Source of the DNA: Psammoneis japonica
Taxonomy: Eukaryota
DNA length: 56,353 nt
Direction of reading: 5' to 3'
NCBI GenBank assembly: GCA_008632985.1
Contig: QPGO01000319.1
Coordinates: 1 to 56,353 of the forward strand
The notes under the pieces were generated by a model. It had not been told where the DNA came from and ran no database searches. It saw nothing but the letters and a program-made list of their open reading frames with translations. Of the stretch, positions 1 through 56,353 are shown piece by piece. Made by a program: the position numbers and the translations under genes. Positions within the stretch are counted from its first letter, which is position 1. Every line of letters starts with the position of its first letter.

Positions 1-946
1 TAGGAATCCCAGTCAAGTTTTCCATTCTCGCGAGAACCGTCTGGACCGTGGCATTCTCGTAACATTTCTCTACACACCACGCGTTGGTGGATGTGCGTCC
101 CTCGTTTTCAAACGAATCGTACGTTCCATCAAACTTGGCTTCACCGACATCCGAGGATCGTTCGTATCCCTCGAGAGCACCCAATTCAATCAGCTCTTTG
201 CATTCTTGAGAAGACAAAAAGTGTTCAAGCGTGACTACCCACGGTCCTTCAATCACGCCCTCGTCCTTGCCGTTTGGTTTGGAAAGCGCTTTTGGACCGA
301 ATTGTTGGTAATGAGGTAGCGTCATGATGCGCTCAAAGATGGTATTCAACTCTCCCTCGTTTGTCAGCGCAGTAGGGGCGTCTTTGTCGTAGGGACATCG
401 TGTTTGAAAGTCCAAGAGTTCGCATGATTGGCAACTCGGTGCACAGTGGAGGGCCATGTATTGGGGATTGATCTCGCATTCACCAACGACAGCCCAAAAG
501 GCACATAGTTCGTGACGATTCTGACAATTCGATCGAATGTTTTTGTACTTTTCCTCCACCATGACTTGATTGGTCATGTAATCCTCGGTCGTTTTCAAAA
601 CGGCTTCCACCCGCGAGTCGGACGAATCCTGAGGCACTCCCCACGCGCTTTCTGTAAGCTTTTTCTTTTGGCAAACTCCACAACTCTTGGGACAGTTCTC
701 ATTCATATAGTTGGAATTGCTGACGCACTCGTCTTTGGAAGCCCAGAAACCGCATTGTTCGTGCTTGTCTACACAAGAATCATCTTCGTTAGCATCAGCT
801 GTCGCCGCACACTCGTTGTCTCCCGCTTCGCATGTTTGCTCTTTATCCGAGGCATTGGCAATTACGACAATCACCAAGAACCAAACTAAAGCATACATAA
901 GGCGTTTGATATCGACACAACGTCGATAAGGAGTACGGTTTGTCAT
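1..946 (-). CDS. ShKT-domain prolyl 4-hydroxylase-like 2OG-Fe(II) oxygenase (3' end runs off window)
   Basis: Not in the ORF track because it has no stop in the window. Minus-strand translation from ATG 946 (or 898) gives a hydrophobic leader (MYALVWFLVIVVIANA), two ShKT domains (CVDKHEQCGFWASKDECVSNSNYMNENCPKSCGVC; CQNRHELCAFWAVVGECEINPQYMALHCAPSCQSC), then P4H-type PWVVTLEHFLSSQECKELI...RTSTNAW. Confidence 0.85.
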   Translation of the reverse strand, partial: MTNRTPYRRCVDIKRLMYALVWFLVIVVIANASDKEQTCEAGDNECAATADANEDDSCVDKHEQCGFWASKDECVSNSNYMNENCPKSCGVCQKKKLTESAWGVPQDSSDSRVEAVLKTTEDYMTNQVMVEEKYKNIRSNCQNRHELCAFWAVVGECEINPQYMALHCAPSCQSCELLDFQTRCPYDKDAPTALTNEGELNTIFERIMTLPHYQQFGPKALSKPNGKDEGVIEGPWVVTLEHFLSSQECKELIELGALEGYERSSDVGEAKFDGTYDSFENEGRTSTNAWCVEKCYENATVQTVLARMENLTGIP

Positions 947-1297
947 TTTCGGAGACGTCATGGTCGACTTGATGCAGGTGTCATGCCGCAGGAAATAAAA
1001 AATGACTTACTCTTCCTCTCGACTCACCGTCCGTGTGCCGTCAGGAAGAGGATTCGGGATTGAGTCGACTGAATCAATGGTGACGGTTGAGTCGTGCACA
1101 TGATTCAGTTCGAAAACTTACATAGAACGTAGTACAAAAGCTACATACGTTGGACAATACCACACAAAACCGTACACGAAAAGTGATCGTTGGATTTCGC
1201 AAAAATCACAATCGACTTTTGTTGTTGTTGTTGTTACCCACTGCTCGAGTCTGTTGTTGTTGTTGCTATTACAGTATTGCTATTGACGTTCACCACC

Positions 1298-3769
1298 ATG
1301 CCACCCAAACGCAAGAGTGACTCTATCACAGAGTCATCGTCTACCGCCGACAAGACGAAAAAGAAAATGACAGCGGCACAGAAGAAAGCGATACAGGACC
1401 GTGTTGCTGCTGATTTTGCAAAAGGAAAAACGTCGTCTCCTGAAGCAAGTCGTCCGACAAAGCGTCGCCGTACCACGCCCACTCGAAAGACTACGACGAC
1501 GACGACACGGGCTACTAGTACAAGAAATACTCCTTCACGTTCTACCCAAAAGTCTCTACCGGCTAGTACTACCGCGACGAAGACGCCCACTACGTCGTCC
1601 AACAACAAGGCGAAGAAAAAGTCGAAGAAGGAGCAGCTTGCCGAGGCACAGGCTCGTGCTGCAGAGTGGGCCAAGAAGATGAAGATTACTACACAAGACG
1701 AGGAGGAGGACGTTATCATGAGCGAAGAAGAGGAGGAAGACGACGACGAGGATATGACGGAGCAGGACGTCTCTGAAGAAGAAGAGGAGCAAGTCGAAAT
1801 CAAGGCGAAGAAGTCTAAAAAGGAACAGCGTGCCGAGGCACAGGCTCGTGCTACAGAGTGGGCCGCGAAGCGACAGAGTACCACACGAGTCAATGTTGAG
1901 GATGTTATCATGAGCGAAGAAGAGGAGGAAGACGACGAGGAGGAGGATATGACTGAACAGAACAGCGAGAGGCAGAACAGTATCTTTCAACAAGAGCTTA
2001 CCGAGGGACAGAATGTCTTTTTGAACACGGTTCAACCTGTAGCGAAAAGGACCAAGTCTTCTTCTACCGTTAGGAGGAGGAGACCGCGGAAGAGCCGCGA
2101 CGATGTTGCCGGTTTCAACCAAGAGGCAAGGGCTGCTGGGCTTCAAGGGCCAACTGCTCCCACGGCGGATTTCAATTCCACCGGGCTATCTCACTTATCT
2201 CCTCCAGCCGCTGCGATGAGAGAGGCTCGTGGTGCCGACGGGCAATCCCTGTACTATCCTCCAGCCGCCGCTACTGGAGAGGCTGTCCGTCCCTCTGCTC
2301 AGCAGCCACCTGTACAGCATCCAGCTTATGCATATTACCAAGCCCCTGTGAATTCTCCTACTCTTGTGCGCAATCCACAGGCTCCTTATCAAGCCATGAT
2401 GCACTCACCTCCTCATGCAATCATGTTTGGTGATCACGCGCGCGCATATCAGCAGGCAGTATCCCCTGCAGCCATCGCAGAGCGAATCAAGCAGCAGGAA
2501 CGGGAAGCCCGTGAGGCTCAGATGCGTTTTGAGAACCAGGTTCAGCAAGACCGTCTCCAGAACCCGGTCCCGCAAGCAGCCGATTTTGGCGAGGAAGCAA
2601 CTGATCGCCAGCACTCGGTCGTGAGCGAAGACGAGGAAGAACACGAAGAAGTGGTACCGCTCAAGCGAAAGATGAAGGCGTTTTGGGATGCGGCGCGTTA
2701 TGCGATGGCCGTTGTTTGTCTTCTTGTAGTATACGACCTTCTTGTAGGCAACGAGACCTCCACCCGCGCTTCCTTGAGTAAGAATGCACCTCCATGCTTT
2801 GAGCCTACACCCGGATATGAAGACCCAAACATTGAAACGCCGCCATGGCTTTTGGATAAAGGAATCAACGCTTGTGCTCCCGGTCGCGACAAAGAACGAG
2901 TCCCATGTCCAGAGGGCGGAATCTGTAGCAACGGCTTTCTTCTCCACTGCCAGGATAGCCAATTCATGGAGCCTGATCCTTGGGGTACCAAGTGCAACCT
3001 GAACAGTGATGCGGTCACCACACTATCTGCCATCAAGGATACCTTGATGAATCTCACCGTGCAATACACCTGTGACTTGGGGTGCCAGCTCCCCGTGAAG
3101 AAGTGTCCAGTTTCGCCAGCCAAAGTCGATAAGGACAAGGTTCCTTCGTTTGCCATGCGAGATATCCAAAAGCGGGTTGATGTTGACTTGAATTCGCCGC
3201 TTCTAGCTTTGAACCACTCTTTGTTTCAACTCGATACCGAGCTCCAACTGATTCGATTGACTCGCGAAACTATAACCAAGGAGTTGAAAGTTCCGCTTTC
3301 GTGCATGATCTTGCACTTTGCTAAGGACTCGGGTATGATGGGTTGGAGCGGCATCTGTAGTTTGGCGAAAGTTCTTTTCGACTGGGCAGTGAAGGATCCA
3401 CTCATTGCAGTATCAGTTGCTGTGTTTGTCATGTTGGTTCTTCACGTTGCAATGGCTCGTATCCGCCATAGGAAGTTTCGCAACGAAGTTGATAGGGTCC
3501 GTGACTTGGCCTGTGCCAGGCTACAAGAACAAGGTAGACCCACGGTGGTGTTGATGTTGCGTGACATGGTGGCAAACGAATTGTATCCTCGGTCCAGGAA
3601 GGAGCGTCGCTACGTCACGAATACGATTTGGAGGCAGGTTGTTGTGGAAGTGAAACGAGACCATCGTATTCACAATTTCACGCAAATTGGTGAAGACGGG
3701 AGCCAACAAGACGTTTGGCAGTGGGTAGCGCCCTTGACGCCTTTGCAGAATAGCAAGAAGGAGAACTAA
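1298..3769 (+). CDS. Man1/Src1 (LEM2/Heh1-like) inner nuclear membrane protein
   Basis: Single long ORF from MPPKRK. Basic/acidic disordered N-terminus, TM helix (YAMAVVCLLVVYDLL), Cys-rich lumenal domain (PCPEGGICSNG), second TM, and a C-terminal MSC-like domain ending in VWQWV. Confidence 0.75.
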   Translation: MPPKRKSDSITESSSTADKTKKKMTAAQKKAIQDRVAADFAKGKTSSPEASRPTKRRRTTPTRKTTTTTTRATSTRNTPSRSTQKSLPASTTATKTPTTSSNNKAKKKSKKEQLAEAQARAAEWAKKMKITTQDEEEDVIMSEEEEEDDDEDMTEQDVSEEEEEQVEIKAKKSKKEQRAEAQARATEWAAKRQSTTRVNVEDVIMSEEEEEDDEEEDMTEQNSERQNSIFQQELTEGQNVFLNTVQPVAKRTKSSSTVRRRRPRKSRDDVAGFNQEARAAGLQGPTAPTADFNSTGLSHLSPPAAAMREARGADGQSLYYPPAAATGEAVRPSAQQPPVQHPAYAYYQAPVNSPTLVRNPQAPYQAMMHSPPHAIMFGDHARAYQQAVSPAAIAERIKQQEREAREAQMRFENQVQQDRLQNPVPQAADFGEEATDRQHSVVSEDEEEHEEVVPLKRKMKAFWDAARYAMAVVCLLVVYDLLVGNETSTRASLSKNAPPCFEPTPGYEDPNIETPPWLLDKGINACAPGRDKERVPCPEGGICSNGFLLHCQDSQFMEPDPWGTKCNLNSDAVTTLSAIKDTLMNLTVQYTCDLGCQLPVKKCPVSPAKVDKDKVPSFAMRDIQKRVDVDLNSPLLALNHSLFQLDTELQLIRLTRETITKELKVPLSCMILHFAKDSGMMGWSGICSLAKVLFDWAVKDPLIAVSVAVFVMLVLHVAMARIRHRKFRNEVDRVRDLACARLQEQGRPTVVLMLRDMVANELYPRSRKERRYVTNTIWRQVVVEVKRDHRIHNFTQIGEDGSQQDVWQWVAPLTPLQNSKKEN
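1606..1960 (+). repeat. Internal coding duplication (~2 x 55-60 aa) in the Man1/Src1-like gene
   Basis: KAKK(K)SKKEQ(L/R)AEAQARA(A/T)EWA...EDVIMSEEEEEDD(D/E)EDMTEQ occurs twice with near-identical DNA. Confidence 0.85.
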
Positions 3770-5019
3770 CGATGATTCGGGTTAGACCTGGATCACGTGG
3801 TGTTTTTCATTCTGGTAACGAGAGGGAATCCTTGTTTGTGTGGAACAATCATTTAGCCTTTCTCTCTAACAATAGTGTATAACGTATAGTAGCTTTTCTA
3901 ATCAAATCAATATGGCACTCCATTGCTGTAATCTCTAAAATAGCGCTTGTTCGGCAAGTCGTAAATCTCTTCCGACAGAAGTGTCGCCTGTGTCGCTGCC
4001 CACATCTTTCGACCGTACTAAATGTAACAGTTTCATGTTGCAGTCCAACCGAGTTTTGATTTGTTGCTCCTACCAGATACTCGTAGATCTAGAGGGGAAA
4101 AGAACAGGTGTGCTCTCGAGATAGATAGGGCCCTAGAGTATCATGATGTTGTGTTTTTTGGTGCATGTCATAAATAGCTAGTTAACCGTTTCCTCCCGAG
4201 TGACTACAAATGACTACATTTTGTATTTAATTTTTAGATTTTACGTATACAAGCATGTAGTCATTATTCAAAGATATATTTCTTACATGAACAATTTCGT
4301 ATTGAAGCATGTCCAAATTAAATACGAAACGATAGTGCCTAGTGTAGGGCGGTAGACACATCAGATGTAGATGCAGGGTCATGCCATTAGTGTTGAACAG
4401 TAGCGTTAGGACCTAATTGATCCTACGGAATAGCCCATGGCTATGGAAGGCACCTATTTTGACAGAAGTTAAATAGGGGCAAAGTCATCGCTAAAATTGG
4501 TCCTCTACGTAGAGCTCCGTATAAGTTTGTCTGTCCATCGCCAGTTCGCGCCAACATTTATTTAGGGGAATGAACGAGTAGGCTAGTGTCTGCATCCTAA
4601 GTGATCAATCATCGCAGACGAAGCAACAATGTCTGCTCGCTCCACCTGTAGAGCAATATGAGACAACCACCAAGCACATAACAGCTCGTAGACACAGTCA
4701 TTGAAGAGACTTACTAATTAAATAGGAGATTTATACGTATATAAAAGCACAAATTTCTTATGTGATTTTAGATTTTTATTTCCATTGAATACAAAAAACA
4801 CGTTCGGGAGGAAACTGTTAACGTAGTACGAGACGACAATTGTTTGGAATTTTTTCTGGTGTGATTTCTACACGTTTCTACACAAAGCGATGGTCGCACT
4901 TCGGCTTGTCCCAGGACGCTATCAAATGCTGCGTTTCCTTCAACCAAGTGTCCTGCATTCTTAATTAATTGGTGTCTCCTTGACTTGCCCATGGAAAGAA
5001 ACTGCAAGTTTCGAGATTA

Positions 5020-7180
5020 TGTCAACAAGACATTCCTGTTGGCAAAAAAAAGGTCCTGTTTTTTCGCCCCAAGTTTTTGAACCAGATGCTTGGATGGGAA
5101 AAAGTGTCGAAAGGAGCAGTTTCTTTCACTCGGCAGGAAGCCAAGACAGTGGAGAAAGTGTCTGCATGCTTGAATTCACAAGTGTTTTCGTCTTGGAAGT
5201 GCTTTTCATGGCCTTTCCAAGACGATGTAGAGAACGAGGCGACAAATGAGCGACCGCCAAAACGGAGTTTCCGTTGAGCAACACACTTGCAATCACGCGC
5301 ATGCCGACCCATGTGATTCGCCAATGAGACACAGTGCTTTTGTCTGATGATAAATTCCTGATTCCCGTGATTTTCAATGAAAATGCACGGGGATGGAAAC
5401 GATTTTCACAATTTTCGTCTCGCGCCACCTCATCAAGGTGGCACGGGCACAAAAGTGGGCCAGATTCTGCACACGCAGAGCTTGGCATGTTTTCCACACA
5501 AATCGCCAAAGTCGGCTCGCCAACTTGAGCCCTCTCCAGGATGATGGAAACTGGAACATTTCACATGACAAAGTGTTTCGACTGCTCAGCTGCACTCCCC
5601 TCGACTTGTTTGTGAAGAGAAGTTGCAAGTTTCCATGGGTTTCTCATTTTGTGCAGCTCTTTAAAACTCGAACATCACGATTTCAGCACCTTTCTGATTA
5701 GATTCGTTGTGTGTCCTCAGAAACCTGTGAAAGCTTGCAATTTCTCTCCCCAAACAAGTTGAGGAGAGTGCAACCAAGCAGTCGAAGCACTTTGTTGTGT
5801 GAAATGTCCAAGTTTCCATCGTCCTGGAGAGGGTTCAAGTTGGCGAGCCGACTTTGGTGATTTGTGTAGAAAACATGCCAAGCTCTACGTGCGTAGAATC
5901 TGGCCCACTTTTGCACCCGTGCCACCTCAAAAGGGCGGTCCAGAGATCGCCTGGTGCACTTTTTACATGGAAACTGCCAGAGAGCCAATCACGCACATTC
6001 CCACACAGACGCAGCACAAAACAGAAAGCATGGCACTCCATCACGTGACCCTCACGACAACACCACCTGATGACAATGCATCAAAAATGGCGTCGTCCGC
6101 ATCTTTCTGCAGCTCCTCTTTCACTCACCCGATTGCTCCAAAAGGGCCAGGGAAAGCCAGTGAGCTTTCTCTCATGACAGAGCAATGCAAACAAAAGTTG
6201 TTTTTTATTCCAAAATCTCAGAATGCAGTGCACCCGATTGTCAAGGCGAACTGGCACGTTGGCAGTGACAACACCAGTTGATGTTCACTCTAGAACAACA
6301 ATGGAGACGTGACACCCCAACAAAACAAAGTCTGTGCCCCCATGATGAATTTTAAAGCTGGTTCTTCTTGTTGGCATGCAATCTTTAGCTGCTTTTTAGA
6401 CTTGACAAAATGATCATCTGCCCCGGCTGTCACCCTCTAAGTTTGTTGCATTGGCTGACAAATTGGGCAAGTGAGCCACACATTTCCAGCTTGTGAACTG
6501 CCTTGCAGCCAAAAGAAGCAATCTAAACCTTCAGAACAGCCATGATGCACTGGTCTGCCGAATCAAACTCCACATCACCAAGTGGAGGCGGGGAGAACCA
6601 TTGTCAAAAATGCGCTGTGACGGATCTGAGCTCTTGAGAGCTTGTCCAGCTTTTGACGCCATGGCCCCAAATCACCATGTTCACTGTGAAGTCAGCCTGA
6701 TGCTGTGTCTGTGACTTTGCCTCATTTTGGAATTGCCACGGCCATCGCATTGCAGAACTGACATTCTTGACGAGGAAAAGTGTTTCTGGGATGCCTTGCG
6801 ACGACGGAGACCCTGCAGAACAAAAGAACAATGTAGAAAGAGACAACACATGCAAGTCAAACGGGTGTCAATGCACAAAGCCTCAACGAAACACACAGCA
6901 CAAATGGTGACACATGAGGTCGGTTGTGATGCAACAGAAGCGACGCTGTCAGCGCGAACTTTCAGTGAGAATTTTCACCATCAGCTGCCCATGTGAACCT
7001 GTGTGCTCTCAAGCTTGTCACATGCCTCATGCTGTGACGCAAGACATTCCGTTGAGAGTACACTGCAAAGCACCTCAGAAACAACCGCATTTTTGAAATC
7101 GGTGAAACGCCATTGTCCGTGTCATTTTGCGTCGCGAGCCAGAAAAAAACTCCCAAAAACTGTTCTGCAGGGCAAAATGT
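5020..7180. other. TpA-depleted island 1 with decayed ORF relics flanking the inverted repeat
   Basis: Only ~18 TA in ~2.15 kb by eye. ORFs are Cys/His-rich and almost Tyr-free. Confidence 0.7.
5436..5927. repeat. Long inverted repeat: 209-bp arms (5436-5644 / 5719-5927) with a 74-bp spacer
   Basis: aggtggcacgggcacaaaagtgggccagattc...gggtttct is the approximate reverse complement of agaaacc...tggcccacttttgcacccgtgccacct. The ORF track shows paired translations on opposite strands (RAQKWARFCTRRAWHVFHTNRQ vs RVQKWARFYARRAWHVFYTNHQ). Confidence 0.92.
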
Positions 7181-7705
7181 ACTGAATCTACACAGATTTG
7201 GGTTGTACCAGGCCACGTAGAAAATGAACGGGCCGAGAACTGTGGTACGCCCACTTAAGTAGTGCCGACTTTGCCTTGAAGTACGGCACGGCCGCCAAAC
7301 ATCGAAATATTGTGAGGAGCGAACAGTCGGCTTGCGAACAGACGTCGTCCCCCAATGATCCATTATCATACTACCTAAAAAGCGATACTAAAAAATTGAG
7401 ACATTAATATTCTGTATAAAATAGATAAAAATTTATTTAGAGCAGACGTGTTATTGGTCATTAGCTCATGAAGTAACGATAATTTTTACTTAGCGTTCGC
7501 TATTTTTTTCTGCTCATTGAACGATACTATCAAATTTCGGAGACGAATCACTGTAGAACCAATACCAGCGCCTACGGTGATCTCTGTTGGGGGTGAAGCT
7601 TGTTGTGTCGTGTTGGAAGAGCGAAGCACATTCAACAAACACAACATGAAGCGAAGACTGAGACTTGCGCAACTAAAGAACAGATAATAACGTACCGCCC
7701 ACATT

Positions 7706-8535
7706 ATGTTCATGATGAGTAGTTCTCCACCTGTGCATCATGAGGTCGCTGATCGAGATGAGAATGAGACTGGTACGAAACGCTTGGATGTGATTGACGC
7801 AAATCACGAACGAAAAAGTACCGTTCGGTTTGCTCCTTCTTGTCAAGTGTTGGAGTATGTTGCTCCACTTGATGAAATGTCGGCGACCGAAAGGGCCGCT
7901 ATTTGGTGGCAAGAAGAGGATTATTATGCATTCAAAGCAACAGCTCGTCAGATTTGTCGAGAGTCGAGACAGCGACGAGATGATCGACTGCTTCTTGGAT
8001 TGGACCAATCATTCAACAACACTCGTCGATTCATAACAACCGAGAACGACAATACTTCACTCGACCAAGTATCTGCTGATGCGGTAAGTCGGGTTTTTGT
8101 GCGAGAGAAAGTCATGATAAATAAAGACGAGTTCATTTTTTGCTAATTCCGTCCTTGTTTCGTTCACAGGGCTTGATTCAATACTGTACACATGCTCATT
8201 CGCGTCGAGGCTTGGAGCGATGGATTTCTAAACTACACGGTCAAGTTCGCAGTCAAGCCGCATCTAAAAACATCCAAACGGTCGTTCAACACTCCGCGGT
8301 ACTGCCAGAAGAGGAGCTGAGCATTCTGGCCCAGGAGCAATCCTTTTTGGCTCGTGTGTTCGCACGTCAAGTTGGTGATGCGGACGCTCTGGCTGTGAAA
8401 TCTCCACCCAAATACAATAGAATGGACTATCTCAAAACAAGACACCAGTTGGCGCAACGGTGTCAAGCTACCCTTCGAACGAATGCTGCAGCCGCGCAGC
8501 AAAATCTCGAGCCGCTTTCGTTGAGAGGACGTTAG
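7706..8535 (+). CDS. Diatom-type hypothetical protein ('VRF...W...RGLE' family), 2 exons
   Basis: Exon 1 7706-8083, GT-AG intron 8084-8169, exon 2 8170-8535 in frame. Motifs TVRFA, AIWWQEEDY, SRRGLERW. Confidence 0.75.
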
Positions 8536-10345
8536 AGTACAATCGTGTTGTTCCTTTTTTATGCAAGTGACACTGCACTTTGCTATATTAGATCTTATTT
8601 TGTTACTAGATAGAAGAGACTTCAAATGTCACTCTGCCGCTACAAATTGATTCTAGCTAGCTCTCTAGTAGCTAGTAGAGCAAAGGACTTACCACCGCAC
8701 GACGCACGACTGACAAATTTTGACATAGACTCACGATGGAGAGTGGAGATCTACCGGCACCGGTGTCGCGAGACTGATTCGCCGCCGCCGCGTCCCGCGT
8801 CCTGGTCCCCACGTCCCCGCCCCCCCCCCCCCCCCCCCGGCAACACAACAAAACCTCAGTCCCATTCTTTCAACGACGTTTGAGTGCAAGCTTGACGCCG
8901 TTTTGTGCTCATTGCATTTGACAAGTCTCCTGCAGTTGCAATGAGGGAATTGCACTGGTTGCAAGATGTGTTTGCCGAAACGAACCCGAGCGAGGTCGAC
9001 AGCATCTGCATCTTGGCTGAAGAAATTGATGTCAAAGGCATCAAGCAATTGAGCCATTTTCTTCCCTCCTTTTGCAAATCAACAAACTTTCATTTGATTG
9101 CTTGTGCCACTGGTTCAGAGGGAATGGACTGTTTGTCTCGAGCCCTTTGGTCACTCCTCCCAAAGCTGTGTGTGCTTGATCCAACAAGATTGGGGATGAT
9201 GGCATCAAGCATTTGTTGAAAGTCATCCCTTTTCTTTTTCGGTTGGAGAAACTTGTGCTCAACCACAATGGCGTTGGCCCTGAGGGTGCAAAGTCCTTGT
9301 GCAAAGTGCTTGAACAGAGTGCAGAAATCGAGAGCATCGACCTCACAGGAAACTCAATCGGAGATGAAGGTGCAGAATGTCTTGGTGAGAGCTGTTGACA
9401 AAACATTGCAAACTGACAGGTTTTGTGCCTTGCTGGTTGTTGCGTTGGGCAAAAGAGAGACAAAACATTGGCCAGGAGTGTGAAAGAAAGCACATTCATT
9501 GACAGTCTTTGTCTTGATGACAATGACATTGGAGATGGTGGTGCAAGAGCCCTTGGACAAATGCTTGGGCAAAACAACAAAATCACATTTGTGGTTGTGT
9601 TGTGTGCCTCTTTTGGAGAAAAGGGGGACAGCTTGAATGTCACAATGTCATTCCCTGCATTTTGTGGCATGACACTGGCGAGGATCAAGTGTCTGAGATT
9701 GAAAGGGACCAGGAGAGATGTTGTGGGACATTTTGCAGTTGCTGCATCATGATTGGATTTCTGATGGCATTTGGGCCAAGGTGTTGGCATGGGTTGGCCA
9801 CAACCCCAACCTTCTTTTCCATGCAGTCAAGGCCAAACTGGATGTTGTCAAGAAAAGGATGTTGCTTTGTTCGCGTGGCAGCATGAGCCATGCATTGGTT
9901 CCAAATTTAAGGAGTGTGGGGGGGTGCACATGAGATGCATCCATCAACGTCACTTGGTGTTCATCGCATGTTTGCTGATCACCCAGAACAATCTTGCACA
10001 ATGCACTGTGTGTCTTTTGGCTTCAACCAAAGACCACTCTTTGTGCAGCGGAGGCATTGTCCCTGCTTGCCTGTTTGCAGTGTCTGGCAACCGACTGATG
10101 CTCTGTTCTTCCACACAAACCATCCATTGCAGTCACTCCCTTTCTTCAATCCACCAACAATGCTGCCTCTTCTGCAAATGCAGTTGAAATGCCTTTGCAC
10201 ATCTAAAGTGCAAAGGCACTTGCCAGGACACTGCAGTGCAGCTTCAATCAGACTCCACAAGTGCAGGCCATTGTTTGACCATGACGACACGGTTGCACAC
10301 TGGCACAACCTCTAGACTGACCAACACAGTCCTGCAAACAGATGC
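8255..10345 (+). repeat. Segmental duplication copy A (3' end of the 7706 gene + LRR gene + downstream DNA)
   Basis: Colinear with 14733-16875 (shared gccagaagaggagctgagc, gcacgactgacaaattt, gaggatcaagtgtctgagattgaaagggaccaggag, gaccatgacgac). Confidence 0.9.
8850..9930 (+). pseudogene. RNI-like leucine-rich-repeat pseudogene, copy A
   Basis: Frameshifted fragments LEKLVLNHNGVGPEGAKSLC, IDLTGNSIGDEGAECLG, LCLDDNDIGDGGARALG, and the C-terminal IWAKVLA...NLLF motif. Contains stops and no Tyr. Confidence 0.88.
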
Positions 10346-10399
10346 GTCATCTTCTCGTCATGGTCTTTGAATGAGCAAATCAAAGTTGCAAGTCAGACC

Positions 10400-12200
10400 A
10401 CATGTCAATGTTCCCTGATCTCTCACATGATGAGCCCAGCTCATGAAACACCCCCAGCTCTTTCTCATGTGCATGGATCCACTGCAAAATCCCTCACCAG
10501 AAGGGTCTCCTCCTCAACACCCACGTGCCAGTTTGGTCGCGCAGACTGAGACAGACTTCGTCTCTCTGCCTGTGGTGCACGCCAACACACCATCAGAAAA
10601 ATGAGGCTCATGATGACAAAAAGAGGCCCACATCTCTCTTGCAGCAAATGCCAATCTGCAAGCATTGCCACAGCATGCCACACAAGCGTGAGGGCTTGCT
10701 GTGGTCGTTGAATGGTTCTGGCAACTTGTTGCTCCCTTCCAAGTCTTCTGTCCTCTGGAGCCATTGTGCAAGGCAAAGCCCGCACATGGGACATTGCCTC
10801 CTCAACAAACATGCCTCAAAACTTGGTCATCTGTGCACTCAATCAACACACAACATGAACAACTTGACTGTTTGCACTGCACACAAACAGAACATGGTTG
10901 ACAAGAGCCAATGGCACCGCACTTTGAGCAAGCTGTGCACAATGTTCAGGAGTCCACAAACAAGCACCTTCCTTGTGGAAACATCACTTGCAACTGTCAT
11001 CTGCACAAAGGCCATGTTTTGGGCATGTCCAATTGCTTGCTTGATGCATCTCATGGCTTGGCTCTCAATGGTGTCTTTTGTGGCTGTTTTGCATTCACCT
11101 GCTGTCATGGATTCATCTTTGTCAATGTGCTTTTCATTGCCAAAGTCAATGTCTTCATTGCTTCCTTCTTGACTGCACTTTGCAAAATGGCAAGCATGTT
11201 GCTGCTTGGCCCCAAAACAGCACAGAATTGCATCGTTTCGTGAAACCAGGAAAGGCCACAGCATGCCAAGATGCCTGCTGATGTTTCTTTGGTTGCAAAA
11301 TCCAGCATCAAACAAACCTCTGCTCTTCAGTGGCATGTTCAGGGGCCACCAGCCATTGAAAACAACATTGTTCCAAAAGCACTTCTTGCTGCTCCCCAAA
11401 ATCCATTGAAGATCTGCTCAACCAATGTTGACTTGTTTTTTGATCATGCCAGCCCCATCTGGCCAGCTTGTTGCTTCAGCTTGGTGACTGAGTGTTTCGT
11501 CTGATCATTCTCCATCTCTTGTTTTCATGTTTTGTCACAAATGGGTTGGATGCCTGTTGCATCAAAAACTTCTAGACTTCCTTCAGATGCTCCCTGAAGT
11601 CGCCAAACTCTCTGACTTGTGCTCCTTTCTCAAAGCAGTGCTTGCAATTGCTCCTGTGATGTGCCCAACTTGCAACAAATGCCGCTCATTTCCCCTTTGC
11701 CTTTTGTTTGTGCAAGTTGATTTCTGCAAGCAGATGTGTCTCCTTTGAACCCACCATGTTTGGTTGCACCCAATTGAGTGGATTGATGATCCATGCTTCA
11801 AGGGATGTTTCAATTTGTCTGAGTGGGAGAGGGCTTCTTGAACTGGCATGGCTCTGGATGGGGTGTGCAATGTGCCAGAGTCTTGGGTTTGGTGCCAGCA
11901 TTTGTGGAATGACGATGCTTTGTTTGTGATGACAGAGTCAAGGCACAGGAGCTGAGCCACCGTCAAGTGAGAGAGCACTGAATTGGCTTGTGGGCAGCTG
12001 TGATTGTTTGATGAGGTTGTTGTGTTTGGCACAGTTTGAAGCCATTTACAACAGCATTTTGTTGTTGTGGTGCTCCTGCATTTGTTTCACAGATCCCACT
12101 CCTGTGTGGCATGAGATGGCATGTGACGGCCAGCCAGTCCCCTGGACAGTCTTCTTGGCAACACACAGACTTTGAGCATCATTTGGTTCTCTCAACAACT
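10400..12200 (-). pseudogene. Decayed ORF relic with a SAP-like helix-extension-helix motif
   Basis: Minus strand ~11495-11410 reads KHSVTKLKQQAGQMGLA*SKNKSTLVEQI, which fits the SAP consensus if CAC came from TAC and TGA from CGA. The rest is not identifiable. Confidence 0.4.
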
Positions 12201-12405
12201 TCAAAGACTTTTTGCCATGGTTTTGCAGAGCAAGCATCCAATGCAAACAGAAGCTGCAGTGTGCAGCGTGCAACTGCCATGCCGGCACGCACATTTGCAA
12301 TCACACACAACTTGTGCTGTCAATCGCGCCACAATCGTGGATGCGTGCGAAGGACAGAACGATCACACAGAGTTGATCGGAAGTCAAAAATTGCAAACAC
12401 GATCA

Positions 12406-14210
12406 ATGGATGATGTTGACATCTTGTGTGTCAGTGCCAGCTGTGTTCGGACAATCTGTTGTCATGACTGCATTCTCCGAAAGGCTTTTTGTTGTCTGCA
12501 GAAGCAAGCGCAGAAGCTCTGGGCCATTGAGGACTCATTCGGACAAACCAAAAATCACAGAGCAAAATTCAATCTCACAATTTCCACTTTTCGCACCTTG
12601 TTCTGATTTCATTTGCACTTGTTCTTCAAGCACAGTGCAAGTGCAATGTGCAGCTGCTGACAAGAGTTGGTGTGTCACGGCGACGTGTTGCAGCCTTTAA
12701 ATGTCACAAAGGGCGTGACAAAAACAACCTTTTGTCTGCATGCATGCTGCATTGCATTGCTGCAGACAACTCCCACTCGGGTTTCGAACCCCTGGCCTCC
12801 TGCCTAATGGCATCCACTGTCGAACGCGTAAAACTCTGTGCAGTTCTGCACGTTCCTTCGTACGCACCCACACTGTTTCGCCAAAACCGTGCAGTGTCAG
12901 CACACGTTAGTAAAGAGCCGCATGGACGCGTGACACATGGGGAGGAGTGCAATTTACAGCCACTGGTGAGAGCCAATGCATCACGGCGACGTGTTGCAGC
13001 CTTTAAATGTCACAAAGGGCGTGACAAAAACAACCTTTTGTCTGCATGCATGCTGCACAAGTGAGTGCTTGGCTGCTCCAATGACTTGAAACAAATTGGC
13101 TCCCCATGAGCAGTGTTTTGCAAGTGATGTGGCAGTGAGGTGGCCATGGTTGAGAGCAATGTGGTTGGTGCCTTTGAGAGACACCATTTGTTGTCCCAAC
13201 TCAGCACACATCTCGCAGAAGTGCCACAACAGTTTGCAGGAGGCTGTCTTTCTTGGTGCTCACACAAGTTGTGAGCATCATCATCACCCTGGATGTGAGC
13301 AAGATGGTGGCTGTCTCTCGCACTCTTGCTGGTCTGAAACCTTTTCGCTTTTTCTCATGCCACGCAAGCTTCACAGGGGCTGGTGCAGATGCTGTTGAAG
13401 ATCATTGTCAATTGATGGGATGGACACACCCCAGGCAGAAACACGTGTGTGAAAACTCTTTGTTCAAGGCAGGTGCTGCGCTTCTTGGCAGTGCTGCTCA
13501 TCTTCTTGCACGGGAGCACTCCAAGTGCTGGAGAGTGTGAGTCTGCTTCTGAAAGCCATTGTGGACAAGAGCCAGTGAGCACCATTTGAGTTGCTGCACA
13601 GCAAAGGTCTTCCACCATGGGGAAGGATCTTGCGGCACTTTTCATCAAAGAAGACGGCTCAAGCATTTTCCAACAGAAGGATGCAGTGGCAAGGATGCAC
13701 ACAAAATGACAAGAAAGATGCACTTCACAAGCAAACCCTTTGTCTTGGCTCAAAATCAGGGAACATTTGAGACATCAAGAGAGCTCAGCAGCTGTTGAAT
13801 GGTTGGCTGGAAGAAGCATGTGACAAGTGCTGAGACCTTTCTGAAATCAAATTGTGCAGCAGCACTGTTGCCTCTCCATTTTGTCTCAAATGAAGCAAAC
13901 AAAAGTTGGCTGCAGAGTTCCTTGTCAGAGGTGTTGTGTGTTTTGTGTTCTTGGACCAGGGTCAGCAGCAGGATTCAAACTGCATCAGCAGCCACATTGC
14001 AAATTGCACACATGGCAGAAATTGCACAACTTGCACAGGAGTCCAAGAGAATTTTGGCTCCTTTTGCCCTTGCTGTGACTGCAAAAATGACACAAAAGAG
14101 CAAAGAAAACTTCCAAAGTCAAGAGCTTGCACTGTCTCAAACAGATGCCACTGCATTGACTGACGCCAAGTTTTTGCAGACATCTCATTGTTTTGCACAT
14201 TTTTGCCTGT
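12406..14210 (+). pseudogene. Decayed ORF relic interrupted by the TRIM
   Basis: Protein-like stretches after restoring C/H to Y (MDDVDIL.VSAS.VRTI...; KMTRKM.FTSKPFVLAQNQGTFE). Family not recognised. Confidence 0.3.
12642..13057 (+). mobile_element. TRIM-like miniature LTR retroelement (416 bp)
   Basis: 110-bp LTRs 12642-12751 and 12948-13057, both TG...CA, with the last 77 bp identical. Polypurine tract ggggaggag (12939-12947) abuts the 3' LTR. 4-bp TSD caag at 12638-12641 and 13058-13061. No coding capacity. Confidence 0.85.
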
Positions 14211-14342
14211 AGTCTGTTGGGTCTTTTTGGTTTGACCCAAATCACCTGAGACACCTGCAACTTCACGTGATGTGTGAGCCACTGAATGGCTCACACTGGG
14301 AGCGGGGTCAGCTGGCCATGATGACACACAACTGTGCACCAG

Positions 14343-14730
14343 ACGCGTTCCAGGTCTAGGTGGGACCTCGTACTACTGAACTGTGACATCGACAGTTTTT
14401 TGAATCACGTCGTATGTCGCACACGTAGATTTCTACGTGATTTTTTCGACATTTTGTGTCATTTTACGGTACACTTATTGAGCGATCCGTCCAACAACTT
14501 TTGACATTTTTTGTTACAGCGCGATTCTATAATGTCTTAAGAATCGCGTAGGGCAGGCGCATTTGCAAAAACGTTGAGTGGCAAGAGGCATAATTGTACC
14601 ACAAACTTGGCAGTTTATTTGATGTTGAAGATAAATATATCCATTAATTAAATTCTCGTACTACGGAGCTCGCACGTAGAATTCTACGGGCCCAATGTCA
14701 CACGGAGTCCCACCTAGGACTGGAACCCGT
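14343..14730. mobile_element. MITE (388 bp) with 24-bp TIRs and a 3-bp CAG target-site duplication
   Basis: acgcgttccaggtctaggtgggac (14343-14366) matches the reverse complement of gtcccacctaggactggaacccgt (14707-14730) at 21/24. cag lies at 14340-14342 and 14731-14733. AT-rich non-coding interior. Confidence 0.82.
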
Positions 14731-14732
14731 CA

Positions 14733-15025
14733 GCAGCTGCATCCAAAAACATTCAAACAGTCACTCAGCACTCCACAGCAGTGCCAGAAGAGGAGCTGAG
14801 CATGCCAGCTCAAGAGCGGCCCTCTTTTTTGCTCGTGTTTTTGTGCATCAAGTTGGCAACGGAGATGCTGCTCTGGCTGTGAAATCTGAGCCCCAATCCA
14901 ATGGAACCGACCACATCAAAACAAGAGATGCCAGTTGGTGCAATGGCATCAAGCCACCCTTCAAATGAATGCTGCAGCTGCAAGGCAAAATCTTGACCCA
15001 CTTTCGTTGGCGAGAGGATGCTGGA
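14733..15025 (+). pseudogene. Mutated fragment of exon 2 of the 7706-8535 gene
   Basis: Aligns to 8255-8535 with indels, an in-frame-disrupting change, and TA/CG->TG/CA substitutions. Confidence 0.85.
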
Positions 15026-15321
15026 GAGAGAGTGGAGCCTTGTGTTGTCCCTGTTTTGTGCAAGTGATGCTGCACTTTGCTGTGCATTGGATCTTGTTTT
15101 GCAGCTGGACAGAAGAGACTTTAAATGCCACTTTGCTGCTGCAGTTGCACTCCACTGCAGGACCCACAAGACCAGCTGCTGCTGCTGCGGCTGCATGCTC
15201 TGCTGGAGAGCAGAATTGACCGGCTGGACTCTGTCAAAATCTGAGACGTGAGTGCAGTTTCTGCGTGTGCACGACTGACAAATTTCAAATTCTGACAACC
15301 ACCACATTGTCACATCCCATC

Positions 15322-16403
15322 ATGCCACAACAAACTCAACTGCCGCCAGTGGCCAGCCCCATTCTTTCACAAGTTTTGGGCAAGCTCAATGCCATTGTGT
15401 GCTTGTTGCATTTGACACGTCTCCTGTGGTTGCAAAACGAGGGAAATGTGAGCCGGTTGCAAGATGTGTTGGCCATGACGAAGCCAAGCGAAGTTGATTG
15501 CTTGGAAATCTTGCACGTTGATGATGATGGTGCCAAGCAATTGAGCCAAAAACTTCCCTGCTTTTGCAAATTAACAAACCTTTGTTTGACTGGTCGCAAC
15601 CTTGATTCAGAGGGCATGAAGCATTTGTGTCGAGCCCTTTTGTCGCTCCCAAAACTGTTTGTCCTTGGGTTGCCTTGCTGCGACATTGGGGATGACGGTG
15701 CAGCGTGTTTGTCAGAAGTCATCCCTTCTCTTTTTCGGCTGAAGGAACTCTTTCTGAGCTGCAACAGCATTGGCCCTGATGGTGCAAAGTCTTCACGCAA
15801 AGCCCGGGAACAGAGTGCAGAGTTTGAATGGGTCGACCTCTCAGGAAACTCCATCGGAAATCGAGGTGCAGAATGTCTTGGCAAACTGTTGATGAAAAAT
15901 CACAAACTGACAGGTTTGAGGCTGTCAAATTGTTGTGTTGGGCAAAACGGAGCTGAAGCATTGGTCAGGAGCGTGAACGAAAGCTCATCCATTGATGCTC
16001 TTGATCTTGATGGCAACGGCATTGGAGACGGTGGTGCAAGAGCCCTCGGACAAATGCTTGCATAAAACAACACAATCGTGGATGTGCGTGTGTCGCGGTT
16101 GGTGGGGAGGCGGCCCCAGTGGATTGCGTGAAGCAAAATTTGAAGGTCAATCCCTGCCATTTGTGGTACGGCATTAGCGAGGATCAAGTGTCTGAGATTG
16201 AAAGGGACCAGGAGATGTTGCGAGACATTTTGCGGTTGTTGCGTCATGATTCGATTCCTGATGGCATTTGGGCCAAGGTGTTGGCACGGGTTAGAAACAA
16301 CCCTAACCTTCTTTACCGTGTGGTCACGGCCAAACCGGATATTTTCAAGAAATGGGACCGCGCGTTGGTTCCGAATTCGAGGAGTAGCATGGGATGTATT
16401 TGA
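15322..16403 (+). pseudogene. RNI-like LRR pseudogene, copy B
   Basis: Tyr-free ORF with LxxLxLxxNxIGxxGAxxL repeats, ending at a premature TAA (16063-16065; copy A has CAA). The unmutated C-terminal IWAKVLARV...NLLYRVVTAKPDIF follows in another frame. Confidence 0.85.
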
Positions 16404-17032
16404 GATGTATCCATCGACGTCACTTGGTGTTCAGTGTATATGTTTGTAGATTACGCGCAACAATCTAGTAAAATACACCATGTATCTTTTTGTTTCTTCT
16501 ATCAAAGCCCATTCTTCGTACGGTGGAGGTATTATCCCTACCTGTTTGTAGTCCCTCTAGTAGCTAGCTAGCTAGCAACCGATGGTCTATTCTTCCGAAC
16601 GAACCGTAATCTCCCTCGACATTACTAACTTTCTTTGCGGCTTATTGTTGTAGTCATTCTCTTGTTTGAATCCACCTCTAGTCCCAGAAACGATAAGGCC
16701 TCTTCTGGAAACGTAGTTGAAATACCTTTGCACATCAATCGTAAAGCGCAAAGGTACATACTGGTCTAGCAGGAGAGTACAATACATAGTTTCAAATAAT
16801 AGAGCTACACGTAGTATAAGCCATTATTCGACCATGACGACCTACAGTCTAACCAACAAAGTCCTACAAACAAACACACGATTTTTCACATATTTTATAC
16901 TATTGGAGTACACATTCTCGATTGTTTCTTGCATGATTGGTGCCTCCAGTTTCCCAAATCGTTCTTTACACAAAAAGAGAGTTTATGCTTTGTGCCATTG
17001 AATAAGAAACGTAGCTGCTGCAACACAAAAGC

Positions 17033-17035
<3 letters not shown>

Positions 17036-17064
<29 letters not shown>
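17036..17064. repeat. (CT)n microsatellite downstream of aureochrome
   Basis: About 14 CT units. Confidence 0.9.
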
Positions 17065-17068
<4 letters not shown>

Positions 17069-17108
17069 CCAACGATATAATAACTCTACCTCCCATTCTC
17101 CTTCTTCA

Positions 17109-18518
17109 CTACTCCTTGTTCAATCCATCCTCGCCCGCCGCTGCCGCTGCTTGTAGTCGAGCTTCATCTTCTTCTTCTTGTTTCTTGCACACATTGGCCG
17201 CATACTGATCCGACACTTTACACTGCACACCAACATAATTGGTAATGTTCCCACCGGCATCTCTCAAGGCGGCAATAAAGAATTGATTCCAAAAGGTCGT
17301 TCCATCGACACGATAATTCAATAGACACACCGACATGTCGGTTCCTTCTTCAATCGATCGACGAATCTTTTCCACCGCCTTGGGGTCCGTTTCGGGTCCT
17401 TGTAAGAAACGACAATTGCGTCCCAACACTTGATCCAAGGTGTATCCCGTGAGATTTAAAAATCCCTGTGTCGCATAGACAATGGGGTTATCGGGAAGAG
17501 ACGGATCCGTCACGACAAAGTTTTGTTGTGCCGTTTGTAATGCCTTGATGAAACTAAAATCGGGATCGTCCAATACCTTGTTGGCATCGTTGGAATTGTT
17601 GGCAATGAGTGAATTTCCAGAGGACGACGCTGCCGCGGCAGCGTGTTGTTCTAAATTGGACAAAATGCCCTCGGCAGCTTCATTGCCCAAGTGAGAACGA
17701 ACCGAGGAACGGAGTTTTTCGTTTTCTTCCTTGAGGAGTGTTACGGATTGTTGGAGGGATTCGAGAAGGAACTTTTTGCGAATGCGAGAGCGTTTGGCGT
17801 GTTCGCGGTTGCGTTCTCTGTATGTGTATAGAGAGAAAAAGAGAGGGAGTTTTATGAGGTATTCATACAAAAGCCAAATCATCACCGCCATATGCTCAAA
17901 ACAACAGCAACAATACTAATTTTCAATTTCTTCTCACCTCCGCTCTACTTTTTGTTGTTCACTCATTTTTCGTTCCGATCCACCCCTCGACGAAGTGGAT
18001 GTGGATCGTCCACCCGTCTTGCGTTTCGGACTAGGCGATGGTGCCGTGGTGGCATATTGCATATGATGACGTTGTTGCGGTGGTTGAACAAAGGGTACCG
18101 CTGGAGGTGCTGCTGTACCCACTCCTCCAGCAGTATTACTCATGACGAGTGCCGGTGCACCGGGTTTGTCGAGATTGGTAGTTTGAATACCACCAGCCAC
18201 CGCCACAGGAACAAACGGTTGTTGTTGCGTCTGTGCTGTAGTTGCAGTTTGTTCTGTAGCAGGACGACTTGCAATGGGTGCGACGTGATTGCCTTCACCA
18301 CTTTTCAAAACGCCACTCGAATTAGCCTGATCATCCATAAATACCGTTTCACCGTCGGGAGTAAAGAAACAATCTCCAAAAATATCATCGAGATTGAGAG
18401 TGGCCGGTGTTCCGCGTTGTGCTACCGCCGCGGCTGCCGATGCCGACAAGTTGGGAACATCCGAAGCAAAGACAGGAACTGGTGGTTGTTGTTGTTGCTG
18501 TTGATTGGATGATGCCAT
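17109..18518 (-). CDS. AUREO1a: Aureochrome 1a (bZIP-LOV blue-light transcription factor), 2 exons, ~429 aa
   Basis: Exon 1 18518-17938, intron 17937-17818, exon 2 17817-17109. bZIP ERRERNREHAKRSRIRKKFLLESLQ. LOV domain with GRNCRFLQG, NFVVTDPSLPDNPIVYA, FWNQFFIAALRD. Confidence 0.96.
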
Positions 18519-18938
18519 GGTCGATGATGTTTATAGATAAAGAGATTGATACAGCGTCTAAGCGCAACAAACACAACAGCAACAACAACAAGGTGCCGCT
18601 ACTGCTCTGCCAATCGCTCGCTCAAAAAGATACTGGATCTCTCGTAGATTTTACGCAGAGACATCGCCTTCGATGCGTTTTGACGCACAACAACACATGA
18701 TTGGTGGAATCCATCAGGACTCTGCAGTAGAGTAAACTAAAATAATCGCACGTAGTGTCACAGTATGGTCGTCACACTCGAAAAGGTTGCCTTCAACGTC
18801 GGTTAGAAGATTGAATACATCCGGGTTACAAAATGTCTTCCCGTCCTTCCGCGATCAGAATTCAAAAGATCTTTTATCCTTCTTCAGCTATGAATATATT
18901 TATTTTCAGAGAATCTTCTCAACATGCCAACCGGGATC

Positions 18939-18955
18939 AGTACAAATTCCACGTA
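18939..18955 (+). promoter_or_regulatory. Candidate promoter motif AGTACAAAT(T)CYACGTA
   Basis: Recurs at 25610-25625(-) and 31969-31985(-), with a variant at 1131-1150(+). Each is oriented toward an ATG 65-160 bp away. Confidence 0.5.
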
Positions 18956-19078
18956 GATTTTTCGTAGAATTCAATTTCAGGTGACATCAAAACACACACA
19001 CACAACAAACAGCGAAACACACCGTTGTTATCATTGTCATTGTTATCAATAAAAACAACAACACATAGTACCAACAAC

Positions 19079-22000
19079 ATGCCCAGCGGTGAAGAAGAAG
19101 CCCCGACTATCGAGGTGGATGAGGAAGGAATTCCACTGCAAAAAGATGACGACGACGAAGAAAAAGAAGCAGACATTGCTGTATCCTTCAAGGAAGAACA
19201 GGACGATGCTGAGATTGCGGTGCCCGCTTATGATGACGATGAACCCAACGATGAAATGCTCAAAATTTCCAGAACCCAACTTGGAAATTTAACCTTTCGT
19301 GATCATCACACCCTCAAAGCACCGAGCAATTCCATTCGTTACGTCGAAGGCCGCGTTCGTATCTACGGACAACGCAATTCTCAATTTGTTTTGGAAGAGA
19401 GGGATGGTGACGTGACGGCGAAAATTGCCAAGGACGGCAGTGTCGGATTGTCGTTTTTACGATTGGTCTATACCGTGGTGGCATTGTTAATGACGGGATT
19501 TTTGTTGATTTTTTGTCTCCAATTGCTCCTCTTTTTGTTTCTGGCACTCGCGGGCAATGCGGGATTAACGTCGGAAACGCAATTTCAATTTGGAAAATTC
19601 TTTGGAACGCTTCTCAGTGTTCCCGTCTTTGTGTATTCACTGGCGTGTGCATTGGCGATTGCGGCGTCGTTTGTGACGGACACGTGGGGTGGTATGTTGC
19701 ATATAATATACTGATGAATGTGGCATACCAAAATCAACAATAGCACTCATAAACCTTACACCTTACTGCTCTTTCTTTTCCACACAGGACACACATTTGC
19801 CAATACCATTTCCAAATGGAAGGACGTTTCGACGCAATGGTTTTCTTTTTTGTCTTTTTGGCCATTCCCTTGATCACCGCCATTTGCGCACTCTTTGCCA
19901 AATCCCAAGATTGGTGGGCCATTACGGCACTCACGTGGTTTTCGGCCGTCTTTGCCTATTATTGTCTCTTTGCCTTTGCCGTGGTGTACTTTGAGATTTC
20001 GGGTTGTCTCGAGTTGGTGAGGAGGCATCCCAAAGTCGATACGCAGGATGATAATTTGTTTGCCGTCGCCAAGAGTGCTATACTGTTACGACAATTGCAA
20101 CGCTTTAGTGGAAAGCAAAAACGCGAATACTTGGTCCGCGGCACACACGAACCACAAGAAGGTGTTCGTAGTGACGAAGATCACTTGATGGAACGCACCA
20201 AAATGTCACTCTATTCTCGTTTCACCCTGTGGCCGTGGTTGCATCAACACGGCTTTTTTGAATTAATCGAGGAACCATGAGACTCTTTACCATTGATGAA
20301 GTCCAAGACATTGCTCCGTACGTGACGGCCAATACATGGTCGTTGGAAAAATTGTGTTGTCGTTCGCGCAATTCGCGATTTATTGCCGTCGTCAATGGTC
20401 CCGCCGCCTTGACGCCCGCACAAGTCAAGAGCAGTTTTTATTGTGCCATTTTGGGCAATGTCATTTGTATCCTTGTGACGGTGTCTCTCTTGGTTTGGGT
20501 GGGAGCCACGACGGGTGCGGCCATTTTTGTCGGTGTCATTGTCGGATTACTGCTCATTCCACCGCGCGACGGTCCATTGGATTGTACCGATTGTACCAAC
20601 GCACCACATTGGCCAAAAAAGACGACAATGACGTCCGGACCGACGAAGTCTTGTATCAAGTGTGGGATTCACTTCGTATTACCCGTGCAAATCCTCGCAT
20701 GTGTTGGTCCATGTTTTGGTTGGAAATCATTTTCTTTTATATTCTTCCGCTCGTGACGCTTTTTTCCGTCAAGAATTATCCAATTGCCATTCTTTTTGTC
20801 TTGATGGGATTTGTGAGTCTCGTACGATTCTACTTTAATGCGGCGGCCGTGTTGCGAGAATTGGGAACCATTGATATTTTGGATGAAGACTTGCAATCGG
20901 CCACATCCAGGAGACAATCCATGTTGTTGGATCAAGATTATCGCGAAAAGAATCGATTGAATCTCATTATTGGAAAAATCAGTCAAGGCCGCCGACGTAA
21001 CGTTTGGCTGTGGGTGTTTACTATTGTCGTGGGGGTCTTTTGTATTTTGTTTTTGGCTGCCTTTGGAGTGGGTTCCAGTGAAGGCAAGGAGACGGTGCCC
21101 GTCTTTTTATCGGCAGATCAGTTTGTGTACAATCAAGCCAATCGGCTGCCCTATCCGACGTGTCGTATGGGAAATGGATTGGAAATGCCGGGCAGTCCCG
21201 AAACGGCGCTTGCCGATTATACCTTTTTGAGTGCGCTCGCCTATGTTGATCCCGACATTACACAATTTTGGCTCGATTCATGGTTTGGAGATGATCCCAA
21301 GGCGGTCGATCGACAAGATGAAGTGGACAAGTTTCGTGATGAAGTCTTGTTGGGAGCCGAATCGGCCGTCTCGTACAAACTCATTACCTTTCCCGAAGAC
21401 GATCCCGACTATGCCGTGGTGGCTATTCGTGGTACCAGCAATGGGTGGGATGCTCTGACGGATGCCCAGCTTTGGAGTGCCGCGGCGCTGGCGCAGTATG
21501 TTCGAGCGCTCTTGCCGCTGGGCGACATTTGGACGCCAATTTTGGTTAATCTAGTAAAGGCCGTGTCCTTGCTCGAATCCGATTCCTTGGACAAGGTGGC
21601 CTATTACAAGCAAACGACACAGTTTGTCGAGTACCTCAAGGCAGAAACGCAATGGACCGATCTTCGCATTACTGGTCATTCCCTTGGCGGCGGATTGTCC
21701 ATGATTACCGGTGCGCAGACAAAGACAGCCAGCATTGCCGTGTCGGGTCCCAACAATATGATTTCGCGCAAAACCTTTGAACCCGAACTGGCCGAAGATG
21801 AAATCAATACGTACAACTTCAACATTGTTCCGGAAAAGGACCCAGTTCCAAGAATTGACGACCTTGGCAGACTTTACCAGCGTGTCGATTGTACCGCGGA
21901 CAATAACCGGTTTGTCGATTGTCACACGGCGACCCGAACCTTGTGTGAGATTTTGAATACGTGCGGTACCAATGGACGTCCCACCTTTTGCTTTTGTACC

Positions 22001-22081
22001 GAGCTCTACGGCTATCCTCCGCCCGAGGCGCTCACCAATGTCACGTTTGAAGAAGCTTGTGCGGCGAGCCCGACTGCTTAG
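19079..22081 (+). CDS. Multi-pass membrane protein with a C-terminal class-3 lipase domain
   Basis: Many TM segments, then VAIRGT, ITGHSLGGG (nucleophile elbow), DPVPRID and CH. Intron 19692-19787. Apparent single-base frameshifts near 19850, 20278 and 20563. Confidence 0.85.
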
Positions 22082-22607
22082 AGCAATTATGATGTGTTGT
22101 TATCTGTCGTGTGGTTGTGTCGAAAATATTTGTTTCAGAGTAGTGTGTAGTGTGAAGAGGTTATAATATATGTTTGAGAATCCACACTACAACTAGGTGT
22201 TTACTATGAAGTTCTCGTGTTGTGCCTATTCGCTTCACTACAATGAACTGACGGGCAGTTTTCAAGAACGGAGATCGGCTCCTCGCCATCGTCGTTTTTC
22301 GGCTTGTCTCGTGTTCCATCGCGCGGGGAAGTGGGCAAGAACAACCAGTCGAACTAGTCAAGTTTCTTGCGAACACCAATATTTTAAATCTTATTACTCT
22401 ACAGTAGCCCTCTCTCTACTAGAGAGAGTAGTAGCTACTCTAGCTAGAGAGTAGAGAGTAAAATTATTTTAAATCTGTGAAGTCGAACTGTTTTCACGGG
22501 ATGTTGTGCCCATGCGAATAGTCTACTTTCAGACTGTAGCATACAGCTCGTTTGGTCCTATCTACTTCCACATTACCGCTGTCCTATTTTATGACATGCT
22601 CTCTCTA

Positions 22608-23821
22608 CTAGTGTTTTGCTGGTCCGGTTGAATCTCCAATTCCTTCCTTATTGTACAAGTCGTCCAAGTTCATTCCGCTCAACTTGTCGCGTTGAGCAAC
22701 AAGTTGCTTGAGATATTTTACATAGTTGTGCTGCTCTGCCATTCGAATCCAACACATGGCGTGGATGAGAATGCTCTTGCGTCTGCTTCGAAAATCTCCC
22801 CACGCACTAAACTTGTTCGAGCTGTGATGACGAAGCTTGAATCGATTCTTGTAAAGCGTCAGTTGCATTCCCTGCATACAAAACTCACGACGGTTGCATC
22901 GACAGGTTCCACAGTGGCTTAGAGCATTCGGCTGCAATGGTACCAAATCCATGTTGTTGTGGACGAGCAGACATCTCAGCCGTTGATCTTGCTCGAGCAT
23001 TTGGATATTGTTTCTAAAGTCCATGCCACCCACCTTTGGGTTTGCAACGCAACACATGTCACGGGACGATCACGCGTACCAAACCGAGCAGCCGCTTCGT
23101 GTGCTGTAATCAATGCTAACGCCCCCCCGAGCGAGTGTCCGGTCAAGTATAATGCATGGTCAGGATGCTCTTTCAGTAAATATTCCACTTGTTCTAGAAT
23201 GATTTCAATCTTGCTCTTCTTTACGTCAATATTGACATCTCGTTCCGTTTGCAAAATCTTTGGCAAAGGGACGAGAGAAAAATCACTCTTTCCATACAAA
23301 TAATCTCGAAATCCTTTATGAAGAAAGATAGTTTCTGGTGAATCTTGCTGATCTTTGTCATGCATTGGATTTTCAATTTCATCCCAAATCATCGTTGCAT
23401 CCGTCTTCCAATCTTTGAACGTGATGGATCCACGAAAGCTCACCGTGATTGCTTTTCGAATCGAGTTGGTAGAAATGCCATAGACACACTCTTCCTCGGC
23501 CTTGGCATCTCCAAAATAATGCAATATTGACGCATCCAAAGTGTCTTGTTGTCGTTCCTCGAAAAAATCCTCCATGATCAATTGAACCGCTCGGTATTCC
23601 ATGGACCGCACCTTGCCCTTGACGGCATCCTTGTTGGCTCGTAACAGGGGACGTACTTGAGTTCCGTAAAGGGGAAGATTCAAAACTTGATCCGCACCCC
23701 ATACGAGAACGCCATTACGGGCCAATCGACGCATATCCGCAATGACAAACACAAAAATTGAATTGACAAGATTGACGCTGACTTCCTCAAAGAGGTTGGG
23801 AAATAAGATCGGTTGTGGCAT
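22608..23821 (-). CDS. Class-3 lipase
   Basis: TVSFRGS, YLTGHSLGGALA, NPKVG, DLVP and QH catalytic motifs. One frameshift near 23050 joins ORFs 22976-23878 and 22608-23057. Confidence 0.88.
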
Positions 23822-24194
23822 GCTCTGGTTCTCATGTTTCTTTTGAGCGGTGCTTTCAATAAATACTTTTCTCTGCAATCGACGGGAAAATATGCTCCTA
23901 GTCTACTCTAGAGTAGCTATGAGTCAAACAGCGTCGCGACAATGGCAACTGGCCAACGGCGACAGCATCATCATTGGCAGGAGAAAAGAAATCACTCAGC
24001 CCTCTCATTCCCGAGCAGTGACGCTGAGTCACGAGTTCAATCGGAAATCGGCGATCGCGCTTTCTTCTTCGAACCGTTCGAGCGAATAGAATGTATGAAG
24101 CGAAATCAAAAGTCGGATGTCGCTGCCACAAGCTAGAGAGCTAGCTCTAGAGTGGACTAAACATAGAGAGAAGAGTAGATTACTTTTGTAACAT

Positions 24195-25544
24195 TTACAA
24201 GCTCCCATCTGGGGCATTACGTTGTCGTCGAAACGTTTCTCGCTTCTCCGTCAACTCATCGCCCTCACTTCCAAGGCCGTCGCCTCTGTCTGCAAAGGGA
24301 ATGTCCACTTTTCCCGAAACCGCTCTACAAATTTGTCCCAATGTAATGGGATTGACACTGTACCCCGGTCGCATGGACGCCATATTGACGCCCCTCTCAA
24401 ACTTTCCAGCCTCGGGATTGGTAAAGCTAAAGTAAAAGAGCGCTCTTGTCGATCCCAACTCTTGCAGATTCTTACCACCCGCATGCATTCCTCTCGAATC
24501 AAAAATAGCAATATCCCCCGCCTTGAGCAGTGCTTGTCTCGGCCCAGAGGATCGTAAAAAGTCTTCCTTTTCCATTGGATTTTGCAATTTCGCGTGAGCC
24601 TCGGGTGTGTGCGTGCCTGGCAAAAATGTCGTCGGTCCCATGTCTCGTGTTATATCCTGAAGCGCCAAGAACCCTGTATAAATGGCACAAGCGTCTTGGT
24701 ACGGCATGTCGGAATGAATGGTCTGATGAGCCGCACCCGGCTCGGAAATGAGCGATGCAATTTCATACAAGACAGACTCGTGTCCCACGACAATCTCATA
24801 CAAGGCCCGGAGTGTGCCGGTTGTTGGACCAAACAGCTCGGTCAGTGCCGTCACAACGGCAGGAGCACACGGCGAGTCGGCCAGTGGCAAGAGTACGTCT
24901 CGTCTATTTGCGGAAAAGTTCAAATCGGCAAAGCGTTTCGAACTCGGCACACTGCCTGCCGCCACGGCGGCTTCTCCGTCGGCACGTTCCTGCAGGACGG
25001 CCGCACGCAATTTGGCTGCGGTTTCTCGAGACAGTGCGCTGTTGATTCGGACCACTCCGGTTTCTGCTAAAACAGAAGCTTGTGCTAAACCTAGTTCCAA
25101 CAATTCATTCGATACAGGCGCCAACTTTGGTAGTTCATCCTTGGCAGATGAATCTCCTCCAAAGCCTCTGCCAGCCGACGCTTTTTTCTTTTTCTTGGTT
25201 TGCCTGTTGAATTGTTTTCGCAACTCCTTGATTTTTGTCTTGTACGCTTCAGGATCGGTCTCCATGACTTCTTGAAATGATTCCACATCGGGCAAGTCTC
25301 CATTTTCTTGTAGTATGTCGGCTTCGGCTTGAGCGGTTCTCATCATGGAGCGCTGCTGTTCTTCATAGAGTGCAAACTGCACCGACGGATCTGCTGTGGA
25401 TTGCAACGCAGTAGTAGTGTATCGTCGTGGAAGCAACGGATGTTTACATTTTATTTTCGAAACGGGTGACCACGCATCAACTCTGCAGCTAGACAAGCAT
25501 AGTACCAAACATAGCGGCGTTGCAAATCGAGGACCTGTCGTCAT
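24195..25544 (-). CDS. Phytanoyl-CoA dioxygenase (PhyH) family 2OG oxygenase, likely plastid-targeted
   Basis: Motifs QTIHSD, LQDITRDMGPTTFLPGTH, GDIAIFDSRGMHAG and R-x-LFYFSF. Signal peptide ends VDA-W. Confidence 0.88.
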   Translation of the reverse strand: MTTGPRFATPLCLVLCLSSCRVDAWSPVSKIKCKHPLLPRRYTTTALQSTADPSVQFALYEEQQRSMMRTAQAEADILQENGDLPDVESFQEVMETDPEAYKTKIKELRKQFNRQTKKKKKASAGRGFGGDSSAKDELPKLAPVSNELLELGLAQASVLAETGVVRINSALSRETAAKLRAAVLQERADGEAAVAAGSVPSSKRFADLNFSANRRDVLLPLADSPCAPAVVTALTELFGPTTGTLRALYEIVVGHESVLYEIASLISEPGAAHQTIHSDMPYQDACAIYTGFLALQDITRDMGPTTFLPGTHTPEAHAKLQNPMEKEDFLRSSGPRQALLKAGDIAIFDSRGMHAGGKNLQELGSTRALFYFSFTNPEAGKFERGVNMASMRPGYSVNPITLGQICRAVSGKVDIPFADRGDGLGSEGDELTEKRETFRRQRNAPDGSL

Positions 25545-25864
25545 GGTGGAGTATTTTCAAAGAATGTGATGTGTGATGATGAGTGATGTATTGTACCGGC
25601 ACGTAGAAGTACGTAGATTTGTACTGGCAAATGCGACCCCCACGAGCTCGAATTTACTAATGTTTTCATCGGCTTGTGACATCTCTGACACTTCAACTAC
25701 GAGCTCTTTCACGTAGAAGAGTACTGAAATCTACACATTTCAATGTCTGTGTGTTTGCCTGCCTGATTGATTGAGTGCCGTGCTGTCCCACACCTCACAC
25801 CTCGCCATGGCGTCGCGACAACGCGGTATGAACTGAAGCGCATCCTCATCAAGGTACAAACAAC

Positions 25865-28800
25865 ATGTCTGAAAGCAACAGACGCACACGCAATAGAGGC
25901 GGTGCTGGTGGTCGAGGAGGACGGGGTAGTAGTAGTGGTGGTAGAGGAAGAGGACGACCCCACAGCGCACCTCGTCCTCCAAAGAATAACAACAAGCCGC
26001 CGCAACAACAAACATATCAACAACAACGAGAACGCCATGCGAAATCGCAGCCACGTACAATTTTGCAAAATGGTGAACGGGGTGCCGACGCTTTTACAGT
26101 TTCCGAAAGTGATCGTATTCGATTAACCAAAATTCTAATGAATCTACGAGAAGATCCCGACTTGCCGTCCATTACCTTTCCTCCTGACCTGACCAACACG
26201 GAGCGCAAGTTTGTTCATCAGCTGTCTATGCAATTGGGACTAGTGAGCAAGAGTTATGGAAAAGGGGAGAATCGGTAAGCATCTCTTAGAGAGTGGGGTA
26301 TGAACTATATAATAGTAGTGTGTTCATCTCATTCATTTTGTTTGTGTGTGTTTTGTTTTCAGGGCAATCACAGTTTCCAAGCGTGACTCTAGCGTCAAGA
26401 AGACTACCGGAGGAGGAGGCGATGAAGAGGGCGATAAGAGCTTTCCGCTACTCAAAGTTGGTCGTGGCGGTTTGCTAGCCTTGGAAAAACACATTCTTCA
26501 GTACCCTCCCACAGAAATGGAACGGCTCGAGTCTATTGAAACGGGATCGGGAGGATTGCAAGCTGCACTCGATAACGTTGGTCGTGCAACGCGTCGTCGT
26601 TCACAACCGCCATCAGCTGTGCCTTTTCGACAAGATCAACACAAGATATTGCAGCGACGTCAACAACAATACGCGATTGCACAACAGCAAAAAGTCAAGC
26701 ATCGAAATTATCAAGCCATGCAGACGATACGGAAAAAGCTACCTGCTCATGCGTTTGCTTCTCAAGTGTGCGAGGTAATTTCCCGAAATCAAGTCACGGT
26801 GGTTTCAGGTGAAACAGGTAAGCATGCCTTCTTTGTTGTGTCAGCAGTCAACGTCAAAGTTTATTTTCTAATTGAATGATCCTTGTTGCCTTGATGTAGG
26901 TTGCGGAAAGGTAAGAAGTTATTCCGGCGTTTTGACTCTACGCCGTGTTTCTGTTCCTCATTTGCTTCTTCTCCACATACTGCGCTCTGTCTCCTCCCAT
27001 TGCAGAGTACTCAAGTTCCTCAATTTCTCTTGGACGATCCTACCTTGGGCCCGTCTGCGTCCATTGTGGTGACGCAGCCTCGTCGCATCTCGGCAATTTC
27101 CGTGGCAGAACGAGTGGCTGCCGAACAGTGCTTGGAACCCATTGGTGGAATGATTGGCTACCAAGTACGATTGGAATCGGCAGTCAGTGTCGATACTCAA
27201 TTGTTATTCTTGACACCAGGCGTATTGTTGCGAAAGCTTCAAACGAGTCCGACATTGGAAGAATACAATTATGTTGGTGAGTATGCGAGGAATGTGTGGG
27301 GCATTGTCGTTCCGCACAAGTTTTTTGCACGACCTGACACACCAAACACTTTCTTTCTGATTCGCAATAGTCATTGACGAGATTCACGAACGGGACAAGT
27401 ATACAGAATTTCTCTTGATTACTCTGCGGGACATACTTCCACGTCGACCCGACTTGAGGATTGTTCTCATGAGTGCCACGTTACAAACCAACGAGTTGAT
27501 TGAGTATTGGTATGGTTTTGGAGAAGGCGGTGGACCACCCGCGGAAGTTAGTATTCCAGGAAGAACCTTTCCCGTACAAGAATTCTTTCTTGAGGATGTC
27601 CTTGCCATGACCAAGTTTCTCGATAAAATGGGTGGTGGCGACATGGATCAGTTGGACGCGGAGCTTTCGAAACTATTGGCACAGCAACAGCCGCAACCTT
27701 CGAAAAAGAAGGGACGACGCGGCAAGAATGACAACACTGCCAATTCCATTTTGAGCGATGGGACTTCGCTTGTATGTGTCATGTGCAACAAATCCGGCTT
27801 TTCCAGTGCAGAGGAATTGGGAACTCACGTGGCTCTTTGTGATGGAGGCGGAGGGGTGAGCATGGACGAGCTCGAAGACCGTGTACGAGCCATTAGTATG
27901 AGCAATGTGGTGCCTTATGACTTGAACGGAAACGCGGCTGCAGCTGACGAGGATGGAGGTATTGACGAGAACGCCTTTGAAGACTATGAAGAATACTCTG
28001 ATTATGATGACGATGAAATCCCTGGATTAGTACATGGTAAATGGGACGGGCAGAGCCCATTTGGTGTCGCGGATGTTGTATCAGGAAACACCATGACGCT
28101 TACGGAGGAAGAGATGCTGCGCCAATACCAGTCTCTTCACGATGATGAGCAAATCGATGACGTCCTTCTGTTGGAAGTGGTGCGTTTGATAGTTGAGTCT
28201 TCGTATGGCGACGGCGCGATTCTTGTTTTCTTTCCAGGCTGGCAAGAAATCTCTGAGTTCTCCTTGTTGCTAGAGAGCACACATCCTTTTCAGGACCAGA
28301 CAAAATTTAGCATCCTACCACTGCACTCTGGAATTCCCTCCAAGGACCAGCGAAAGGTGTTTCAACGGCCTCCTCGTGGTGTCAGGAAGATTATTCTTTC
28401 AACCAACGTAAGTCACTAGAAGACGAACAGGAGGACGTGAGTCAGGCACAAAACCTGTTAATGTCCTTTTCATTATGCTATTTTGTCCTCCGCATTCATT
28501 GCTAATGCTCTCGTGTCCTCGCCAACCTCTACCGTTCCGAAGATTGCCGAAACTTCCGTGACAATTGACGACGTTTCCTTTGTAGGTGAGTGCAGTTTTT
28601 CGCCTTGCTGTTCTTATTGCTTTTTACAGCAAAAGAATCTAACGTGTTATCTTGCTTCTTAGTTGACACGGGGAGAGCAAAGGAAAAGAGCTACGACCCT
28701 CATCTCAAGACCAGCACACTACAACCTGTTTGGGTGTCGCAAGCGTCCGCAAAGCAGCGCAAGGGCCGTGCGGGGAGAACAAACCAGGAGTGTGCTTTCA

Positions 28801-30110
28801 CCTATTTTCAACGAGACGGCATGCGTCCCTTCGTGAATTCACAGAGAGCGAGCTGCTTCGTACACCTCTTGTGAGTGTTTTTCTTCAGATTCACTTGGAC
28901 TTGCGTGCATTTGTTCTCACCATACTCTATTCTCGCTCACGCGTAGGAGGAAATGTGCCTACAATGCAAGAAGCTTGGACTAGCTCCTGGAGGGCCTGAA
29001 GATCCCGACGGGGTTCCCGCATTCTTAGCCAAAGCCTTGACACCGCCCCATCCGATGTCCATCAGCAACGCGCTTGATCTTCTCGAAGAGCTCGGCGCAA
29101 TGGAACCCGAGACAAACGAGCTTACTAGTTTAGGCGAATGTTTATCTGTATTGAGCGTGGAGCCGCGTGTCGGCAAAATGGTAATTTGGTCTCATCTCTT
29201 GGGATGTGCTCGAGCTGCTTCAAGTATGGGCGTGGCCATGTCGTACAAGAGCCCCTTTATTCTGCCTCCGCCATCTATGCGCAAAAAAGCTGATGCTGCC
29301 AGGGTTGACCTGAGTCGAGGCAGTGAAAGTGACCAAGTCACCATTCTCTATGCTTTGCGACGCCGTGACCAACTGCAGCGCGCTGGTGGATTCTTTGAAT
29401 TCTGTAGGAGAAACTTTCTGGGGGCAAACACTCTTCAGATGGTTGCAGATCTGAGAAAGAATATATCTCGAGAACTAGTCTCTCTCGGGTTCCCCAACTC
29501 GACGTCTATGGAAGGGTACCACAATCGACATGAACGAGAGTCCAATCTAGCCTTGTGGCAAGCCGCGGTTGCTGCCGGACTTTATCCAAACGTTGCATTC
29601 CGCAAGCGAGGCGAAGCAAACTTCTCCACCATGACCAATCGAAAGGCGAAGATACATGTCAGCTCTGTCAATTCCGTAAAGGGGCAGCCTCTCAACATGA
29701 AATGCCAAGTGGACAAAGGCGAGGTTGAATTTGTTGCGTTTGGCGAAATGGTTCGGGGTGTCGCGTCGTTTACCATGAATCAAACCACTCATTTGGCTTC
29801 CGCCCTGCCTCTGGTATTATTGTGCGGCAAGGCGCTACATGTCCGCCCCATGCCCATGGACGAGGCAAACACTAGCAGACAGTCCCGTCCAATGTCTGTG
29901 CTTTCGGTAGACAATTGGATTGTGTTTTCTTGTGAGGCGGAAACTGCATCTCGTTTGGTGATTTTTCGAAAACGTTTAGAGTCTGCCTTTTTGCGCATCA
30001 CAGCTAATCCTTCGTTGGGAATGAAGCAGCTTACAGATGCTGAGCGTCATGCAGTGGAGTCACTGGGTAACGTGCTAAAGAGCGCTCACAGGACGGCACC
30101 CAATCGATAG
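25865..30110 (+). CDS. R3H-domain DEAH/RHA RNA helicase (DHX36/YTHDC2-like), multi-exon
   Basis: RGG N-terminus; R3H (ERKFVHQ...SYGKGENR); GETG-CGK-ST split by an 11-nt micro-exon (26900-26910); TQPRRISA, DEIH, MSAT, STNIAETS, QRKGRAGR, HA2 domain. Frameshift near 28785. Confidence 0.92.
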
Positions 30111-30325
30111 TACTGTAATTGGATATCGGAGGCTGAATGTTGTTCTTTGCAAGGGCTCGCTAGAAATTAGAACACAGGAAGGCGTCGGTGTCACGGCCCT
30201 CTGGAGAAACCAGTACGAGTAGTATCATACTCTAGTAGACAAGTATCACAGCATGCATTTCTAAGTAATGCAGTTAACGTTTAAGTGCCGGCGTAGTCAG
30301 TAGAGATTGCTAGCAGGTTCCCTTT

Positions 30326-31816
30326 TCACCACATGAACAACCCGAGTGCTACAAGAACCACAAGCACTTGTAGGTTCGCCGCCTTGTAAAACGCAGACGA
30401 CTGAGTAGGCGACGGCGTTGTCTCCACTGGGGTTGGAGAAGGCGTTGTGCCCTGTGGTGACGGTGTTGTTACTGGTCCCGCCGTTTGAATATCTGGCATG
30501 ATTGGATCGACGTTCAAGTTGCTCATCCAAAAGTCAGTATCGGAATGCATCGCCTTGAGCTCGGGTTCTGGCTCTCCTTCTGCAACAACCGGGTAACCCA
30601 CTTGGCCTTCAAAGATTACCAAGTCTTCGTCTTCATCGTAAATGAAAAACTGAAATTCATGGTCCGCTTGAAAGAGAATGGGCGTCGTGTCGGGAGGAAC
30701 GCTGGTGGGAAAGGCGCCCAACGTGACTGCGGCGGCTTCGGTGCCCTTTTCATTGGTGCTGATATAGGTTTTCTGAATAACAACGTCCAGAAACTGACAA
30801 GATCCTTCAAACAAACCGCAAAAGCCTTGTGATGGATCAAACGGGGCACGCAGACCAATCGTCTGAAGAGCCGCCTTGAGCGAAGAACCGTAGGTGGCTT
30901 CAAACTTGAACTTGGGAAGAGCCAGAGCAACGCGTGTGGACGACATCAGACCGGTGCTGGCGGGTGCAGTTGCTGCCACTTGGTCTGACGTGACTGGAGG
31001 TGCCTCTGCCGTCATGGGAAGCACAACAATCATGGAAAGGACGCTATTGACATAGGGGAGTTTGACCATTTGATAGCCGGGAATGGCTTGGTCCGAGTAT
31101 TGAAAAAAGGCAACCTTGTGCATGAAGCGTGCAGGTTCCTCCAACGCGTTCTCTCTTGTTGGACTCGAGTAGAACGCATCCTCATTGGTGAGACTCTCGG
31201 AAAACTGAAGAGCCCATTGAGCCTTGAGATAAATGGAATTGAGCGCGACAAGGTCAAACGAAATAGGCCCGTCTCCTATAATTTTCTCAATGAGCCCGTT
31301 GGTAGAAGCATTGACCCACGAATTTACGACCGAACCTGCTTCAGGTGAAGAGAAATCGGTCTGCTGAAGAAACTCTCCAACAACTGCACTGTACTGTGGA
31401 CTTAGATCTCTTCCAGTCGTTATCCAGAGACTATTAGCAACCTCGAGCAAGGGTGTCTCGGATTCGCATACATTGTTAAACTCGGCAAGGCATCCGCCGT
31501 CATGCGTTGAAGTAAGTCTGGAAACGGTATCTTTCCACAAGAGCGAAGATTCTGACGGATCTTCACATAGTCCGACAATGGTGCATAGCTCGTCTTTGGT
31601 CTGTTCTGTACCGCCGGGAAGAGCGAGATCGAGCATAAGTGACATTCCCCACGTGGACGTGCAATCATTGTCATTGCTGTAAATCAAAGGAACGAGCGAG
31701 TCTGAGAAAGCACGGTGGGCTTCACGAGATACCCCAGCCCTTGACGACTGCAGCAAAGATAGAAGAAGCAGTAGCACACTAAGAACACTACAGCTGAGAG
31801 ATCTAAGGACCGTCAT
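30326..31816 (-). CDS. Secreted serpin with a P/T-rich stalk and a probable GPI-anchor signal
   Basis: Signal peptide; VNSWVNASTNGLI, NSIYLKAQW, LALPKF, hinge EKGTEAAAVT, FQADHEFQFFI; TTPSP repeats; hydrophobic C-terminus. Confidence 0.93.
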   Translation of the reverse strand: MTVLRSLSCSVLSVLLLLLSLLQSSRAGVSREAHRAFSDSLVPLIYSNDNDCTSTWGMSLMLDLALPGGTEQTKDELCTIVGLCEDPSESSLLWKDTVSRLTSTHDGGCLAEFNNVCESETPLLEVANSLWITTGRDLSPQYSAVVGEFLQQTDFSSPEAGSVVNSWVNASTNGLIEKIIGDGPISFDLVALNSIYLKAQWALQFSESLTNEDAFYSSPTRENALEEPARFMHKVAFFQYSDQAIPGYQMVKLPYVNSVLSMIVVLPMTAEAPPVTSDQVAATAPASTGLMSSTRVALALPKFKFEATYGSSLKAALQTIGLRAPFDPSQGFCGLFEGSCQFLDVVIQKTYISTNEKGTEAAAVTLGAFPTSVPPDTTPILFQADHEFQFFIYDEDEDLVIFEGQVGYPVVAEGEPEPELKAMHSDTDFWMSNLNVDPIMPDIQTAGPVTTPSPQGTTPSPTPVETTPSPTQSSAFYKAANLQVLVVLVALGLFMW

Positions 31817-32069
31817 GATGACTGATGTTGATGATGATTTATTTGTTGTTGCCCTTGTTATTAGGTCGCGTGATCGGGTGATGTTGTGTTGCCGGCTCCG
31901 CGTAAAATGGGGATGATAGATGTTGCGTTTTGGGGGACGTCTTCGGAAGTGAGACTGTCGAAGAAAGTTACGTAGAATTTGTACTAAAACAGTCTGTCAA
32001 TCAGTGCGATTGGGTATTTGGGACCTCTGGACAGATCCTACGTGTTTTCTTGCGCGTACAAAATGTACT

Positions 32070-33610
32070 GGGAAAACCCCCAAACGCACTGGCGATCAGA
32101 CCGCCTTCGACGATCTCACTTCCAAAGACGCCCCCCAGTTTCGGGATTCGCAATCATCAGTCGTGCGAAACAGGCAGTCGAATGGATCATGGATCGCCAA
32201 ACCAAAGAGCAGACCACGCACTCCAAGCTTCTGCTCAAGACAATGATGATGGACTCTACTCTCGCCCCTGATGAACAAAGGCATTGTCACCAGCTTGGCA
32301 GGCATTTGTGGAGAGGAAGAAGCAAATGCATGCAGGCACAAACATGTCTTTGCAAGTTGTGCTGGTGCTGCTCCTGCTCTGGGTGTTTGCAGGGATGCGC
32401 TGAGCGAGTTTCAAACTGGCATCATCAAAGAAAGATGGGAGGCTTCCCATCATGCTGTGCAAAAGTCATCATGAGGAAAAATGAGAAAGCCAGACTTGTG
32501 GTGATGAGTGCAAAAGGTCCCTGTGCTCTGTGACAAAGAACAGCTCACGACGCTCATCATCCACAATGGCGCGGGGAGGATCGGGCTTCTTTTGGCATTC
32601 TTGCATGTGCCATGCAGACAAGAATTGTCATTTGTTGTCATTCACCTCAAGGTCTTTCATGTTGATTTCATCAATTGTCTTGTTGTTGATGAGGTCATGG
32701 AATTCTGGGCATTTTTGTGAGACACTTCAAGTGCGTTCTCATTTCATCCATGCCACATGTCAACAATGCTGGCAGAGGCACACCCCACAAAGAATTCTGC
32801 ATTCAAATGCTTGCACATTGTGGCTTCCATCTCTTGTTGAGATTCCATGTGGATTGAAACTGCAGGTTTGAGCCAAAAAGACAATTGAGCACTGTCTGCC
32901 AAACTTGGCCAAAAGGAGTGGTCATCCTGGAGTGGCTTTGTTTCATTCTTGGAACCCTTTGTCACAGATGCACGGACATCACTTCCATCACTGATCATGG
33001 TGAGAAAGTCCTGCTCACTTCAATCAATCTCCGCACTCTTTTTTATGGCTTGAGTCGAGAGTCGAGGTTGAAACATCTGGCCTCATTTCTTCTCCAGCCC
33101 AGCATTGTGGAGGAGGAGTGTCCATCTAAGGTGAGATTGCCTTTGCCAGTGGCAACCACATGGAAGTTGTGGTTTTCCTCATGGCTCTGAACCAAGCAAG
33201 CTGGCAATGAGGGCCTTGTCATTGGGATCTTCCGCGCTGCGCCAGTGCAAAAAAGCCTGCATCATGAACGAAAGTGCAGGACACTTCAGAAGCCTCTGAC
33301 ACAAGAAATGCAAGTTGCGTGCTCAATTTTTCCAAAGTGTGCCTGTGCACTTTTGGGTGTCTTGTGAGAGTTTCAAAAAAGGCAAGGGCGGGGCTTTCTG
33401 TTGTCTTTTGCACATCTTTTGTGTGCAGCATGCACACTGCACTTGTCACAGAAAGTCAGCAGAAGCAAGTCCCACAGCTGTTGTCATTTGGCCGCCTGAT
33501 GGCATTCCCTTGTTGGATCCGGAATTTCCAAAATCCAAGATCGGAGGAAAGACTGCATTGGCGCGTGTGTTTCCGCATGGTCGAAAGGATCGAACGCACT
33601 GAGACAAACT
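32070..33610 (-). pseudogene. TpA-erased island 3 containing a decayed minus-strand ORF relic
   Basis: Only ~3 TA in 1.5 kb. Minus-strand protein-like fragments show C/H where Y is expected (FETLTRHPKVHRHTLEKL; SQKCPEFHDLINNKTIDEINMKDLE). Confidence 0.7.
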
Positions 33611-33659
33611 AACAGAAAGATCAGGTTATGGCGACACGGGTGGACGAGACGGCTTGCGA

Positions 33660-33673
33660 TTTTCCCGCCAAAA
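33660..33673 (+). promoter_or_regulatory. E2F-type site TTTTCCCGCCAAAA
   Basis: Matches the TTTSSCGC E2F consensus, ~130 bp upstream of the putative ATG (33803) of the SNF2-glycosylase gene. Confidence 0.55.
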
Positions 33674-33802
33674 ATTTCACCAAAGATCGCGGCAACAACG
33701 CATTCTCAATTCGGCCAGAGATAGCAGTGCATCTCGGATTCTTTCTCTCATACCCCTTTTGCTTTGCAATTGTCAACATTGAGCGAGGTTTATGCGTCTC
33801 TC

Positions 33803-36800
33803 ATGATTGGGTCAAAGGTTAGAAAGGTACGTCCGAGCTAGTTTAGTGCTGTGGGGACTGTGGAGCAAACGAATATGAAGGATTTCTCACAGAGCGGAAA
33901 CCCTCTCATCTCTCATTCATGTTTCCTTTGAAACGTATCTTTTGCAGTTCTTTAAGGGCCACGGCTATTTCGAAGGCACTGTCGTGTCTTACAAGGAATC
34001 CCTCGGTTATTATCTGGTTGTATACGAAGATGATGACGAAGAAGAGTTCACCGAGGAAAACCTACGGAAATTCCTGGTGGCAGATGATGATGATGCACCA
34101 GCAACGAGTGAAAGAAAGCGAAAAGCGGCGCAGAGCAAAGCGGTAACCGAGGACATGGAGGAATCGGAAATGTCTTCGGAGGAGGAGGAAGAAGAAGATG
34201 ACGAGTCGGACGAGTATTCTTACGTGTCAGATGCTTCTGCTGATGATCAAGACGAAATTGATTTCGAGTCCTTCATTGACAAAGAAGCTAAAACGTCGAC
34301 TCCAACGACGCCAAAACGAGTAGCCAGAGGCCGAAAGCCCGTCGCAGTTACGCCGTCTCCATCGTTGTCCCGTTCTACGAGTACGGTCAGTAGCTCCTTT
34401 TCTTCCAACAGTATTGCTCAACGTGGCCTACCCCGGGGTGCGCTTGGTCGATGCGCTCGTACAGGATTCACCATCCGAGCCCTCGAAAGCATTGCACCTC
34501 TAGTGGAATCATCAAGCTCAACCGCTACGCGGACTCCTCGCAAGCAACGAAAAGTAAGAAATGTGTCGGATCCACTGGCTGGACAGATCATGGTGATTGC
34601 TGCCGACGACGAGGGATTGTGCCCCGCTGAATTAGTCGGAAAGTCCTTTAATTCGGGCAGTGATCTTCACAAGGCCTTGGCGAAAGAACACCGTGGTGGT
34701 AACGCCGACAAGGCTTGTTTTGCCACGTATGAAATGGAGGCTATGGCAGATCCTGCCTTTGCACCGTGGGGGTTCATACAGGCTCGGCTTTCTTCGGCGG
34801 GACTCGACACCAAAGACACTACGCCAATGGCGGTAAAGATTAGCTACGATGAAGAAGAGGGGAGAATCGATGGCGATGTCGTGTGGTACGGTGACGCAGA
34901 GAGCGACTTTCATCTTGAAAACGACTTGGATTGGGCTTTGATTGAAGGGGACCGTCACTCGGACATTCCTCCTGTCCTTGTTGGCGTGCCACGGTCACTC
35001 CTCTACACCAAGCCGACAGAGACGGCACAAGTCAATATCGTTTCCGCAAGTTCCGAAGATATCCTGGAGGAAGAAGATGACAATGAAGGACGCGGTGGTG
35101 GTGAAAACGACCTCTTGCCCCCACCGTCAAACCATGTTGCTCAAATTCGTCTGCCGGCCTCCCTTCTTCAGAAATCCATTCGTCGCGGTAGGGGTATTTG
35201 TTCGCCAACCCCTCTCCTTGAAGCCTGCACCAAGCTCTTGCATCCGGATCATGTTCAACCAGGATCTACCTTGGCCATGCTCAAGGCTGTGTGGGGGTGT
35301 ATGCTTGTGGATGCTGCACCATTTCAGGAAGCTACAGGTTGTGCCGGTCTGGACACTCTTCTCCTACTCTCGCTGATTGCAAAAGCTGATCCACAATGGA
35401 GCATGCCGCCAAACATGCGTCGGTCTGTTATTTCGGCAGCGCTTAGAGCAGCATCTTCCACTCCGTCTCAACCTTGGGTAGGATATGTAGAGAGAGATGA
35501 GAAGTGGTGGGAACTTGAGTCGACGAGTTCTCTTACGGACGACGTTTTGAAAGCAACCAAGCTCAGAAACACTCTAAGGGCTACCCAAGCCGCAGCCGGA
35601 GGACGTGTCGCTTGGGGCCAGTGGAACAAGTTTGTCGGAGACACTTCGGCGGCAGCGGCCTTGGCCTATCTCAACCACGAAGAATGGGACGGTTCTCAGC
35701 TCCCCGCCCCTCCGGAGGCTAATGCCAACGAGGCTTCCCTGCTGACGGCTTGGGAACAAGGCAAATCTTTTTCAATCCCTACTGAGCCGCGGCTACAGCA
35801 TTTGGACCATGAGTGTCGTCTTTCGGCAGTGGAACCCACAGTCTTTCCGTACTCGCTAGTGCTTTTACAGGCAACGCTTGAAAACCCACCTTCTAGTTGG
35901 AAGAAGCACAGCTTGACTTCACTCGCAAGGCAGGTTCGAAAGTTGATATCCGAGGTGAATCCAAGAACACGCCAAAGAGTTCAGCTAGCTCGACTTGCCA
36001 CATGGGGAAAGGATAGCCCAAACACAAGGTCAACAACAGAACAGGACCAGAGTGAGAATGCTGAGTCCTACAAATCTTTCCGCGAAGTTGTGACTCCTAC
36101 TGGTACGTTGTCGGATGGCGAAACAGAAATTATCGACTGTTTCGAAGCAATCCAAAAGTTGCAGCTAGATCAGCTTGATGATGATACCGTTAAAGTCGAG
36201 GGCGCGGCAGATAATTCGACCATGACGCATTCAGACGAATCAGGTTTTCAATCATGCCTCCGGGTCAAGGCCGGGTCACCTCCTACTGCCTCTGATGGGA
36301 GAGTAGCGTTTCTGCTAGCATTTGCTTCTGCAGTCGAAATTGAGGTCGTCCCTGACCCAAAATCGCCGTCTGCGAAAGAAACTGTAAGCGTCATGTTTGC
36401 GGGAACCGAATCAGAACCACTTCTTGTTCAGCGCATTGGCAAAGCGCGTAAAGAAGGCCAAGAATTGGCAACCGCGGGTGGATCCTCCTCCGGTGCCACT
36501 GCTGTACCTTCGCTAGGTTATGTCCAACGTAACCGTTCTGTAGAAGAAAGCAAATTGATGGCAGCAGCAGAAGCTGAGGTTGCAAGAATGTGGGAAGGAG
36601 GAAGATCATTTTCATTGCCGATCCCTCCTCCCAATTTTCAGTGGGACCTGCCTCAAGTTGAGGCGCATGCTACAAGTAGCTGGGAAGATGCGGAAAGAGA
36701 TATACCTAGAACTGCAAAGCTTCTCGACGACGGAAACGGGAACAGGACTTGGCACTTCAGCGTTGGAGGTGTTGTGGTTAAACCATTTGATGCTCGCGCC

Positions 36801-39800
36801 GTAATATCGCCTTGTGCGCTAGACTTTGACGATGATTCTCATCCCGCAGTTCTTTTAGATCATGAACGAGATCGGCTACTGAGAATTTCTCTGTACGTTA
36901 AGGATGAAGAAGGCTCGGCAACTCCGCTCCCGCGTGGAGGGGAAGTGCTTGATACCATGTCTGCATTGCACCTGCTTGCGAACTCTACTAGAGCAAACGC
37001 GCCCAGCGAGGGCGTAGTCTTCAACTGGATGCCACTAGCATATGCAAGTGTCCTCCCTGCTCGAACTTGGCGAGACGCCCTCCTTGCTATTCGAACAAGA
37101 GATCGAGATCATGTTTTGCTGGGAAAAGGCATTCGAGCTGATGGCGCTGGCGCAGCTCGAGACATGACAGAAGGGGTGCTGGTGCGGCTCTTTCATGCCC
37201 TTGAAATGCTGTACCCCACGGCGTTGAGAAAGGAAGGTGCAATGAAATTCAGGGTTCGGCCAAGAGGTGGGGCGTACTTTCATATGATGGTATGTCTTGA
37301 ACGATTGGGACGCGATGGTCGTGAATTAGTCGCTGCCGCTAGTGCTCTGGAAAGTGATACGGCGAAGTCATCTACAGCAACTCTGAAGTCCTGCGGTTCA
37401 ACTGCGCTCGAGGAACATTCACCTCGCAGACGGCCTCGAAGACTTGCAGCTATAGCTGCCTCAAAGAAGGCTGCGTCTCAGCTTCAAGGAGAAGAAAATG
37501 GTGATGGCGCTCGGCCACGGAAACGCTTGAAGAGAGGTGACGATGATTACGACGATGCGTGCGCTGATATGGAGGACGACTTGAACTCTAGTGACGAGGA
37601 ATGTGGAGAGGATGACTGGCTTCCGATTCCGAAACTCAAAACCAGTCTCTGGCCGCATCAAGAGGCTTCAGTGTCAAAGGTATTGGAGGGAGTACGAGAA
37701 GGGAAACGAGGTCATGCGGATGCCTCGGCTGTTGGTTCGGGAAAGACGCTCACAGCCTTGGCGACCATCACTCGTCTTGCCAAATTCATTGAAGAGACGG
37801 GACGCTCGCGTCATGGTGTGCTTGTGATGTTGCCGACGAAGGCTCTCATCCGAGAATGGCTTTTGGAAATCGCGACTCATACAGAAGGTTTCAATGTCAG
37901 TGAACAGAGGGAAGACGGAAGTCTTTTCTCGTTAACATATGGCAAATCGGACCCACCTATCGACGGCAATGCTCTGGTCATATCGACCCTCGATCGTGTC
38001 TGCCGTCACCCATTTGTACGACAAGTGGCGTGGGACTTTGTTGTAATTGATGAGTGCCTGGCGGTGCAAAACGCTGCAGCCAAGAGGAATCCATCGGCAT
38101 GGCGTCAAATCGAGATTTCGACGTGTGGCTGCCTTATGTTGTCAGCGACTTTCTTCCGTTCCAAGTTTGACTCCTTGTTTTACATGATACGTATGCTTCG
38201 TTCTCCTCTTCCTAGGACAATGGAATGGCTGCCCGCCACAATCCATGAGCACATTGTCTGCCATGTCCCAGAAACTGACCGAACGTGGCAGCTGAAAGGG
38301 GAGATGGTACCGCTGAATCCACCGGATCTGAAAGAATATAGGGGCATCATTGAATCGTTCCGTCGCAGACAGCTTAACGAACGGGGGAACGTCGACGGTA
38401 GAACGCTATGGGTCGACCTTGAAGTTTTCCTACGGTCAAAGTACGAAGGCCGCGACACCAGATCGACGTATTGTGCCAGGTCCGTAATGAGCGATGCGTT
38501 TGCTAAATCAGCCAAGGGTCTGCTTGGAGAAGGGCGTCGTCCTCTCATTTTTGCTGACACGTCCCAGGAAGCAAGCTTCCTCGTTCGCACACTCTGCTCG
38601 GCGGGTCTTGATGCACGCTCGTGGGCGGATATAGCGTCTGAGAGGGTGGCATCTTCCGCCAGTAAAAGCAAGCAGGTCGAAAGCAACGGCAAGAGAGTCA
38701 TAGTAGCTGTCAAATCGATCGAGGGACAAGGTATCAACATGCAAGGTCATGCGGATGCTATTCTTTGCAGACCGACACCAGGGGATCACCTCGAACAGAT
38801 GAAAGGAAGAATCGATCGTCCCGGACAAAGGGCAAAGGACCTCATACTCGTGGTGCTCATGGCGGAGCACACCATCGAGGAAGCAAAGTTTGCGAATATC
38901 CGGCTGGCTGGAAATTTCTTCCGCGAGCGCTTAGCTCCAGTTGCATCGCGCTTCCGTGAACGACTAGACCTCGAAGCGACCATGGCTGCGGCGAATGGGA
39001 AAGCTAAGCTGAAGCGAGGTACCGTGAGTAGCACGTGGCAGCGCTTACTCGAAAAAGCAGGGCAATCTGGCGCTTTTGCAGAGCAAGACAAAGCTCCGGA
39101 TGACGAGGCGTCGAATAAAAGTGGTAACAGCACGGAAGTCGCTCCCTTGCTAGAAAACACAGTGTTGTCAGAAAAGAAGGATGATTGCGATGTGAGAAAA
39201 CCCAAAGCAGAACCCAAGTACAAACCGTTGAACAAGGTGATTCGAAATAAAGGCGATCCTCTTGCTGTCCGAGAGGCAAAGGCGCTTGCTAAAAGCGGGA
39301 GGGCGTCACGAGTCGTTCGTCAGTGGCTGTTTCCTCTAAAAGCACCTGTGACTGGACTGGCACAATTTTCCTTGGAGAGATTTTCCGACCAAAGCCCTCC
39401 CTTGGTCCTTGACCGCGAGACAGTCCAAAAGGCTGTGACTCATCTTTCGAAAAACTGTCCAAAGCTCGCCACCCTAATTGCCAGGGTTGGTGCAGACGCC
39501 CTTATCAACGACTGTGGGACTCCGAAGGCCCCGACACAAGCGAGCCTGTTTGATCGATGCTTGAGAGCAATAACATTCACGATGGTATCTGTGGATGCCG
39601 GCAATGCATTTCTTCGGCGACTTGCGATCAAGCTGGGAGTATGCATCGAGAACATGTCCCCAACTCGAAGAAAGCAGCACTTGACAAACTATCTGAAAGA
39701 TATTCAAGAGGCAGGCGACAGCGAGATTGAAGATCCACATGATTTGTTGAATGTTCTTCTGCAAGGATACCACAATGAAATTGTCTTCTCTCACGAACTC

Positions 39801-40454
39801 ATCGGAGAACTCGTCGACACCTGCGAAATTATTGATGGGAAACGGACGGGGTACCCGGTAAGTCTTGTGGAAGGGTACCAATTGTGTCGTCAGCGAAAAG
39901 TGCGCTTACCCTTCATTTCCTATGTGCATTAGCATCTTTGTGGCGTTTCTTTTCCTTGCGGCAAAAGTGATGATCCCGCGGTTTTTCTGCAAAAGGCTCG
40001 TGATCATGCCAAAGGAGGAACCGTGCCAGTCAGTGCCGGATTTTCGTCCCCAAAGGCTGGGTTTATCGTTTCTTTGGTGCAAGATTTCGTTTCTGGCAAA
40101 ATATCTGGCGAAAAGATTGCCAAGGCCTCGGATCGAGATGCAGCCAGAATGCTGATGGATTTGAAAGGCATTGGCGACTGGAGTGCCGGTGGGGTGCTGA
40201 TGCATTCGCTGTGTCGCGCTGACATTATGCTGTACGGCGATTTGACGGTTCGCAATTACTTGAACGACTTGTATGACATCAACCACGCTGACTCTTCCGA
40301 AACGTTATTGGAGTCTGCGGCCGATTTTGGTGACACCCGACAGAATCGCAATCTGATTGATGATGTCAGCAAGAAACATGGATGGGAACCGTATCGATCT
40401 GTTGTATGTCTCCTTATGTATCACTTGCAGGAAGAGAACTTGGTGTTGTTGTAG
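33803..40454 (+). CDS. ~2150-aa Tudor-like + SNF2-type ATPase + AlkA/HhH-GPD DNA glycosylase fusion, 3 exons
   Basis: Exons 33803-33826, 33948-39857 and 39933-40454 (GT-AG, in frame). Tudor-like IGSKVRKFFKGHGYFEGTVVSY...YLVVYEDDDEEE. Helicase motifs SAVGSGKT, VIDECL, LSAT, GQGINM, QMKGRIDRPGQ. Glycosylase motifs AVTHLSKNCPKLATLIARVG, LKGIGDWS (HhH), GDLTVR (catalytic Asp), WEPYRS. Confidence 0.88.
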
Positions 40455-40825
40455 TTGTTGTGTCGTCATCGCCTCAACAATCTGATCCGAACAACACCCC
40501 GACGGATGTGACCGACTTGCGGAGGATGTGCTCGTTACTTTGTTAAAAATAGTAAGAAGGGTAGCACCCACGCACTAGGCGGCAGAAACTGTTTCTCGTG
40601 GCATCTCCGATGATTTGTTGGGGAACCAACTTTTGATTTTGCGAGCATGTGCATCCCAGCGTGAGGCATGCGCTTCGCACTCTAGAATGAAAGGAGTCTT
40701 TTTCTTGATGCGTCTCTAGATATTATGGGATGACTCTCTACCTGATCTTGCTGTGCGACGACCCTTGCTTTTCTCGGGCCTTTTCAAAAGTCGCTTTTCC
40801 GAATAGTTGTGGGTGGAATTGTCTT

Positions 40826-41278
40826 CTAATGGATTCTTTTGGATGTGTCTCCGCTGCCTTTTCTCCGTTGTGGCGATTCCTTTCGTCTCTTGGTGTGTTT
40901 CGACTTTGCTTCTTCTTCTTCTTCCTCAAGTGCAAGCAGCTCGTCTAACGAATCGTGCTTCCGATTTCTCGTGATACTTGAACGGCGGCGGGGTGGGTTC
41001 TCTTCGGACAGGTCGTATAGATTTGCATTGTCACAGAGGCGAATTGAATCATGGGGTTGAATGTTTCGGGACTGAACGGTTTCCCATCCCTTTCGTAATG
41101 CTTCCTCCTCCCGGTAAGTAGCACCGATGCTGTGTTCTCCGAGTTCGTCGTCAAACATCTCGATCGCCTCCTGCAGGACTGTTTCGTATGCTTTGATAAA
41201 TGTGGACCTGGACATGTCGGGAAACTGTTCGGAAGAAGTGGTTGTATGTCTTTGCTCTTCTTGATATTGTGAGACCAT
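40826..41278 (-). CDS. Small hypothetical protein
   Basis: ORF from MVSQYQEE with charged, protein-like composition. No recognisable domain. Confidence 0.4.
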   Translation of the reverse strand: MVSQYQEEQRHTTTSSEQFPDMSRSTFIKAYETVLQEAIEMFDDELGEHSIGATYREEEALRKGWETVQSRNIQPHDSIRLCDNANLYDLSEENPPRRRSSITRNRKHDSLDELLALEEEEEEAKSKHTKRRKESPQRRKGSGDTSKRIH

Positions 41279-42062
41279 GGAAAAGTATGTACGAGTAAAA
41301 GACAGAAGAGTGTTCTGGAGAGAAGCGAACTGTATGGAGTCGTAGAATCGGAATCGATGTTCTTCGACTTGATTTTGTGGCACTGTTTCGTGTTTCCTGT
41401 GTCTGACGGCACCGTCACGTGACTGAAATCTGTGGTCGAGTTCTGCTTGCGCAGCTTCCCCACGATCAGACGAGACATATGCCCCTTCTTTTCTCCTAAA
41501 TCACTGAATTGTCGTATTGCCTACTCACTTGAATATCATATAACGTTCTCGACATGCTCTCGACATGATCAGCGTGTCGTGACGACGAAGCACATGCCTG
41601 CGCGCCACAAAAACGGGATCAAACGTCAAAACGCGACCACTGCCGCAAAAGAGGTTTCATGGAGAATGTTCCCCTATCAAAAGAATGATTTCGTTCCCAT
41701 CAGCAATTGCGGCATTGAAACAAGAGCCCTCATCACTCCTGGTGGTTGCCTACTAGTAGACTTCTTGTTGTGCCGTGAGAAAAGCTGCAAGCGACCGTAC
41801 CGTACATACATACATGCCGTTCCTCCACCGTCGGTAAGCACGACCGACTATGACTGATTCCGTTCGTGTGTGCGCGCCATGCGCCACCGCAAAAATGCCG
41901 CCACCCGCCACGTCTGCGTCACTCATTGACTTGCGCGACCATGAGATTTCAGCATAAAAGCGTGTCACGTTGCAAGTAGAGTGGACCACGGCAAGAGAAA
42001 GCGCCATCTGCTGCGATCGTCGATGATTTCTCTTGTTGTAGTTATCGAGCGATAGTTTTTGA

Positions 42063-43385
42063 ATGGGAAACAAACCTCCATCACAAGCCGCCCTGGCTGT
42101 TGCGGCATACATTCCCACTCTCACGGGGTCTCTTTCCGTGTTGGGCAGTTCCGCAATTATTTCTTCGATACTGAGCGAGCGAGAAACCAAACTGGGAAAC
42201 CCCCAGAATCGCATCTTGCTGGGCCTCTCTTTTTTCGATGTGATTTACTCCTTCAACAAGGCCATTCTCTTTCTCACGTATCCCAAAGGAATTGGTTTAC
42301 CGGGAGCCCAAGGCAATACGGCAACTTGTACACTGCAAGGCTTCTTGACACACTTTTCATACCCGGCAGGAACGTACAGTGCTGTTTTGTCGATTTATTA
42401 CTATCTCAGTATTTGTCACGGAGTCAAATCAGAAGTCTTTGGAAAGAGAATTGAACCATTTTTACATGCTTTTATCATCGTCATGTTTTTGACGTTTGCG
42501 ACTGTGAGTGCGTCTATTGGACTCTACAATCCCACGGGAGCTTTTTGCTTTATTGCTCCCTATCCCACACGATGCAATGCCAATCCCAATGTGGAATGCA
42601 CTCGGTTTGGGGACAGCTTTGCTATTTTCTATCAAATGTTTGCACAACTATGGATTCAATTGAGTTATGTGATTATAACCTATACCAATTTGGCAATTTG
42701 GCTTCGCGTGCGACGGCAAGAGCAAACGTGTAAAAAGTATTCCCGCAACATTACAACCTCCACGACTGTCAAGATCAAGAGACGTAACAAGCACACACGA
42801 CGAGTGGCGGTACAATCCTTTCTTTACGTTGCTTGCTTTTTCTTGTCGTGGTCTTTTGTGACGGTGTACCATCTCGTGAATTGGATTGCGGGATACTCGG
42901 CCTTTTGGGTATTGCCCGTGATCAACACCTTGACGCCACTGCAGGGTTTTTGGAATGCATTCATCTTTGCAAGACCGCGCTACCTTCGAATCAAAAAGAG
43001 CAGCGGTGGTGAGAAAAATCTTGGCTTTTGGAGAACAATAAAGTTGGTCTTTTTTCCAACCACACAGAAACCAACAAGCTGCGAGCGGCGCACTTCATCT
43101 CTCATGTTGTTTCGTTGGTCATCCATGCGGTCGTCTGTGCGGTCATCAAGCTTACCGGTTTCAGGGGGCTCCAACAACAAGCAACTCTGCAATCCATCCA
43201 ATGTTTCCAGATCAACCGCTCAAAACCAAAGCACAATAATGGAATCCGTCCGAGAGGAAGGAGTAGAAGAAGAAGAGGACGCACCAAATGGCACAACGGA
43301 ATGGCTGCAGCCAATGGCTCACGTCGAGGATGCAGCAGATATAATCGAAGATGAAATTATTGACGTGGATGTACAATTAGAATAG
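42063..43385 (+). CDS. 7-TM GPCR-like protein (cAMP-receptor/Git3-like)
   Basis: Seven hydrophobic helices; GSLSVLGS, RILLGLS, CTLQGF, PLQGFWNAFIF; S-rich tail. Confidence 0.88.
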   Translation: MGNKPPSQAALAVAAYIPTLTGSLSVLGSSAIISSILSERETKLGNPQNRILLGLSFFDVIYSFNKAILFLTYPKGIGLPGAQGNTATCTLQGFLTHFSYPAGTYSAVLSIYYYLSICHGVKSEVFGKRIEPFLHAFIIVMFLTFATVSASIGLYNPTGAFCFIAPYPTRCNANPNVECTRFGDSFAIFYQMFAQLWIQLSYVIITYTNLAIWLRVRRQEQTCKKYSRNITTSTTVKIKRRNKHTRRVAVQSFLYVACFFLSWSFVTVYHLVNWIAGYSAFWVLPVINTLTPLQGFWNAFIFARPRYLRIKKSSGGEKNLGFWRTIKLVFFPTTQKPTSCERRTSSLMLFRWSSMRSSVRSSSLPVSGGSNNKQLCNPSNVSRSTAQNQSTIMESVREEGVEEEEDAPNGTTEWLQPMAHVEDAADIIEDEIIDVDVQLE

Positions 43386-43535
43386 AGGGGGATGCTTTTA
43401 TGTGGGGATGCTTTGTTATAGATTCATTTTTATTTGCAACCTGTACGCAGAAACAAGAGAACCAGCTCAAAGTAGGAAAACTGGAAACTTTCATCTACTT
43501 CAAAAGGAAACTGCCGTGAGTACGAGTACTATCTA

Positions 43536-45288
43536 CTAGGTTATAGCTAAGATTTCTAGCTGTTCGTCGTCTTGCTGTGACTCTAATTGTTGCTCTTGCT
43601 GTTTTCTCTCGGCTGCCACTAGACCATGTTGTTCTTGAAAGAAGACCTGACCCCGTCGATACACCCCAATGATGTAAAGAAGCATGGACATGCCGATGCA
43701 GAAGTAGCCCGCAAATGCAATGATATAGAATTGCTCGGGGGTATGAAATATGAGCCCAAGACAGCCCGACCCCATGGTAAAAAAAGAATTGAGTGACTGC
43801 TGGGTGCCCCCAATTAGACTGCGCACTCCATCCGGAACCAATTCTTGGTACAGCAAGGTGACACTAATGTCAAACACCCACAAGCCAATTCGACTCGCAG
43901 CTGTACTAGCCACAAGCAAGTAGACGCTGGTAGGATTGTATTCCTTCTGATCGTCTTGTGGTATCAAAAAGGAACTACACGCCAGAGTGAGGCAACCAAA
44001 GAGATACACAACGCTCCAGGCGCCTGTATTGACAACGGTGGTGCGGCTGGCGGAAAAACGATAGGCAAAGGTCCCCGCAAGCCCAATCGCACTGGAAATA
44101 CCCCGCCATAATCCAACCTGTTCCACCGGCATGCCCTCCCATAGCAGAAAGGTCGTCATGGCACCTCCAAAGCACAAAGCATTAGCGCTCATAAAGGCAA
44201 GACTCAACCCAGCCCATACAATGGGTTGCTTCCAATAGACACACAACGAAGAGCAGTTGTCGTCGTCATCGTTCTTGTTGTCACTGCCATGTTGTGATTC
44301 TTGCTGCGGTATACTAAGCACGGCCAACGCAGGTACCAAGCGATAAACGCGAATCGTACAGACATACTCAAAGAAGAGAGATGTCACGCACAAGACCCCC
44401 ACCAACAGAGCAGCCGAGTGCAAATCACAAAACCGGTGTCGACTAGAAGAAGAACTGCCGAGACTCACAATCCATCCTGCAAAGGCAGGTGAAACAACCT
44501 TGCAACTCAAATAGATTTGCCGCAGGGTGACATTGGTCTTGCTGAGCCACGCCTCTGGTTCACTGGTCTGTTGGCTCAAGACGACAATCCAATCTCGTTC
44601 AATCGCCACCACAAACGATTGATCGAGCAGCATGGCGAGCGATCCAAAATGTGAACCACCACCAGTAGTAGTATGGACAACCCATCATGCGGAATGTGAG
44701 CGCTTTCCGTAGTAGTATCGCATTATAGTTGGGAGAGTGCTCCGTTTTCGTGAGCAGCCAGCAACAAGCCAGGGTAGCCACCAAGACGGCTCCGTTCTCG
44801 ATTCCAATACAGAGCCGGGCCGCTTGGAGGCGGTTGGTTGTATCCAACCATTTTCCGACGGGAGCTCCAAAGAGCATTAACGTCACATAGGTCGTCAGAT
44901 AGTACGAAGAAACAATCAAGATCGATTGATAATGGGAGACTGCCGCCAGAAACAACACCACTGCAAATGCCCAGGCGCACTCGGAGAACTGTGAGACAAA
45001 GTGCGAGACATAAATCAAGCGCTGGGCTAATCGAACATTGGAAGGGACAAGTGGTAATGTGTGTGTTGCATTATCCTGTTCTTGTGTCTCGTCTTCCGAG
45101 AAAGATCCTTCCGGACTGATACTCAGCGATTCATCCTGGGTCGCCTCGAGTTGTTCGTCGTGCCCATCGACTGTCTCATAGTCGGATTGTGGTCCCTTGA
45201 ATTTCATGGTCGTGGCGTACTTTACACCCAGTAGAGGCGAATCTTCGGTGTTGATGCTACAGCTACTCTCCAAACTCGTCAACGACAT
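43536..45288 (-). CDS. Ferroportin (SLC40/IREG) family iron exporter
   Basis: IYVSHFVSQFSECAWAFAVVLFL, VGKWLD, VAIERDWIVV, SRIGLWVFDI. Frameshift(s) near 44640-44710. Confidence 0.9.
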
Positions 45289-45510
45289 TCGATTGATAGG
45301 GTCTTGACTTCTAATGCAATCCCATGCCCATGGCCTGATAGATTTGAGAGCAAAATGAGAGCAAGGCCTTTTGCCCGTCGTCGTGATGAGAATAGCCTAA
45401 AGAGCCTCAGGCAGAAATGATGGACAGACCGACCTTACCCATTTCGATCGATCAGTGGCCTCGCGAGCTCAGCTCTCTAATAGAGAGATTAGGCTAAGGG
45501 CCCTAGCTCC

Positions 45511-47225
45511 CTATTTTAGTCCTCGATGTGCATGCGTCTTCACGTATTCATGAAATGCTTGCTTGGCAGCATCAATCTCTCCTTGTCGTCGTCGTGAGGC
45601 AAGCATGTAAATGCCAAGAGTCGTCGCTGACGCGGCCAGACCCCACACGATATTGCCATTCCCACCTTGGCTGCTTGTTGATCGACCACTTGACTTGTTG
45701 CCCGCTATTCCGATTCCAAATGCATAAGACACACCACCAGCTATAGCCGTCGAGAATGATGCGAGACGCACCACTTGGATCAATTTGGACCACTTGGAGG
45801 ATGGCACTTGTGTCCACTCGACGGGCCCTCGCTTGCCCTGATCAATGTGCACCTCCAATCCTCCACCATCAACAACACTCGGCAAGACTGTCACGGTTGT
45901 TGCCATACCAAGGAATTCCTCGTACCGGAGGACCCGCACCAAAGTCAATCTTGTAATAGGGATTGGTTACTTGCCAGTTCCAGCCAATGCATCCCGGGAT
46001 GCCACCGAAATTGGCATCTCCCACAAACTTGTTTTGATACAATACCAATCTGTGTCTTCCAAGTAAACCTTATTAAAGGCCTTGATCAGCAAGGCCAATC
46101 GTTCTGGTTGGAGTACGGTTCTCATGGAGTTATGGATTCGTTCTTCAATGGATTCGTTTTTTCTGACGACGATCGCATATCCATGGCAAATTCCGGCATG
46201 GTGACAGCATTCCCCGCGACGCGGTCCGAGACACCCGGCAGTTTGTTTCGTAAATTGACGGCAATCGATGCTCCCACACAGACCGTTGTGACGGCGACAA
46301 TCCTGCCGCATCCAAAAGAGCTGCCAAACATGTGACAGCATGGCCTCGTTGGTGCTGATCCAAAACGATGAGTCATTATTCTTCTTCTTCTGTAGCAGCA
46401 TGTTTGCTTTGGCTTTGATTTGGTCCACTTGATCCTGGTGTAATGCAAAATCATTCGCCGAGGTGTCTTGCCAATGCGTGGATCTTTGGGTCCCATGCCC
46501 TTTGGAATAAAGTATGTAAGGTATAGTGGAATAATCTCTGTTTGATCCACGACGGACATTTCTCCATACCACAAGCTTGAGCTGCATCATCGGCTTGTTC
46601 CAGAGTCGGAAAGGATTGTACAAGCACACTGGGAAGTTCTGAAATGACCGGTTCAATCGTGTTGTTGTTGAAAATACTAGACCAATCTTTTATGAATTGA
46701 GCAAACGTCCAGGCATCCGCGACAATATGATTCATCACCACACCCAAGGTATATCCATCCTCAAAATTCGTAACCGTCACGGTCAAGAGAGGCGCCTTGC
46801 CTTGAACTTGATCTCCTGGAGAGGGAATGTGACAATACGGAGGACCCGTGGCTGGTTCTTCAAGAGCAATAACATCTCGAATACTGCTAGATGTTTCTTG
46901 TTGTTGAACCGAAACCAAATTCCTTGATTGTTCAAGTGTACTCGTTTTCCGTCCGAGCACAAACGTCCCGTCAAGGTGGGATAGTAACCCAAGACTTGTT
47001 GTAGCGACTCTTTGAGTTTCTCAATAGCTTGTATGCTCAGAGGCTCTTGTCGAATATATAGACAAAATCCAAATTGGTGTATTTGAGAATGCACCGAAGG
47101 ACAATCGCCGTGTCGATATACTCATCATTCTTGTTGTTGTGGGAAGAAGCAAGCGGCGGCGGCGGCTGACCTCGGATGATTGTCAGACCCGCATCATTGC
47201 TTACCATCGATACGTCATTAGGCAT
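45511..47225 (-). CDS. BAHD/CAT-like acyltransferase with a C-terminal membrane segment
   Basis: LKESLQQVLGYYPTLTGRL, HXXXD motif (NHIVADAWTF), STNEAM, AVNLRNK...GNAV, and NFGG (DFGWG-like). Split over several ORFs by frameshifts. Confidence 0.78.
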
Positions 47226-47508
47226 CTCGAATAATGATCTGGAAGTATGTGACTGTTGATTGTGGGTGGGCGACGGCGGCATGGGCATGGTGTGTCGGAA
47301 CTTTTTGTTTTTTGTCATGGTCGCAAAAAGGGCAGTCGGACGGATGGTCAGGCAGACGCTTAACCCTCAAAGCACATTCGCTCAATCTCGATCCATTTTT
47401 AGCGTTGATGGCTTTGATGGCGCCATGATGAGCCATGGCCGGTGTGAGTTGGAGTGCGGTTCGCCATAGGACCTCTGTATTTCTTGTCGTATAAGTTGCT
47501 CACTCAGT

Positions 47509-48291
47509 ATGGAAATCTCAGCTCCTGTGTTGTTGAGACCGGAAGAGGTTTCGGAAGATTTTATTTGTTCCATCTGCATGACGATTCCAGTCGAGCCCGT
47601 CATCATCACTCGTTGTGAGCATCTCTTTTGCAAAACGTGTATACATCAAGCGCTTGAACTACAGAGTCAGTGTCCCGTGGACCGAGAACCTTGCACGCTG
47701 GGCCAAGTTTCATCCCTCTCGGGATTGTTGTATCGAGTGTGGAGTGGTCTCCAGGTGAAGTGTGGAAAGCACGATGAAGGATGCGCCTGGACGGGATCGA
47801 TTGCAGATTATTCCAATCACGCAGAACGCTGCAATTCGGGTCGTAATAGAGTGGATGAAAATCGACATTTTCAAACTATTCAAAACCTAAAACAAAAGCT
47901 TGAAGAGGCTGAAATCGACAAGAGCAGTCTCCGGACGGAGCTGGAAGGAAAGAAACGCCAAATTCAACAACTCAAGGCCGAGCTTGCCGCACGTCCCAAC
48001 GGTCCCTGCGCTTTTACTGGAAACTATAATTTCACCCGAGACAATGTGGTTAAACTTTCCCAACTCATTTCTCGTTATCTGGAGAATCGTCCGTCGTACA
48101 TTGATGCTAATAAAATCTTCAATTGTGTCCAAAACTGCTACACAGATTTGAAAAATGATTACGGTGACAACCCAGAGTACTATTACATGGATATGCGAAT
48201 GCTCCTTACAACGTGCGCCGCAAGCACTTGGTTTACTGATTCTCAGCTCAATAAAATCAAACAATGGCTTGCAGAGAAAAATTGGTCGTAA
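47509..48291 (+). CDS. RING finger / TRAF-type zinc finger protein with coiled coil
   Basis: CSIC...CEHLFCKTC...CPVD RING, VKC...GCAWTG...H..RC zinc finger, heptad region. Confidence 0.9.
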   Translation: MEISAPVLLRPEEVSEDFICSICMTIPVEPVIITRCEHLFCKTCIHQALELQSQCPVDREPCTLGQVSSLSGLLYRVWSGLQVKCGKHDEGCAWTGSIADYSNHAERCNSGRNRVDENRHFQTIQNLKQKLEEAEIDKSSLRTELEGKKRQIQQLKAELAARPNGPCAFTGNYNFTRDNVVKLSQLISRYLENRPSYIDANKIFNCVQNCYTDLKNDYGDNPEYYYMDMRMLLTTCAASTWFTDSQLNKIKQWLAEKNWS

Positions 48292-49107
48292 AGAAAGAAG
48301 ACGATGCCTTTATACTGTACGGGATTTTTTGCAATGACAAAACAATAACACCATAACTTCTAGTTCAGCGAGATATCTAAGTCTGCTTGTGTTCTTCCCC
48401 GACTCGAGAAAAAAGAGTCCCTTGGTCAAGTCCATGTATGCCTCCTCTCTAGATTTTCCAGAATGGCGTTGATAGCGCGGACCCCGCCATCAATGTCATG
48501 TGCAACTTGTCGGAGAACCCCCAGACGGACCGGCCAACGATATCTTCTGCATGACGGTGAAACGCGAGCAGAGCCAGGTCTTTGTGTGAAGCTTTTCAAA
48601 ACCTACCTTGACGTTGTCGACATGTCGAAAGAGAAGCTATCGTGGACACCAATTATTATTGTCTACAATGAAATCTCGTTTTGTCGGCCTAGCCAGGACG
48701 GCGCCGCATCGGTAGGTAGATACAATCCGCCACTTCAAAACTCCTCACTGTAAGTAGTACCGGTAGTCTATAATAATGTTGCAGAAACGTAATGTAAGCC
48801 TAGTGTTTTTTCCTTTTGCAGTGGTGTCATCCTGCAGCTCGTTTTGCAACGCCGGACTCAAGAATTGGTTCTTTGTGACGGAGAGGCGCAGCAGCATCGA
48901 CATGCTGAAGCGTGTAACGAAGCCTTTTAACAACATCACACCAACGAGATGGCAATCAGTGATTCGTCTATGAAAAAGGTATCACTAGGTTAATGGCACA
49001 TAGAAATGTTGGTCTCATTGCGAAAGAAAGGGAACAGTAACAAAAGCTCAGCCTCTGCTGTCATTTTTTTGTACATCCTTCCGCAAGAAGTTGAAGGCAC
49101 TTGGTGA

Positions 49108-49644
49108 CTATTTGAAGCTCTTCTTGGAGTCACTGGTCCCCCTGAGAGGGCTTTCTATCATTTCTGCTTCAACACCGCTGCTGCTTTTACTCTTGCCACC
49201 ACCCTTGCCCTTGCTTTTACTCTTGCTACCACCCTTACTCTTGGTACGGCTCCTGGTCTCAGTGCTCTCTTCTTCACTGCTGTCGGTCTCGCTGCTGCTC
49301 TCGCTCTCCATCTCACTGTCGCTGCTTTCGCTCTCCATCTCACTTTCACTGCTTTCGCTTTCCATCTCACTTTCACTGCTCTCGGACTCAACACCGTCGC
49401 TCTCGCTCTCTTCGCCATTGCTTTCGGACTCGCTGTCGCCACTCTCGGGCCCACCGCCGAGGCTCTCGGACTCGCTGTCGCCACTCTCGGGCCCACCGCC
49501 GTTGCTCTCGCTACTGCTTTCGTCGTTCATAACAGAAAGATGCCGATTAAATTTGCGATTAGACTCTCGCACATTTTGTGCAGCAGAGCTTTCAATGAAG
49601 GAAAGCATCAACATGATAAACACGGAGGCAAAGGAGAATTTCAT
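49108..49644 (-). CDS. Secreted Ser/Glu-rich plus Ser/Lys/Gly-rich low-complexity protein (candidate biosilica-associated)
   Basis: Signal peptide, RHL motif, tandem GGGPESGDSESES and SESSESEME repeats, then SKGGSKSKSKGKGGGKSKS. Confidence 0.75.
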   Translation of the reverse strand: MKFSFASVFIMLMLSFIESSAAQNVRESNRKFNRHLSVMNDESSSESNGGGPESGDSESESLGGGPESGDSESESNGEESESDGVESESSESEMESESSESEMESESSDSEMESESSSETDSSEEESTETRSRTKSKGGSKSKSKGKGGGKSKSSSGVEAEMIESPLRGTSDSKKSFK

Positions 49645-52122
49645 TTTATTGGTATTCTATCGTAAGGTACAAAGAACAAATAGTGAGGAAGCAGAAGCAA
49701 ATGAAGCGTAATACCGCTCGTCCATTCGTTCACCAAAACACATCGGCGAAGATCGTTGCAAGGCTGTGCTACTTTACCTTGCTTGGCACTTGTCGACTTG
49801 CAATGTGTGATGAGTAGCCCTACGGGTTGAGTTTTGAAGTTGTGAGCTTGTGAGTGTGTTGTCTGATCATCCGTCGTTGGGTCGTGGATTCGTGTTTTTC
49901 GAATCGTGAAAATAGATCCGTTGAGCAACACTCTATGCAGCGTTATATTCGGTTACTTATAGTATCAAAACTTATATAAACTCTTCAACATTTATGACGT
50001 TAATACAAATTCAAAGGACAAATTCCAAGATCGAAATTCGGTTGAATTTTTCAAATTTGAGGCACGCCAACCAAGCCGAAAGCCGACCAAGGACCAAGCG
50101 TTTCTTTTCTGACTGGCGGGGTAGCGACAATGATTCTGGTTATTCTGCGACCCAGATTGTGAAACAAAGGCGGCGCATTGTGCTGGGATACACTGTTTGT
50201 GGGCTCCTGGGTCACACTAGTCTGGCCTTACTTCCGCATTATCGTAATCCATCTTTGGCAGGGTCGCCTCATGAGCCAAGAAGACAAGATCGCTTTTTGC
50301 TGATTCCGCCAAGGCCGGCTTTCTGTGCGTGGTCTCGTGTGCTTAGACGATTTTGCGAATGCCCGGCTCGAATGCAGGCCAAACGAAAAAGCGCAAAGTG
50401 TGTCAATGCGGAATGACAAAATGTTGGTCGTTGTTTGGATCAAGGGATTGTACTGACTTTAGGATCATAGGATGTGTAATAGTCCAGTCGGTCATTGGCT
50501 CGAGTTTATCGCCACCTCCGTTCGAGAATGTCGAAACGGGGTTAGCACCACTGAATGACATTCGACTACAAGCTCCACGAGGCGCTGAAGAAGACGCTAA
50601 AATGAAGAGGGCAAATGATCAACATATCACACATCCGTGTGGTCTAAACAGTGGTATGCTGAAACGATTCATCCGATTTTCCAGTGGTTCCGCGAATGTC
50701 AGGAACGCAAATCAAAAATTGCCAAATCTCACAGTTCTCAAACGGACGAAGAGCAACCTACATTCATTCAAACAACCCTCATTTTACGATGAAATTTTGA
50801 CAGCACTGCTGGTGCCGCTGTGGCTGACCAATGGCGCGACTAGATCAAAGCGGACTCCATCCCTCCACCTCGCTTCGGTTGCCAACAGTTGCCCGGCGCT
50901 GGGAGGTCGTCGAGTTTGACGGGAACGCAAAGTCGGATCCCCTTCTTCCAGTTGTTTGTAGGAACACCGTCATACTTGCAAAACGACTGCGAGCGTGCTC
51001 TACAGTGACTATTTTTTCAGCTCATCTTTACCGTCCTTGAAGCAATTCCAGCTGTCAATCTCTAGCTAGCGATAAGAATCTTTTGATCGTAACCCTTTAG
51101 CGAAAAAACAGGCAGCCCCTTTGAAAGCAAAAGTTTACCGTACGGTAGCTGGAAAGAGCAAAGAGAATACGGTACTAGAACTTCGAGCACGACGAGCGAA
51201 GTTGTTAGCAGTAGGCCCTCTATTATATTAGGACTCTCTCTACTAGCTAGCCCTACTGTAGAGTCTACTCTCTATCTGCTAGAGTAAGGTAGGTAGAGGC
51301 GAGAAGGAGTCCACGACGGAGAACGGATAAAGTCCGACAGACGTCAGGTCATGAGCACGGCAATGTTATGTCGCTGCAATGAGTCGTCAATCGCCGACTT
51401 CACCAAGACGAAGAAACTCCCAATTTCACTGCATAAGTCGACAAGATAAGAATATGATATAGCACGAATGTCTTTGATGGTTGATTGCGTGACGACGACT
51501 CGCCCCGCGGCACTGTACGGTATGATCCATTTCAATTATTGGCTTGATTTTTTTCGCACGCTCACATCCATCATCCATCTCGATTTTTGCGGCCCGTGAC
51601 GGTGCTTTCGTGTCTCTTTTGTTCCGCCTCCCTTGTACGCTTGCACAAGTGTCACCGTCAATGCCACAAGAGTGCCATGACGGCTGTTATGGCCTTGTGA
51701 TTGCCATGGTTGATGCTTGATGCTTCTCGTTGATGTCGTCGAGTTCGTGAGCGAGCGCGCGACTTACTGACGGCTGACGTCATGGTGTCATCGGCATGTT
51801 CCCCCCCACTTTTTGCCGATTGCTCTTCAAATAATTGAACAAACATGGCGACGGGAGAATTGTCGGTACACTGCTGAAAACTCCGCTTCATCCAAGTACG
51901 CTACGAGCGTTTCATCGTCTTTCATCTCGGCGTTTGGCATGAGAGAGAATGAGAACCCTTTCTTCACGAATCATCGATTTCGATGTCACCGCAGTCGTGT
52001 TTTGCACTGCCGCGATCAAAATCACGGGAATCACAATAAAACGAGAATCCACACATCAAACATAACAACAAGAGAGAGGCAAAGAACTAAAAACAGAGAT
52101 GATTGGAAACAAAATCGAACGC

Positions 52123-53541
52123 ATGGAGAGTGATGATGAAAAGGAGCCACCCCCGCTCGATGAGGGAGACATTTCTCTCTTGAAATCGTACGGAGCTGGC
52201 CCTTACAATTCTCGAATTGCTCAACTCGAAGCCGAAATCGAGACACATCAAAAACGAGTCAAGGACTTGATTGGGATTCGAGAAAGCGACACGGGTCTCG
52301 CTCCCGTGTCGTGTTGGGACTTGCCGGGTGACACACACATGATGCAAGAGGAACGTCCGCTTCAAGTGGCGCGATGCACCAAGATACTACCGGGAAACAG
52401 CAAAGCCGAGACTAGTACTTATGAATCGTGGTTTTTTCCGTCCCAAAAGAAGGCCCGGGGAGACGGAAGTAAATATCTCATAAAGATGGAAAACAATGTG
52501 AGATTTGTGGTGGGTTTAGGAGAAAAGGTGGCTCCTTCGGATATGAAGAAGGAATGAGAGTGGGAGTAGACCAAACAAAGTATTCGATTCAAATGCCACT
52601 TCCAACCGAGATTGACTCTGCCGTCAGCCTCATGACGGTGGAAGAAAAACCCGACGTGACGTATCAAGACGTTGGAGGCGCCAAAAAGGCAATGGAAAGT
52701 TTACGAGAAGTCATGGAGTTGCCCTTGTTGCATCCAGAGCGTTTCATTGCCTTGGGAATTGATCCACCCAAGGGTGTGCTCTTGTACGGGCCTCCTGGCA
52801 CGGGTAAGACGCTGGCGGCACGAGCCGTTGCCAACCGTACCGATGCGTGCTTTATCCGTGTCATTGGATCCGAGCTGGTGAAAAAATACGTGGGAGAAGG
52901 CGCAAGACTGGTGCGGGAACTCTTCAAGGTGGCACGATCCAAGCGGGCGTGTATTGTGTTTTTTGACGAAATCGACGCTATTGGCAGCACTCGTGGCAGT
53001 GGGGACGATGAAGGAAGTGACAATGAAGTACAGCGAACAATGCTTCAGATTGCATCCGAGCTTGACGGGTTTGATGCACGGGGTAACATTAAAGGTACGG
53101 TTCGATTGAAAGTGTATTAATTGATGCGTTTGCTTTTGAACCGTACGACTTTGTTACTCATCTTCTTTTGATGCTACTGCTCTTACAGTCCTCATGGCAA
53201 CAAATAGGCCCGACATTTTGGATCCAGCATTTATAAGACCAGGACGACTCGACCGCAAGGTGGAGTTTTCTCTCCCCGACCTGGAGGGCAGAGAAGAGAT
53301 TTTGAGAATTCATTGCCGAAAAATGAGCATTGACAGGAGCATTCGGTTTGAATTAATTGCGAGACTCTGTCCCAACACGACGGGAGCCGACCTTTGCAGT
53401 GTCTGCACCGAAGCCGGCATGTTTTGTCTCCGAGAACGGCGCAAGACTGTCAGTGAACAAGACTTCCTGAAGTCTGTGGAAAAAGTCATCAAGGGCTACA
53501 AGAAATTCAGTTCCACGCCCAAATACATGGTGTACAACTAG
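52123..53541 (+). CDS. RPT1: 26S proteasome AAA-ATPase subunit Rpt1 (PSMC2), somewhat divergent
   Basis: [50 protein letters not shown]-terminal [11 protein letters not shown]. Intron 53095-53188. Frameshift near 52550. Confidence 0.93.
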
Positions 53542-53652
53542 AGAGAACCACCGAACCAAGTCATTCATACACCAGCTCTAGAAATAAAACTACTACATGG
53601 GTAACATTCTCAGTTTCTCTACACACATTCCAAGACCACCTGTACAAAAAAT

Positions 53653-54821
53653 CTAGAGATATCGCTCCACTTCCTTGAGAGTTTTGGGAGACGCCACCTT
53701 TGTCACTAATTTCTTGACGGCTTGTCGCTGTTCCTCGGAAAAGTAATCATCGTAGGAATGCCCAGGAGAAAACGCGTGCGGTTCTCCTTCGGGTTTGGCT
53801 TCCAAGAAATCCAACATTTTGGAGACAGTCGAATCAAACGACTGCTCGTACTCTTCGTAGTGCACAATATGCGTCGGTAACTTTAACATTTCTTCCGTTT
53901 CAAATGCCAAATTGTGCCATTGAACATAGAGATAAAACTCTCCATGACACGTGACATCGGTAACCGTCTTGAGCATTTCTGCATCTGTAAACACCTCCTT
54001 GTCTTCCTGGGCATATGCGGCATCCATATCGGTACACCACTTGAGAAATCCCGTCTTGTCGTTTGGGTACTTGTTGACAAATTCCTCATTGTCCTTGTTG
54101 GCTTCACCCCGTCGTGCCAAATGAAAGCGAGCAACTAAATTGTTGTAGGGATTTCGAATCAAATGAACCGCCTTGCGGACCCGTTCCGGTGGGTAATTTA
54201 CCATAATGCGATTAATCCGTGGCGAGAGGCGATTGTCACTGGTGGGATCGGGAATACGAGCATGACCCGAAGCACACGCCTTGGTAAAGTTGTGCACGTC
54301 TTCGATATACGTTTTGGGTCCACAGTGAAGACAACGTGATCCGCAGTGTGTTTTCGTCATAATGTACTTGTCCGGCAATTCCTTGGGTCGAGCCACCATT
54401 TTGTTGGGAACCATGCCCGGCCAAAAGGGACCCTCGTCGTGAAAGGGATACACGGGCAAACTCGATTTTCCCTTGAGGGTAACTTCATCGGCGTAATTGG
54501 TGGCGACACTGCGATTCGTCACCTTTTTGATATTCGTCATGGTGTACGAGGTGCCCGAATTGGGAAAGCTCATGAGCCATACAATTTCGGGAGTAAAATC
54601 GGTAAAGTTCAAAAAGTAATGTGTTTCTTCCTTTTTTGCTTCTACTTTCGGTTCTTCATCCTGACGAGGCTTTCTTGTGGAAAGATAATCTCATTGTCAT
54701 TCGTCGTTTCGGAAAAGCCACCCAGCCAAGCCTTTGTTATCAAGTGAGCCATGACGCACAGAAACACAGTGATTGCAACACGCTTTCTCCTCTGGAGTCG
54801 CAACTGCTGAGACAACAACAT
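53653..54821 (-). CDS. Type-II membrane sulfotransferase-family protein
   Basis: N-terminal TM (VAITVFLCVMAHLI), 5'-PSB-like WLMSFPNSGTSYT, KTHC, 3'-PB-like HLIRNPYNNLVARF, VHYEE. Frameshift near 54685. Confidence 0.8.
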
Positions 54822-55413
54822 GGTTGCTGCTTGAGACTCTTTTCAGTAGTGCTATTGATAAGCAGGGGTGTAGTGTGTCTCTGTCAAAGGTTGATAATAA
54901 GCTTCTCGTCAGCGTGGATGGTGTTCTCACGTTGCTTTGAGAGCGTTTCGCGTTTTTTGTTTCGTGGATGAAAAATGCGGACCGTTCGAGCTAGAAATCG
55001 AAAAGATTTGAAATTTATTCGTGCACGAGTGATTATGAATCCAAAATAACATTTCAATATTTCATATGGCATCCAGGAGTTTTGATGTTGAAATGAATGA
55101 CTTCTTCAGACTAGAAGGATATATTAAAATGAACAACATAAGCCAATGAATAATTTAAAACTGTGGATGAATCATGTCTGTTTGGCTTTTGATCGGGTGT
55201 GCCCTGTTGGCGGGAAGAAATCGAAAAAACACGTCACAATTTTTTTGAGCCAACTGGCAGAAAAAAGCAAAGCGAGAGGATTGCGACTGCGTCAGTCAAA
55301 GATCGAAGATACACTCTCCTGTTGCGTGAATCTGACATACTTATTATATAAACATTCGCCACCATTACTGCAATTGGCACTGTGTTTAAGTTGTTGTTAG
55401 AGCACACACCCAA

Positions 55414-56353
55414 ATGAAGTTTGCAAATTCTGCAGTGTTGTTGTACATGGCATCATCCTTTGGCTCGACTGCCAAGGCCTTTTCTTCCGTTTTCTCTCGT
55501 GTCGGTACGTAATCATGTTCTTACAATGACAATGGCCTTGTTTTTTTGCGATTCAAATTCTGACTTTACTCTTTCTTTTACATAGCCCGCAATTCTTGTC
55601 GTGCAAGCAGCAGTACGGTTCGCAACATGGCGGCGGCGGCGGCTACTGCAGAAATCACAAAGACGAATCCCATGCTGGAGCAAGAGGGATTGCCTAAATT
55701 CCAATCGATTGAACCGTCCGATTTGACTCCGGCCGTCAAGGAACTTTTGGAGAAACTCGATGCCGATTTTGAATCCCTCGAACAACAATTGAGTAGTAGT
55801 ATTGAATCGAAGGATGATGTTGTGGACTATGACATGGTCTTGCCGAGTGTGGAACGCATTCAAGACAAGTTGGGATATGCGTGGGGTGTCGCCGGTCATT
55901 TGAATGGAGTTAAGAATAGTGATGATTTGCGTCAAGCTTACGAAGAGAACCAACCGTCGGTGGTCAAGGCCATGACGAAATTTTCTCAATCCAAACCTCT
56001 TACGAGCGCTCGTCAAGTTGCAAAAACAAGAGGGGACTGTTGACCAAGAAGATGACTTTGAAGCGAGTCAAAAGAGCCGTGCTATTGAAAATTCCTTGCG
56101 TTCCATGAAGAATGGTGGAGTTGGATTGGAGGGTGAGGAAAAGGAACGATTTAATGAAATCAAAATGCGTCTTGCCGAATTGAGTACCAATTTTGGAAAT
56201 CACGTCTTGGATGCCACAAAGGCCTATGCGTACACCGTCAACAAGGCGTCATCCATGGAGGGTGTTCCGGATTCCGCCAAGGCCATGTGGGCCAATGCGC
56301 ATGAAATGTACGTCAACAAGGAAAAGGATGAAAAAGACCAAGTCAAGATTGAT
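55414..56353 (+). CDS. Oligopeptidase A (M3 peptidase), organelle-targeted, 3' end off window
   Basis: Leader MKFANSAVLL...AKAF, intron ~55505-55585, NPML...LPKF, WGVAGHLNGVKNSDDLRQAY, RFNEIKMRLAELSTNFGNHVLDAT. Frameshifts near 56000-56090. Confidence 0.9.

Follow-up and report, generated by a model that had tools for sequence, protein, structure and literature searches.

A TpA-depleted domain takes in opposite ends of two LRR gene copies in the diatom Psammoneis japonica

Two LRR gene copies and the DNA between them

The window analysed is the whole 56,353-nt stretch of contig QPGO01000319.1 (assembly GCA_008632985.1), the features of which are collected in Table 1. A sequence-only reading had proposed that two copies of an LRR gene, A and B, form a duplication, and local alignment bears this out: A (8252-10340) and B (14729-16872) are collinear over 2261 columns with ~55-85% identity per 100 columns, and the same pairing was seen again among the repeat families and by blastn. 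Overall likeness is only ~75%, and transversions between the copies amount to 7-12%; on their sequences, A and B are old paralogs.

Table 1. Features of the window, with positions counted from its first base
Feature	Positions	Strand	Remarks
Erased zone 1	4967-7179		X1 depth ~960-5800
LRR gene A, intact 5' part	7676-8577	+	X2 contigs match almost exactly
Copy A, far (left) end (A-left)	8252-8752	+	Intact; 25 TA and 27 CG in 501 bp
Copy A, near (right) end (A-right)	8753-10340	+	TA erased; 3 in 1588 bp
Homopolymer C tract by the left TA edge	8806-8851		X1 short-read contigs break here
Core between the copies	10341-14341		TA and CG erased
Island in the core	12675-13057		Very high contig depth; CG intact (22), TA partly kept (8)
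390-bp element with 30-nt terminal inverted repeats	14342-14731		Intact; 27 TA and 26 CG
Copy B, near (left) end (B-left)	14732-16156	+	TA erased; 3 in 1425 bp
Transition strip at the right edge	16157-16291	+	2 TA and 7 CG in 135 bp
Copy B, far (right) end (B-right)	16292-16872	+	Intact; 53 TA and 27 CG in 581 bp
Aureochrome-like gene, bZIP and PAS/LOV domains	17109-17915	-	Intact; covered by spliced X2 contigs
Serpin gene	30326-31996	-	Flanks zone 3
Erased zone 3	32067-33609		7 TA against 56.9 expected over 32000-33500
SNF2/Tudor gene	33879-39932	+	Flanks zone 3

The spliced frame of A runs from 7691 to a stop at 8534-8536. One contig of run X2 joins 7676-8082 to 8169-8345 with a single differing letter and without the GT..AG intron at 8083-8168, and another covers 8406-8577 with none differing; judged from two intron-less contigs, X2 may be cDNA. 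Such contigs, lacking canonical introns, reach 8577 in A-left and end 176 bp short of the TA edge described below. The LRR frames of A-right (8753-10340) no longer have any Pfam match, and the frame of B at 15220-16065 is still matched by Pfam LRR_6. The best matches of the aureochrome-like gene are in centric diatoms, at 88-89% identity.

Copy number was approached through the summed depth of contigs from run X1, a single DNA run with a baseline of ~50-60; this depth is a proxy and not a copy number, counting only copies at least 80% alike, such that old families less than 80% alike would look single copy. High depth within 10341-14731 is limited to 12016-13518 and 14342-14731. The former is the only old repeat in the core, with erased high-depth DNA at 12016-12674 and 13058-13518 on either side of the island, and the island has an exact repeat of ~77-85 bp in common with 12667-12751. 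The 390-bp element, which adjoins the first base of copy B, has the top contig depth of the region. It and the island appear to be young and to have arrived after most of the erasure; were mutation ongoing, their intactness would need a very recent arrival or an episodic process.

No Pfam domain was found among the 64 ORFs (at least 70 aa) of the three erased zones. The proposal that the core is an inserted transposon therefore gains no support from its ORFs, nor from its depth, much of it lying at single-copy level. It could nevertheless be an ancient, diverged transposon, because repeats less than 80% alike would look single copy.

Loss of TpA and CpG and its direction

Against a background of 3.79 TA per 100 bp in the whole window, TA density is 4.99 in A-left, 0.19 in A-right, near zero in the core outside the island, 0.21 in B-left and 9.1 in B-right. 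The stretch 8730-14341 holds 15 TA where 212.9 are expected (Poisson P = 2e-70), 14732-16160 holds 3 against 54.2 (P = 8e-20), and the domain from 8753 to ~16160-16290, excluding the 390-bp element, holds 18 against ~267. CG is reduced as well, to 109 against 332.3 expected over 8730-14341, with the strongest loss in the core (0.6-1.1 per 100 bp); in A-right it is normal to 8997 and sparse from 8998, and in B-left it is about half depleted, at 2.95 per 100 bp, and rises gradually rightward. TG and CA together increase from 14.3 to 21-24 per 100 bp in erased DNA. Both strands are affected, with 648 TG and 620 CA over 8730-14341 and no 500-bp bin significantly biased, and the zone keeps a G+C content of 0.46-0.51 throughout. 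In 19 long aureochrome loci of other organisms, used as a control, no 500-bp window was TA-erased at the strict threshold and one was at a looser threshold. The erased zone as previously described is thus confirmed in its TA loss but not in its continuity, since the elements at 14342-14731 and 12675-13057 retain TA or CG within it.

Maximum-likelihood TA edges fall at 8753 on the left (interval 8753-8793) and at 16292 on the right (interval 16157-16292), at distances of 1588 and 1560 bp (1425 bp with the edge at 16157) from the ends of 10341-14731, so that the claim of ~1.5 kb erased on each side was numerically right. The CG edges differ from these: the left one lies at 8998, and the right one is gradual. 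At all five informative edges TA loss extends farther out than CG loss, by 245, 151 and 117 bp at the three that are tightly placed. Inside the domain the change in TA is saturated and level up to a sharp edge, without decay by distance, and that in CG is graded into B. The right TA edge falls in open frames that continue the LRR-protein gene and is therefore inside that gene, as had been proposed for coding sequence; it does not lie within recognizable repeats, the last Pfam LRR_6 match having its end near 16050, 100-240 bp to the 5' side of the edge. The left boundary is unbridged among the contigs listed, because the short-read contigs break at the C tract.

Comparison of the copies gives the direction of change. 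An informative one-sided site was defined as one with TA or CG in one copy and TG or CA in the other. The copy keeping TA or CG is A at 37 of 40 such sites in the left third of the alignment and B at 50 of 54 in the right third, a switch of keeper with a Fisher p of 4e-18 for TA and CG pooled (6e-11 for TA, 3e-7 for CG). By dinucleotide, the left segment splits 16:1 for TA and 21:2 for CG in favour of A, and the right segment 32:1 and 18:3 in favour of B; inside the domain all but one of the informative TA sites have changed in each segment (16 of 17 and 32 of 33), which is near saturation. The assertion that A is kept at its far end and erased at its near end, and B the reverse, holds accordingly, and the alignment, with TA loss followed by position in each copy, has the two affected at opposite ends despite the same homology.

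Erasure affects both copies in the middle segment, and 17 aligned TG-versus-CA pairs fall there, compared with 2 for the right segment and none for the strip 16000-16250. The 17 pairs in the doubly erased segment imply independent hits in A and B after the duplication. The changes thus arose in place, on both strands and independently in the two copies. A-left holds 8 such pairs and is on that account not wholly spared, an observation that sits uneasily with the positional explanation set out below.

Among the window-versus-X1 differences listed (40 of 989), 9 of the 12 in single-copy-depth parts of the domain are of the TA/CG versus TG/CA or the TG versus CA type. A half-depth contig also has TA at 8887 and 8894, where the window has CA and TG. 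These differences are an indirect hint of recent activity.

Position, spread and pairing as explanations

The loss of TA bears no relation to contig depth. Erased bins lie at single-copy depth (60-71 over 10012-12015 and 53 over 13519-14019), and intact or CG-intact pieces lie at 68,343 (12517-13017), ~91,000-96,000 (14020-15021) and 516-899 (4000-5001); in unmutated elements summed depth exceeds 1000 times baseline. A dependence of TA loss on copy number, which the sequence-only reading had named as grounds for abandoning its view, was thus not seen by this proxy: DNA at single-copy depth is erased, and the pieces of highest depth keep TA or CG. Nor is the mutated tract coextensive with the A/B homology. 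Both results support the central claim of that reading, that the mutation is positional and not homology-triggered.

The explanation we favour, and consider reasonably probable as a whole, is that position on the chromosome, and not homology or copy number, sets the targets of the TA-erasing process. An in-place process would turn nearly every TpA into TpG or CpA in one contiguous domain, from ~8753 to 16160-16290, and nested inside it CpG would be lost to TpG or CpA, more slowly or over a narrower stretch. The domain would take in whatever DNA is present, namely the 3' two thirds of A, ~4 kb without recognizable genes and the 5' two thirds of B; the erosion is reciprocal because the right end of A and the left end of B lie inside the domain and the other ends outside. 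The targeted position may correspond to a silent or heterochromatic chromatin state, with edges that would depend on active DNA nearby rather than on a fixed distance, active genes perhaps serving as barriers. Chemically, A would change to G at TpA, whichever strand it lies on, and deamination of adenine in DNA, the mechanism proposed for Bigelowiella natans, is one candidate route; for CG, deamination of methylated CpG may be responsible. Since the CG edges differ from the TA edges, CpG loss may be a separate, superimposed process. The order of events may have been that silencing spread and then killed the genes, or that the genes died first and were then absorbed. That the evidence comes from one locus weighs against the positional explanation.

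Two further erased zones lie in the window. Zone 1 has 18 TA against 81.6 expected over 5000-7150 and a moderate deficit of CG (81 against 127.4), and inside it two arms of 209 nt each, at 5436-5644 and 5719-5927, make up an inverted repeat. The full length of zone 3, in which a CG-poor part (32218-33493) is nested, is 1.54 kb, and the zone ends ~250-270 bp from the serpin gene and from the SNF2/Tudor gene. As a general, fixed reach, ~1.5 kb therefore does not survive, a zone of that overall length having left ~250-270 bp intact beside each of two genes.

An alternative that we regard as unlikely is that a transposon between tandem copies was silenced and that the mutagenic state moved ~1.5 kb outward on each side, killing both copies. 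A spread from the core limited by distance would be expected to produce the near-equal reach of 1588 and 1560 bp, which to that extent weighs against the positional explanation. Outward movement over time would also fit CG loss that is deepest in the core and weaker in B-left, and the old, erased, high-depth repeats flanking the island could represent such a source. However, the core ORFs carry no transposon protein domain, ~2.5 kb of the core is at single-copy depth, and measured from the old repeat at 12016-13518 the reach becomes ~3.3 kb leftward and ~2.3-2.7 kb rightward. The small extent of zone 3 and the plateau with sharp edges, in place of a decay with distance, likewise do not suit a limited spread.

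Homology could instead have acted as the trigger in the manner of Neurospora repeat-linker-repeat constructs, with A-B or LRR-paralog pairing nucleating a heterochromatin-linked mutator that acted on the single-copy linker too, and on segments between nucleation points. The layout here is indeed repeat-linker-repeat with a mutated linker, and the segment erased in both copies, which is the LRR part, lies at 2-3 times baseline depth. The DIM-2 arm of Neurospora RIP moreover mutates single-copy DNA between or beside repeats, linker mutation being near zero without DIM-2, as described in the available parts of PMC11969663 and PMC4858203; the earlier expectation that RIP should hit both copies along their full length therefore stands as a contrast with RIP but not as a sharp dichotomy. 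Yet RIP, according to what is available of PMC4858203, mutates repeats over the extent of their common homology, and here the outer 500-580 bp of each copy are spared despite equal homology. The bin with the highest depth of either gene copy (16024-16524, 379), which contains the intact C-terminal region of B, is largely intact, the elements of more than 1000 times baseline depth are unmutated, and the chemistry is the reverse of that of RIP, TA being removed and not created. The 7-12% transversions count against pairing too, and they make A and B a weak test of it, because the copies may have been too diverged to pair at the time of erasure. Overall, we hold a homology trigger to be quite improbable.

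It is very unlikely, in our judgement, that the left edge reflects selection and not targeting, the domain being wider, or mutation coming in bursts, and purifying selection having removed alleles with a burst in the used 5' part of A. A-left does lie under intron-less X2 contigs, with a spliced frame open from 7691 to 8534, and the half-depth allele that differs from the window at 8887 and 8894 indicates that the edge varies between alleles. Against this, the TA-rich non-coding stretch 8537-8752 is untouched (19 TA), B-right is spared although it is the tail of a broken gene copy, and the offset of TA beyond CG at the left edge recurs at both edges of zone 3.

The least probable account, which we largely discount, is an assembly or haplotype chimera that joined intact and erased halves of A (or B) from different alleles or paralogs at a homologous point: the left TA edge (8753-8887) coincides with the C homopolymer, the whole stretch is spanned by no contig among those listed, and window and full-depth X1 contigs differ by up to ~2-3% in parts of the core, but CG density stays normal for 150 bp past the homopolymer and falls only at 8998, so that composition does not switch at the putative join, the TA-versus-CG offset resembles those of zone 3, where a homopolymer is lacking, X1 contigs of similar depth match 7288-8345 (59.9) and the A/core junction at 10050-10524 (49.9) exactly, another single X1 contig covers 16265-17028 (50.4), and the reciprocal pattern would require two independent mis-joins.

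Comparison with known mutation processes

CpG decay proceeds by deamination of 5-methylcytosine in methylated repeats. The CpG loss seen here, with its excess of TpG and CpA, resembles such decay and may be explained by it in the inner, CG-poor part of the zones, where silence is presumed; the loss of TpA, however, is beyond its reach. RIP in Leptosphaeria maculans is known to 'leak' into genes beside repeats. Host genes beside mutated DNA are mutated here also, although the chemistry is opposite, and leakage is a repeat-dependent process of a fungus.

Compared with RIP as described in the available parts of PMC11969663 and PMC4858203, the domain shares dense local transitions on both strands in a dinucleotide context and the capacity to inactivate genes. 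RIP, however, changes C to T, creates TpA and leaves an AT-rich product, whereas here TpA is removed and G+C is retained. Mutation by RIP is coextensive with homology, whereas here A-left keeps 25 TA in its 501 bp and B-right 53 in its 581 bp, although both are duplicated. RIP targets repeats, whereas here pieces at more than 1000 times depth are intact and DNA at single-copy depth is erased, with the qualifications that copy number is read from a proxy, depth, and that the process may have preceded the young elements. With respect to the chromatin state proposed above, H3K9me2, H3K9me3 and H3K27me3 in the diatom Phaeodactylum tricornutum lie mainly on transposons, most of them untranscribed, according to the accessible part of PMC4504042.

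The only published process converting TpA to TpG or CpA that we found in the literature is that of a 2026 preprint on Bigelowiella natans (Mettrop et al., bioRxiv 10.64898/2026.01.13.699255), the available part of which describes hypermutation restricted to TpA in giant-virus and virophage DNA that has become integrated. There, the giant-virus region affected is reported to be single copy, transcriptionally silent and not repeat-induced, the hypermutable region extended ~21 kb past the earlier viral annotation, and new mutations arose at a strongly raised rate in mutation-accumulation lines. The present domain is similar in that TpA becomes TpG or CpA on either strand (16:1 and 32:1) and in that the affected regions are sharply delimited and include DNA at single-copy depth, with erased bins at 53-71 on a proxy that counts copies at least 80% alike. 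On the partial account available, the two also differ. Mutations were observed arising in B. natans, whereas here there is a fossil footprint with a few allele differences; TA depletion is ~1.8-fold there and more than 10-fold here; and the B. natans process is confined to TpA, whereas CpG is also lost here (109 against 332.3 expected, one-sided at 21:2 and 18:3). The targets are viral in B. natans and, here, host LRR gene copies and DNA of no recognizable origin, and the host is a chlorarachniophyte in the one case and a diatom in the other. A rarely described kind of mutation, a process that erases TA, reaches host gene copies in a diatom.

Reciprocal erosion of two gene copies

The analysis concerns one locus; its sources are the literature, the window and a single set of public contigs. 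In the window DNA, G+C content is 48%, CpG is close to expectation and TpA is at 0.47 of expectation overall. The two copies of the LRR gene, A (8252-10340) and B (14729-16872), are collinear over 2261 alignment columns. TA density is 5-11 per 100 bp before it falls to zero at ~8753, stays near zero to ~16160-16290, and returns to 5-12. The remainder of the window predicts 212.9 TA dinucleotides for 8730-14341, where we observed 15 (Poisson P = 2e-70), together with 109 CG (332.3 expected) and 1268 TG+CA (804.9 expected). For site counts, the A/B alignment was divided at the TA edges into left, middle and right segments. At one-sided sites of the left segment, TA was kept in A 16 times and in B once, the other copy having TG or CA, and CG was kept 21 times and twice, respectively; in the right segment, TA was kept in B 32 times and in A once, and CG 18 and 3 times (Fisher tests, p = 6e-11 for TA, p = 3e-7 for CG, combined p = 4e-18). 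Reciprocal erosion of the tandem copies, as proposed in the sequence-only reading that preceded this work, is thus real and far beyond chance, and the reach of ~1.5 kb on either side of the core that it gave is numerically correct (1588 bp and 1560 bp).

Erasure (that is, stripping of TA) affects both copies in the middle segment, and 17 aligned pairs there oppose TG to CA; pairs of this type number 2 in the right segment and 0 in the strip 16000-16250. Such pairs represent one ancestral TA or CG struck independently on different strands in each copy, so erasure postdates the duplication and befell each copy separately. Transversions alone affect 7-12% of aligned A/B positions, and changes of the hypermutation type make up ~30-50% of all mismatches; judged by sequence, A and B are old copies. 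The earlier argument against RIP, that pairing should strike both copies along the whole duplicated length, is weakened, because at 7-12% transversions the copies may have been past pairing at the time of erasure; the positional conclusion is unaffected. No homology above shuffled controls was detected between the DNA upstream of A and that left of a 390-bp element preceding B, indicating that the duplication truly starts at 14729-14735. The element itself ends at the first base of B, with homology to A absent on its other side, and reflects either an insertion at the duplication junction or loss of the upstream part of B there.

The gene adjoining copy B, with bZIP and PAS/LOV domains, is aureochrome-like, its best database matches being in centric diatoms (88-89% identity). 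A metagenome scan of 80 aureochrome loci of other organisms revealed an LRR-gene neighbour in none (tblastn), so the arrangement in the window is not conserved. As a negative control, the 19 aureochrome loci longer than 4 kb contained no 500-bp window at the strict TA-erased threshold and 1 at the looser one. Metagenome scans for copy A exon 1 found no relative; gene A exon 2, sought as an outgroup for polarity, was without relatives among longer proteins; the LRR frame of copy B matched only generic LRR proteins among protein representatives; and Rfam searches over 4000-17500 gave only one sub-threshold chance match.

Edges of the erased blocks

Edges were placed as maximum-likelihood change points and are collected with the other features in the table.

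Features of the erased blocks, the intact islands and the window-versus-contig differences
Feature	Position	Observation
Main domain, left	TA edge 8753	CG edge 8998
Main domain, right	TA edge 16292 (interval 16157-16292)	CG recovery gradual from ~15400
Second erased block	32067-33609	CG-poor part nested, 32218-33493
Third erased block	4967-7179	CG loss only mild
390-bp element	14342-14731	30-nt terminal inverted repeats; 27 TA, 26 CG; intact
Island in core	12675-13057	22 CG, 8 TA
Window-versus-contig differences	8887, 8894, 9148, 10912-10913, 10919, 10943-10944, 11025	Mostly TA/CG versus TG/CA, or TG versus CA

TA loss extends beyond CG loss at all 5 informative edges, the excess at the three tightly placed ones being 245, 151 and 117 bp; this consistency implies that the two losses are separable and that the TA process has the wider domain. 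Within it the TA change forms a sharp-edged plateau, saturated at any distance from the core (16/17 and 32/33 informative sites), and does not decay with distance; the transition strip at the right edge spans only ~135-230 bp. The sequence-only reading envisaged mutation spreading ~1.5 kb each way from a silenced insertion; a constant spread of 1.5 kb as a general property is contradicted by the second erased block, which is itself 1.54 kb and leaves ~250-270 bp unerased before a serpin gene (minus strand) and an SNF2/Tudor gene (plus strand, a frame of 2017 codons). A 33-nt inverted repeat (31931-31963 / 32105-32137) spans the left edge of this block.

A C run (8806-8851), interrupted once, separates the intact half of A from the erased half, and short-read contigs break at it. 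Since the left TA edge sits at this unbridged homopolymer, a chimeric join there is formally conceivable, but CG density is normal for 150 bp beyond the homopolymer, and the offset between TA and CG edges is like both offsets of the 32-kb block, which is without a homopolymer.

Within 8753-16290, open frames of 100-280 codons are abundant on both strands, with products whose C, H, Q and W content is high, because TA removal eliminates the stops TAA and TAG and raises the share of TGN and CAN codons; such frames in erased DNA could mislead gene finders.

Copy number, intact islands and possible recent activity

No Pfam domain was found in the 64 ORFs of at least 70 aa in the three erased zones (E <= 0.001), and 18 ORFs searched at E <= 0.01 gave only two sub-threshold chance matches. 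The proposal that the core (10341-14341) is an inserted transposon was not borne out, no ORF within it having a Pfam domain. Contigs of the one DNA run covering the locus (X1) were placed on the window at 80% likeness, giving a depth of 50-70 over ordinary genes; summed contig depth is a proxy and no copy number, as it counts copies at least 80% alike, such that an ancient diverged family would seem single copy. The erased core is at ordinary depth (60-71 over 10012-12015; 53 over 13519-14019), with 12,451, 68,343 and 8,137 in the three bins spanning 12016-13518, and ~91,000-96,000 over 14020-15021. It is precisely the two pieces of greatest depth that were left unerased, namely the 390-bp element and the island in the core. 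The TA-rich stretch 4000-4966 has a depth of 516-899 and the neighbouring, erased 5002-7005 one of 959-4400, and the gene-copy bin of greatest depth (16024-16524, 379) is the tail of B, which is largely intact. TA loss tracking copy number was what the sequence-only reading had named as evidence against itself; by the depth proxy there is no tracking in either direction.

The islands and other repeats have features of their own. A 112-bp direct repeat (12640-12751 and 12946-13057) is identical over its last 77-85 bp and differs over its first 35 bp by TG/CA-type changes, implying that the boundary between erased and intact DNA crosses the left copy, at ~12675, as if a young copy had inserted into, or overwritten, an old erased family member. 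The tRNA-derived look of 12757-12945 is unsupported, a tRNA scan of 12000-13600 having found none. A tiny further run (X3) lies solely on, and assembled solely, the 390-bp element, the simplest reason being that assembly succeeded only for very abundant sequence. In the third erased block, an inverted repeat (5436-5644 / 5719-5927; 209-nt arms, 88% complementary, 74-nt spacer) lies within high-depth erased DNA and could fold back on itself or give rise to double-stranded RNA. A tandem duplication (1606-1768 / 1801-1963; 166 aligned bases, 82% identity) has normal TA and CG content, so erasure is not caused by local repetition alone.

The presence of intact young elements within the domain implies that most erasure is older than them, or that the process is episodic. 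An episodic process is also suggested for B. natans, where, according to the accessible part of a preprint, hypermutation occurred in only 11 of 15 lines (10.64898/2026.01.13.699255). Comparison of the window with X1 contigs over the part of the domain at single-copy depth gave 9 of 12 positions as TA/CG versus TG/CA or TG versus CA, among 40 of 989 differences listed; a half-depth contig keeps TA at two positions just within the left edge, 8887 and 8894, which read CA and TG in the window. The latter suggests that the left edge varies between alleles, and the former, as a hint from 40 of 989 differences, that alleles or strains differ in their erasure, which would then be recent.

Another run of the same sample as X1 (X2), of unrecorded kind, behaves like cDNA. 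One of its contigs fuses 7676-8082 to 8169-8345, skipping an 86-nt GT..AG segment, and another skips a GT..AG segment of 120 nt on the minus strand, within the aureochrome gene. With its intron removed, gene A has an open frame from 7691 to a stop at 8534-8536, and near-exact X2 contigs (0-1 other letters) extend over the intact left part of A to 8577, 176 bp short of the TA edge. X2 cover at 9010-10011 and 15863-16097 has many other letters and comes from paralogs; its absence over 10012-12015 and 13018-15522 is no evidence of silence.

Targeting rule and relation to known systems

A central question for any hypermutation defence is how the genome picks the DNA to mutate. In fungal RIP the choice is made by homology; for the TpA process, the only publication so far is a 2026 preprint on an alga unrelated to this diatom. 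The locus described here adds evidence on the targeting rule and constitutes a natural experiment in which two copies of one sequence each straddle the edge of a mutated domain, with one half within it. The split copies, the abundant unmutated elements within the domain and the mutated DNA at single-copy depth argue for position, probably chromatin state, over sequence similarity. The view that targeting is positional and not homology-triggered is thus supported by both the reciprocal erosion and the depth proxy.

That half of a gene copy is changed yet collinear with its unchanged half implies change in place on chromosomal DNA. Both strands were changed (648 TG and 620 CA), with no 500-bp bin significantly biased. 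The chemistry would be an A-to-G change at TpA, e.g. by the deamination of adenine in DNA that has been proposed for B. natans, the inner CG signal may be ordinary decay of methylated CpG, and silent chromatin would define the domain. According to the available part of a report on Phaeodactylum tricornutum (PMC4504042), transposons are the main sites of H3K9me2, H3K9me3 and H3K27me3 in that diatom. Our tentative, and still rather doubtful, proposal is a diatom chromatin-coupled mutator, which may erase TpA in any DNA of a silent domain regardless of copy number or origin, extending ~120-250 bp (about one nucleosome) past the CpG-methylation footprint and halting at active genes. It would amount to an analogue of RIP that is guided by heterochromatin and has the opposite chemistry, permanently destroying engulfed DNA, including host genes; the allele differences at the edge suggest that it may still act. 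If true genome-wide, this would provide a testable rule, that TA edges are chromatin edges, would explain the loss of host genes beside silent DNA, and would make TA-poor tracts a permanent record of former silent chromatin in diatoms.

Among the alternatives, a homology-nucleated variant is kept alive by the DIM-2 arm of RIP, which, in the portions of the literature available, mutates single-copy DNA between or beside repeats (PMC11969663, PMC4858203). Limited spreading from the core, as first proposed, is not shown; its best point is the near-equal reach on the two sides, which a chromatin domain leaves unexplained. Editing of RNA followed by reverse transcription is rejected, as host gene segments and single-copy-depth DNA were altered in place, collinear with unmutated halves, as are strand-coordinated bursts, TG and CA outcomes being mixed with 0 significantly biased 500-bp bins, and, for A and B, foreign DNA of odd native composition, which is ruled out by the site-by-site change visible in the alignment.

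General and diatom-directed literature searches did not find the TpA process described in diatoms, yielding only the B. natans preprint. As far as the available part of that preprint goes (10.64898/2026.01.13.699255), it describes a TpA-to-TpG/CpA signature in sharply delimited regions, the main target being single copy and transcriptionally silent. The signature and the sharply bounded regions are, on that partial account, common to both systems, whereas erasure here is far deeper, has a nested CpG component, has struck host gene copies and comes with an internal homology control. The likeness to RIP lies in the outcome, but three tested defining features failed, namely the direction of change, the coextension of the mutated tract with homology, and the targeting of repeats. 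To the extent that its accessible descriptions allow comparison, the DIM-2 arm of RIP is the nearest functional analogue of the process at this locus.

What the first reader, a model, noticed from the sequence alone, without database searches (positions are those of the whole stretch)
8800..16160. Repeat-associated TpA->TpG/CpA hypermutation: a 'reverse-RIP'-like genome-defence signature
Seen in sequence: TA is nearly absent here (~14 in 8850-14340, 3 in 14733-16160 by eye), while flanks have normal TA. Paralogs show the change: ggaggTAtTAtcccTAcctgtttgTAg (16526) vs ggaggCAtTGtcccTGcttgcctgtttgCAg (10050); gatgTAtccatCGacg vs gatgCAtccatCAacg; gaaaTAcctttg vs gaaaTGcctttg; gcatcTAaaaac (8260) vs gcatcCAaaaac (14739). 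Direction is supported by the LRR ORF, which has no Tyr in 266 aa and has Cys/His at usual Tyr positions (TAY->TGY/CAY). CpG also goes to TG/CA, so both dinucleotides converge on TG/CA. Established: fungal RIP does the opposite (CpA->TpA); 5mC deamination explains only the CpG part; Pol eta in somatic hypermutation and TadA-type deaminases both favour A->G at TA. Inference: a targeted A-to-G mutagenic process acts on silenced repeat DNA, either a DNA adenine deaminase or error-prone repair of 5mC-derived T:G mismatches. I do not know of a described mechanism for this in diatoms; a literature check is needed.
Basis: partly seen in the sequence, partly recalled or inferred. Interest (0 to 1): 0.92.

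Follow-up and report, generated by a model that had tools for sequence, protein, structure and literature searches.

The report
TA-erasing hypermutation blocks in a diatom
Several kilobase-long stretches of this diatom chromosome have had nearly every TA and most CG steps rewritten to TG or CA, which looks like the trace of a targeted mutation process reported so far only once, in an unrelated alga.

Summary
In 8860-16160, outside two young transposon insertions, only 9 TA remain where about 230 are expected. CG is cut 2- to 6-fold. The TG+CA excess matches the missing TA+CG, and the other 12 dinucleotides barely change. Two more blocks (5020-7050, 32070-33600) show the same signature.

Two diverged LRR paralogs straddle the block edges and give the direction. 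Of 55 TA in the unaffected copy, 42 are TG or CA in the affected copy; the same holds for 42 of 51 CG. A outside TpA and C outside CpG change 3-8 times less often. Contigs of a public run cover the TA-less DNA at flank depth, so an artefact is unlikely.

The best reading is a domain-targeted TpA->TpG/CpA hypermutation, probably enzymatic adenine deamination in DNA. Ordinary 5mC decay at CpG acts in the same silent, methylated chromatin.

"Repeat-associated" is only partly right: most of the main block is single copy, and the two young high-copy transposon insertions inside it are untouched.

The mechanism is no longer undescribed. A 2026 preprint shows TpA-only hypermutation in Bigelowiella natans. 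Seven literature searches found nothing for diatoms. One new detail: surviving TA are mostly YTAR and never RTAY.

The parts
8860..12674 (.). Hypermutated block 2a. It holds the LRR part and tail of paralog A plus about 2.4 kb with no recognisable coding content.
   Evidence: 5 TA and 47 CG in 8860-12300 against 130 and 204 expected. TA o/e is 0.02, CA 1.87, TG 1.83. X1 contig depth is about 55-75, as in the flanks. No Pfam family apart from weak chance-level hits. HMMER of ORF 10842-11417(-) against 1.84 billion proteins gave 0 hits.
12675..13057 (.). Young high-copy transposon nested in the block and not hypermutated. It has 77-nt terminal direct repeats that are 100% identical.
   Evidence: 8 TA and many CG inside it. 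The direct repeats 12640-12751 and 12946-13057 have identical last 77 nt. X1 summed depth is about 47,000.
13058..14341 (.). Hypermutated block 2b
   Evidence: 13010-14340 has 1 TA (50 expected) and 13 CG (79 expected). YR-step total is 324 observed against 320 expected. Depth is about 53-57.
14342..14731 (.). 390-nt MITE with 30-nt terminal inverted repeats, nested in the block, with normal TA and CG content
   Evidence: Inverted arms 14342-14371 and 14702-14731 are 83% complementary. It holds 28 TA, between 14357 and 14715. X1 summed depth is 75,000-130,000.
14732..16160 (.). Hypermutated block 2c: the 5' part and LRR part of paralog B. TA is erased but CG only halved.
   Evidence: 14740-16160 has 3 TA (54 expected) and 42 CG (84 expected). 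The LRR_6 ORF 15220-16065 scores E 6e-16.
8256..10260 (+). LRR paralog A. Its 5' part 8256-8644 lies outside the block and is normal. From 8857 on it lies inside and is mutated.
   Evidence: blastn and MAFFT against paralog B: 75% identity over 409 nt and 73% over 1256 nt.
14735..16840 (+). LRR paralog B. Up to about 16160 it lies inside the block and is mutated. Its tail 16160-16840 lies outside and is normal.
   Evidence: It is the reciprocal natural control for paralog A.
8820..8838 (.). C19 tract with a CpG-rich stretch just upstream, marking the sharp left edge of block 2
   Evidence: The last flank TA is at 8752 and the next is at 9908. Contigs break there.
5020..7050 (.). Block 1: a multi-copy element, TA-depleted with milder CG loss, containing a 209-nt inverted repeat (5436-5644 / 5719-5927)
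   Evidence: 16 TA (77 expected) and 72 CG (120 expected). X1 summed depth is about 650-4800. The inverted-repeat arms are 88% complementary. They differ at 26 sites: 24 transitions and 2 transversions, including four TG<->CA swaps.
32070..33600 (.). Block 3: an intergenic TA/CG-depleted stretch between a serpin gene and a Tudor-SNF2 helicase gene
   Evidence: 3 TA (58 expected), 41 CG (91 expected), TG 155 and CA 157. No Pfam family in 8 ORFs.

Best explanation
The window comes from a photosynthetic stramenopile, most likely a diatom. It holds discrete kilobase-scale domains where two dinucleotide-specific transition processes have run almost to completion.

1. TpA is converted to TpG or CpA, that is A:T->G:C at the A of either strand. 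One hit per dinucleotide destroys the target.
2. CpG is converted to TpG or CpA.

I take process 1 to be the same kind of localised TpA-specific hypermutation that a mutation-accumulation experiment demonstrated in Bigelowiella natans. It is most simply explained by an enzyme that deaminates adenine to hypoxanthine in DNA in a T-A context, here with a further preference for R-T-A-Y over Y-T-A-R. I take process 2 to be ordinary deamination of 5-methylcytosine, because diatoms methylate CpG in silent repeat chromatin. Both are confined to the same silent chromatin domains, which have edges sharper than about 100 nt. They inactivate what lies inside, here LRR-gene paralogs, an inverted-repeat element and unidentifiable DNA.

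Shown: the signature, its polarity, its saturation, its independence in separate copies, its domain limits and its read support.

Inferred: the enzyme, the chromatin targeting, the methylation state and a defence role.
For: Signature and balance:
- Only TA, CG, TG and CA depart from gene values.
- The TA+CG deficit equals the TG+CA excess in all five sub-blocks: 482/488, 844/827, 324/320, 343/342, 356/368 observed/expected YR steps.
- GC stays at 0.48 and TG is about equal to CA.

Polarity and specificity, from paralogs that each lie partly outside the block:
- TA in the normal copy: 42 of 55 are TG or CA in the mutated copy, 1 is kept, 12 are other.
- CG in the normal copy: 42 of 51 are TG or CA, 4 are kept.
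- Per base, A in TpA changes by transition in 45/111 (0.41) against 0.08-0.14 for ApA, CpA and GpA. C in CpG changes in 44/101 (0.44) against 0.05-0.07 for CpH.
- No TA->CG double conversion was seen in 55 sites.

Independent hits after duplication:
- 19 TG<->CA swaps occur where both paralogs are mutated.
- The inverted-repeat arms differ by 24 transitions and 2 transversions, with four TG<->CA swaps and three TA kept in one arm.

Sequence preference:
- Of 29 surviving TA, 16 are YTAR (baseline 274/1688, P 2e-6) and 0 are RTAY (baseline 511/1688, P 5e-5).
- The result also holds against the flanks of in-block TG/CA (P 1.6e-4 and 3.6e-4).

The sequence is real DNA:
- X1 contigs with word depth about 50-62 cover the TA-less stretches, like the flank at 59.9. 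One matches 10050-10524 with 0 differences.
- TG and CA are intermixed at neighbouring former TA sites, which is not what strand-wise misreading would give.
- Nested young transposons in the same domain read normally.

TA loss outpaces CG loss in every block.

Precedent: in B. natans 230 of 231 de novo mutations in two viral inserts were A->G or T->C. All the GC-biased ones fell on TpA, at about 1000 times the background rate, and 124 TpA-poor, CpA+TpG-rich clusters were found genome-wide (preprint Results read).

Diatom methylation is predominantly at CpG and lies on repeats (passages of PMC5124317).
Against: - No enzyme, methylation map, chromatin map or expression data could be examined, and no whole genome is held.
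- A->G on one strand cannot be told from T->C on the other, so a thymine-directed mechanism fits equally well.
- The block contents are not recognisably viral or transposon-derived, unlike the B. natans targets.
- The two youngest insertions in the domain are unmutated. Activity may therefore be past or episodic, or guided by sequence rather than by domain.
- Within-site strand choice follows the proposed flank preference only weakly: YTAY sites gave TG 7 and CA 3, RTAR sites gave TG 3 and CA 5, Fisher P 0.34.
- In 320 kb of other ochrophyte metagenome contigs, 0 of 1165 windows showed the combined signature, so it is not ubiquitous in that gene-rich sample.
- Run X1 may be the sample the window was assembled from, and its library type is not on record. 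It is therefore not fully independent support.
Confidence: 0.68

Rival explanations
1. The outcome is the same but the chemistry is directed at thymine. The T of TpA is enzymatically modified, for example oxidised to 5-hydroxymethyluracil by a TET/JBP-type dioxygenase. It is then mis-repaired or mis-replicated to C, giving TpA->CpA on that strand and TpG on the other.
For: Sequence alone cannot tell A->G from T->C on the opposite strand. TG and CA products are equally common (792 against 792-like totals: TG 415 and CA 377 in 8860-12300). The survivor bias YTAR versus RTAY reads equally well as a preference for R-[T]-A.
Against: No call bears on thymine modification. The only experimental precedent (B. 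natans preprint) proposes adenine deamination but did not test it either. That hydroxymethyluracil is enriched at TpA in some protists is recalled, not checked here.
Confidence: 0.15
2. TA mutations are collateral damage of error-prone repair (Pol eta type) that is recruited to T:G mismatches made by 5mC deamination.
For: TA and CG loss share the same domains.
Against: Pol eta's motif is WA, but ApA is not elevated: 16/156 = 0.10, against GpA 0.08 and TpA 0.41. TA is erased where CG is only mildly reduced (5020-7050: 16 TA against 72 CG; 14740-16160: 3 TA against 42 CG). TA loss is therefore not proportional to CpG deamination events. In B. natans the TpA mutations came without C->T mutations (1 of 211).
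Confidence: 0.05
3. This is a sequencing or assembly artefact. Modified bases in heterochromatin (5mC and a modified A or T at TpA) are misread strand by strand, and the consensus picks TG or CA at random.
For: Strand-wise misreading of palindromic TA and CG would give exactly TG/CA. The window differs from the X1 contigs at 42 of 3246 in-block positions against 3 of 1822 in the flanks (records shown only), including TG<->CA swaps. The X1 library type is unknown.
Against: X1 contigs have word depth about 50-62, equal to the flank, not half. They are themselves TA-poor. Differences go both ways: each side keeps TA or CG where the other has TG or CA. Neighbouring former TA sites are a mixture of TG and CA inside single contigs. 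Two transposons nested in the same domain read with normal TA and CG. Paralogs and inverted-repeat arms show old, fixed, copy-specific outcomes.
Confidence: 0.04
4. No targeted process is involved. The blocks are foreign or mobile DNA with intrinsically TA/CG-poor composition, or products of GC-biased gene conversion, or of selection against TA, or of RNA editing copied back by retrotransposition.
For: The block contents are mostly unidentifiable. The B. natans targets are foreign DNA.
Against: The block edges cut through two paralogs of one host-type LRR gene, and each paralog has a normal part outside the block. GC is unchanged at 0.48. Changes are context-bound. TG and CA outcomes are intermixed, 25 TG against 17 CA at former TA, so both strands are hit, unlike RNA editing of one transcript. 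No reverse transcriptase or other retroelement domain was found. Zero Tyr codons and broken frames in paralog A argue against selection on coding sequence.
Confidence: 0.04

Closest known systems
TpA-specific hypermutation of integrated NCLDV and virophage DNA in the chlorarachniophyte Bigelowiella natans (Mettrop et al., bioRxiv 10.64898/2026.01.13.699255; abstract, Results and Discussion read)
   Same: Only TpA is hit. The products are TpG and CpA on either strand. The process is confined to discrete regions and leaves TpA-poor, CpA+TpG-rich clusters. A defence role is suspected and the enzyme is unknown (an ADAT2-type deaminase is proposed).
   Different: - This is a different supergroup branch: stramenopile rather than rhizarian.
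- It is seen here only as a fossil signature, not as de novo events.
- Depletion is far deeper: TA o/e 0.02, against a TpA rho of 0.45 for their NCLDV insert.
- The targets are not recognisably viral and include host-type LRR paralogs.
- It is accompanied by strong CpG loss, which their text does not mention ('CpG' occurs 0 times).
- A flank preference (RTAY lost, YTAR spared) is seen here. Their text reports no flank analysis; their supplements were not seen.
Repeat-induced point mutation (RIP) of ascomycete fungi
   Same: It is a heritable, dinucleotide-specific transition hypermutation that inactivates silenced DNA. It can extend between linked repeats and leaves a strong dinucleotide-ratio signature.
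   Different: The direction is opposite: RIP makes TpA from CpA, and here TpA is destroyed. RIP lowers GC, while here GC is unchanged. RIP needs duplication, while most of the main block is single copy by depth and the paralogs are only 73-75% identical. The RIP properties are taken from abstracts listed and from general knowledge.
Methylation-driven CpG decay (5-methylcytosine deamination), as in vertebrate genomes and methylated repeats
   Same: The CG->TG/CA half of the signature is symmetric on both strands and lies in presumably CpG-methylated silent DNA. Diatom methylation is mainly at CpG on repeats (PMC5124317 passages).
   Different: It cannot touch TpA. TA loss here is stronger than CG loss in every block.
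Deaminase-based restriction of retroelements and viruses (APOBEC3 C->U on cDNA; ADAR A->I on dsRNA; tRNA deaminases ADAT2/TadA, which can act on DNA)
   Same: These are editing-type hypermutations with a 5'-neighbour preference. U or T before the edited A is typical of ADAR and of fungal Tad2/Tad3 editing (abstract of PMC11156358; preprint Discussion).
   Different: Those systems act on single strands or on RNA and give strand-biased tracts. Here both strands of chromosomal DNA are hit in an intermixed way. ADARs are metazoan. No deaminase gene lies in this window.

Membership tests
Localised TpA-specific hypermutation (Bigelowiella natans type) | Substitutions are A:T->G:C at TpA, giving TpG or CpA, and not at A in other contexts | tested here: met
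   42 of 55 TA became TG or CA. Transition rate is 0.41 for A in TpA against 0.08-0.14 elsewhere.
Localised TpA-specific hypermutation (Bigelowiella natans type) | [quoted passage not shown] | tested here: met
   TA o/e is 0.00-0.06 and TG/CA o/e 1.6-2.07 in the blocks. Edges are under 100 nt wide.
Localised TpA-specific hypermutation (Bigelowiella natans type) | Targets are integrated viral or other foreign DNA | tested here: inconclusive
   Only LRR_6 was recognised. There was no viral or transposon Pfam domain in 54+13 ORFs, 0 HMMER hits for one ORF, and no IMG/VR match for two ORFs. Heavy mutation may hide the origin.
Localised TpA-specific hypermutation (Bigelowiella natans type) | De novo mutations arise in real time at a rate orders of magnitude above background | not testable with these tools
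   There is only a hint. The window differs from the X1 contigs at 42/3246 in-block positions against 3/1822 in the flanks, with five TG<->CA double differences among the 40 listed rows.
Fungal RIP | C->T at CpA (or another CpN), creating TpA and lowering GC | tested here: not met
   TpA is destroyed, not created, and GC stays at 0.48.
Fungal RIP | Triggered by sequence duplication, with both copies mutated over the duplicated length | tested here: not met
   The block edges do not follow the paralog edges: each paralog has a normal part. Most of the block is single copy by depth, and the high-copy inserts are unmutated.
5mC-driven CpG decay | CpG->TpG/CpA on both strands | tested here: met
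   42 of 51 CG became TG or CA. Rate is 0.44 for C in CpG against 0.05-0.07 for CpH.
5mC-driven CpG decay | The locus is CpG-methylated | not testable with these tools
   No methylome is available. Only the general diatom pattern is known (PMC5124317 passages).
Pol eta-type WA-motif mutagenesis | A mutated after either T or A (the WA motif) | tested here: not met
   ApA 16/156 = 0.10 is no higher than GpA 10/119 = 0.08. TpA is 0.41.
RNA hyper-editing fixed by retrotransposition | A->G on one (sense) strand only, within a retroelement | tested here: not met
   TG (25) and CA (17) outcomes are intermixed along the paralogs. No reverse-transcriptase domain was found.
GC-biased gene conversion | Context-independent AT->GC bias that raises GC | tested here: not met
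   GC is 0.477-0.498 in the blocks, as in the flanks. Changes are context-bound.

The most novel reading that the evidence does not exclude
Diatoms possess an active, chromatin-targeted DNA-editing defence that deaminates adenine at R-T-A-Y in silent domains, several times faster than 5mC decay and hundreds of times faster than background. It would be homologous to the TpA hypermutation of the rhizarian Bigelowiella natans. TpA editing would then be an old, widespread SAR-clade counterpart of fungal RIP, erasing foreign or silenced DNA without changing GC content.
Probability: 0.3. Interest if true: 0.9.

Novelty: new member of a known kind. Interest (0 to 1): 0.72.

Why it matters
A heritable process that rewrites one dinucleotide in chosen chromosome domains acts as a genome-defence or genome-editing system. 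Only one experimental case is on record, a 2026 preprint on a chlorarachniophyte, and its enzyme is unknown.

Finding the same signature driven to saturation in a diatom would have several consequences:
1. It would extend the phenomenon to a second, ecologically dominant lineage that is genetically tractable.
2. It shows that the process can act on low-copy, host-type genes and not only on viral inserts.
3. It provides clean natural controls (paralogs and inverted-repeat arms cut by block edges) and a flank preference (RTAY over YTAR) that any candidate enzyme must reproduce.
4. It warns annotators that TA-free, Tyr-free, Cys-rich ORFs with few stop codons are mutational debris.

It also offers a simple genome-wide marker of long-term silent chromatin in diatoms: TA o/e below 0.1 together with TG/CA o/e above 1.6.

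Tried and rejected
- **Whole genome:** none is held, so no genome-wide scan or deaminase search was possible.
- **Earlier notes of this scan:** nothing for this genome or sequence. A word search returned only unrelated phage and bacterial items.
- **RNA evidence:** no RNA holder is listed.
- **RNA genes:** Rfam gathering search found 0 matches. ARAGORN found 0 tRNA genes, although 12752-12945 looks tRNA-like by eye.
- **Block content:**
  - Pfam on 16+54+13 ORFs gave only LRR_6 in the blocks.
  - phmmer of ORF 10842-11417(-) against 1.84 billion representatives gave 0 hits.
  - IMG/VR scans with two ORFs found no pattern match.
  - A codon-usage score did not single out real frames.
- **Tyr positions:** the LRR homologues are only 28-38% identical (30 proteins). 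That is too distant to test the Tyr-to-Cys/His claim at defined positions.
- **Generality:** 80 ochrophyte metagenome loci around aureochrome genes were scanned (320,336 nt, 1165 windows). Eleven windows had TA o/e below 0.2, but none combined that with TG/CA o/e of 1.5 or more; the highest was 1.33. This sample is gene-rich with short contigs, so it is weak negative evidence.
- **Strand coordination:** there are no long runs of TG-only or CA-only outcomes. TG/CA skew per 400 nt lies within -0.27 to +0.31.
- **Within-site strand choice by flank:** the direction is as predicted but not significant, P 0.34.
- **Window versus X1 differences:**
  - Single differences are not enriched at YR steps: 21 of the 40 listed rows fall there, about what chance gives. 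Only the TG<->CA doubles and the in-block excess are notable.
  - Only 40 of 274 difference rows and 8 X1 records were shown.
- **Literature:** seven searches found no report of this signature in diatoms. The diatom mutation-accumulation paper PMC6604790 contains neither 'TpA' nor 'hypermutable' (listing).

Full report

Yes, and it is stronger than described.

- A sliding-window count gives TA o/e of 0.00-0.06, CG o/e of 0.11-0.35 and mean TG/CA o/e of 1.63-2.07 between 9001 and 12250. The rest of the window has TA o/e of about 0.3-1.1 and CG of about 0.6-1.4.
- Against the window's own non-block frequencies, 8860-12300 holds 5 TA where 130 are expected (Poisson P 1e-48) and 47 CG where 204 are expected (P 6e-40). 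Further, 13010-14340 holds 1 TA (50 expected) and 14740-16160 holds 3 TA (54 expected). In 2000 mononucleotide shuffles there were never fewer than 200 TA.
- Only four dinucleotides move. TA falls from 0.55 to 0.02 and CG from 1.05 to 0.24. CA rises from 1.16 to 1.87 and TG from 1.18 to 1.83. The other twelve stay within about 0.3.
- The books balance. The sum TA+CG+TG+CA is 482/488, 844/827, 324/320, 343/342 and 356/368 (observed/expected) in the five sub-blocks. GC stays at 0.48 and TG is about equal to CA.
- Two more blocks that this finding did not list have the same signature: 5020-7050 and 32070-33600.

**2. Direction and specificity**

The window holds two diverged paralogs of an LRR gene, A at 8256-10260 and B at 14735-16840. 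They are 75% identical over 409 nt and 73% over 1256 nt. The block edges cut through both.

- The 5' part of A is outside the block while its counterpart in B is inside.
- The tail of B is outside while its counterpart in A is inside.

These two reciprocal comparisons give the following:

- Of 55 TA in the normal copy, 42 are TG (25) or CA (17) in the mutated copy, 1 is kept and 12 are other.
- Of 51 CG, 42 are TG or CA and 4 are kept.

Per base and strand-collapsed:

| Base and context | Transitions | Rate |
|---|---|---|
| A in TpA | 45 of 111 | 0.41 |
| A in ApA | | 0.10 |
| A in CpA | | 0.14 |
| A in GpA | | 0.08 |
| C in CpG | 44 of 101 | 0.44 |
| C in CpH | | 0.05-0.07 |

The 0.41 for TpA is near the ceiling of 0.5 that follows if one hit destroys the target.

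- No TA became CG (0 of 55).
- Reading the polarity the other way would require the genome-typical copies to have gained both TA and CG, so the depleted state is the derived one.
- Where both paralogs lie inside the block, 19 sites show TG in one and CA in the other. That is expected if the same ancestral TA or CG was resolved independently in each copy after duplication.
- A third natural control agrees. The arms of a 209-nt inverted repeat in block 1 differ at 26 sites, 24 of them transitions. These include four TG<->CA swaps and three TA kept in one arm only.

**3. Artefact?**

Unlikely.

- Run X1 holds 74% of the sampled words of 7800-17200.
- Its contigs cover the TA-less stretches at word depth of about 50-62, like the flank at 59.9. 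One matches 10050-10524 without a difference.
- That depth implies accurate reads. This is my inference, because the library type is not on record. X1 may also be the very sample the window was assembled from, so it is not fully independent.
- Strand-wise misreading of modified bases would give half-depth alternative paths, each all-TG or all-CA. Instead, TG and CA are intermixed at neighbouring former TA sites.
- Two transposons nested in the same domain read with normal TA and CG content.

**4. What the blocks contain**

The organism is a photosynthetic stramenopile, most likely a diatom. The gene next to the block (17109-17891, minus strand) is a bZIP-LOV aureochrome. Its best named relatives, at 80-89% identity, are mostly diatoms.

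- Inside the blocks only LRR_6 repeats are recognisable.
- One ORF searched against 1.84 billion proteins found nothing. Two ORFs found nothing in IMG/VR.
- By X1 depth most of 8860-16160 is single copy, with bins of 53-75. The LRR parts reach about 2x and block 1 is multi-copy at about 650-4800.
- Two islands interrupt the main block. One is a 390-nt MITE with 30-nt terminal inverted repeats at 14342-14731. The other is an element at 12675-13057 whose 77-nt terminal direct repeats are 100% identical.
- Both islands are extremely abundant in X1, with summed depths of 47,000-130,000, and both keep normal TA and CG.
- So the high-copy repeats in the block are the unmutated part, and they are very young insertions. 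'Repeat-associated' is at best partly right. The target behaves like a domain with sharp edges. The left edge sits at a C19 tract next to a CpG-rich stretch, 8780-8838.

**5. New details on the process**

(a) TA loss always exceeds CG loss. Taking -ln(observed/expected), TA decay is roughly 2-4 times CG decay in the sub-blocks. At 14740-16160 and 5020-7050 TA is nearly gone while half or more of the CG remain. TA loss is therefore not a by-product of CpG deamination.

(b) The few surviving TA are not a random sample.
- 16 of 29 are YTAR, against a baseline of 274/1688 (P 2e-6).
- None is RTAY, against a baseline of 511/1688 (P 5e-5).
- The bias also holds against the flanks of in-block TG/CA, which is the null for newly arisen TA (P 1.6e-4 and 3.6e-4).
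- This points to an agent with sequence preference beyond the dinucleotide.
- Within-site strand choice leans the same way but is not significant.
- YTAR sites are slowed, not immune: 9 of 11 were converted in the old paralogs.

(c) The window differs from the X1 contigs at 42 of 3246 in-block positions against 3 of 1822 in the flanks (Fisher P 7e-6; only the 8 X1 records shown).
- Overall the X1 differences are 224 transitions and 46 transversions.
- Among the 40 listed rows there are five TG<->CA double differences and one CGTG/CACG pair. Each side keeps TA or CG where the other has TG or CA.
- The single differences are not enriched at YR steps.
- The doubles imply that both lineages converted the same ancestral sites while diverging little elsewhere. 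A rough estimate from 5 doubles against 11 singles puts the target-site rate a few hundred times above background. This rests on few rows and on my model, so I treat it as a hint of recent activity only.

**6. Mechanism**

- ApA is not elevated, so a Pol eta type WA mutagenesis does not fit.
- GC is unchanged, so biased gene conversion does not fit.
- Both strands are hit in an intermixed way and no retroelement is present, so RNA editing followed by retro-copying does not fit.
- What remains is a DNA-level agent specific for the TpA step, acting in delimited domains. It could be adenine deamination (A->I, read as G) or a thymine-directed modification that ends as C. The sequence cannot separate the two.
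- I rank the adenine deaminase first. It needs one step. The T-before-A preference is typical of adenosine deaminases (abstract of PMC11156358; preprint Discussion).
- The CG half is best explained by 5mC deamination. In diatoms methylation is predominantly at CpG and sits on repeat regions (passages of PMC5124317). This suggests that the blocks are methylated silent chromatin. Methylation, chromatin state, the enzyme and a defence role are all inferred, not shown.

**7. Comparison with what is known**

The source is a bioRxiv preprint dated 2026-04-14 (10.64898/2026.01.13.699255; abstract, Results and Discussion read). It reports a mutation-accumulation experiment in Bigelowiella natans.

- 231 of 302 new mutations fell in two integrated viral regions, and 230 of these were A->G or T->C.
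- All of the GC-biased ones were at TpA, at about 1000 times the background rate.
- 124 TpA-poor, CpA+TpG-rich clusters were found genome-wide.
- An ADAT2-like candidate was proposed.

The present blocks meet that system's sequence-level criteria (see the membership table). They differ in lineage, depth of depletion, non-viral content and the accompanying CpG loss. The preprint text does not mention diatoms, stramenopiles or CpG, nor flanking context. Its supplements were not seen.

Seven full-text searches found no report of this signature in diatoms. Fungal RIP is the functional analogue but runs in the opposite direction and is triggered by duplication.

A sample of 320 kb of other ochrophyte metagenome contigs showed no such block. 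The signature is therefore either lineage-restricted or confined to gene-poor DNA that metagenome contigs rarely capture.

**8. Verdict**

A targeted TpA (plus CpG) transition hypermutation is right. 'Repeat-associated', the Pol eta alternative and 'undescribed' are not.
- On novelty, this is a new member of a very recently described kind. It is the first I can find in a diatom, and it comes with useful natural controls and a flank preference.

Noticed in passing
window 14342-14731: A 390-nt MITE with 30-nt terminal inverted repeats (83% complementary) and internal short repeats. It is extremely abundant in run X1 (summed depth 75,000-130,000) and is the only part of the stretch covered by the tiny run X3. 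Its TA and CG content are normal although it sits inside a hypermutated domain.
   Followed up: partly
window 12640-13057: A young element with 77-nt terminal direct repeats that are 100% identical. Its core looks tRNA-like by eye, but ARAGORN and Rfam call nothing. Summed X1 depth is about 47,000. The 35 nt upstream of each repeat are also similar but differ by TG<->CA-type changes.
   Followed up: partly
window 5436-5644 and 5719-5927: A 209-nt inverted repeat (88% complementary, 74-nt loop) lies inside TA-depleted block 1, which is a multi-copy element. If transcribed it would form a long hairpin, a possible small-RNA trigger for silencing.
   Followed up: partly
window 17109-17891 (-): An aureochrome gene (bZIP plus LOV/PAS) lies about 950 nt from the right edge of the block. 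It places the window in a photosynthetic stramenopile. The best named hits, at 80-89% identity, are mostly diatoms.
   Followed up: yes
window 33942-39932 (+): A 1996-aa ORF with an N-terminal PTM/DIR17-like Tudor domain and an SNF2/DEAD-type helicase core starts about 340 nt after TA-depleted block 3. It is a chromatin-remodeller-like gene beside a hypermutated block. No link between the two was tested.
   Followed up: no
window 8780-8838: A CpG-rich stretch ends in a C19 homopolymer exactly at the left edge of the main block. X1 contigs break there.
   Followed up: no
window 1606-1768 and 1801-1963: A tandem duplication (82% identical over 166 nt) lies inside the 859-aa ORF 1190-3769, which has no Pfam family.
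   Followed up: no
window 26346-30110 (+): Helicase_C, HA2 and OB_NTP_bind domains are spread over successive ORFs (27415-28419, 28953-30110). This looks like one DEAH-box helicase gene split by introns or frame changes.
   Followed up: no

What the first reader, a model, noticed from the sequence alone, without database searches (positions are those of the whole stretch)
33803..40454. Tudor-like + SNF2 ATPase + AlkA-type DNA glycosylase fusion protein
Seen: one spliced reading frame joins an N-terminal Tudor-like module, ~1000 aa of unknown sequence (including SLLQKSIRRG, reminiscent of RarA/clamp-loader C-terminal helices), a compact divergent SNF2-like helicase (GSGKT, DECL instead of DExH, QMKGRIDRPGQ) and an HhH-GPD glycosylase (LKGIGDWS, GDLTVR, WEPYRS). 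The usual QQ motif appears replaced by TM, and a long insert precedes the HhH. Established: AlkA-family enzymes excise alkylated bases and hypoxanthine, the intermediate of A->G change; diatom DNMT5 also couples an SNF2 domain to a DNA-modifying enzyme. Inference: a chromatin-targeted, ATP-driven base-excision enzyme with possibly altered specificity, and a speculative candidate participant or antagonist in the TA-erasing process. A TA-less island sits immediately upstream, though that may be coincidence.
Basis: partly seen in the sequence, partly recalled or inferred. Interest (0 to 1): 0.75.

Follow-up and report, generated by a model that had tools for sequence, protein, structure and literature searches.

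The report
Giant-virus-type helicase fused to repair glycosylase
This diatom gene joins an uncharacterised ATP-driven DNA motor, otherwise found mainly in giant viruses, to a damaged-base-removing repair enzyme; the same fusion recurs in several unrelated groups of protists and has apparently never been studied.

Summary
The gene is real: three exons, 2151 aa, all quoted motifs present. Relatives confirm both introns, and the Seminavis robusta copy is one exon. The same fusion occurs in diatoms, a haptophyte, Picozoa, a thraustochytrid and three diplonemids; these rows form one branch of the helicase tree (100/99). The 'unknown 1000 aa' plus helicase is a ~1250-aa unit that stands alone, without glycosylase, in Mimiviridae and a few bacteria. 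Its ~870-aa N-region folds confidently (pLDDT 90.9) and has no clear solved match; a RarA-like helical bundle is only weakly supported. The glycosylase is Mag1/AlkA-like (Z 18) and keeps the catalytic Asp and Trp, but a diatom/haptophyte-type sub-branch replaces QQ by TM, adds a ~87-aa Cys/His insert and often a Tudor domain. In this genome it was the only intact Mag1/AlkA-like gene found. Best reading: a motor-coupled alkylated-base repair enzyme (about 0.58). The link to TpA erasure has no support: TA-less blocks are common here. I found no paper on the fusion (four searches, listings only), and no earlier scan note on it.

The parts
33803..33826 (+). Exon 1 (MIGSKVRK), start of the Tudor domain
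   Evidence: junction matched by P0004
33827..33947 (+). Intron 1, 121 nt, GT..AG
   Evidence: P0005 carries extra residues at the same place, an intron-like stretch read through by its gene caller
33948..39857 (+). Exon 2 (1970 aa): Tudor, N-region, SF2 ATPase, first half of the glycosylase
33951..34076 (+). PTM/DIR17-like Tudor domain
   Evidence: PF21743 31.4 bits, cut-off 27.2; present in 9 of 23 relatives
34401..37328 (+). Uncharacterised N-region shared with the giant-virus/bacterial stand-alone helicases (about 870 aa in the compact form)
   Evidence: hhalign to family alignment A6: probability 100, E 3e-92, 783 columns (A6 includes this window row); 142 relatives; no Pfam or PHROG hit; bacterial relative folds at pLDDT 90.9
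35136..35483 (+). Helical bundle with S-x-L-Q-K-x-I-R-R-G motif, RarA/MgsA C-terminal-like (weak)
   Evidence: 5 of the top 6 VIA-align rows are MgsA/RarA-type AAA ATPase chains or C-terminal fragments, Z 5.8-6.8; sequence profile test negative
37632..38948 (+). Compact SNF2-related SF2 ATPase: Walker A K1274, motif II DECL, motif III SATFF, motif VI QMKGRIDR
39393..40451 (+). Mag1/AlkA-like HhH-GPD glycosylase, split by intron 2; W2061, catalytic-position D2081 (codon 40239-40241), Y2132; FTMVS in place of xQQxS
39636..40034 (+). About 87-residue insert inside the glycosylase with conserved C..PHLC.....C motif (possible metal site), interrupted by intron 2
   Evidence: motif-to-HhH span 154-192 in 9 derived rows against 85-93 in 9 canonical rows; C 52, H 47, C 42, C 48 of 54 rows
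39858..39932 (+). Intron 2, 75 nt, in frame; its acceptor TAG is a stop, so retention cuts off the catalytic half
39933..40454 (+). Exon 3 (173 aa + stop): HhH, catalytic Asp, C-terminus
32240..33610 (.). Upstream TA-less, CG-poor island; a neighbour, not shown to be part of the gene's function
   Evidence: TpA o/e 0.03, CpG 0.36, TpG 1.6, CpA 1.8

Best explanation
The gene encodes a motor-coupled base-excision enzyme. An SNF2-related ATPase with a large N-terminal accessory region (a unit shared with giant viruses) moves along or opens duplex DNA. It carries a monofunctional Mag1/AlkA-type glycosylase that flips out and cuts alkylated bases (3-methyladenine and similar lesions), leaving an abasic site for ordinary base-excision repair. 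The Tudor domain and the insert are later additions in one sub-branch and may tune where it binds. Shown: the fusion, its conservation, the intact ATPase and glycosylase residues, the fold. Inferred: ATP hydrolysis, translocation, coupling, substrate.
For: Full-length fused relatives: 6 of 23 hits cover 100% of the query region at 53-63% identity. Named carriers are Seminavis, Chrysochromulina and Picozoa, and Hondaea, Diplonema, Artemidia and Lacrimia. The Seminavis gene spans 6993 nt = 2331 codons, so it is one exon. In 13 of 21 metagenome loci the helicase lies directly upstream; 7 are too short to tell and 1 is a weak match. The catalytic half of the glycosylase is as conserved as the ATPase (71-81% against 70-77% in the six closest relatives). 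Catalytic-position Asp 44 of 54 rows (8 gaps, 2 other), HhH Trp 47 of 54. Best folds: Deinococcus AlkA Z 18.0, S. pombe Mag1 Z 17.1. Trp stands where an OGG1-like gene has the lyase Lys. Walker A GK[TS] and DE were the selection for 154 family proteins; 142 of them have motif VI Q..GR..R. No MPG/AAG hit in this genome; the only other Mag1-like gene found lacks the segment with the catalytic Asp.
Against: No activity data and no RNA evidence from this organism. The pocket differs from Mag1: first Gln never kept (0 of 54), plug position Met in 50 of 54, and the MF and F positions after the HhH Trp are changed. S. pombe Mag2 also keeps an Asp at this place and is, from recall, inactive. Motif II is DECL, never DExH. 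The viral and bacterial forms work without any glycosylase, and none of 88 neighbouring ORFs scanned is a glycosylase, so the motor's own job is unknown. Genome searches can miss genes, so 'only intact copy' is a lower bound.
Confidence: 0.58

Rival explanations
1. The TM/insert/Tudor sub-branch has changed substrate. It excises a base tied to silenced chromatin (for example 3-methylcytosine made as a by-product of CG methylation, a T:G or other 5mC-derived lesion, or a modified base of viral DNA), and the motor provides access, much as the SNF2 domain serves DNMT5.
For: The changes are fixed across a long, fully supported branch (12 rows, 100/100) while identity stays high, which fits a selected new state. 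Tudor occurs only in this branch among rows scanned; one member has a SAP domain. Yeast Mag1 excises 3mC (PMC6746446, passages). Diatom DNMT5 pairs SNF2, and in some forms Tudor, with a DNA-modifying domain (PMC9998398, passages).
Against: A hydrophobic plug is not unusual: E. coli AlkA uses Leu125 (PMC1874660, passage; that this is the Met position is recalled). Tudor is missing from many members, including the Seminavis model. MBD4 and ROS1 folds score well below Mag1/AlkA (Z 6.6 and 12.0).
Confidence: 0.2
2. The glycosylase domain is a non-cutting damage or abasic-site sensor (Mag2-like) that recruits or switches on the motor.
For: The intercalating motif and pocket are altered. Mag2 keeps the Asp and changes the same motif to SQKLS; its inactivity is recalled, not checked.
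Against: Trp, Asp, the WxPYR motif and Tyr2141 are near-invariant among rows that reach them. No other intact Mag1/AlkA or MPG gene was found to do the job.
Confidence: 0.12
3. The enzyme drives the TpA>TpG/CpA erasure. It removes adenine (or hypoxanthine) at TpA in silenced repeats, and bypass of the abasic site with dCMP, as Rev1 does (recalled), fixes A>G.
For: The chemistry is coherent (recalled). The enzyme has a motor, a Tudor domain and an altered pocket. TA-less islands are real in this genome. The enzyme behind the Bigelowiella process is unknown; that preprint proposes an ADAT2-like deaminase and never mentions glycosylases.
Against: Adjacency is at chance level: 18 of 112 window bins are TA-less, and 2 of 8 other repair-gene loci touch TA-less DNA. 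1 of 169 bins in 11 lower-GC metagenome loci of this gene is TA-poor (gene-rich contigs, so a weak test). No Bigelowiella name appeared among named hits (most hits are unnamed, so weak). Normal excision of hypoxanthine would restore A, that is, oppose the process.
Confidence: 0.05
4. Helicase and glycosylase are separate genes joined only by the gene model.
For: An in-frame stop lies between the two ORFs, and no RNA from this organism was seen.
Against: The stop is the intron acceptor and falls inside the glycosylase domain, not between domains. Single-ORF relatives exist.
Confidence: 0.01

Closest known systems
Mag1 / AlkA-type 3-methyladenine DNA glycosylases (S. pombe Mag1 3s6i, Deinococcus AlkA 2yg8, 2h56)
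   Same: Fold (Z 17-18, about 205 aligned residues, rmsd 2.7-2.8), HhH GIGxW, catalytic-position Asp, no lyase Lys
   Different: Fused behind a ~1650-aa motor unit; xQQxS replaced by FTMVS; ~87-aa Cys/His insert; below the Pfam HhH-GPD cut-off
Mimiviridae 'DEAD/SNF2-like helicase' or 'putative helicase' (Megavirus AEQ32703, Moumouvirus AGC01847, Catovirus ARF08823) and Uabimicrobium BBM86832
   Same: Whole N-region plus DECL/SATFF/QxKGR ATPase, 32-39% identity in the ATPase
   Different: They stop about 60-90 residues after motif VI (one runs longer) and have no glycosylase or Tudor; their function is itself unstudied as far as I found
Snf2-family ATPases (SSO1653, CSB/ERCC6, ISWI, RapA)
   Same: Nearest solved sequences by profile: 1z63 E 1.8e-12, CSB 2.7e-9; Pfam SNF2-rel_dom over cut-off
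   Different: DECL instead of DExH; SATFF instead of TGTP; shorter span between motif II and VI (family median 207, window 251, against about 280-300 read from the alignments)
DNMT5 (SNF2-coupled CG methyltransferase of diatoms and fungi)
   Same: A DNA-modifying domain and an SNF2-type ATPase in one chain, Tudor in some forms (PMC9998398 passages)
   Different: Methyltransferase, not glycosylase; an analogy only, no homology of the ATPases was tested
RarA/MgsA/WRNIP1 C-terminal helical domain
   Same: About 95 residues superpose at Z 5.8-6.8; look-alike motifs S.LQK.IRRG / SA.IKS.RGSD and WRLF....ED / RRL.I..SED
   Different: No AAA+ module; sequence profile score not above shuffles

Membership tests
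HhH-GPD glycosylase superfamily, Mag1/AlkA group | Two-domain HhH-GPD fold | tested here: met
   model pLDDT 86.9; Z 18.0 and 17.1 to 2yg8 and 3s6i
HhH-GPD glycosylase superfamily, Mag1/AlkA group | HhH motif followed by Trp (monofunctional; no lyase Lys) | tested here: met
   LKGIGDW; Trp in 47 of 54 rows; aligned to Lys of an OGG1-like gene
HhH-GPD glycosylase superfamily, Mag1/AlkA group | Catalytic Asp after the GPD loop (AlkA Asp238; PMC1874660) | tested here: met
   D2081; 44 of 54 rows, 8 gaps, 2 other; aligned to the Asp of 2h56, Mag1 and 2yg8
Canonical Mag1-type subfamily | xQQ(L/I)S intercalating motif | tested here: not met
   FTMVS; first Gln 0 of 54, second Gln 4 of 54. So it is filed as a divergent Mag1-like branch, not as canonical Mag1
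Pfam PF00730 HhH-GPD | Gathering score 26.2 bits | tested here: not met
   12.6 bits on exon 3, no hit on the read-through; 8 complete fused relatives without the insert score 50-60 bits
HhH-GPD glycosylase superfamily, Mag1/AlkA group | Excision of 3mA, 7mG or hypoxanthine | not testable with these tools
   needs an assay
Snf2-family ATPases | SNF2-related RecA-like lobe 1 (Pfam PF00176 cut-off; nearest solved relatives) | tested here: met
   30 bits against 24.9; the top 9 solved sequences are SSO1653, CSB, SNF2/ISWI types. ResIII and DEAD also pass
Snf2-family ATPases | Motif II DExH (recalled) | tested here: not met
   DECL in 147 of 154 family proteins picked by a DEC pattern; invariant DECL in the 25-row alignment. 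So 'SNF2-related', not a member of a named remodeller subfamily
Snf2-family ATPases | Long helical insertion between the lobes (recalled) | tested here: inconclusive
   motif II to VI is 251 here, median 207 in the family, about 280-300 in SSO1653 and CSB; the ATPase was not folded
Snf2-family ATPases | Walker A Lys, motif II Asp-Glu, motif VI arginines | tested here: met
   invariant K, D, E, Q, G, R, R in 25 rows
Snf2-family ATPases | DNA-stimulated ATPase, translocation or remodelling | not testable with these tools
   needs an assay
Mimiviridae DECL-type helicase family (unnamed) | ~870-aa N-region followed by the DECL/SATFF ATPase | tested here: met
RarA/MgsA clamp-loader-clade ATPases | AAA+ ATPase module | tested here: not met
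   no AAA or MgsA_C Pfam hit in the window protein or in 45 family rows
RarA/MgsA clamp-loader-clade ATPases | C-terminal helical bundle | tested here: inconclusive
   Z 5.8-6.8, within the range the tool calls possibly a common arrangement; hhalign score 12.9 against shuffled mean 11.0, top 17.4
PTM/DIR17-like Tudor (PF21743) | Gathering score 27.2 bits | tested here: met
   31.4 bits; binding of a histone mark is not testable here

The most novel reading that the evidence does not exclude
Protists took a giant-virus-type DNA motor and coupled it to a glycosylase. In the diatom/haptophyte-type branch the rebuilt pocket, insert and Tudor domain turned it into a chromatin-targeted adenine glycosylase whose abasic sites are bypassed with dCMP, so it is the still unknown enzyme behind TpA>TpG/CpA hypermutation of repeats: a natural glycosylase-based genome editor.
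Probability: 0.05. Interest if true: 0.93.

Novelty: new variant of a known kind. Interest (0 to 1): 0.6.

Why it matters
Known Mag1/AlkA glycosylases find lesions by diffusion (recalled). A glycosylase covalently tied to an SF2 motor, kept in at least five distant protist groups, would be a different way to do base-excision repair in chromatin. It also gives the first functional hint for a common but unstudied giant-virus helicase family, whose ~870-aa N-region has a confident model and no clear solved relative. The derived pocket makes it a concrete candidate for a new substrate, and it can be tested with standard glycosylase and ATPase assays. If it touched hypoxanthine or adenine in repeats it would bear on the newly reported TpA hypermutation, but nothing here shows that.

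Tried and rejected
ESM Atlas: no usable hit for the window N-region or the Megavirus bundle region. Pfam, PHROGs and NCBIfam gave no family for the N-region. Foldseek against PDB gave no match at E<=0.001 for the N-region model; VIA-align best Z 6.8; the 879-residue model was searched whole, so single domains are under-tested and a new fold is not shown. Profile search of the bundle against PDB sequences found no RarA, and hhalign to 3 RarA sequences (3 of 5 loci gave a usable stretch) was not above 100 column shuffles. Four-copy complex prediction of the bundle: no verdict. Gene neighbours: no recurring partner and no glycosylase among 88 ORFs near 28 viral and prokaryotic loci. No phage match. 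A single-protein scan of viral contigs found nothing; the alignment scan did. Glycosylase search in viral records covered only 1 of 5 asked for, with no hit. No MgsA_C and no MPG hit in the own genome; absence is not shown. Stand-alone derived glycosylase: none recognised among 44 shorter hits; 24 reach helicase sequence by the script's rule, and 5 of the others checked further are pieces of the same fusion (one also reaches the helicase). Literature: (listings only) showed no paper on the fusion or the viral family; two searches returned nothing on Mag1 residues. Supplements were not read, and paywalled comparative-genomics reviews are outside the library, so a brief earlier mention cannot be excluded. 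Earlier scan notes: none by sequence or words. Direction of gene transfer: the tree is unrooted, so not decided.
Full report
Observation. Exons 33803-33826, 33948-39857 and 39933-40454 give a 2151-aa protein, with GT..AG introns of 121 and 75 nt, and all quoted motifs are at the expected places. The second intron is in frame and its acceptor TAG is the only stop. None of 12 aligned relatives has residues in its 25 codons, and the closest go straight from GYP to HLCG. In a model of the read-through glycosylase those codons are a low-confidence stretch. No RNA run was listed for this DNA, so splicing is shown by homology only. The organism is probably a diatom: the nearest named full-length relative is Seminavis robusta at 55%.

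The fusion is conserved. A search with residues 395-2168 found 23 proteins, 6 of them covering the whole region at 53-63% identity. Named carriers are Seminavis robusta, Chrysochromulina tobinii and Picozoa COSAG02, and Hondaea fermentalgiana, Diplonema papillatum, Artemidia motanka and Lacrimia lanifica. The Seminavis gene spans 6993 nt, exactly 2331 codons, so it is a single exon. Of 21 metagenome loci found with glycosylase motifs, 13 have the helicase directly upstream, 7 are too short to tell and 1 is a weak match. Databases label these proteins automatically as glycosylase, helicase or both. Four paper searches (listings only) showed no study of the fusion.

The middle region and the helicase are one unit shared with giant viruses. 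The same N-region plus ATPase, about 1200-1370 aa and without glycosylase, was found at 28 strong loci of 31 in viral contigs and at 9 loci in the GTDB collection: 2 complete Uabimicrobium chromosomes, 6 Verrucomicrobia MAG contigs and 1 archaeal MAG contig that looks viral. Named viral members are Megavirus, Moumouvirus, Catovirus, Hyperionvirus and Tupanvirus. A second search returned 88 such proteins. The window's N-region aligns to the family over 783 columns at probability 100 (the alignment includes the window row). In a 60-row helicase tree (three viral loci, duplicates and fragments left out), the 23 rows of fusion type form one side of a branch at 100/99. Of these, 18 carry a whole glycosylase, 3 a partial one and 2 none in the called protein. 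The 12 rows of the TM/insert type form a branch at 100/100 inside it. All 21 viral and 7 prokaryotic rows lie on the other side of a 100/100 branch; three glycosylase-free proteins of unknown source are the closest outsiders. One origin of the fusion is the simplest reading. The tree is unrooted, so it does not say who gave the gene to whom.

The ATPase. A profile finds SSO1653 (E 1.8e-12), CSB, ISWI and RapA first among solved structures, and Pfam SNF2-rel_dom passes its cut-off, as do ResIII and DEAD. The Walker A Lys, motif II Asp-Glu and motif VI arginines are invariant in 25 rows, and motif II is DECL throughout. The span from motif II to VI is short. It is SNF2-related and probably active, but it is not a member of a named remodeller subfamily.

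The N-region. It has no Pfam or PHROG family. The compact Uabimicrobium form folds at pLDDT 90.9, pTM 0.78. Foldseek finds nothing in the PDB; its matches at E<=0.001 among predicted viral structures are 9 proteins, six annotated as helicases of this kind and three shorter uncharacterised or unnamed ones. VIA-align puts MgsA/RarA-type chains in 5 of its top 6 rows, on residues 292-424, which hold the S.LQK.IRRG motif (Z 5.8-6.8). The region has no AAA+ module. Its function is open; a DNA-binding or scaffold role is inference.

The glycosylase. The model (pLDDT 86.9) matches Deinococcus AlkA (Z 18.0) and S. pombe Mag1 (Z 17.1) best, ahead of OGG, ROS1, EndoIII, MutY and MBD4. Trp2061 and Asp2081 align with the Trp and Asp of those enzymes; the AlkA triad Trp218/Asp238/Trp272 and its activity on hypoxanthine are taken from passages of PMC1874660. 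Picozoa, thraustochytrid and diplonemid forms have a canonical domain (xQQxS, Pfam 50-60 bits). The diatom/haptophyte-type branch has F-T/S/V-M-V/I-S (Met in 50 of 54 rows), an insert of about 87 residues with Cys 52, His 47, Cys 42 and Cys 48 of 54 rows, and Asp in 44 of 54 rows with 8 gaps. Its catalytic half is as conserved as the ATPase. In this genome six other HhH-GPD places were found; those I could read look like NTH, MUTYH and OGG1 types (motif reading by eye). MPG gave no hit, endonuclease V is present, and a stand-alone Mag1-like gene on C178 lacks the 19 residues that include the catalytic Asp. The fusion may therefore be the main alkylpurine glycosylase here.

How it most likely works. 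The ATPase moves on or opens DNA and delivers a monofunctional glycosylase that removes alkylated bases for ordinary repair (0.58). Rivals: a shifted, chromatin-linked substrate in the derived branch (0.2); a non-cutting sensor (0.12); the TpA mutator (0.05); separate genes (0.01). No step of the mechanism beyond structure and conservation is shown.

The TA-less island. It is real (3 TpA in 1371 nt, ending about 190 nt before the ATG). But about 20% of the window is TA-less, 16 of 20 kb of another contig are, and 2 of 8 other repair-gene loci touch such DNA. Among 169 500-nt bins in 11 lower-GC metagenome loci of this gene from other organisms, 1 is TA-poor; these are gene-rich contigs, so the test is weak. 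TpA hypermutation is described in Bigelowiella natans (bioRxiv 10.64898/2026.01.13.699255; parts 1-3 of 5 read). The authors propose an adenosine deaminase and do not mention glycosylases. I saw no Bigelowiella name among named hits, which is weak because most hits are unnamed. A glycosylase that removes hypoxanthine would oppose the process; one that removes adenine could drive it through abasic-site bypass (recalled chemistry). Neither has support here.

Comparison and verdict. It works like Mag1/AlkA at one end and like an Snf2-type motor at the other, and it is analogous in design to DNMT5 (PMC9998398, passages). It is not canonical Mag1 (QQ motif and Pfam cut-off not met), not a named Snf2 subfamily (DExH not met) and not RarA (no AAA+). 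It is a new variant of known kinds: an uncharacterised, conserved architecture that ties a giant-virus helicase family to base excision. Other papers seen as passages only: PMC6746446, PMC7051996, PMC12344493, PMC5389604, PMC8097291. Interest 0.6.

Noticed in passing
L085 (G000:C178, about 120,300-121,100): Stand-alone Mag1-like ORF (266 aa) lacks 19 residues after GIGQWSCDM, including the catalytic Asp; the frame stays open. Real deletion or assembly error not checked.
   Followed up: partly
G000:C157:67321-67814 (L005): Broken 500-nt fragment of the helicase, 75% identical to the gene, with stops. It is not TA-erased and sits in a ~3.5-kb normal gap between long TA-less blocks.
   Followed up: partly
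window 31924-32137: Palindromic ~214-nt element with 33-nt terminal inverted arms (MITE-like), at least 40 genomic matches, next to the TA-less island and itself TA-containing.
   Followed up: partly
window 4851-7200, 8701-14400, 14701-16300, 32001-33800: Four TA-less, CG-poor, TG/CA-rich blocks, about 20% of the window.
   Followed up: partly
L059 (G000:C120:202698-205841): A degenerate MutY-like fragment lies inside TA-less DNA, which suggests a hypermutated copy of a repair gene.
   Followed up: no
L046: Contig of an archaeal MAG carries the helicase beside an F-box/MORN gene and nests among viral rows; probably mis-binned giant-virus DNA.
   Followed up: partly
L007/L010, L015/L027, L028/L030: Three viral contigs carry two copies of the helicase each; the L030 copy is split into two ORFs.
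   Followed up: no
BFVD rows 6, 7, 9: Short (330-440 aa) uncharacterised viral proteins of Hyperionvirus, Pandoravirus and one unnamed entry match about 390 columns of the N-region model, suggesting that part of it also exists alone.
   Followed up: no
P0063/P0064/P0067 against P0065: A related organism appears to have an intron a few bases from the position of intron 2 (genomic calls end at GKRSG; longer forms read through).
   Followed up: no
G000, whole-genome searches: No hit for MgsA_C (WRNIP1) or MPG/AAG in this assembly; absence is not shown.
   Followed up: no
window 17112-17915 (-): bZIP plus PAS domains, an aureochrome-like or bZIP-PAS regulator (label recalled).
   Followed up: no
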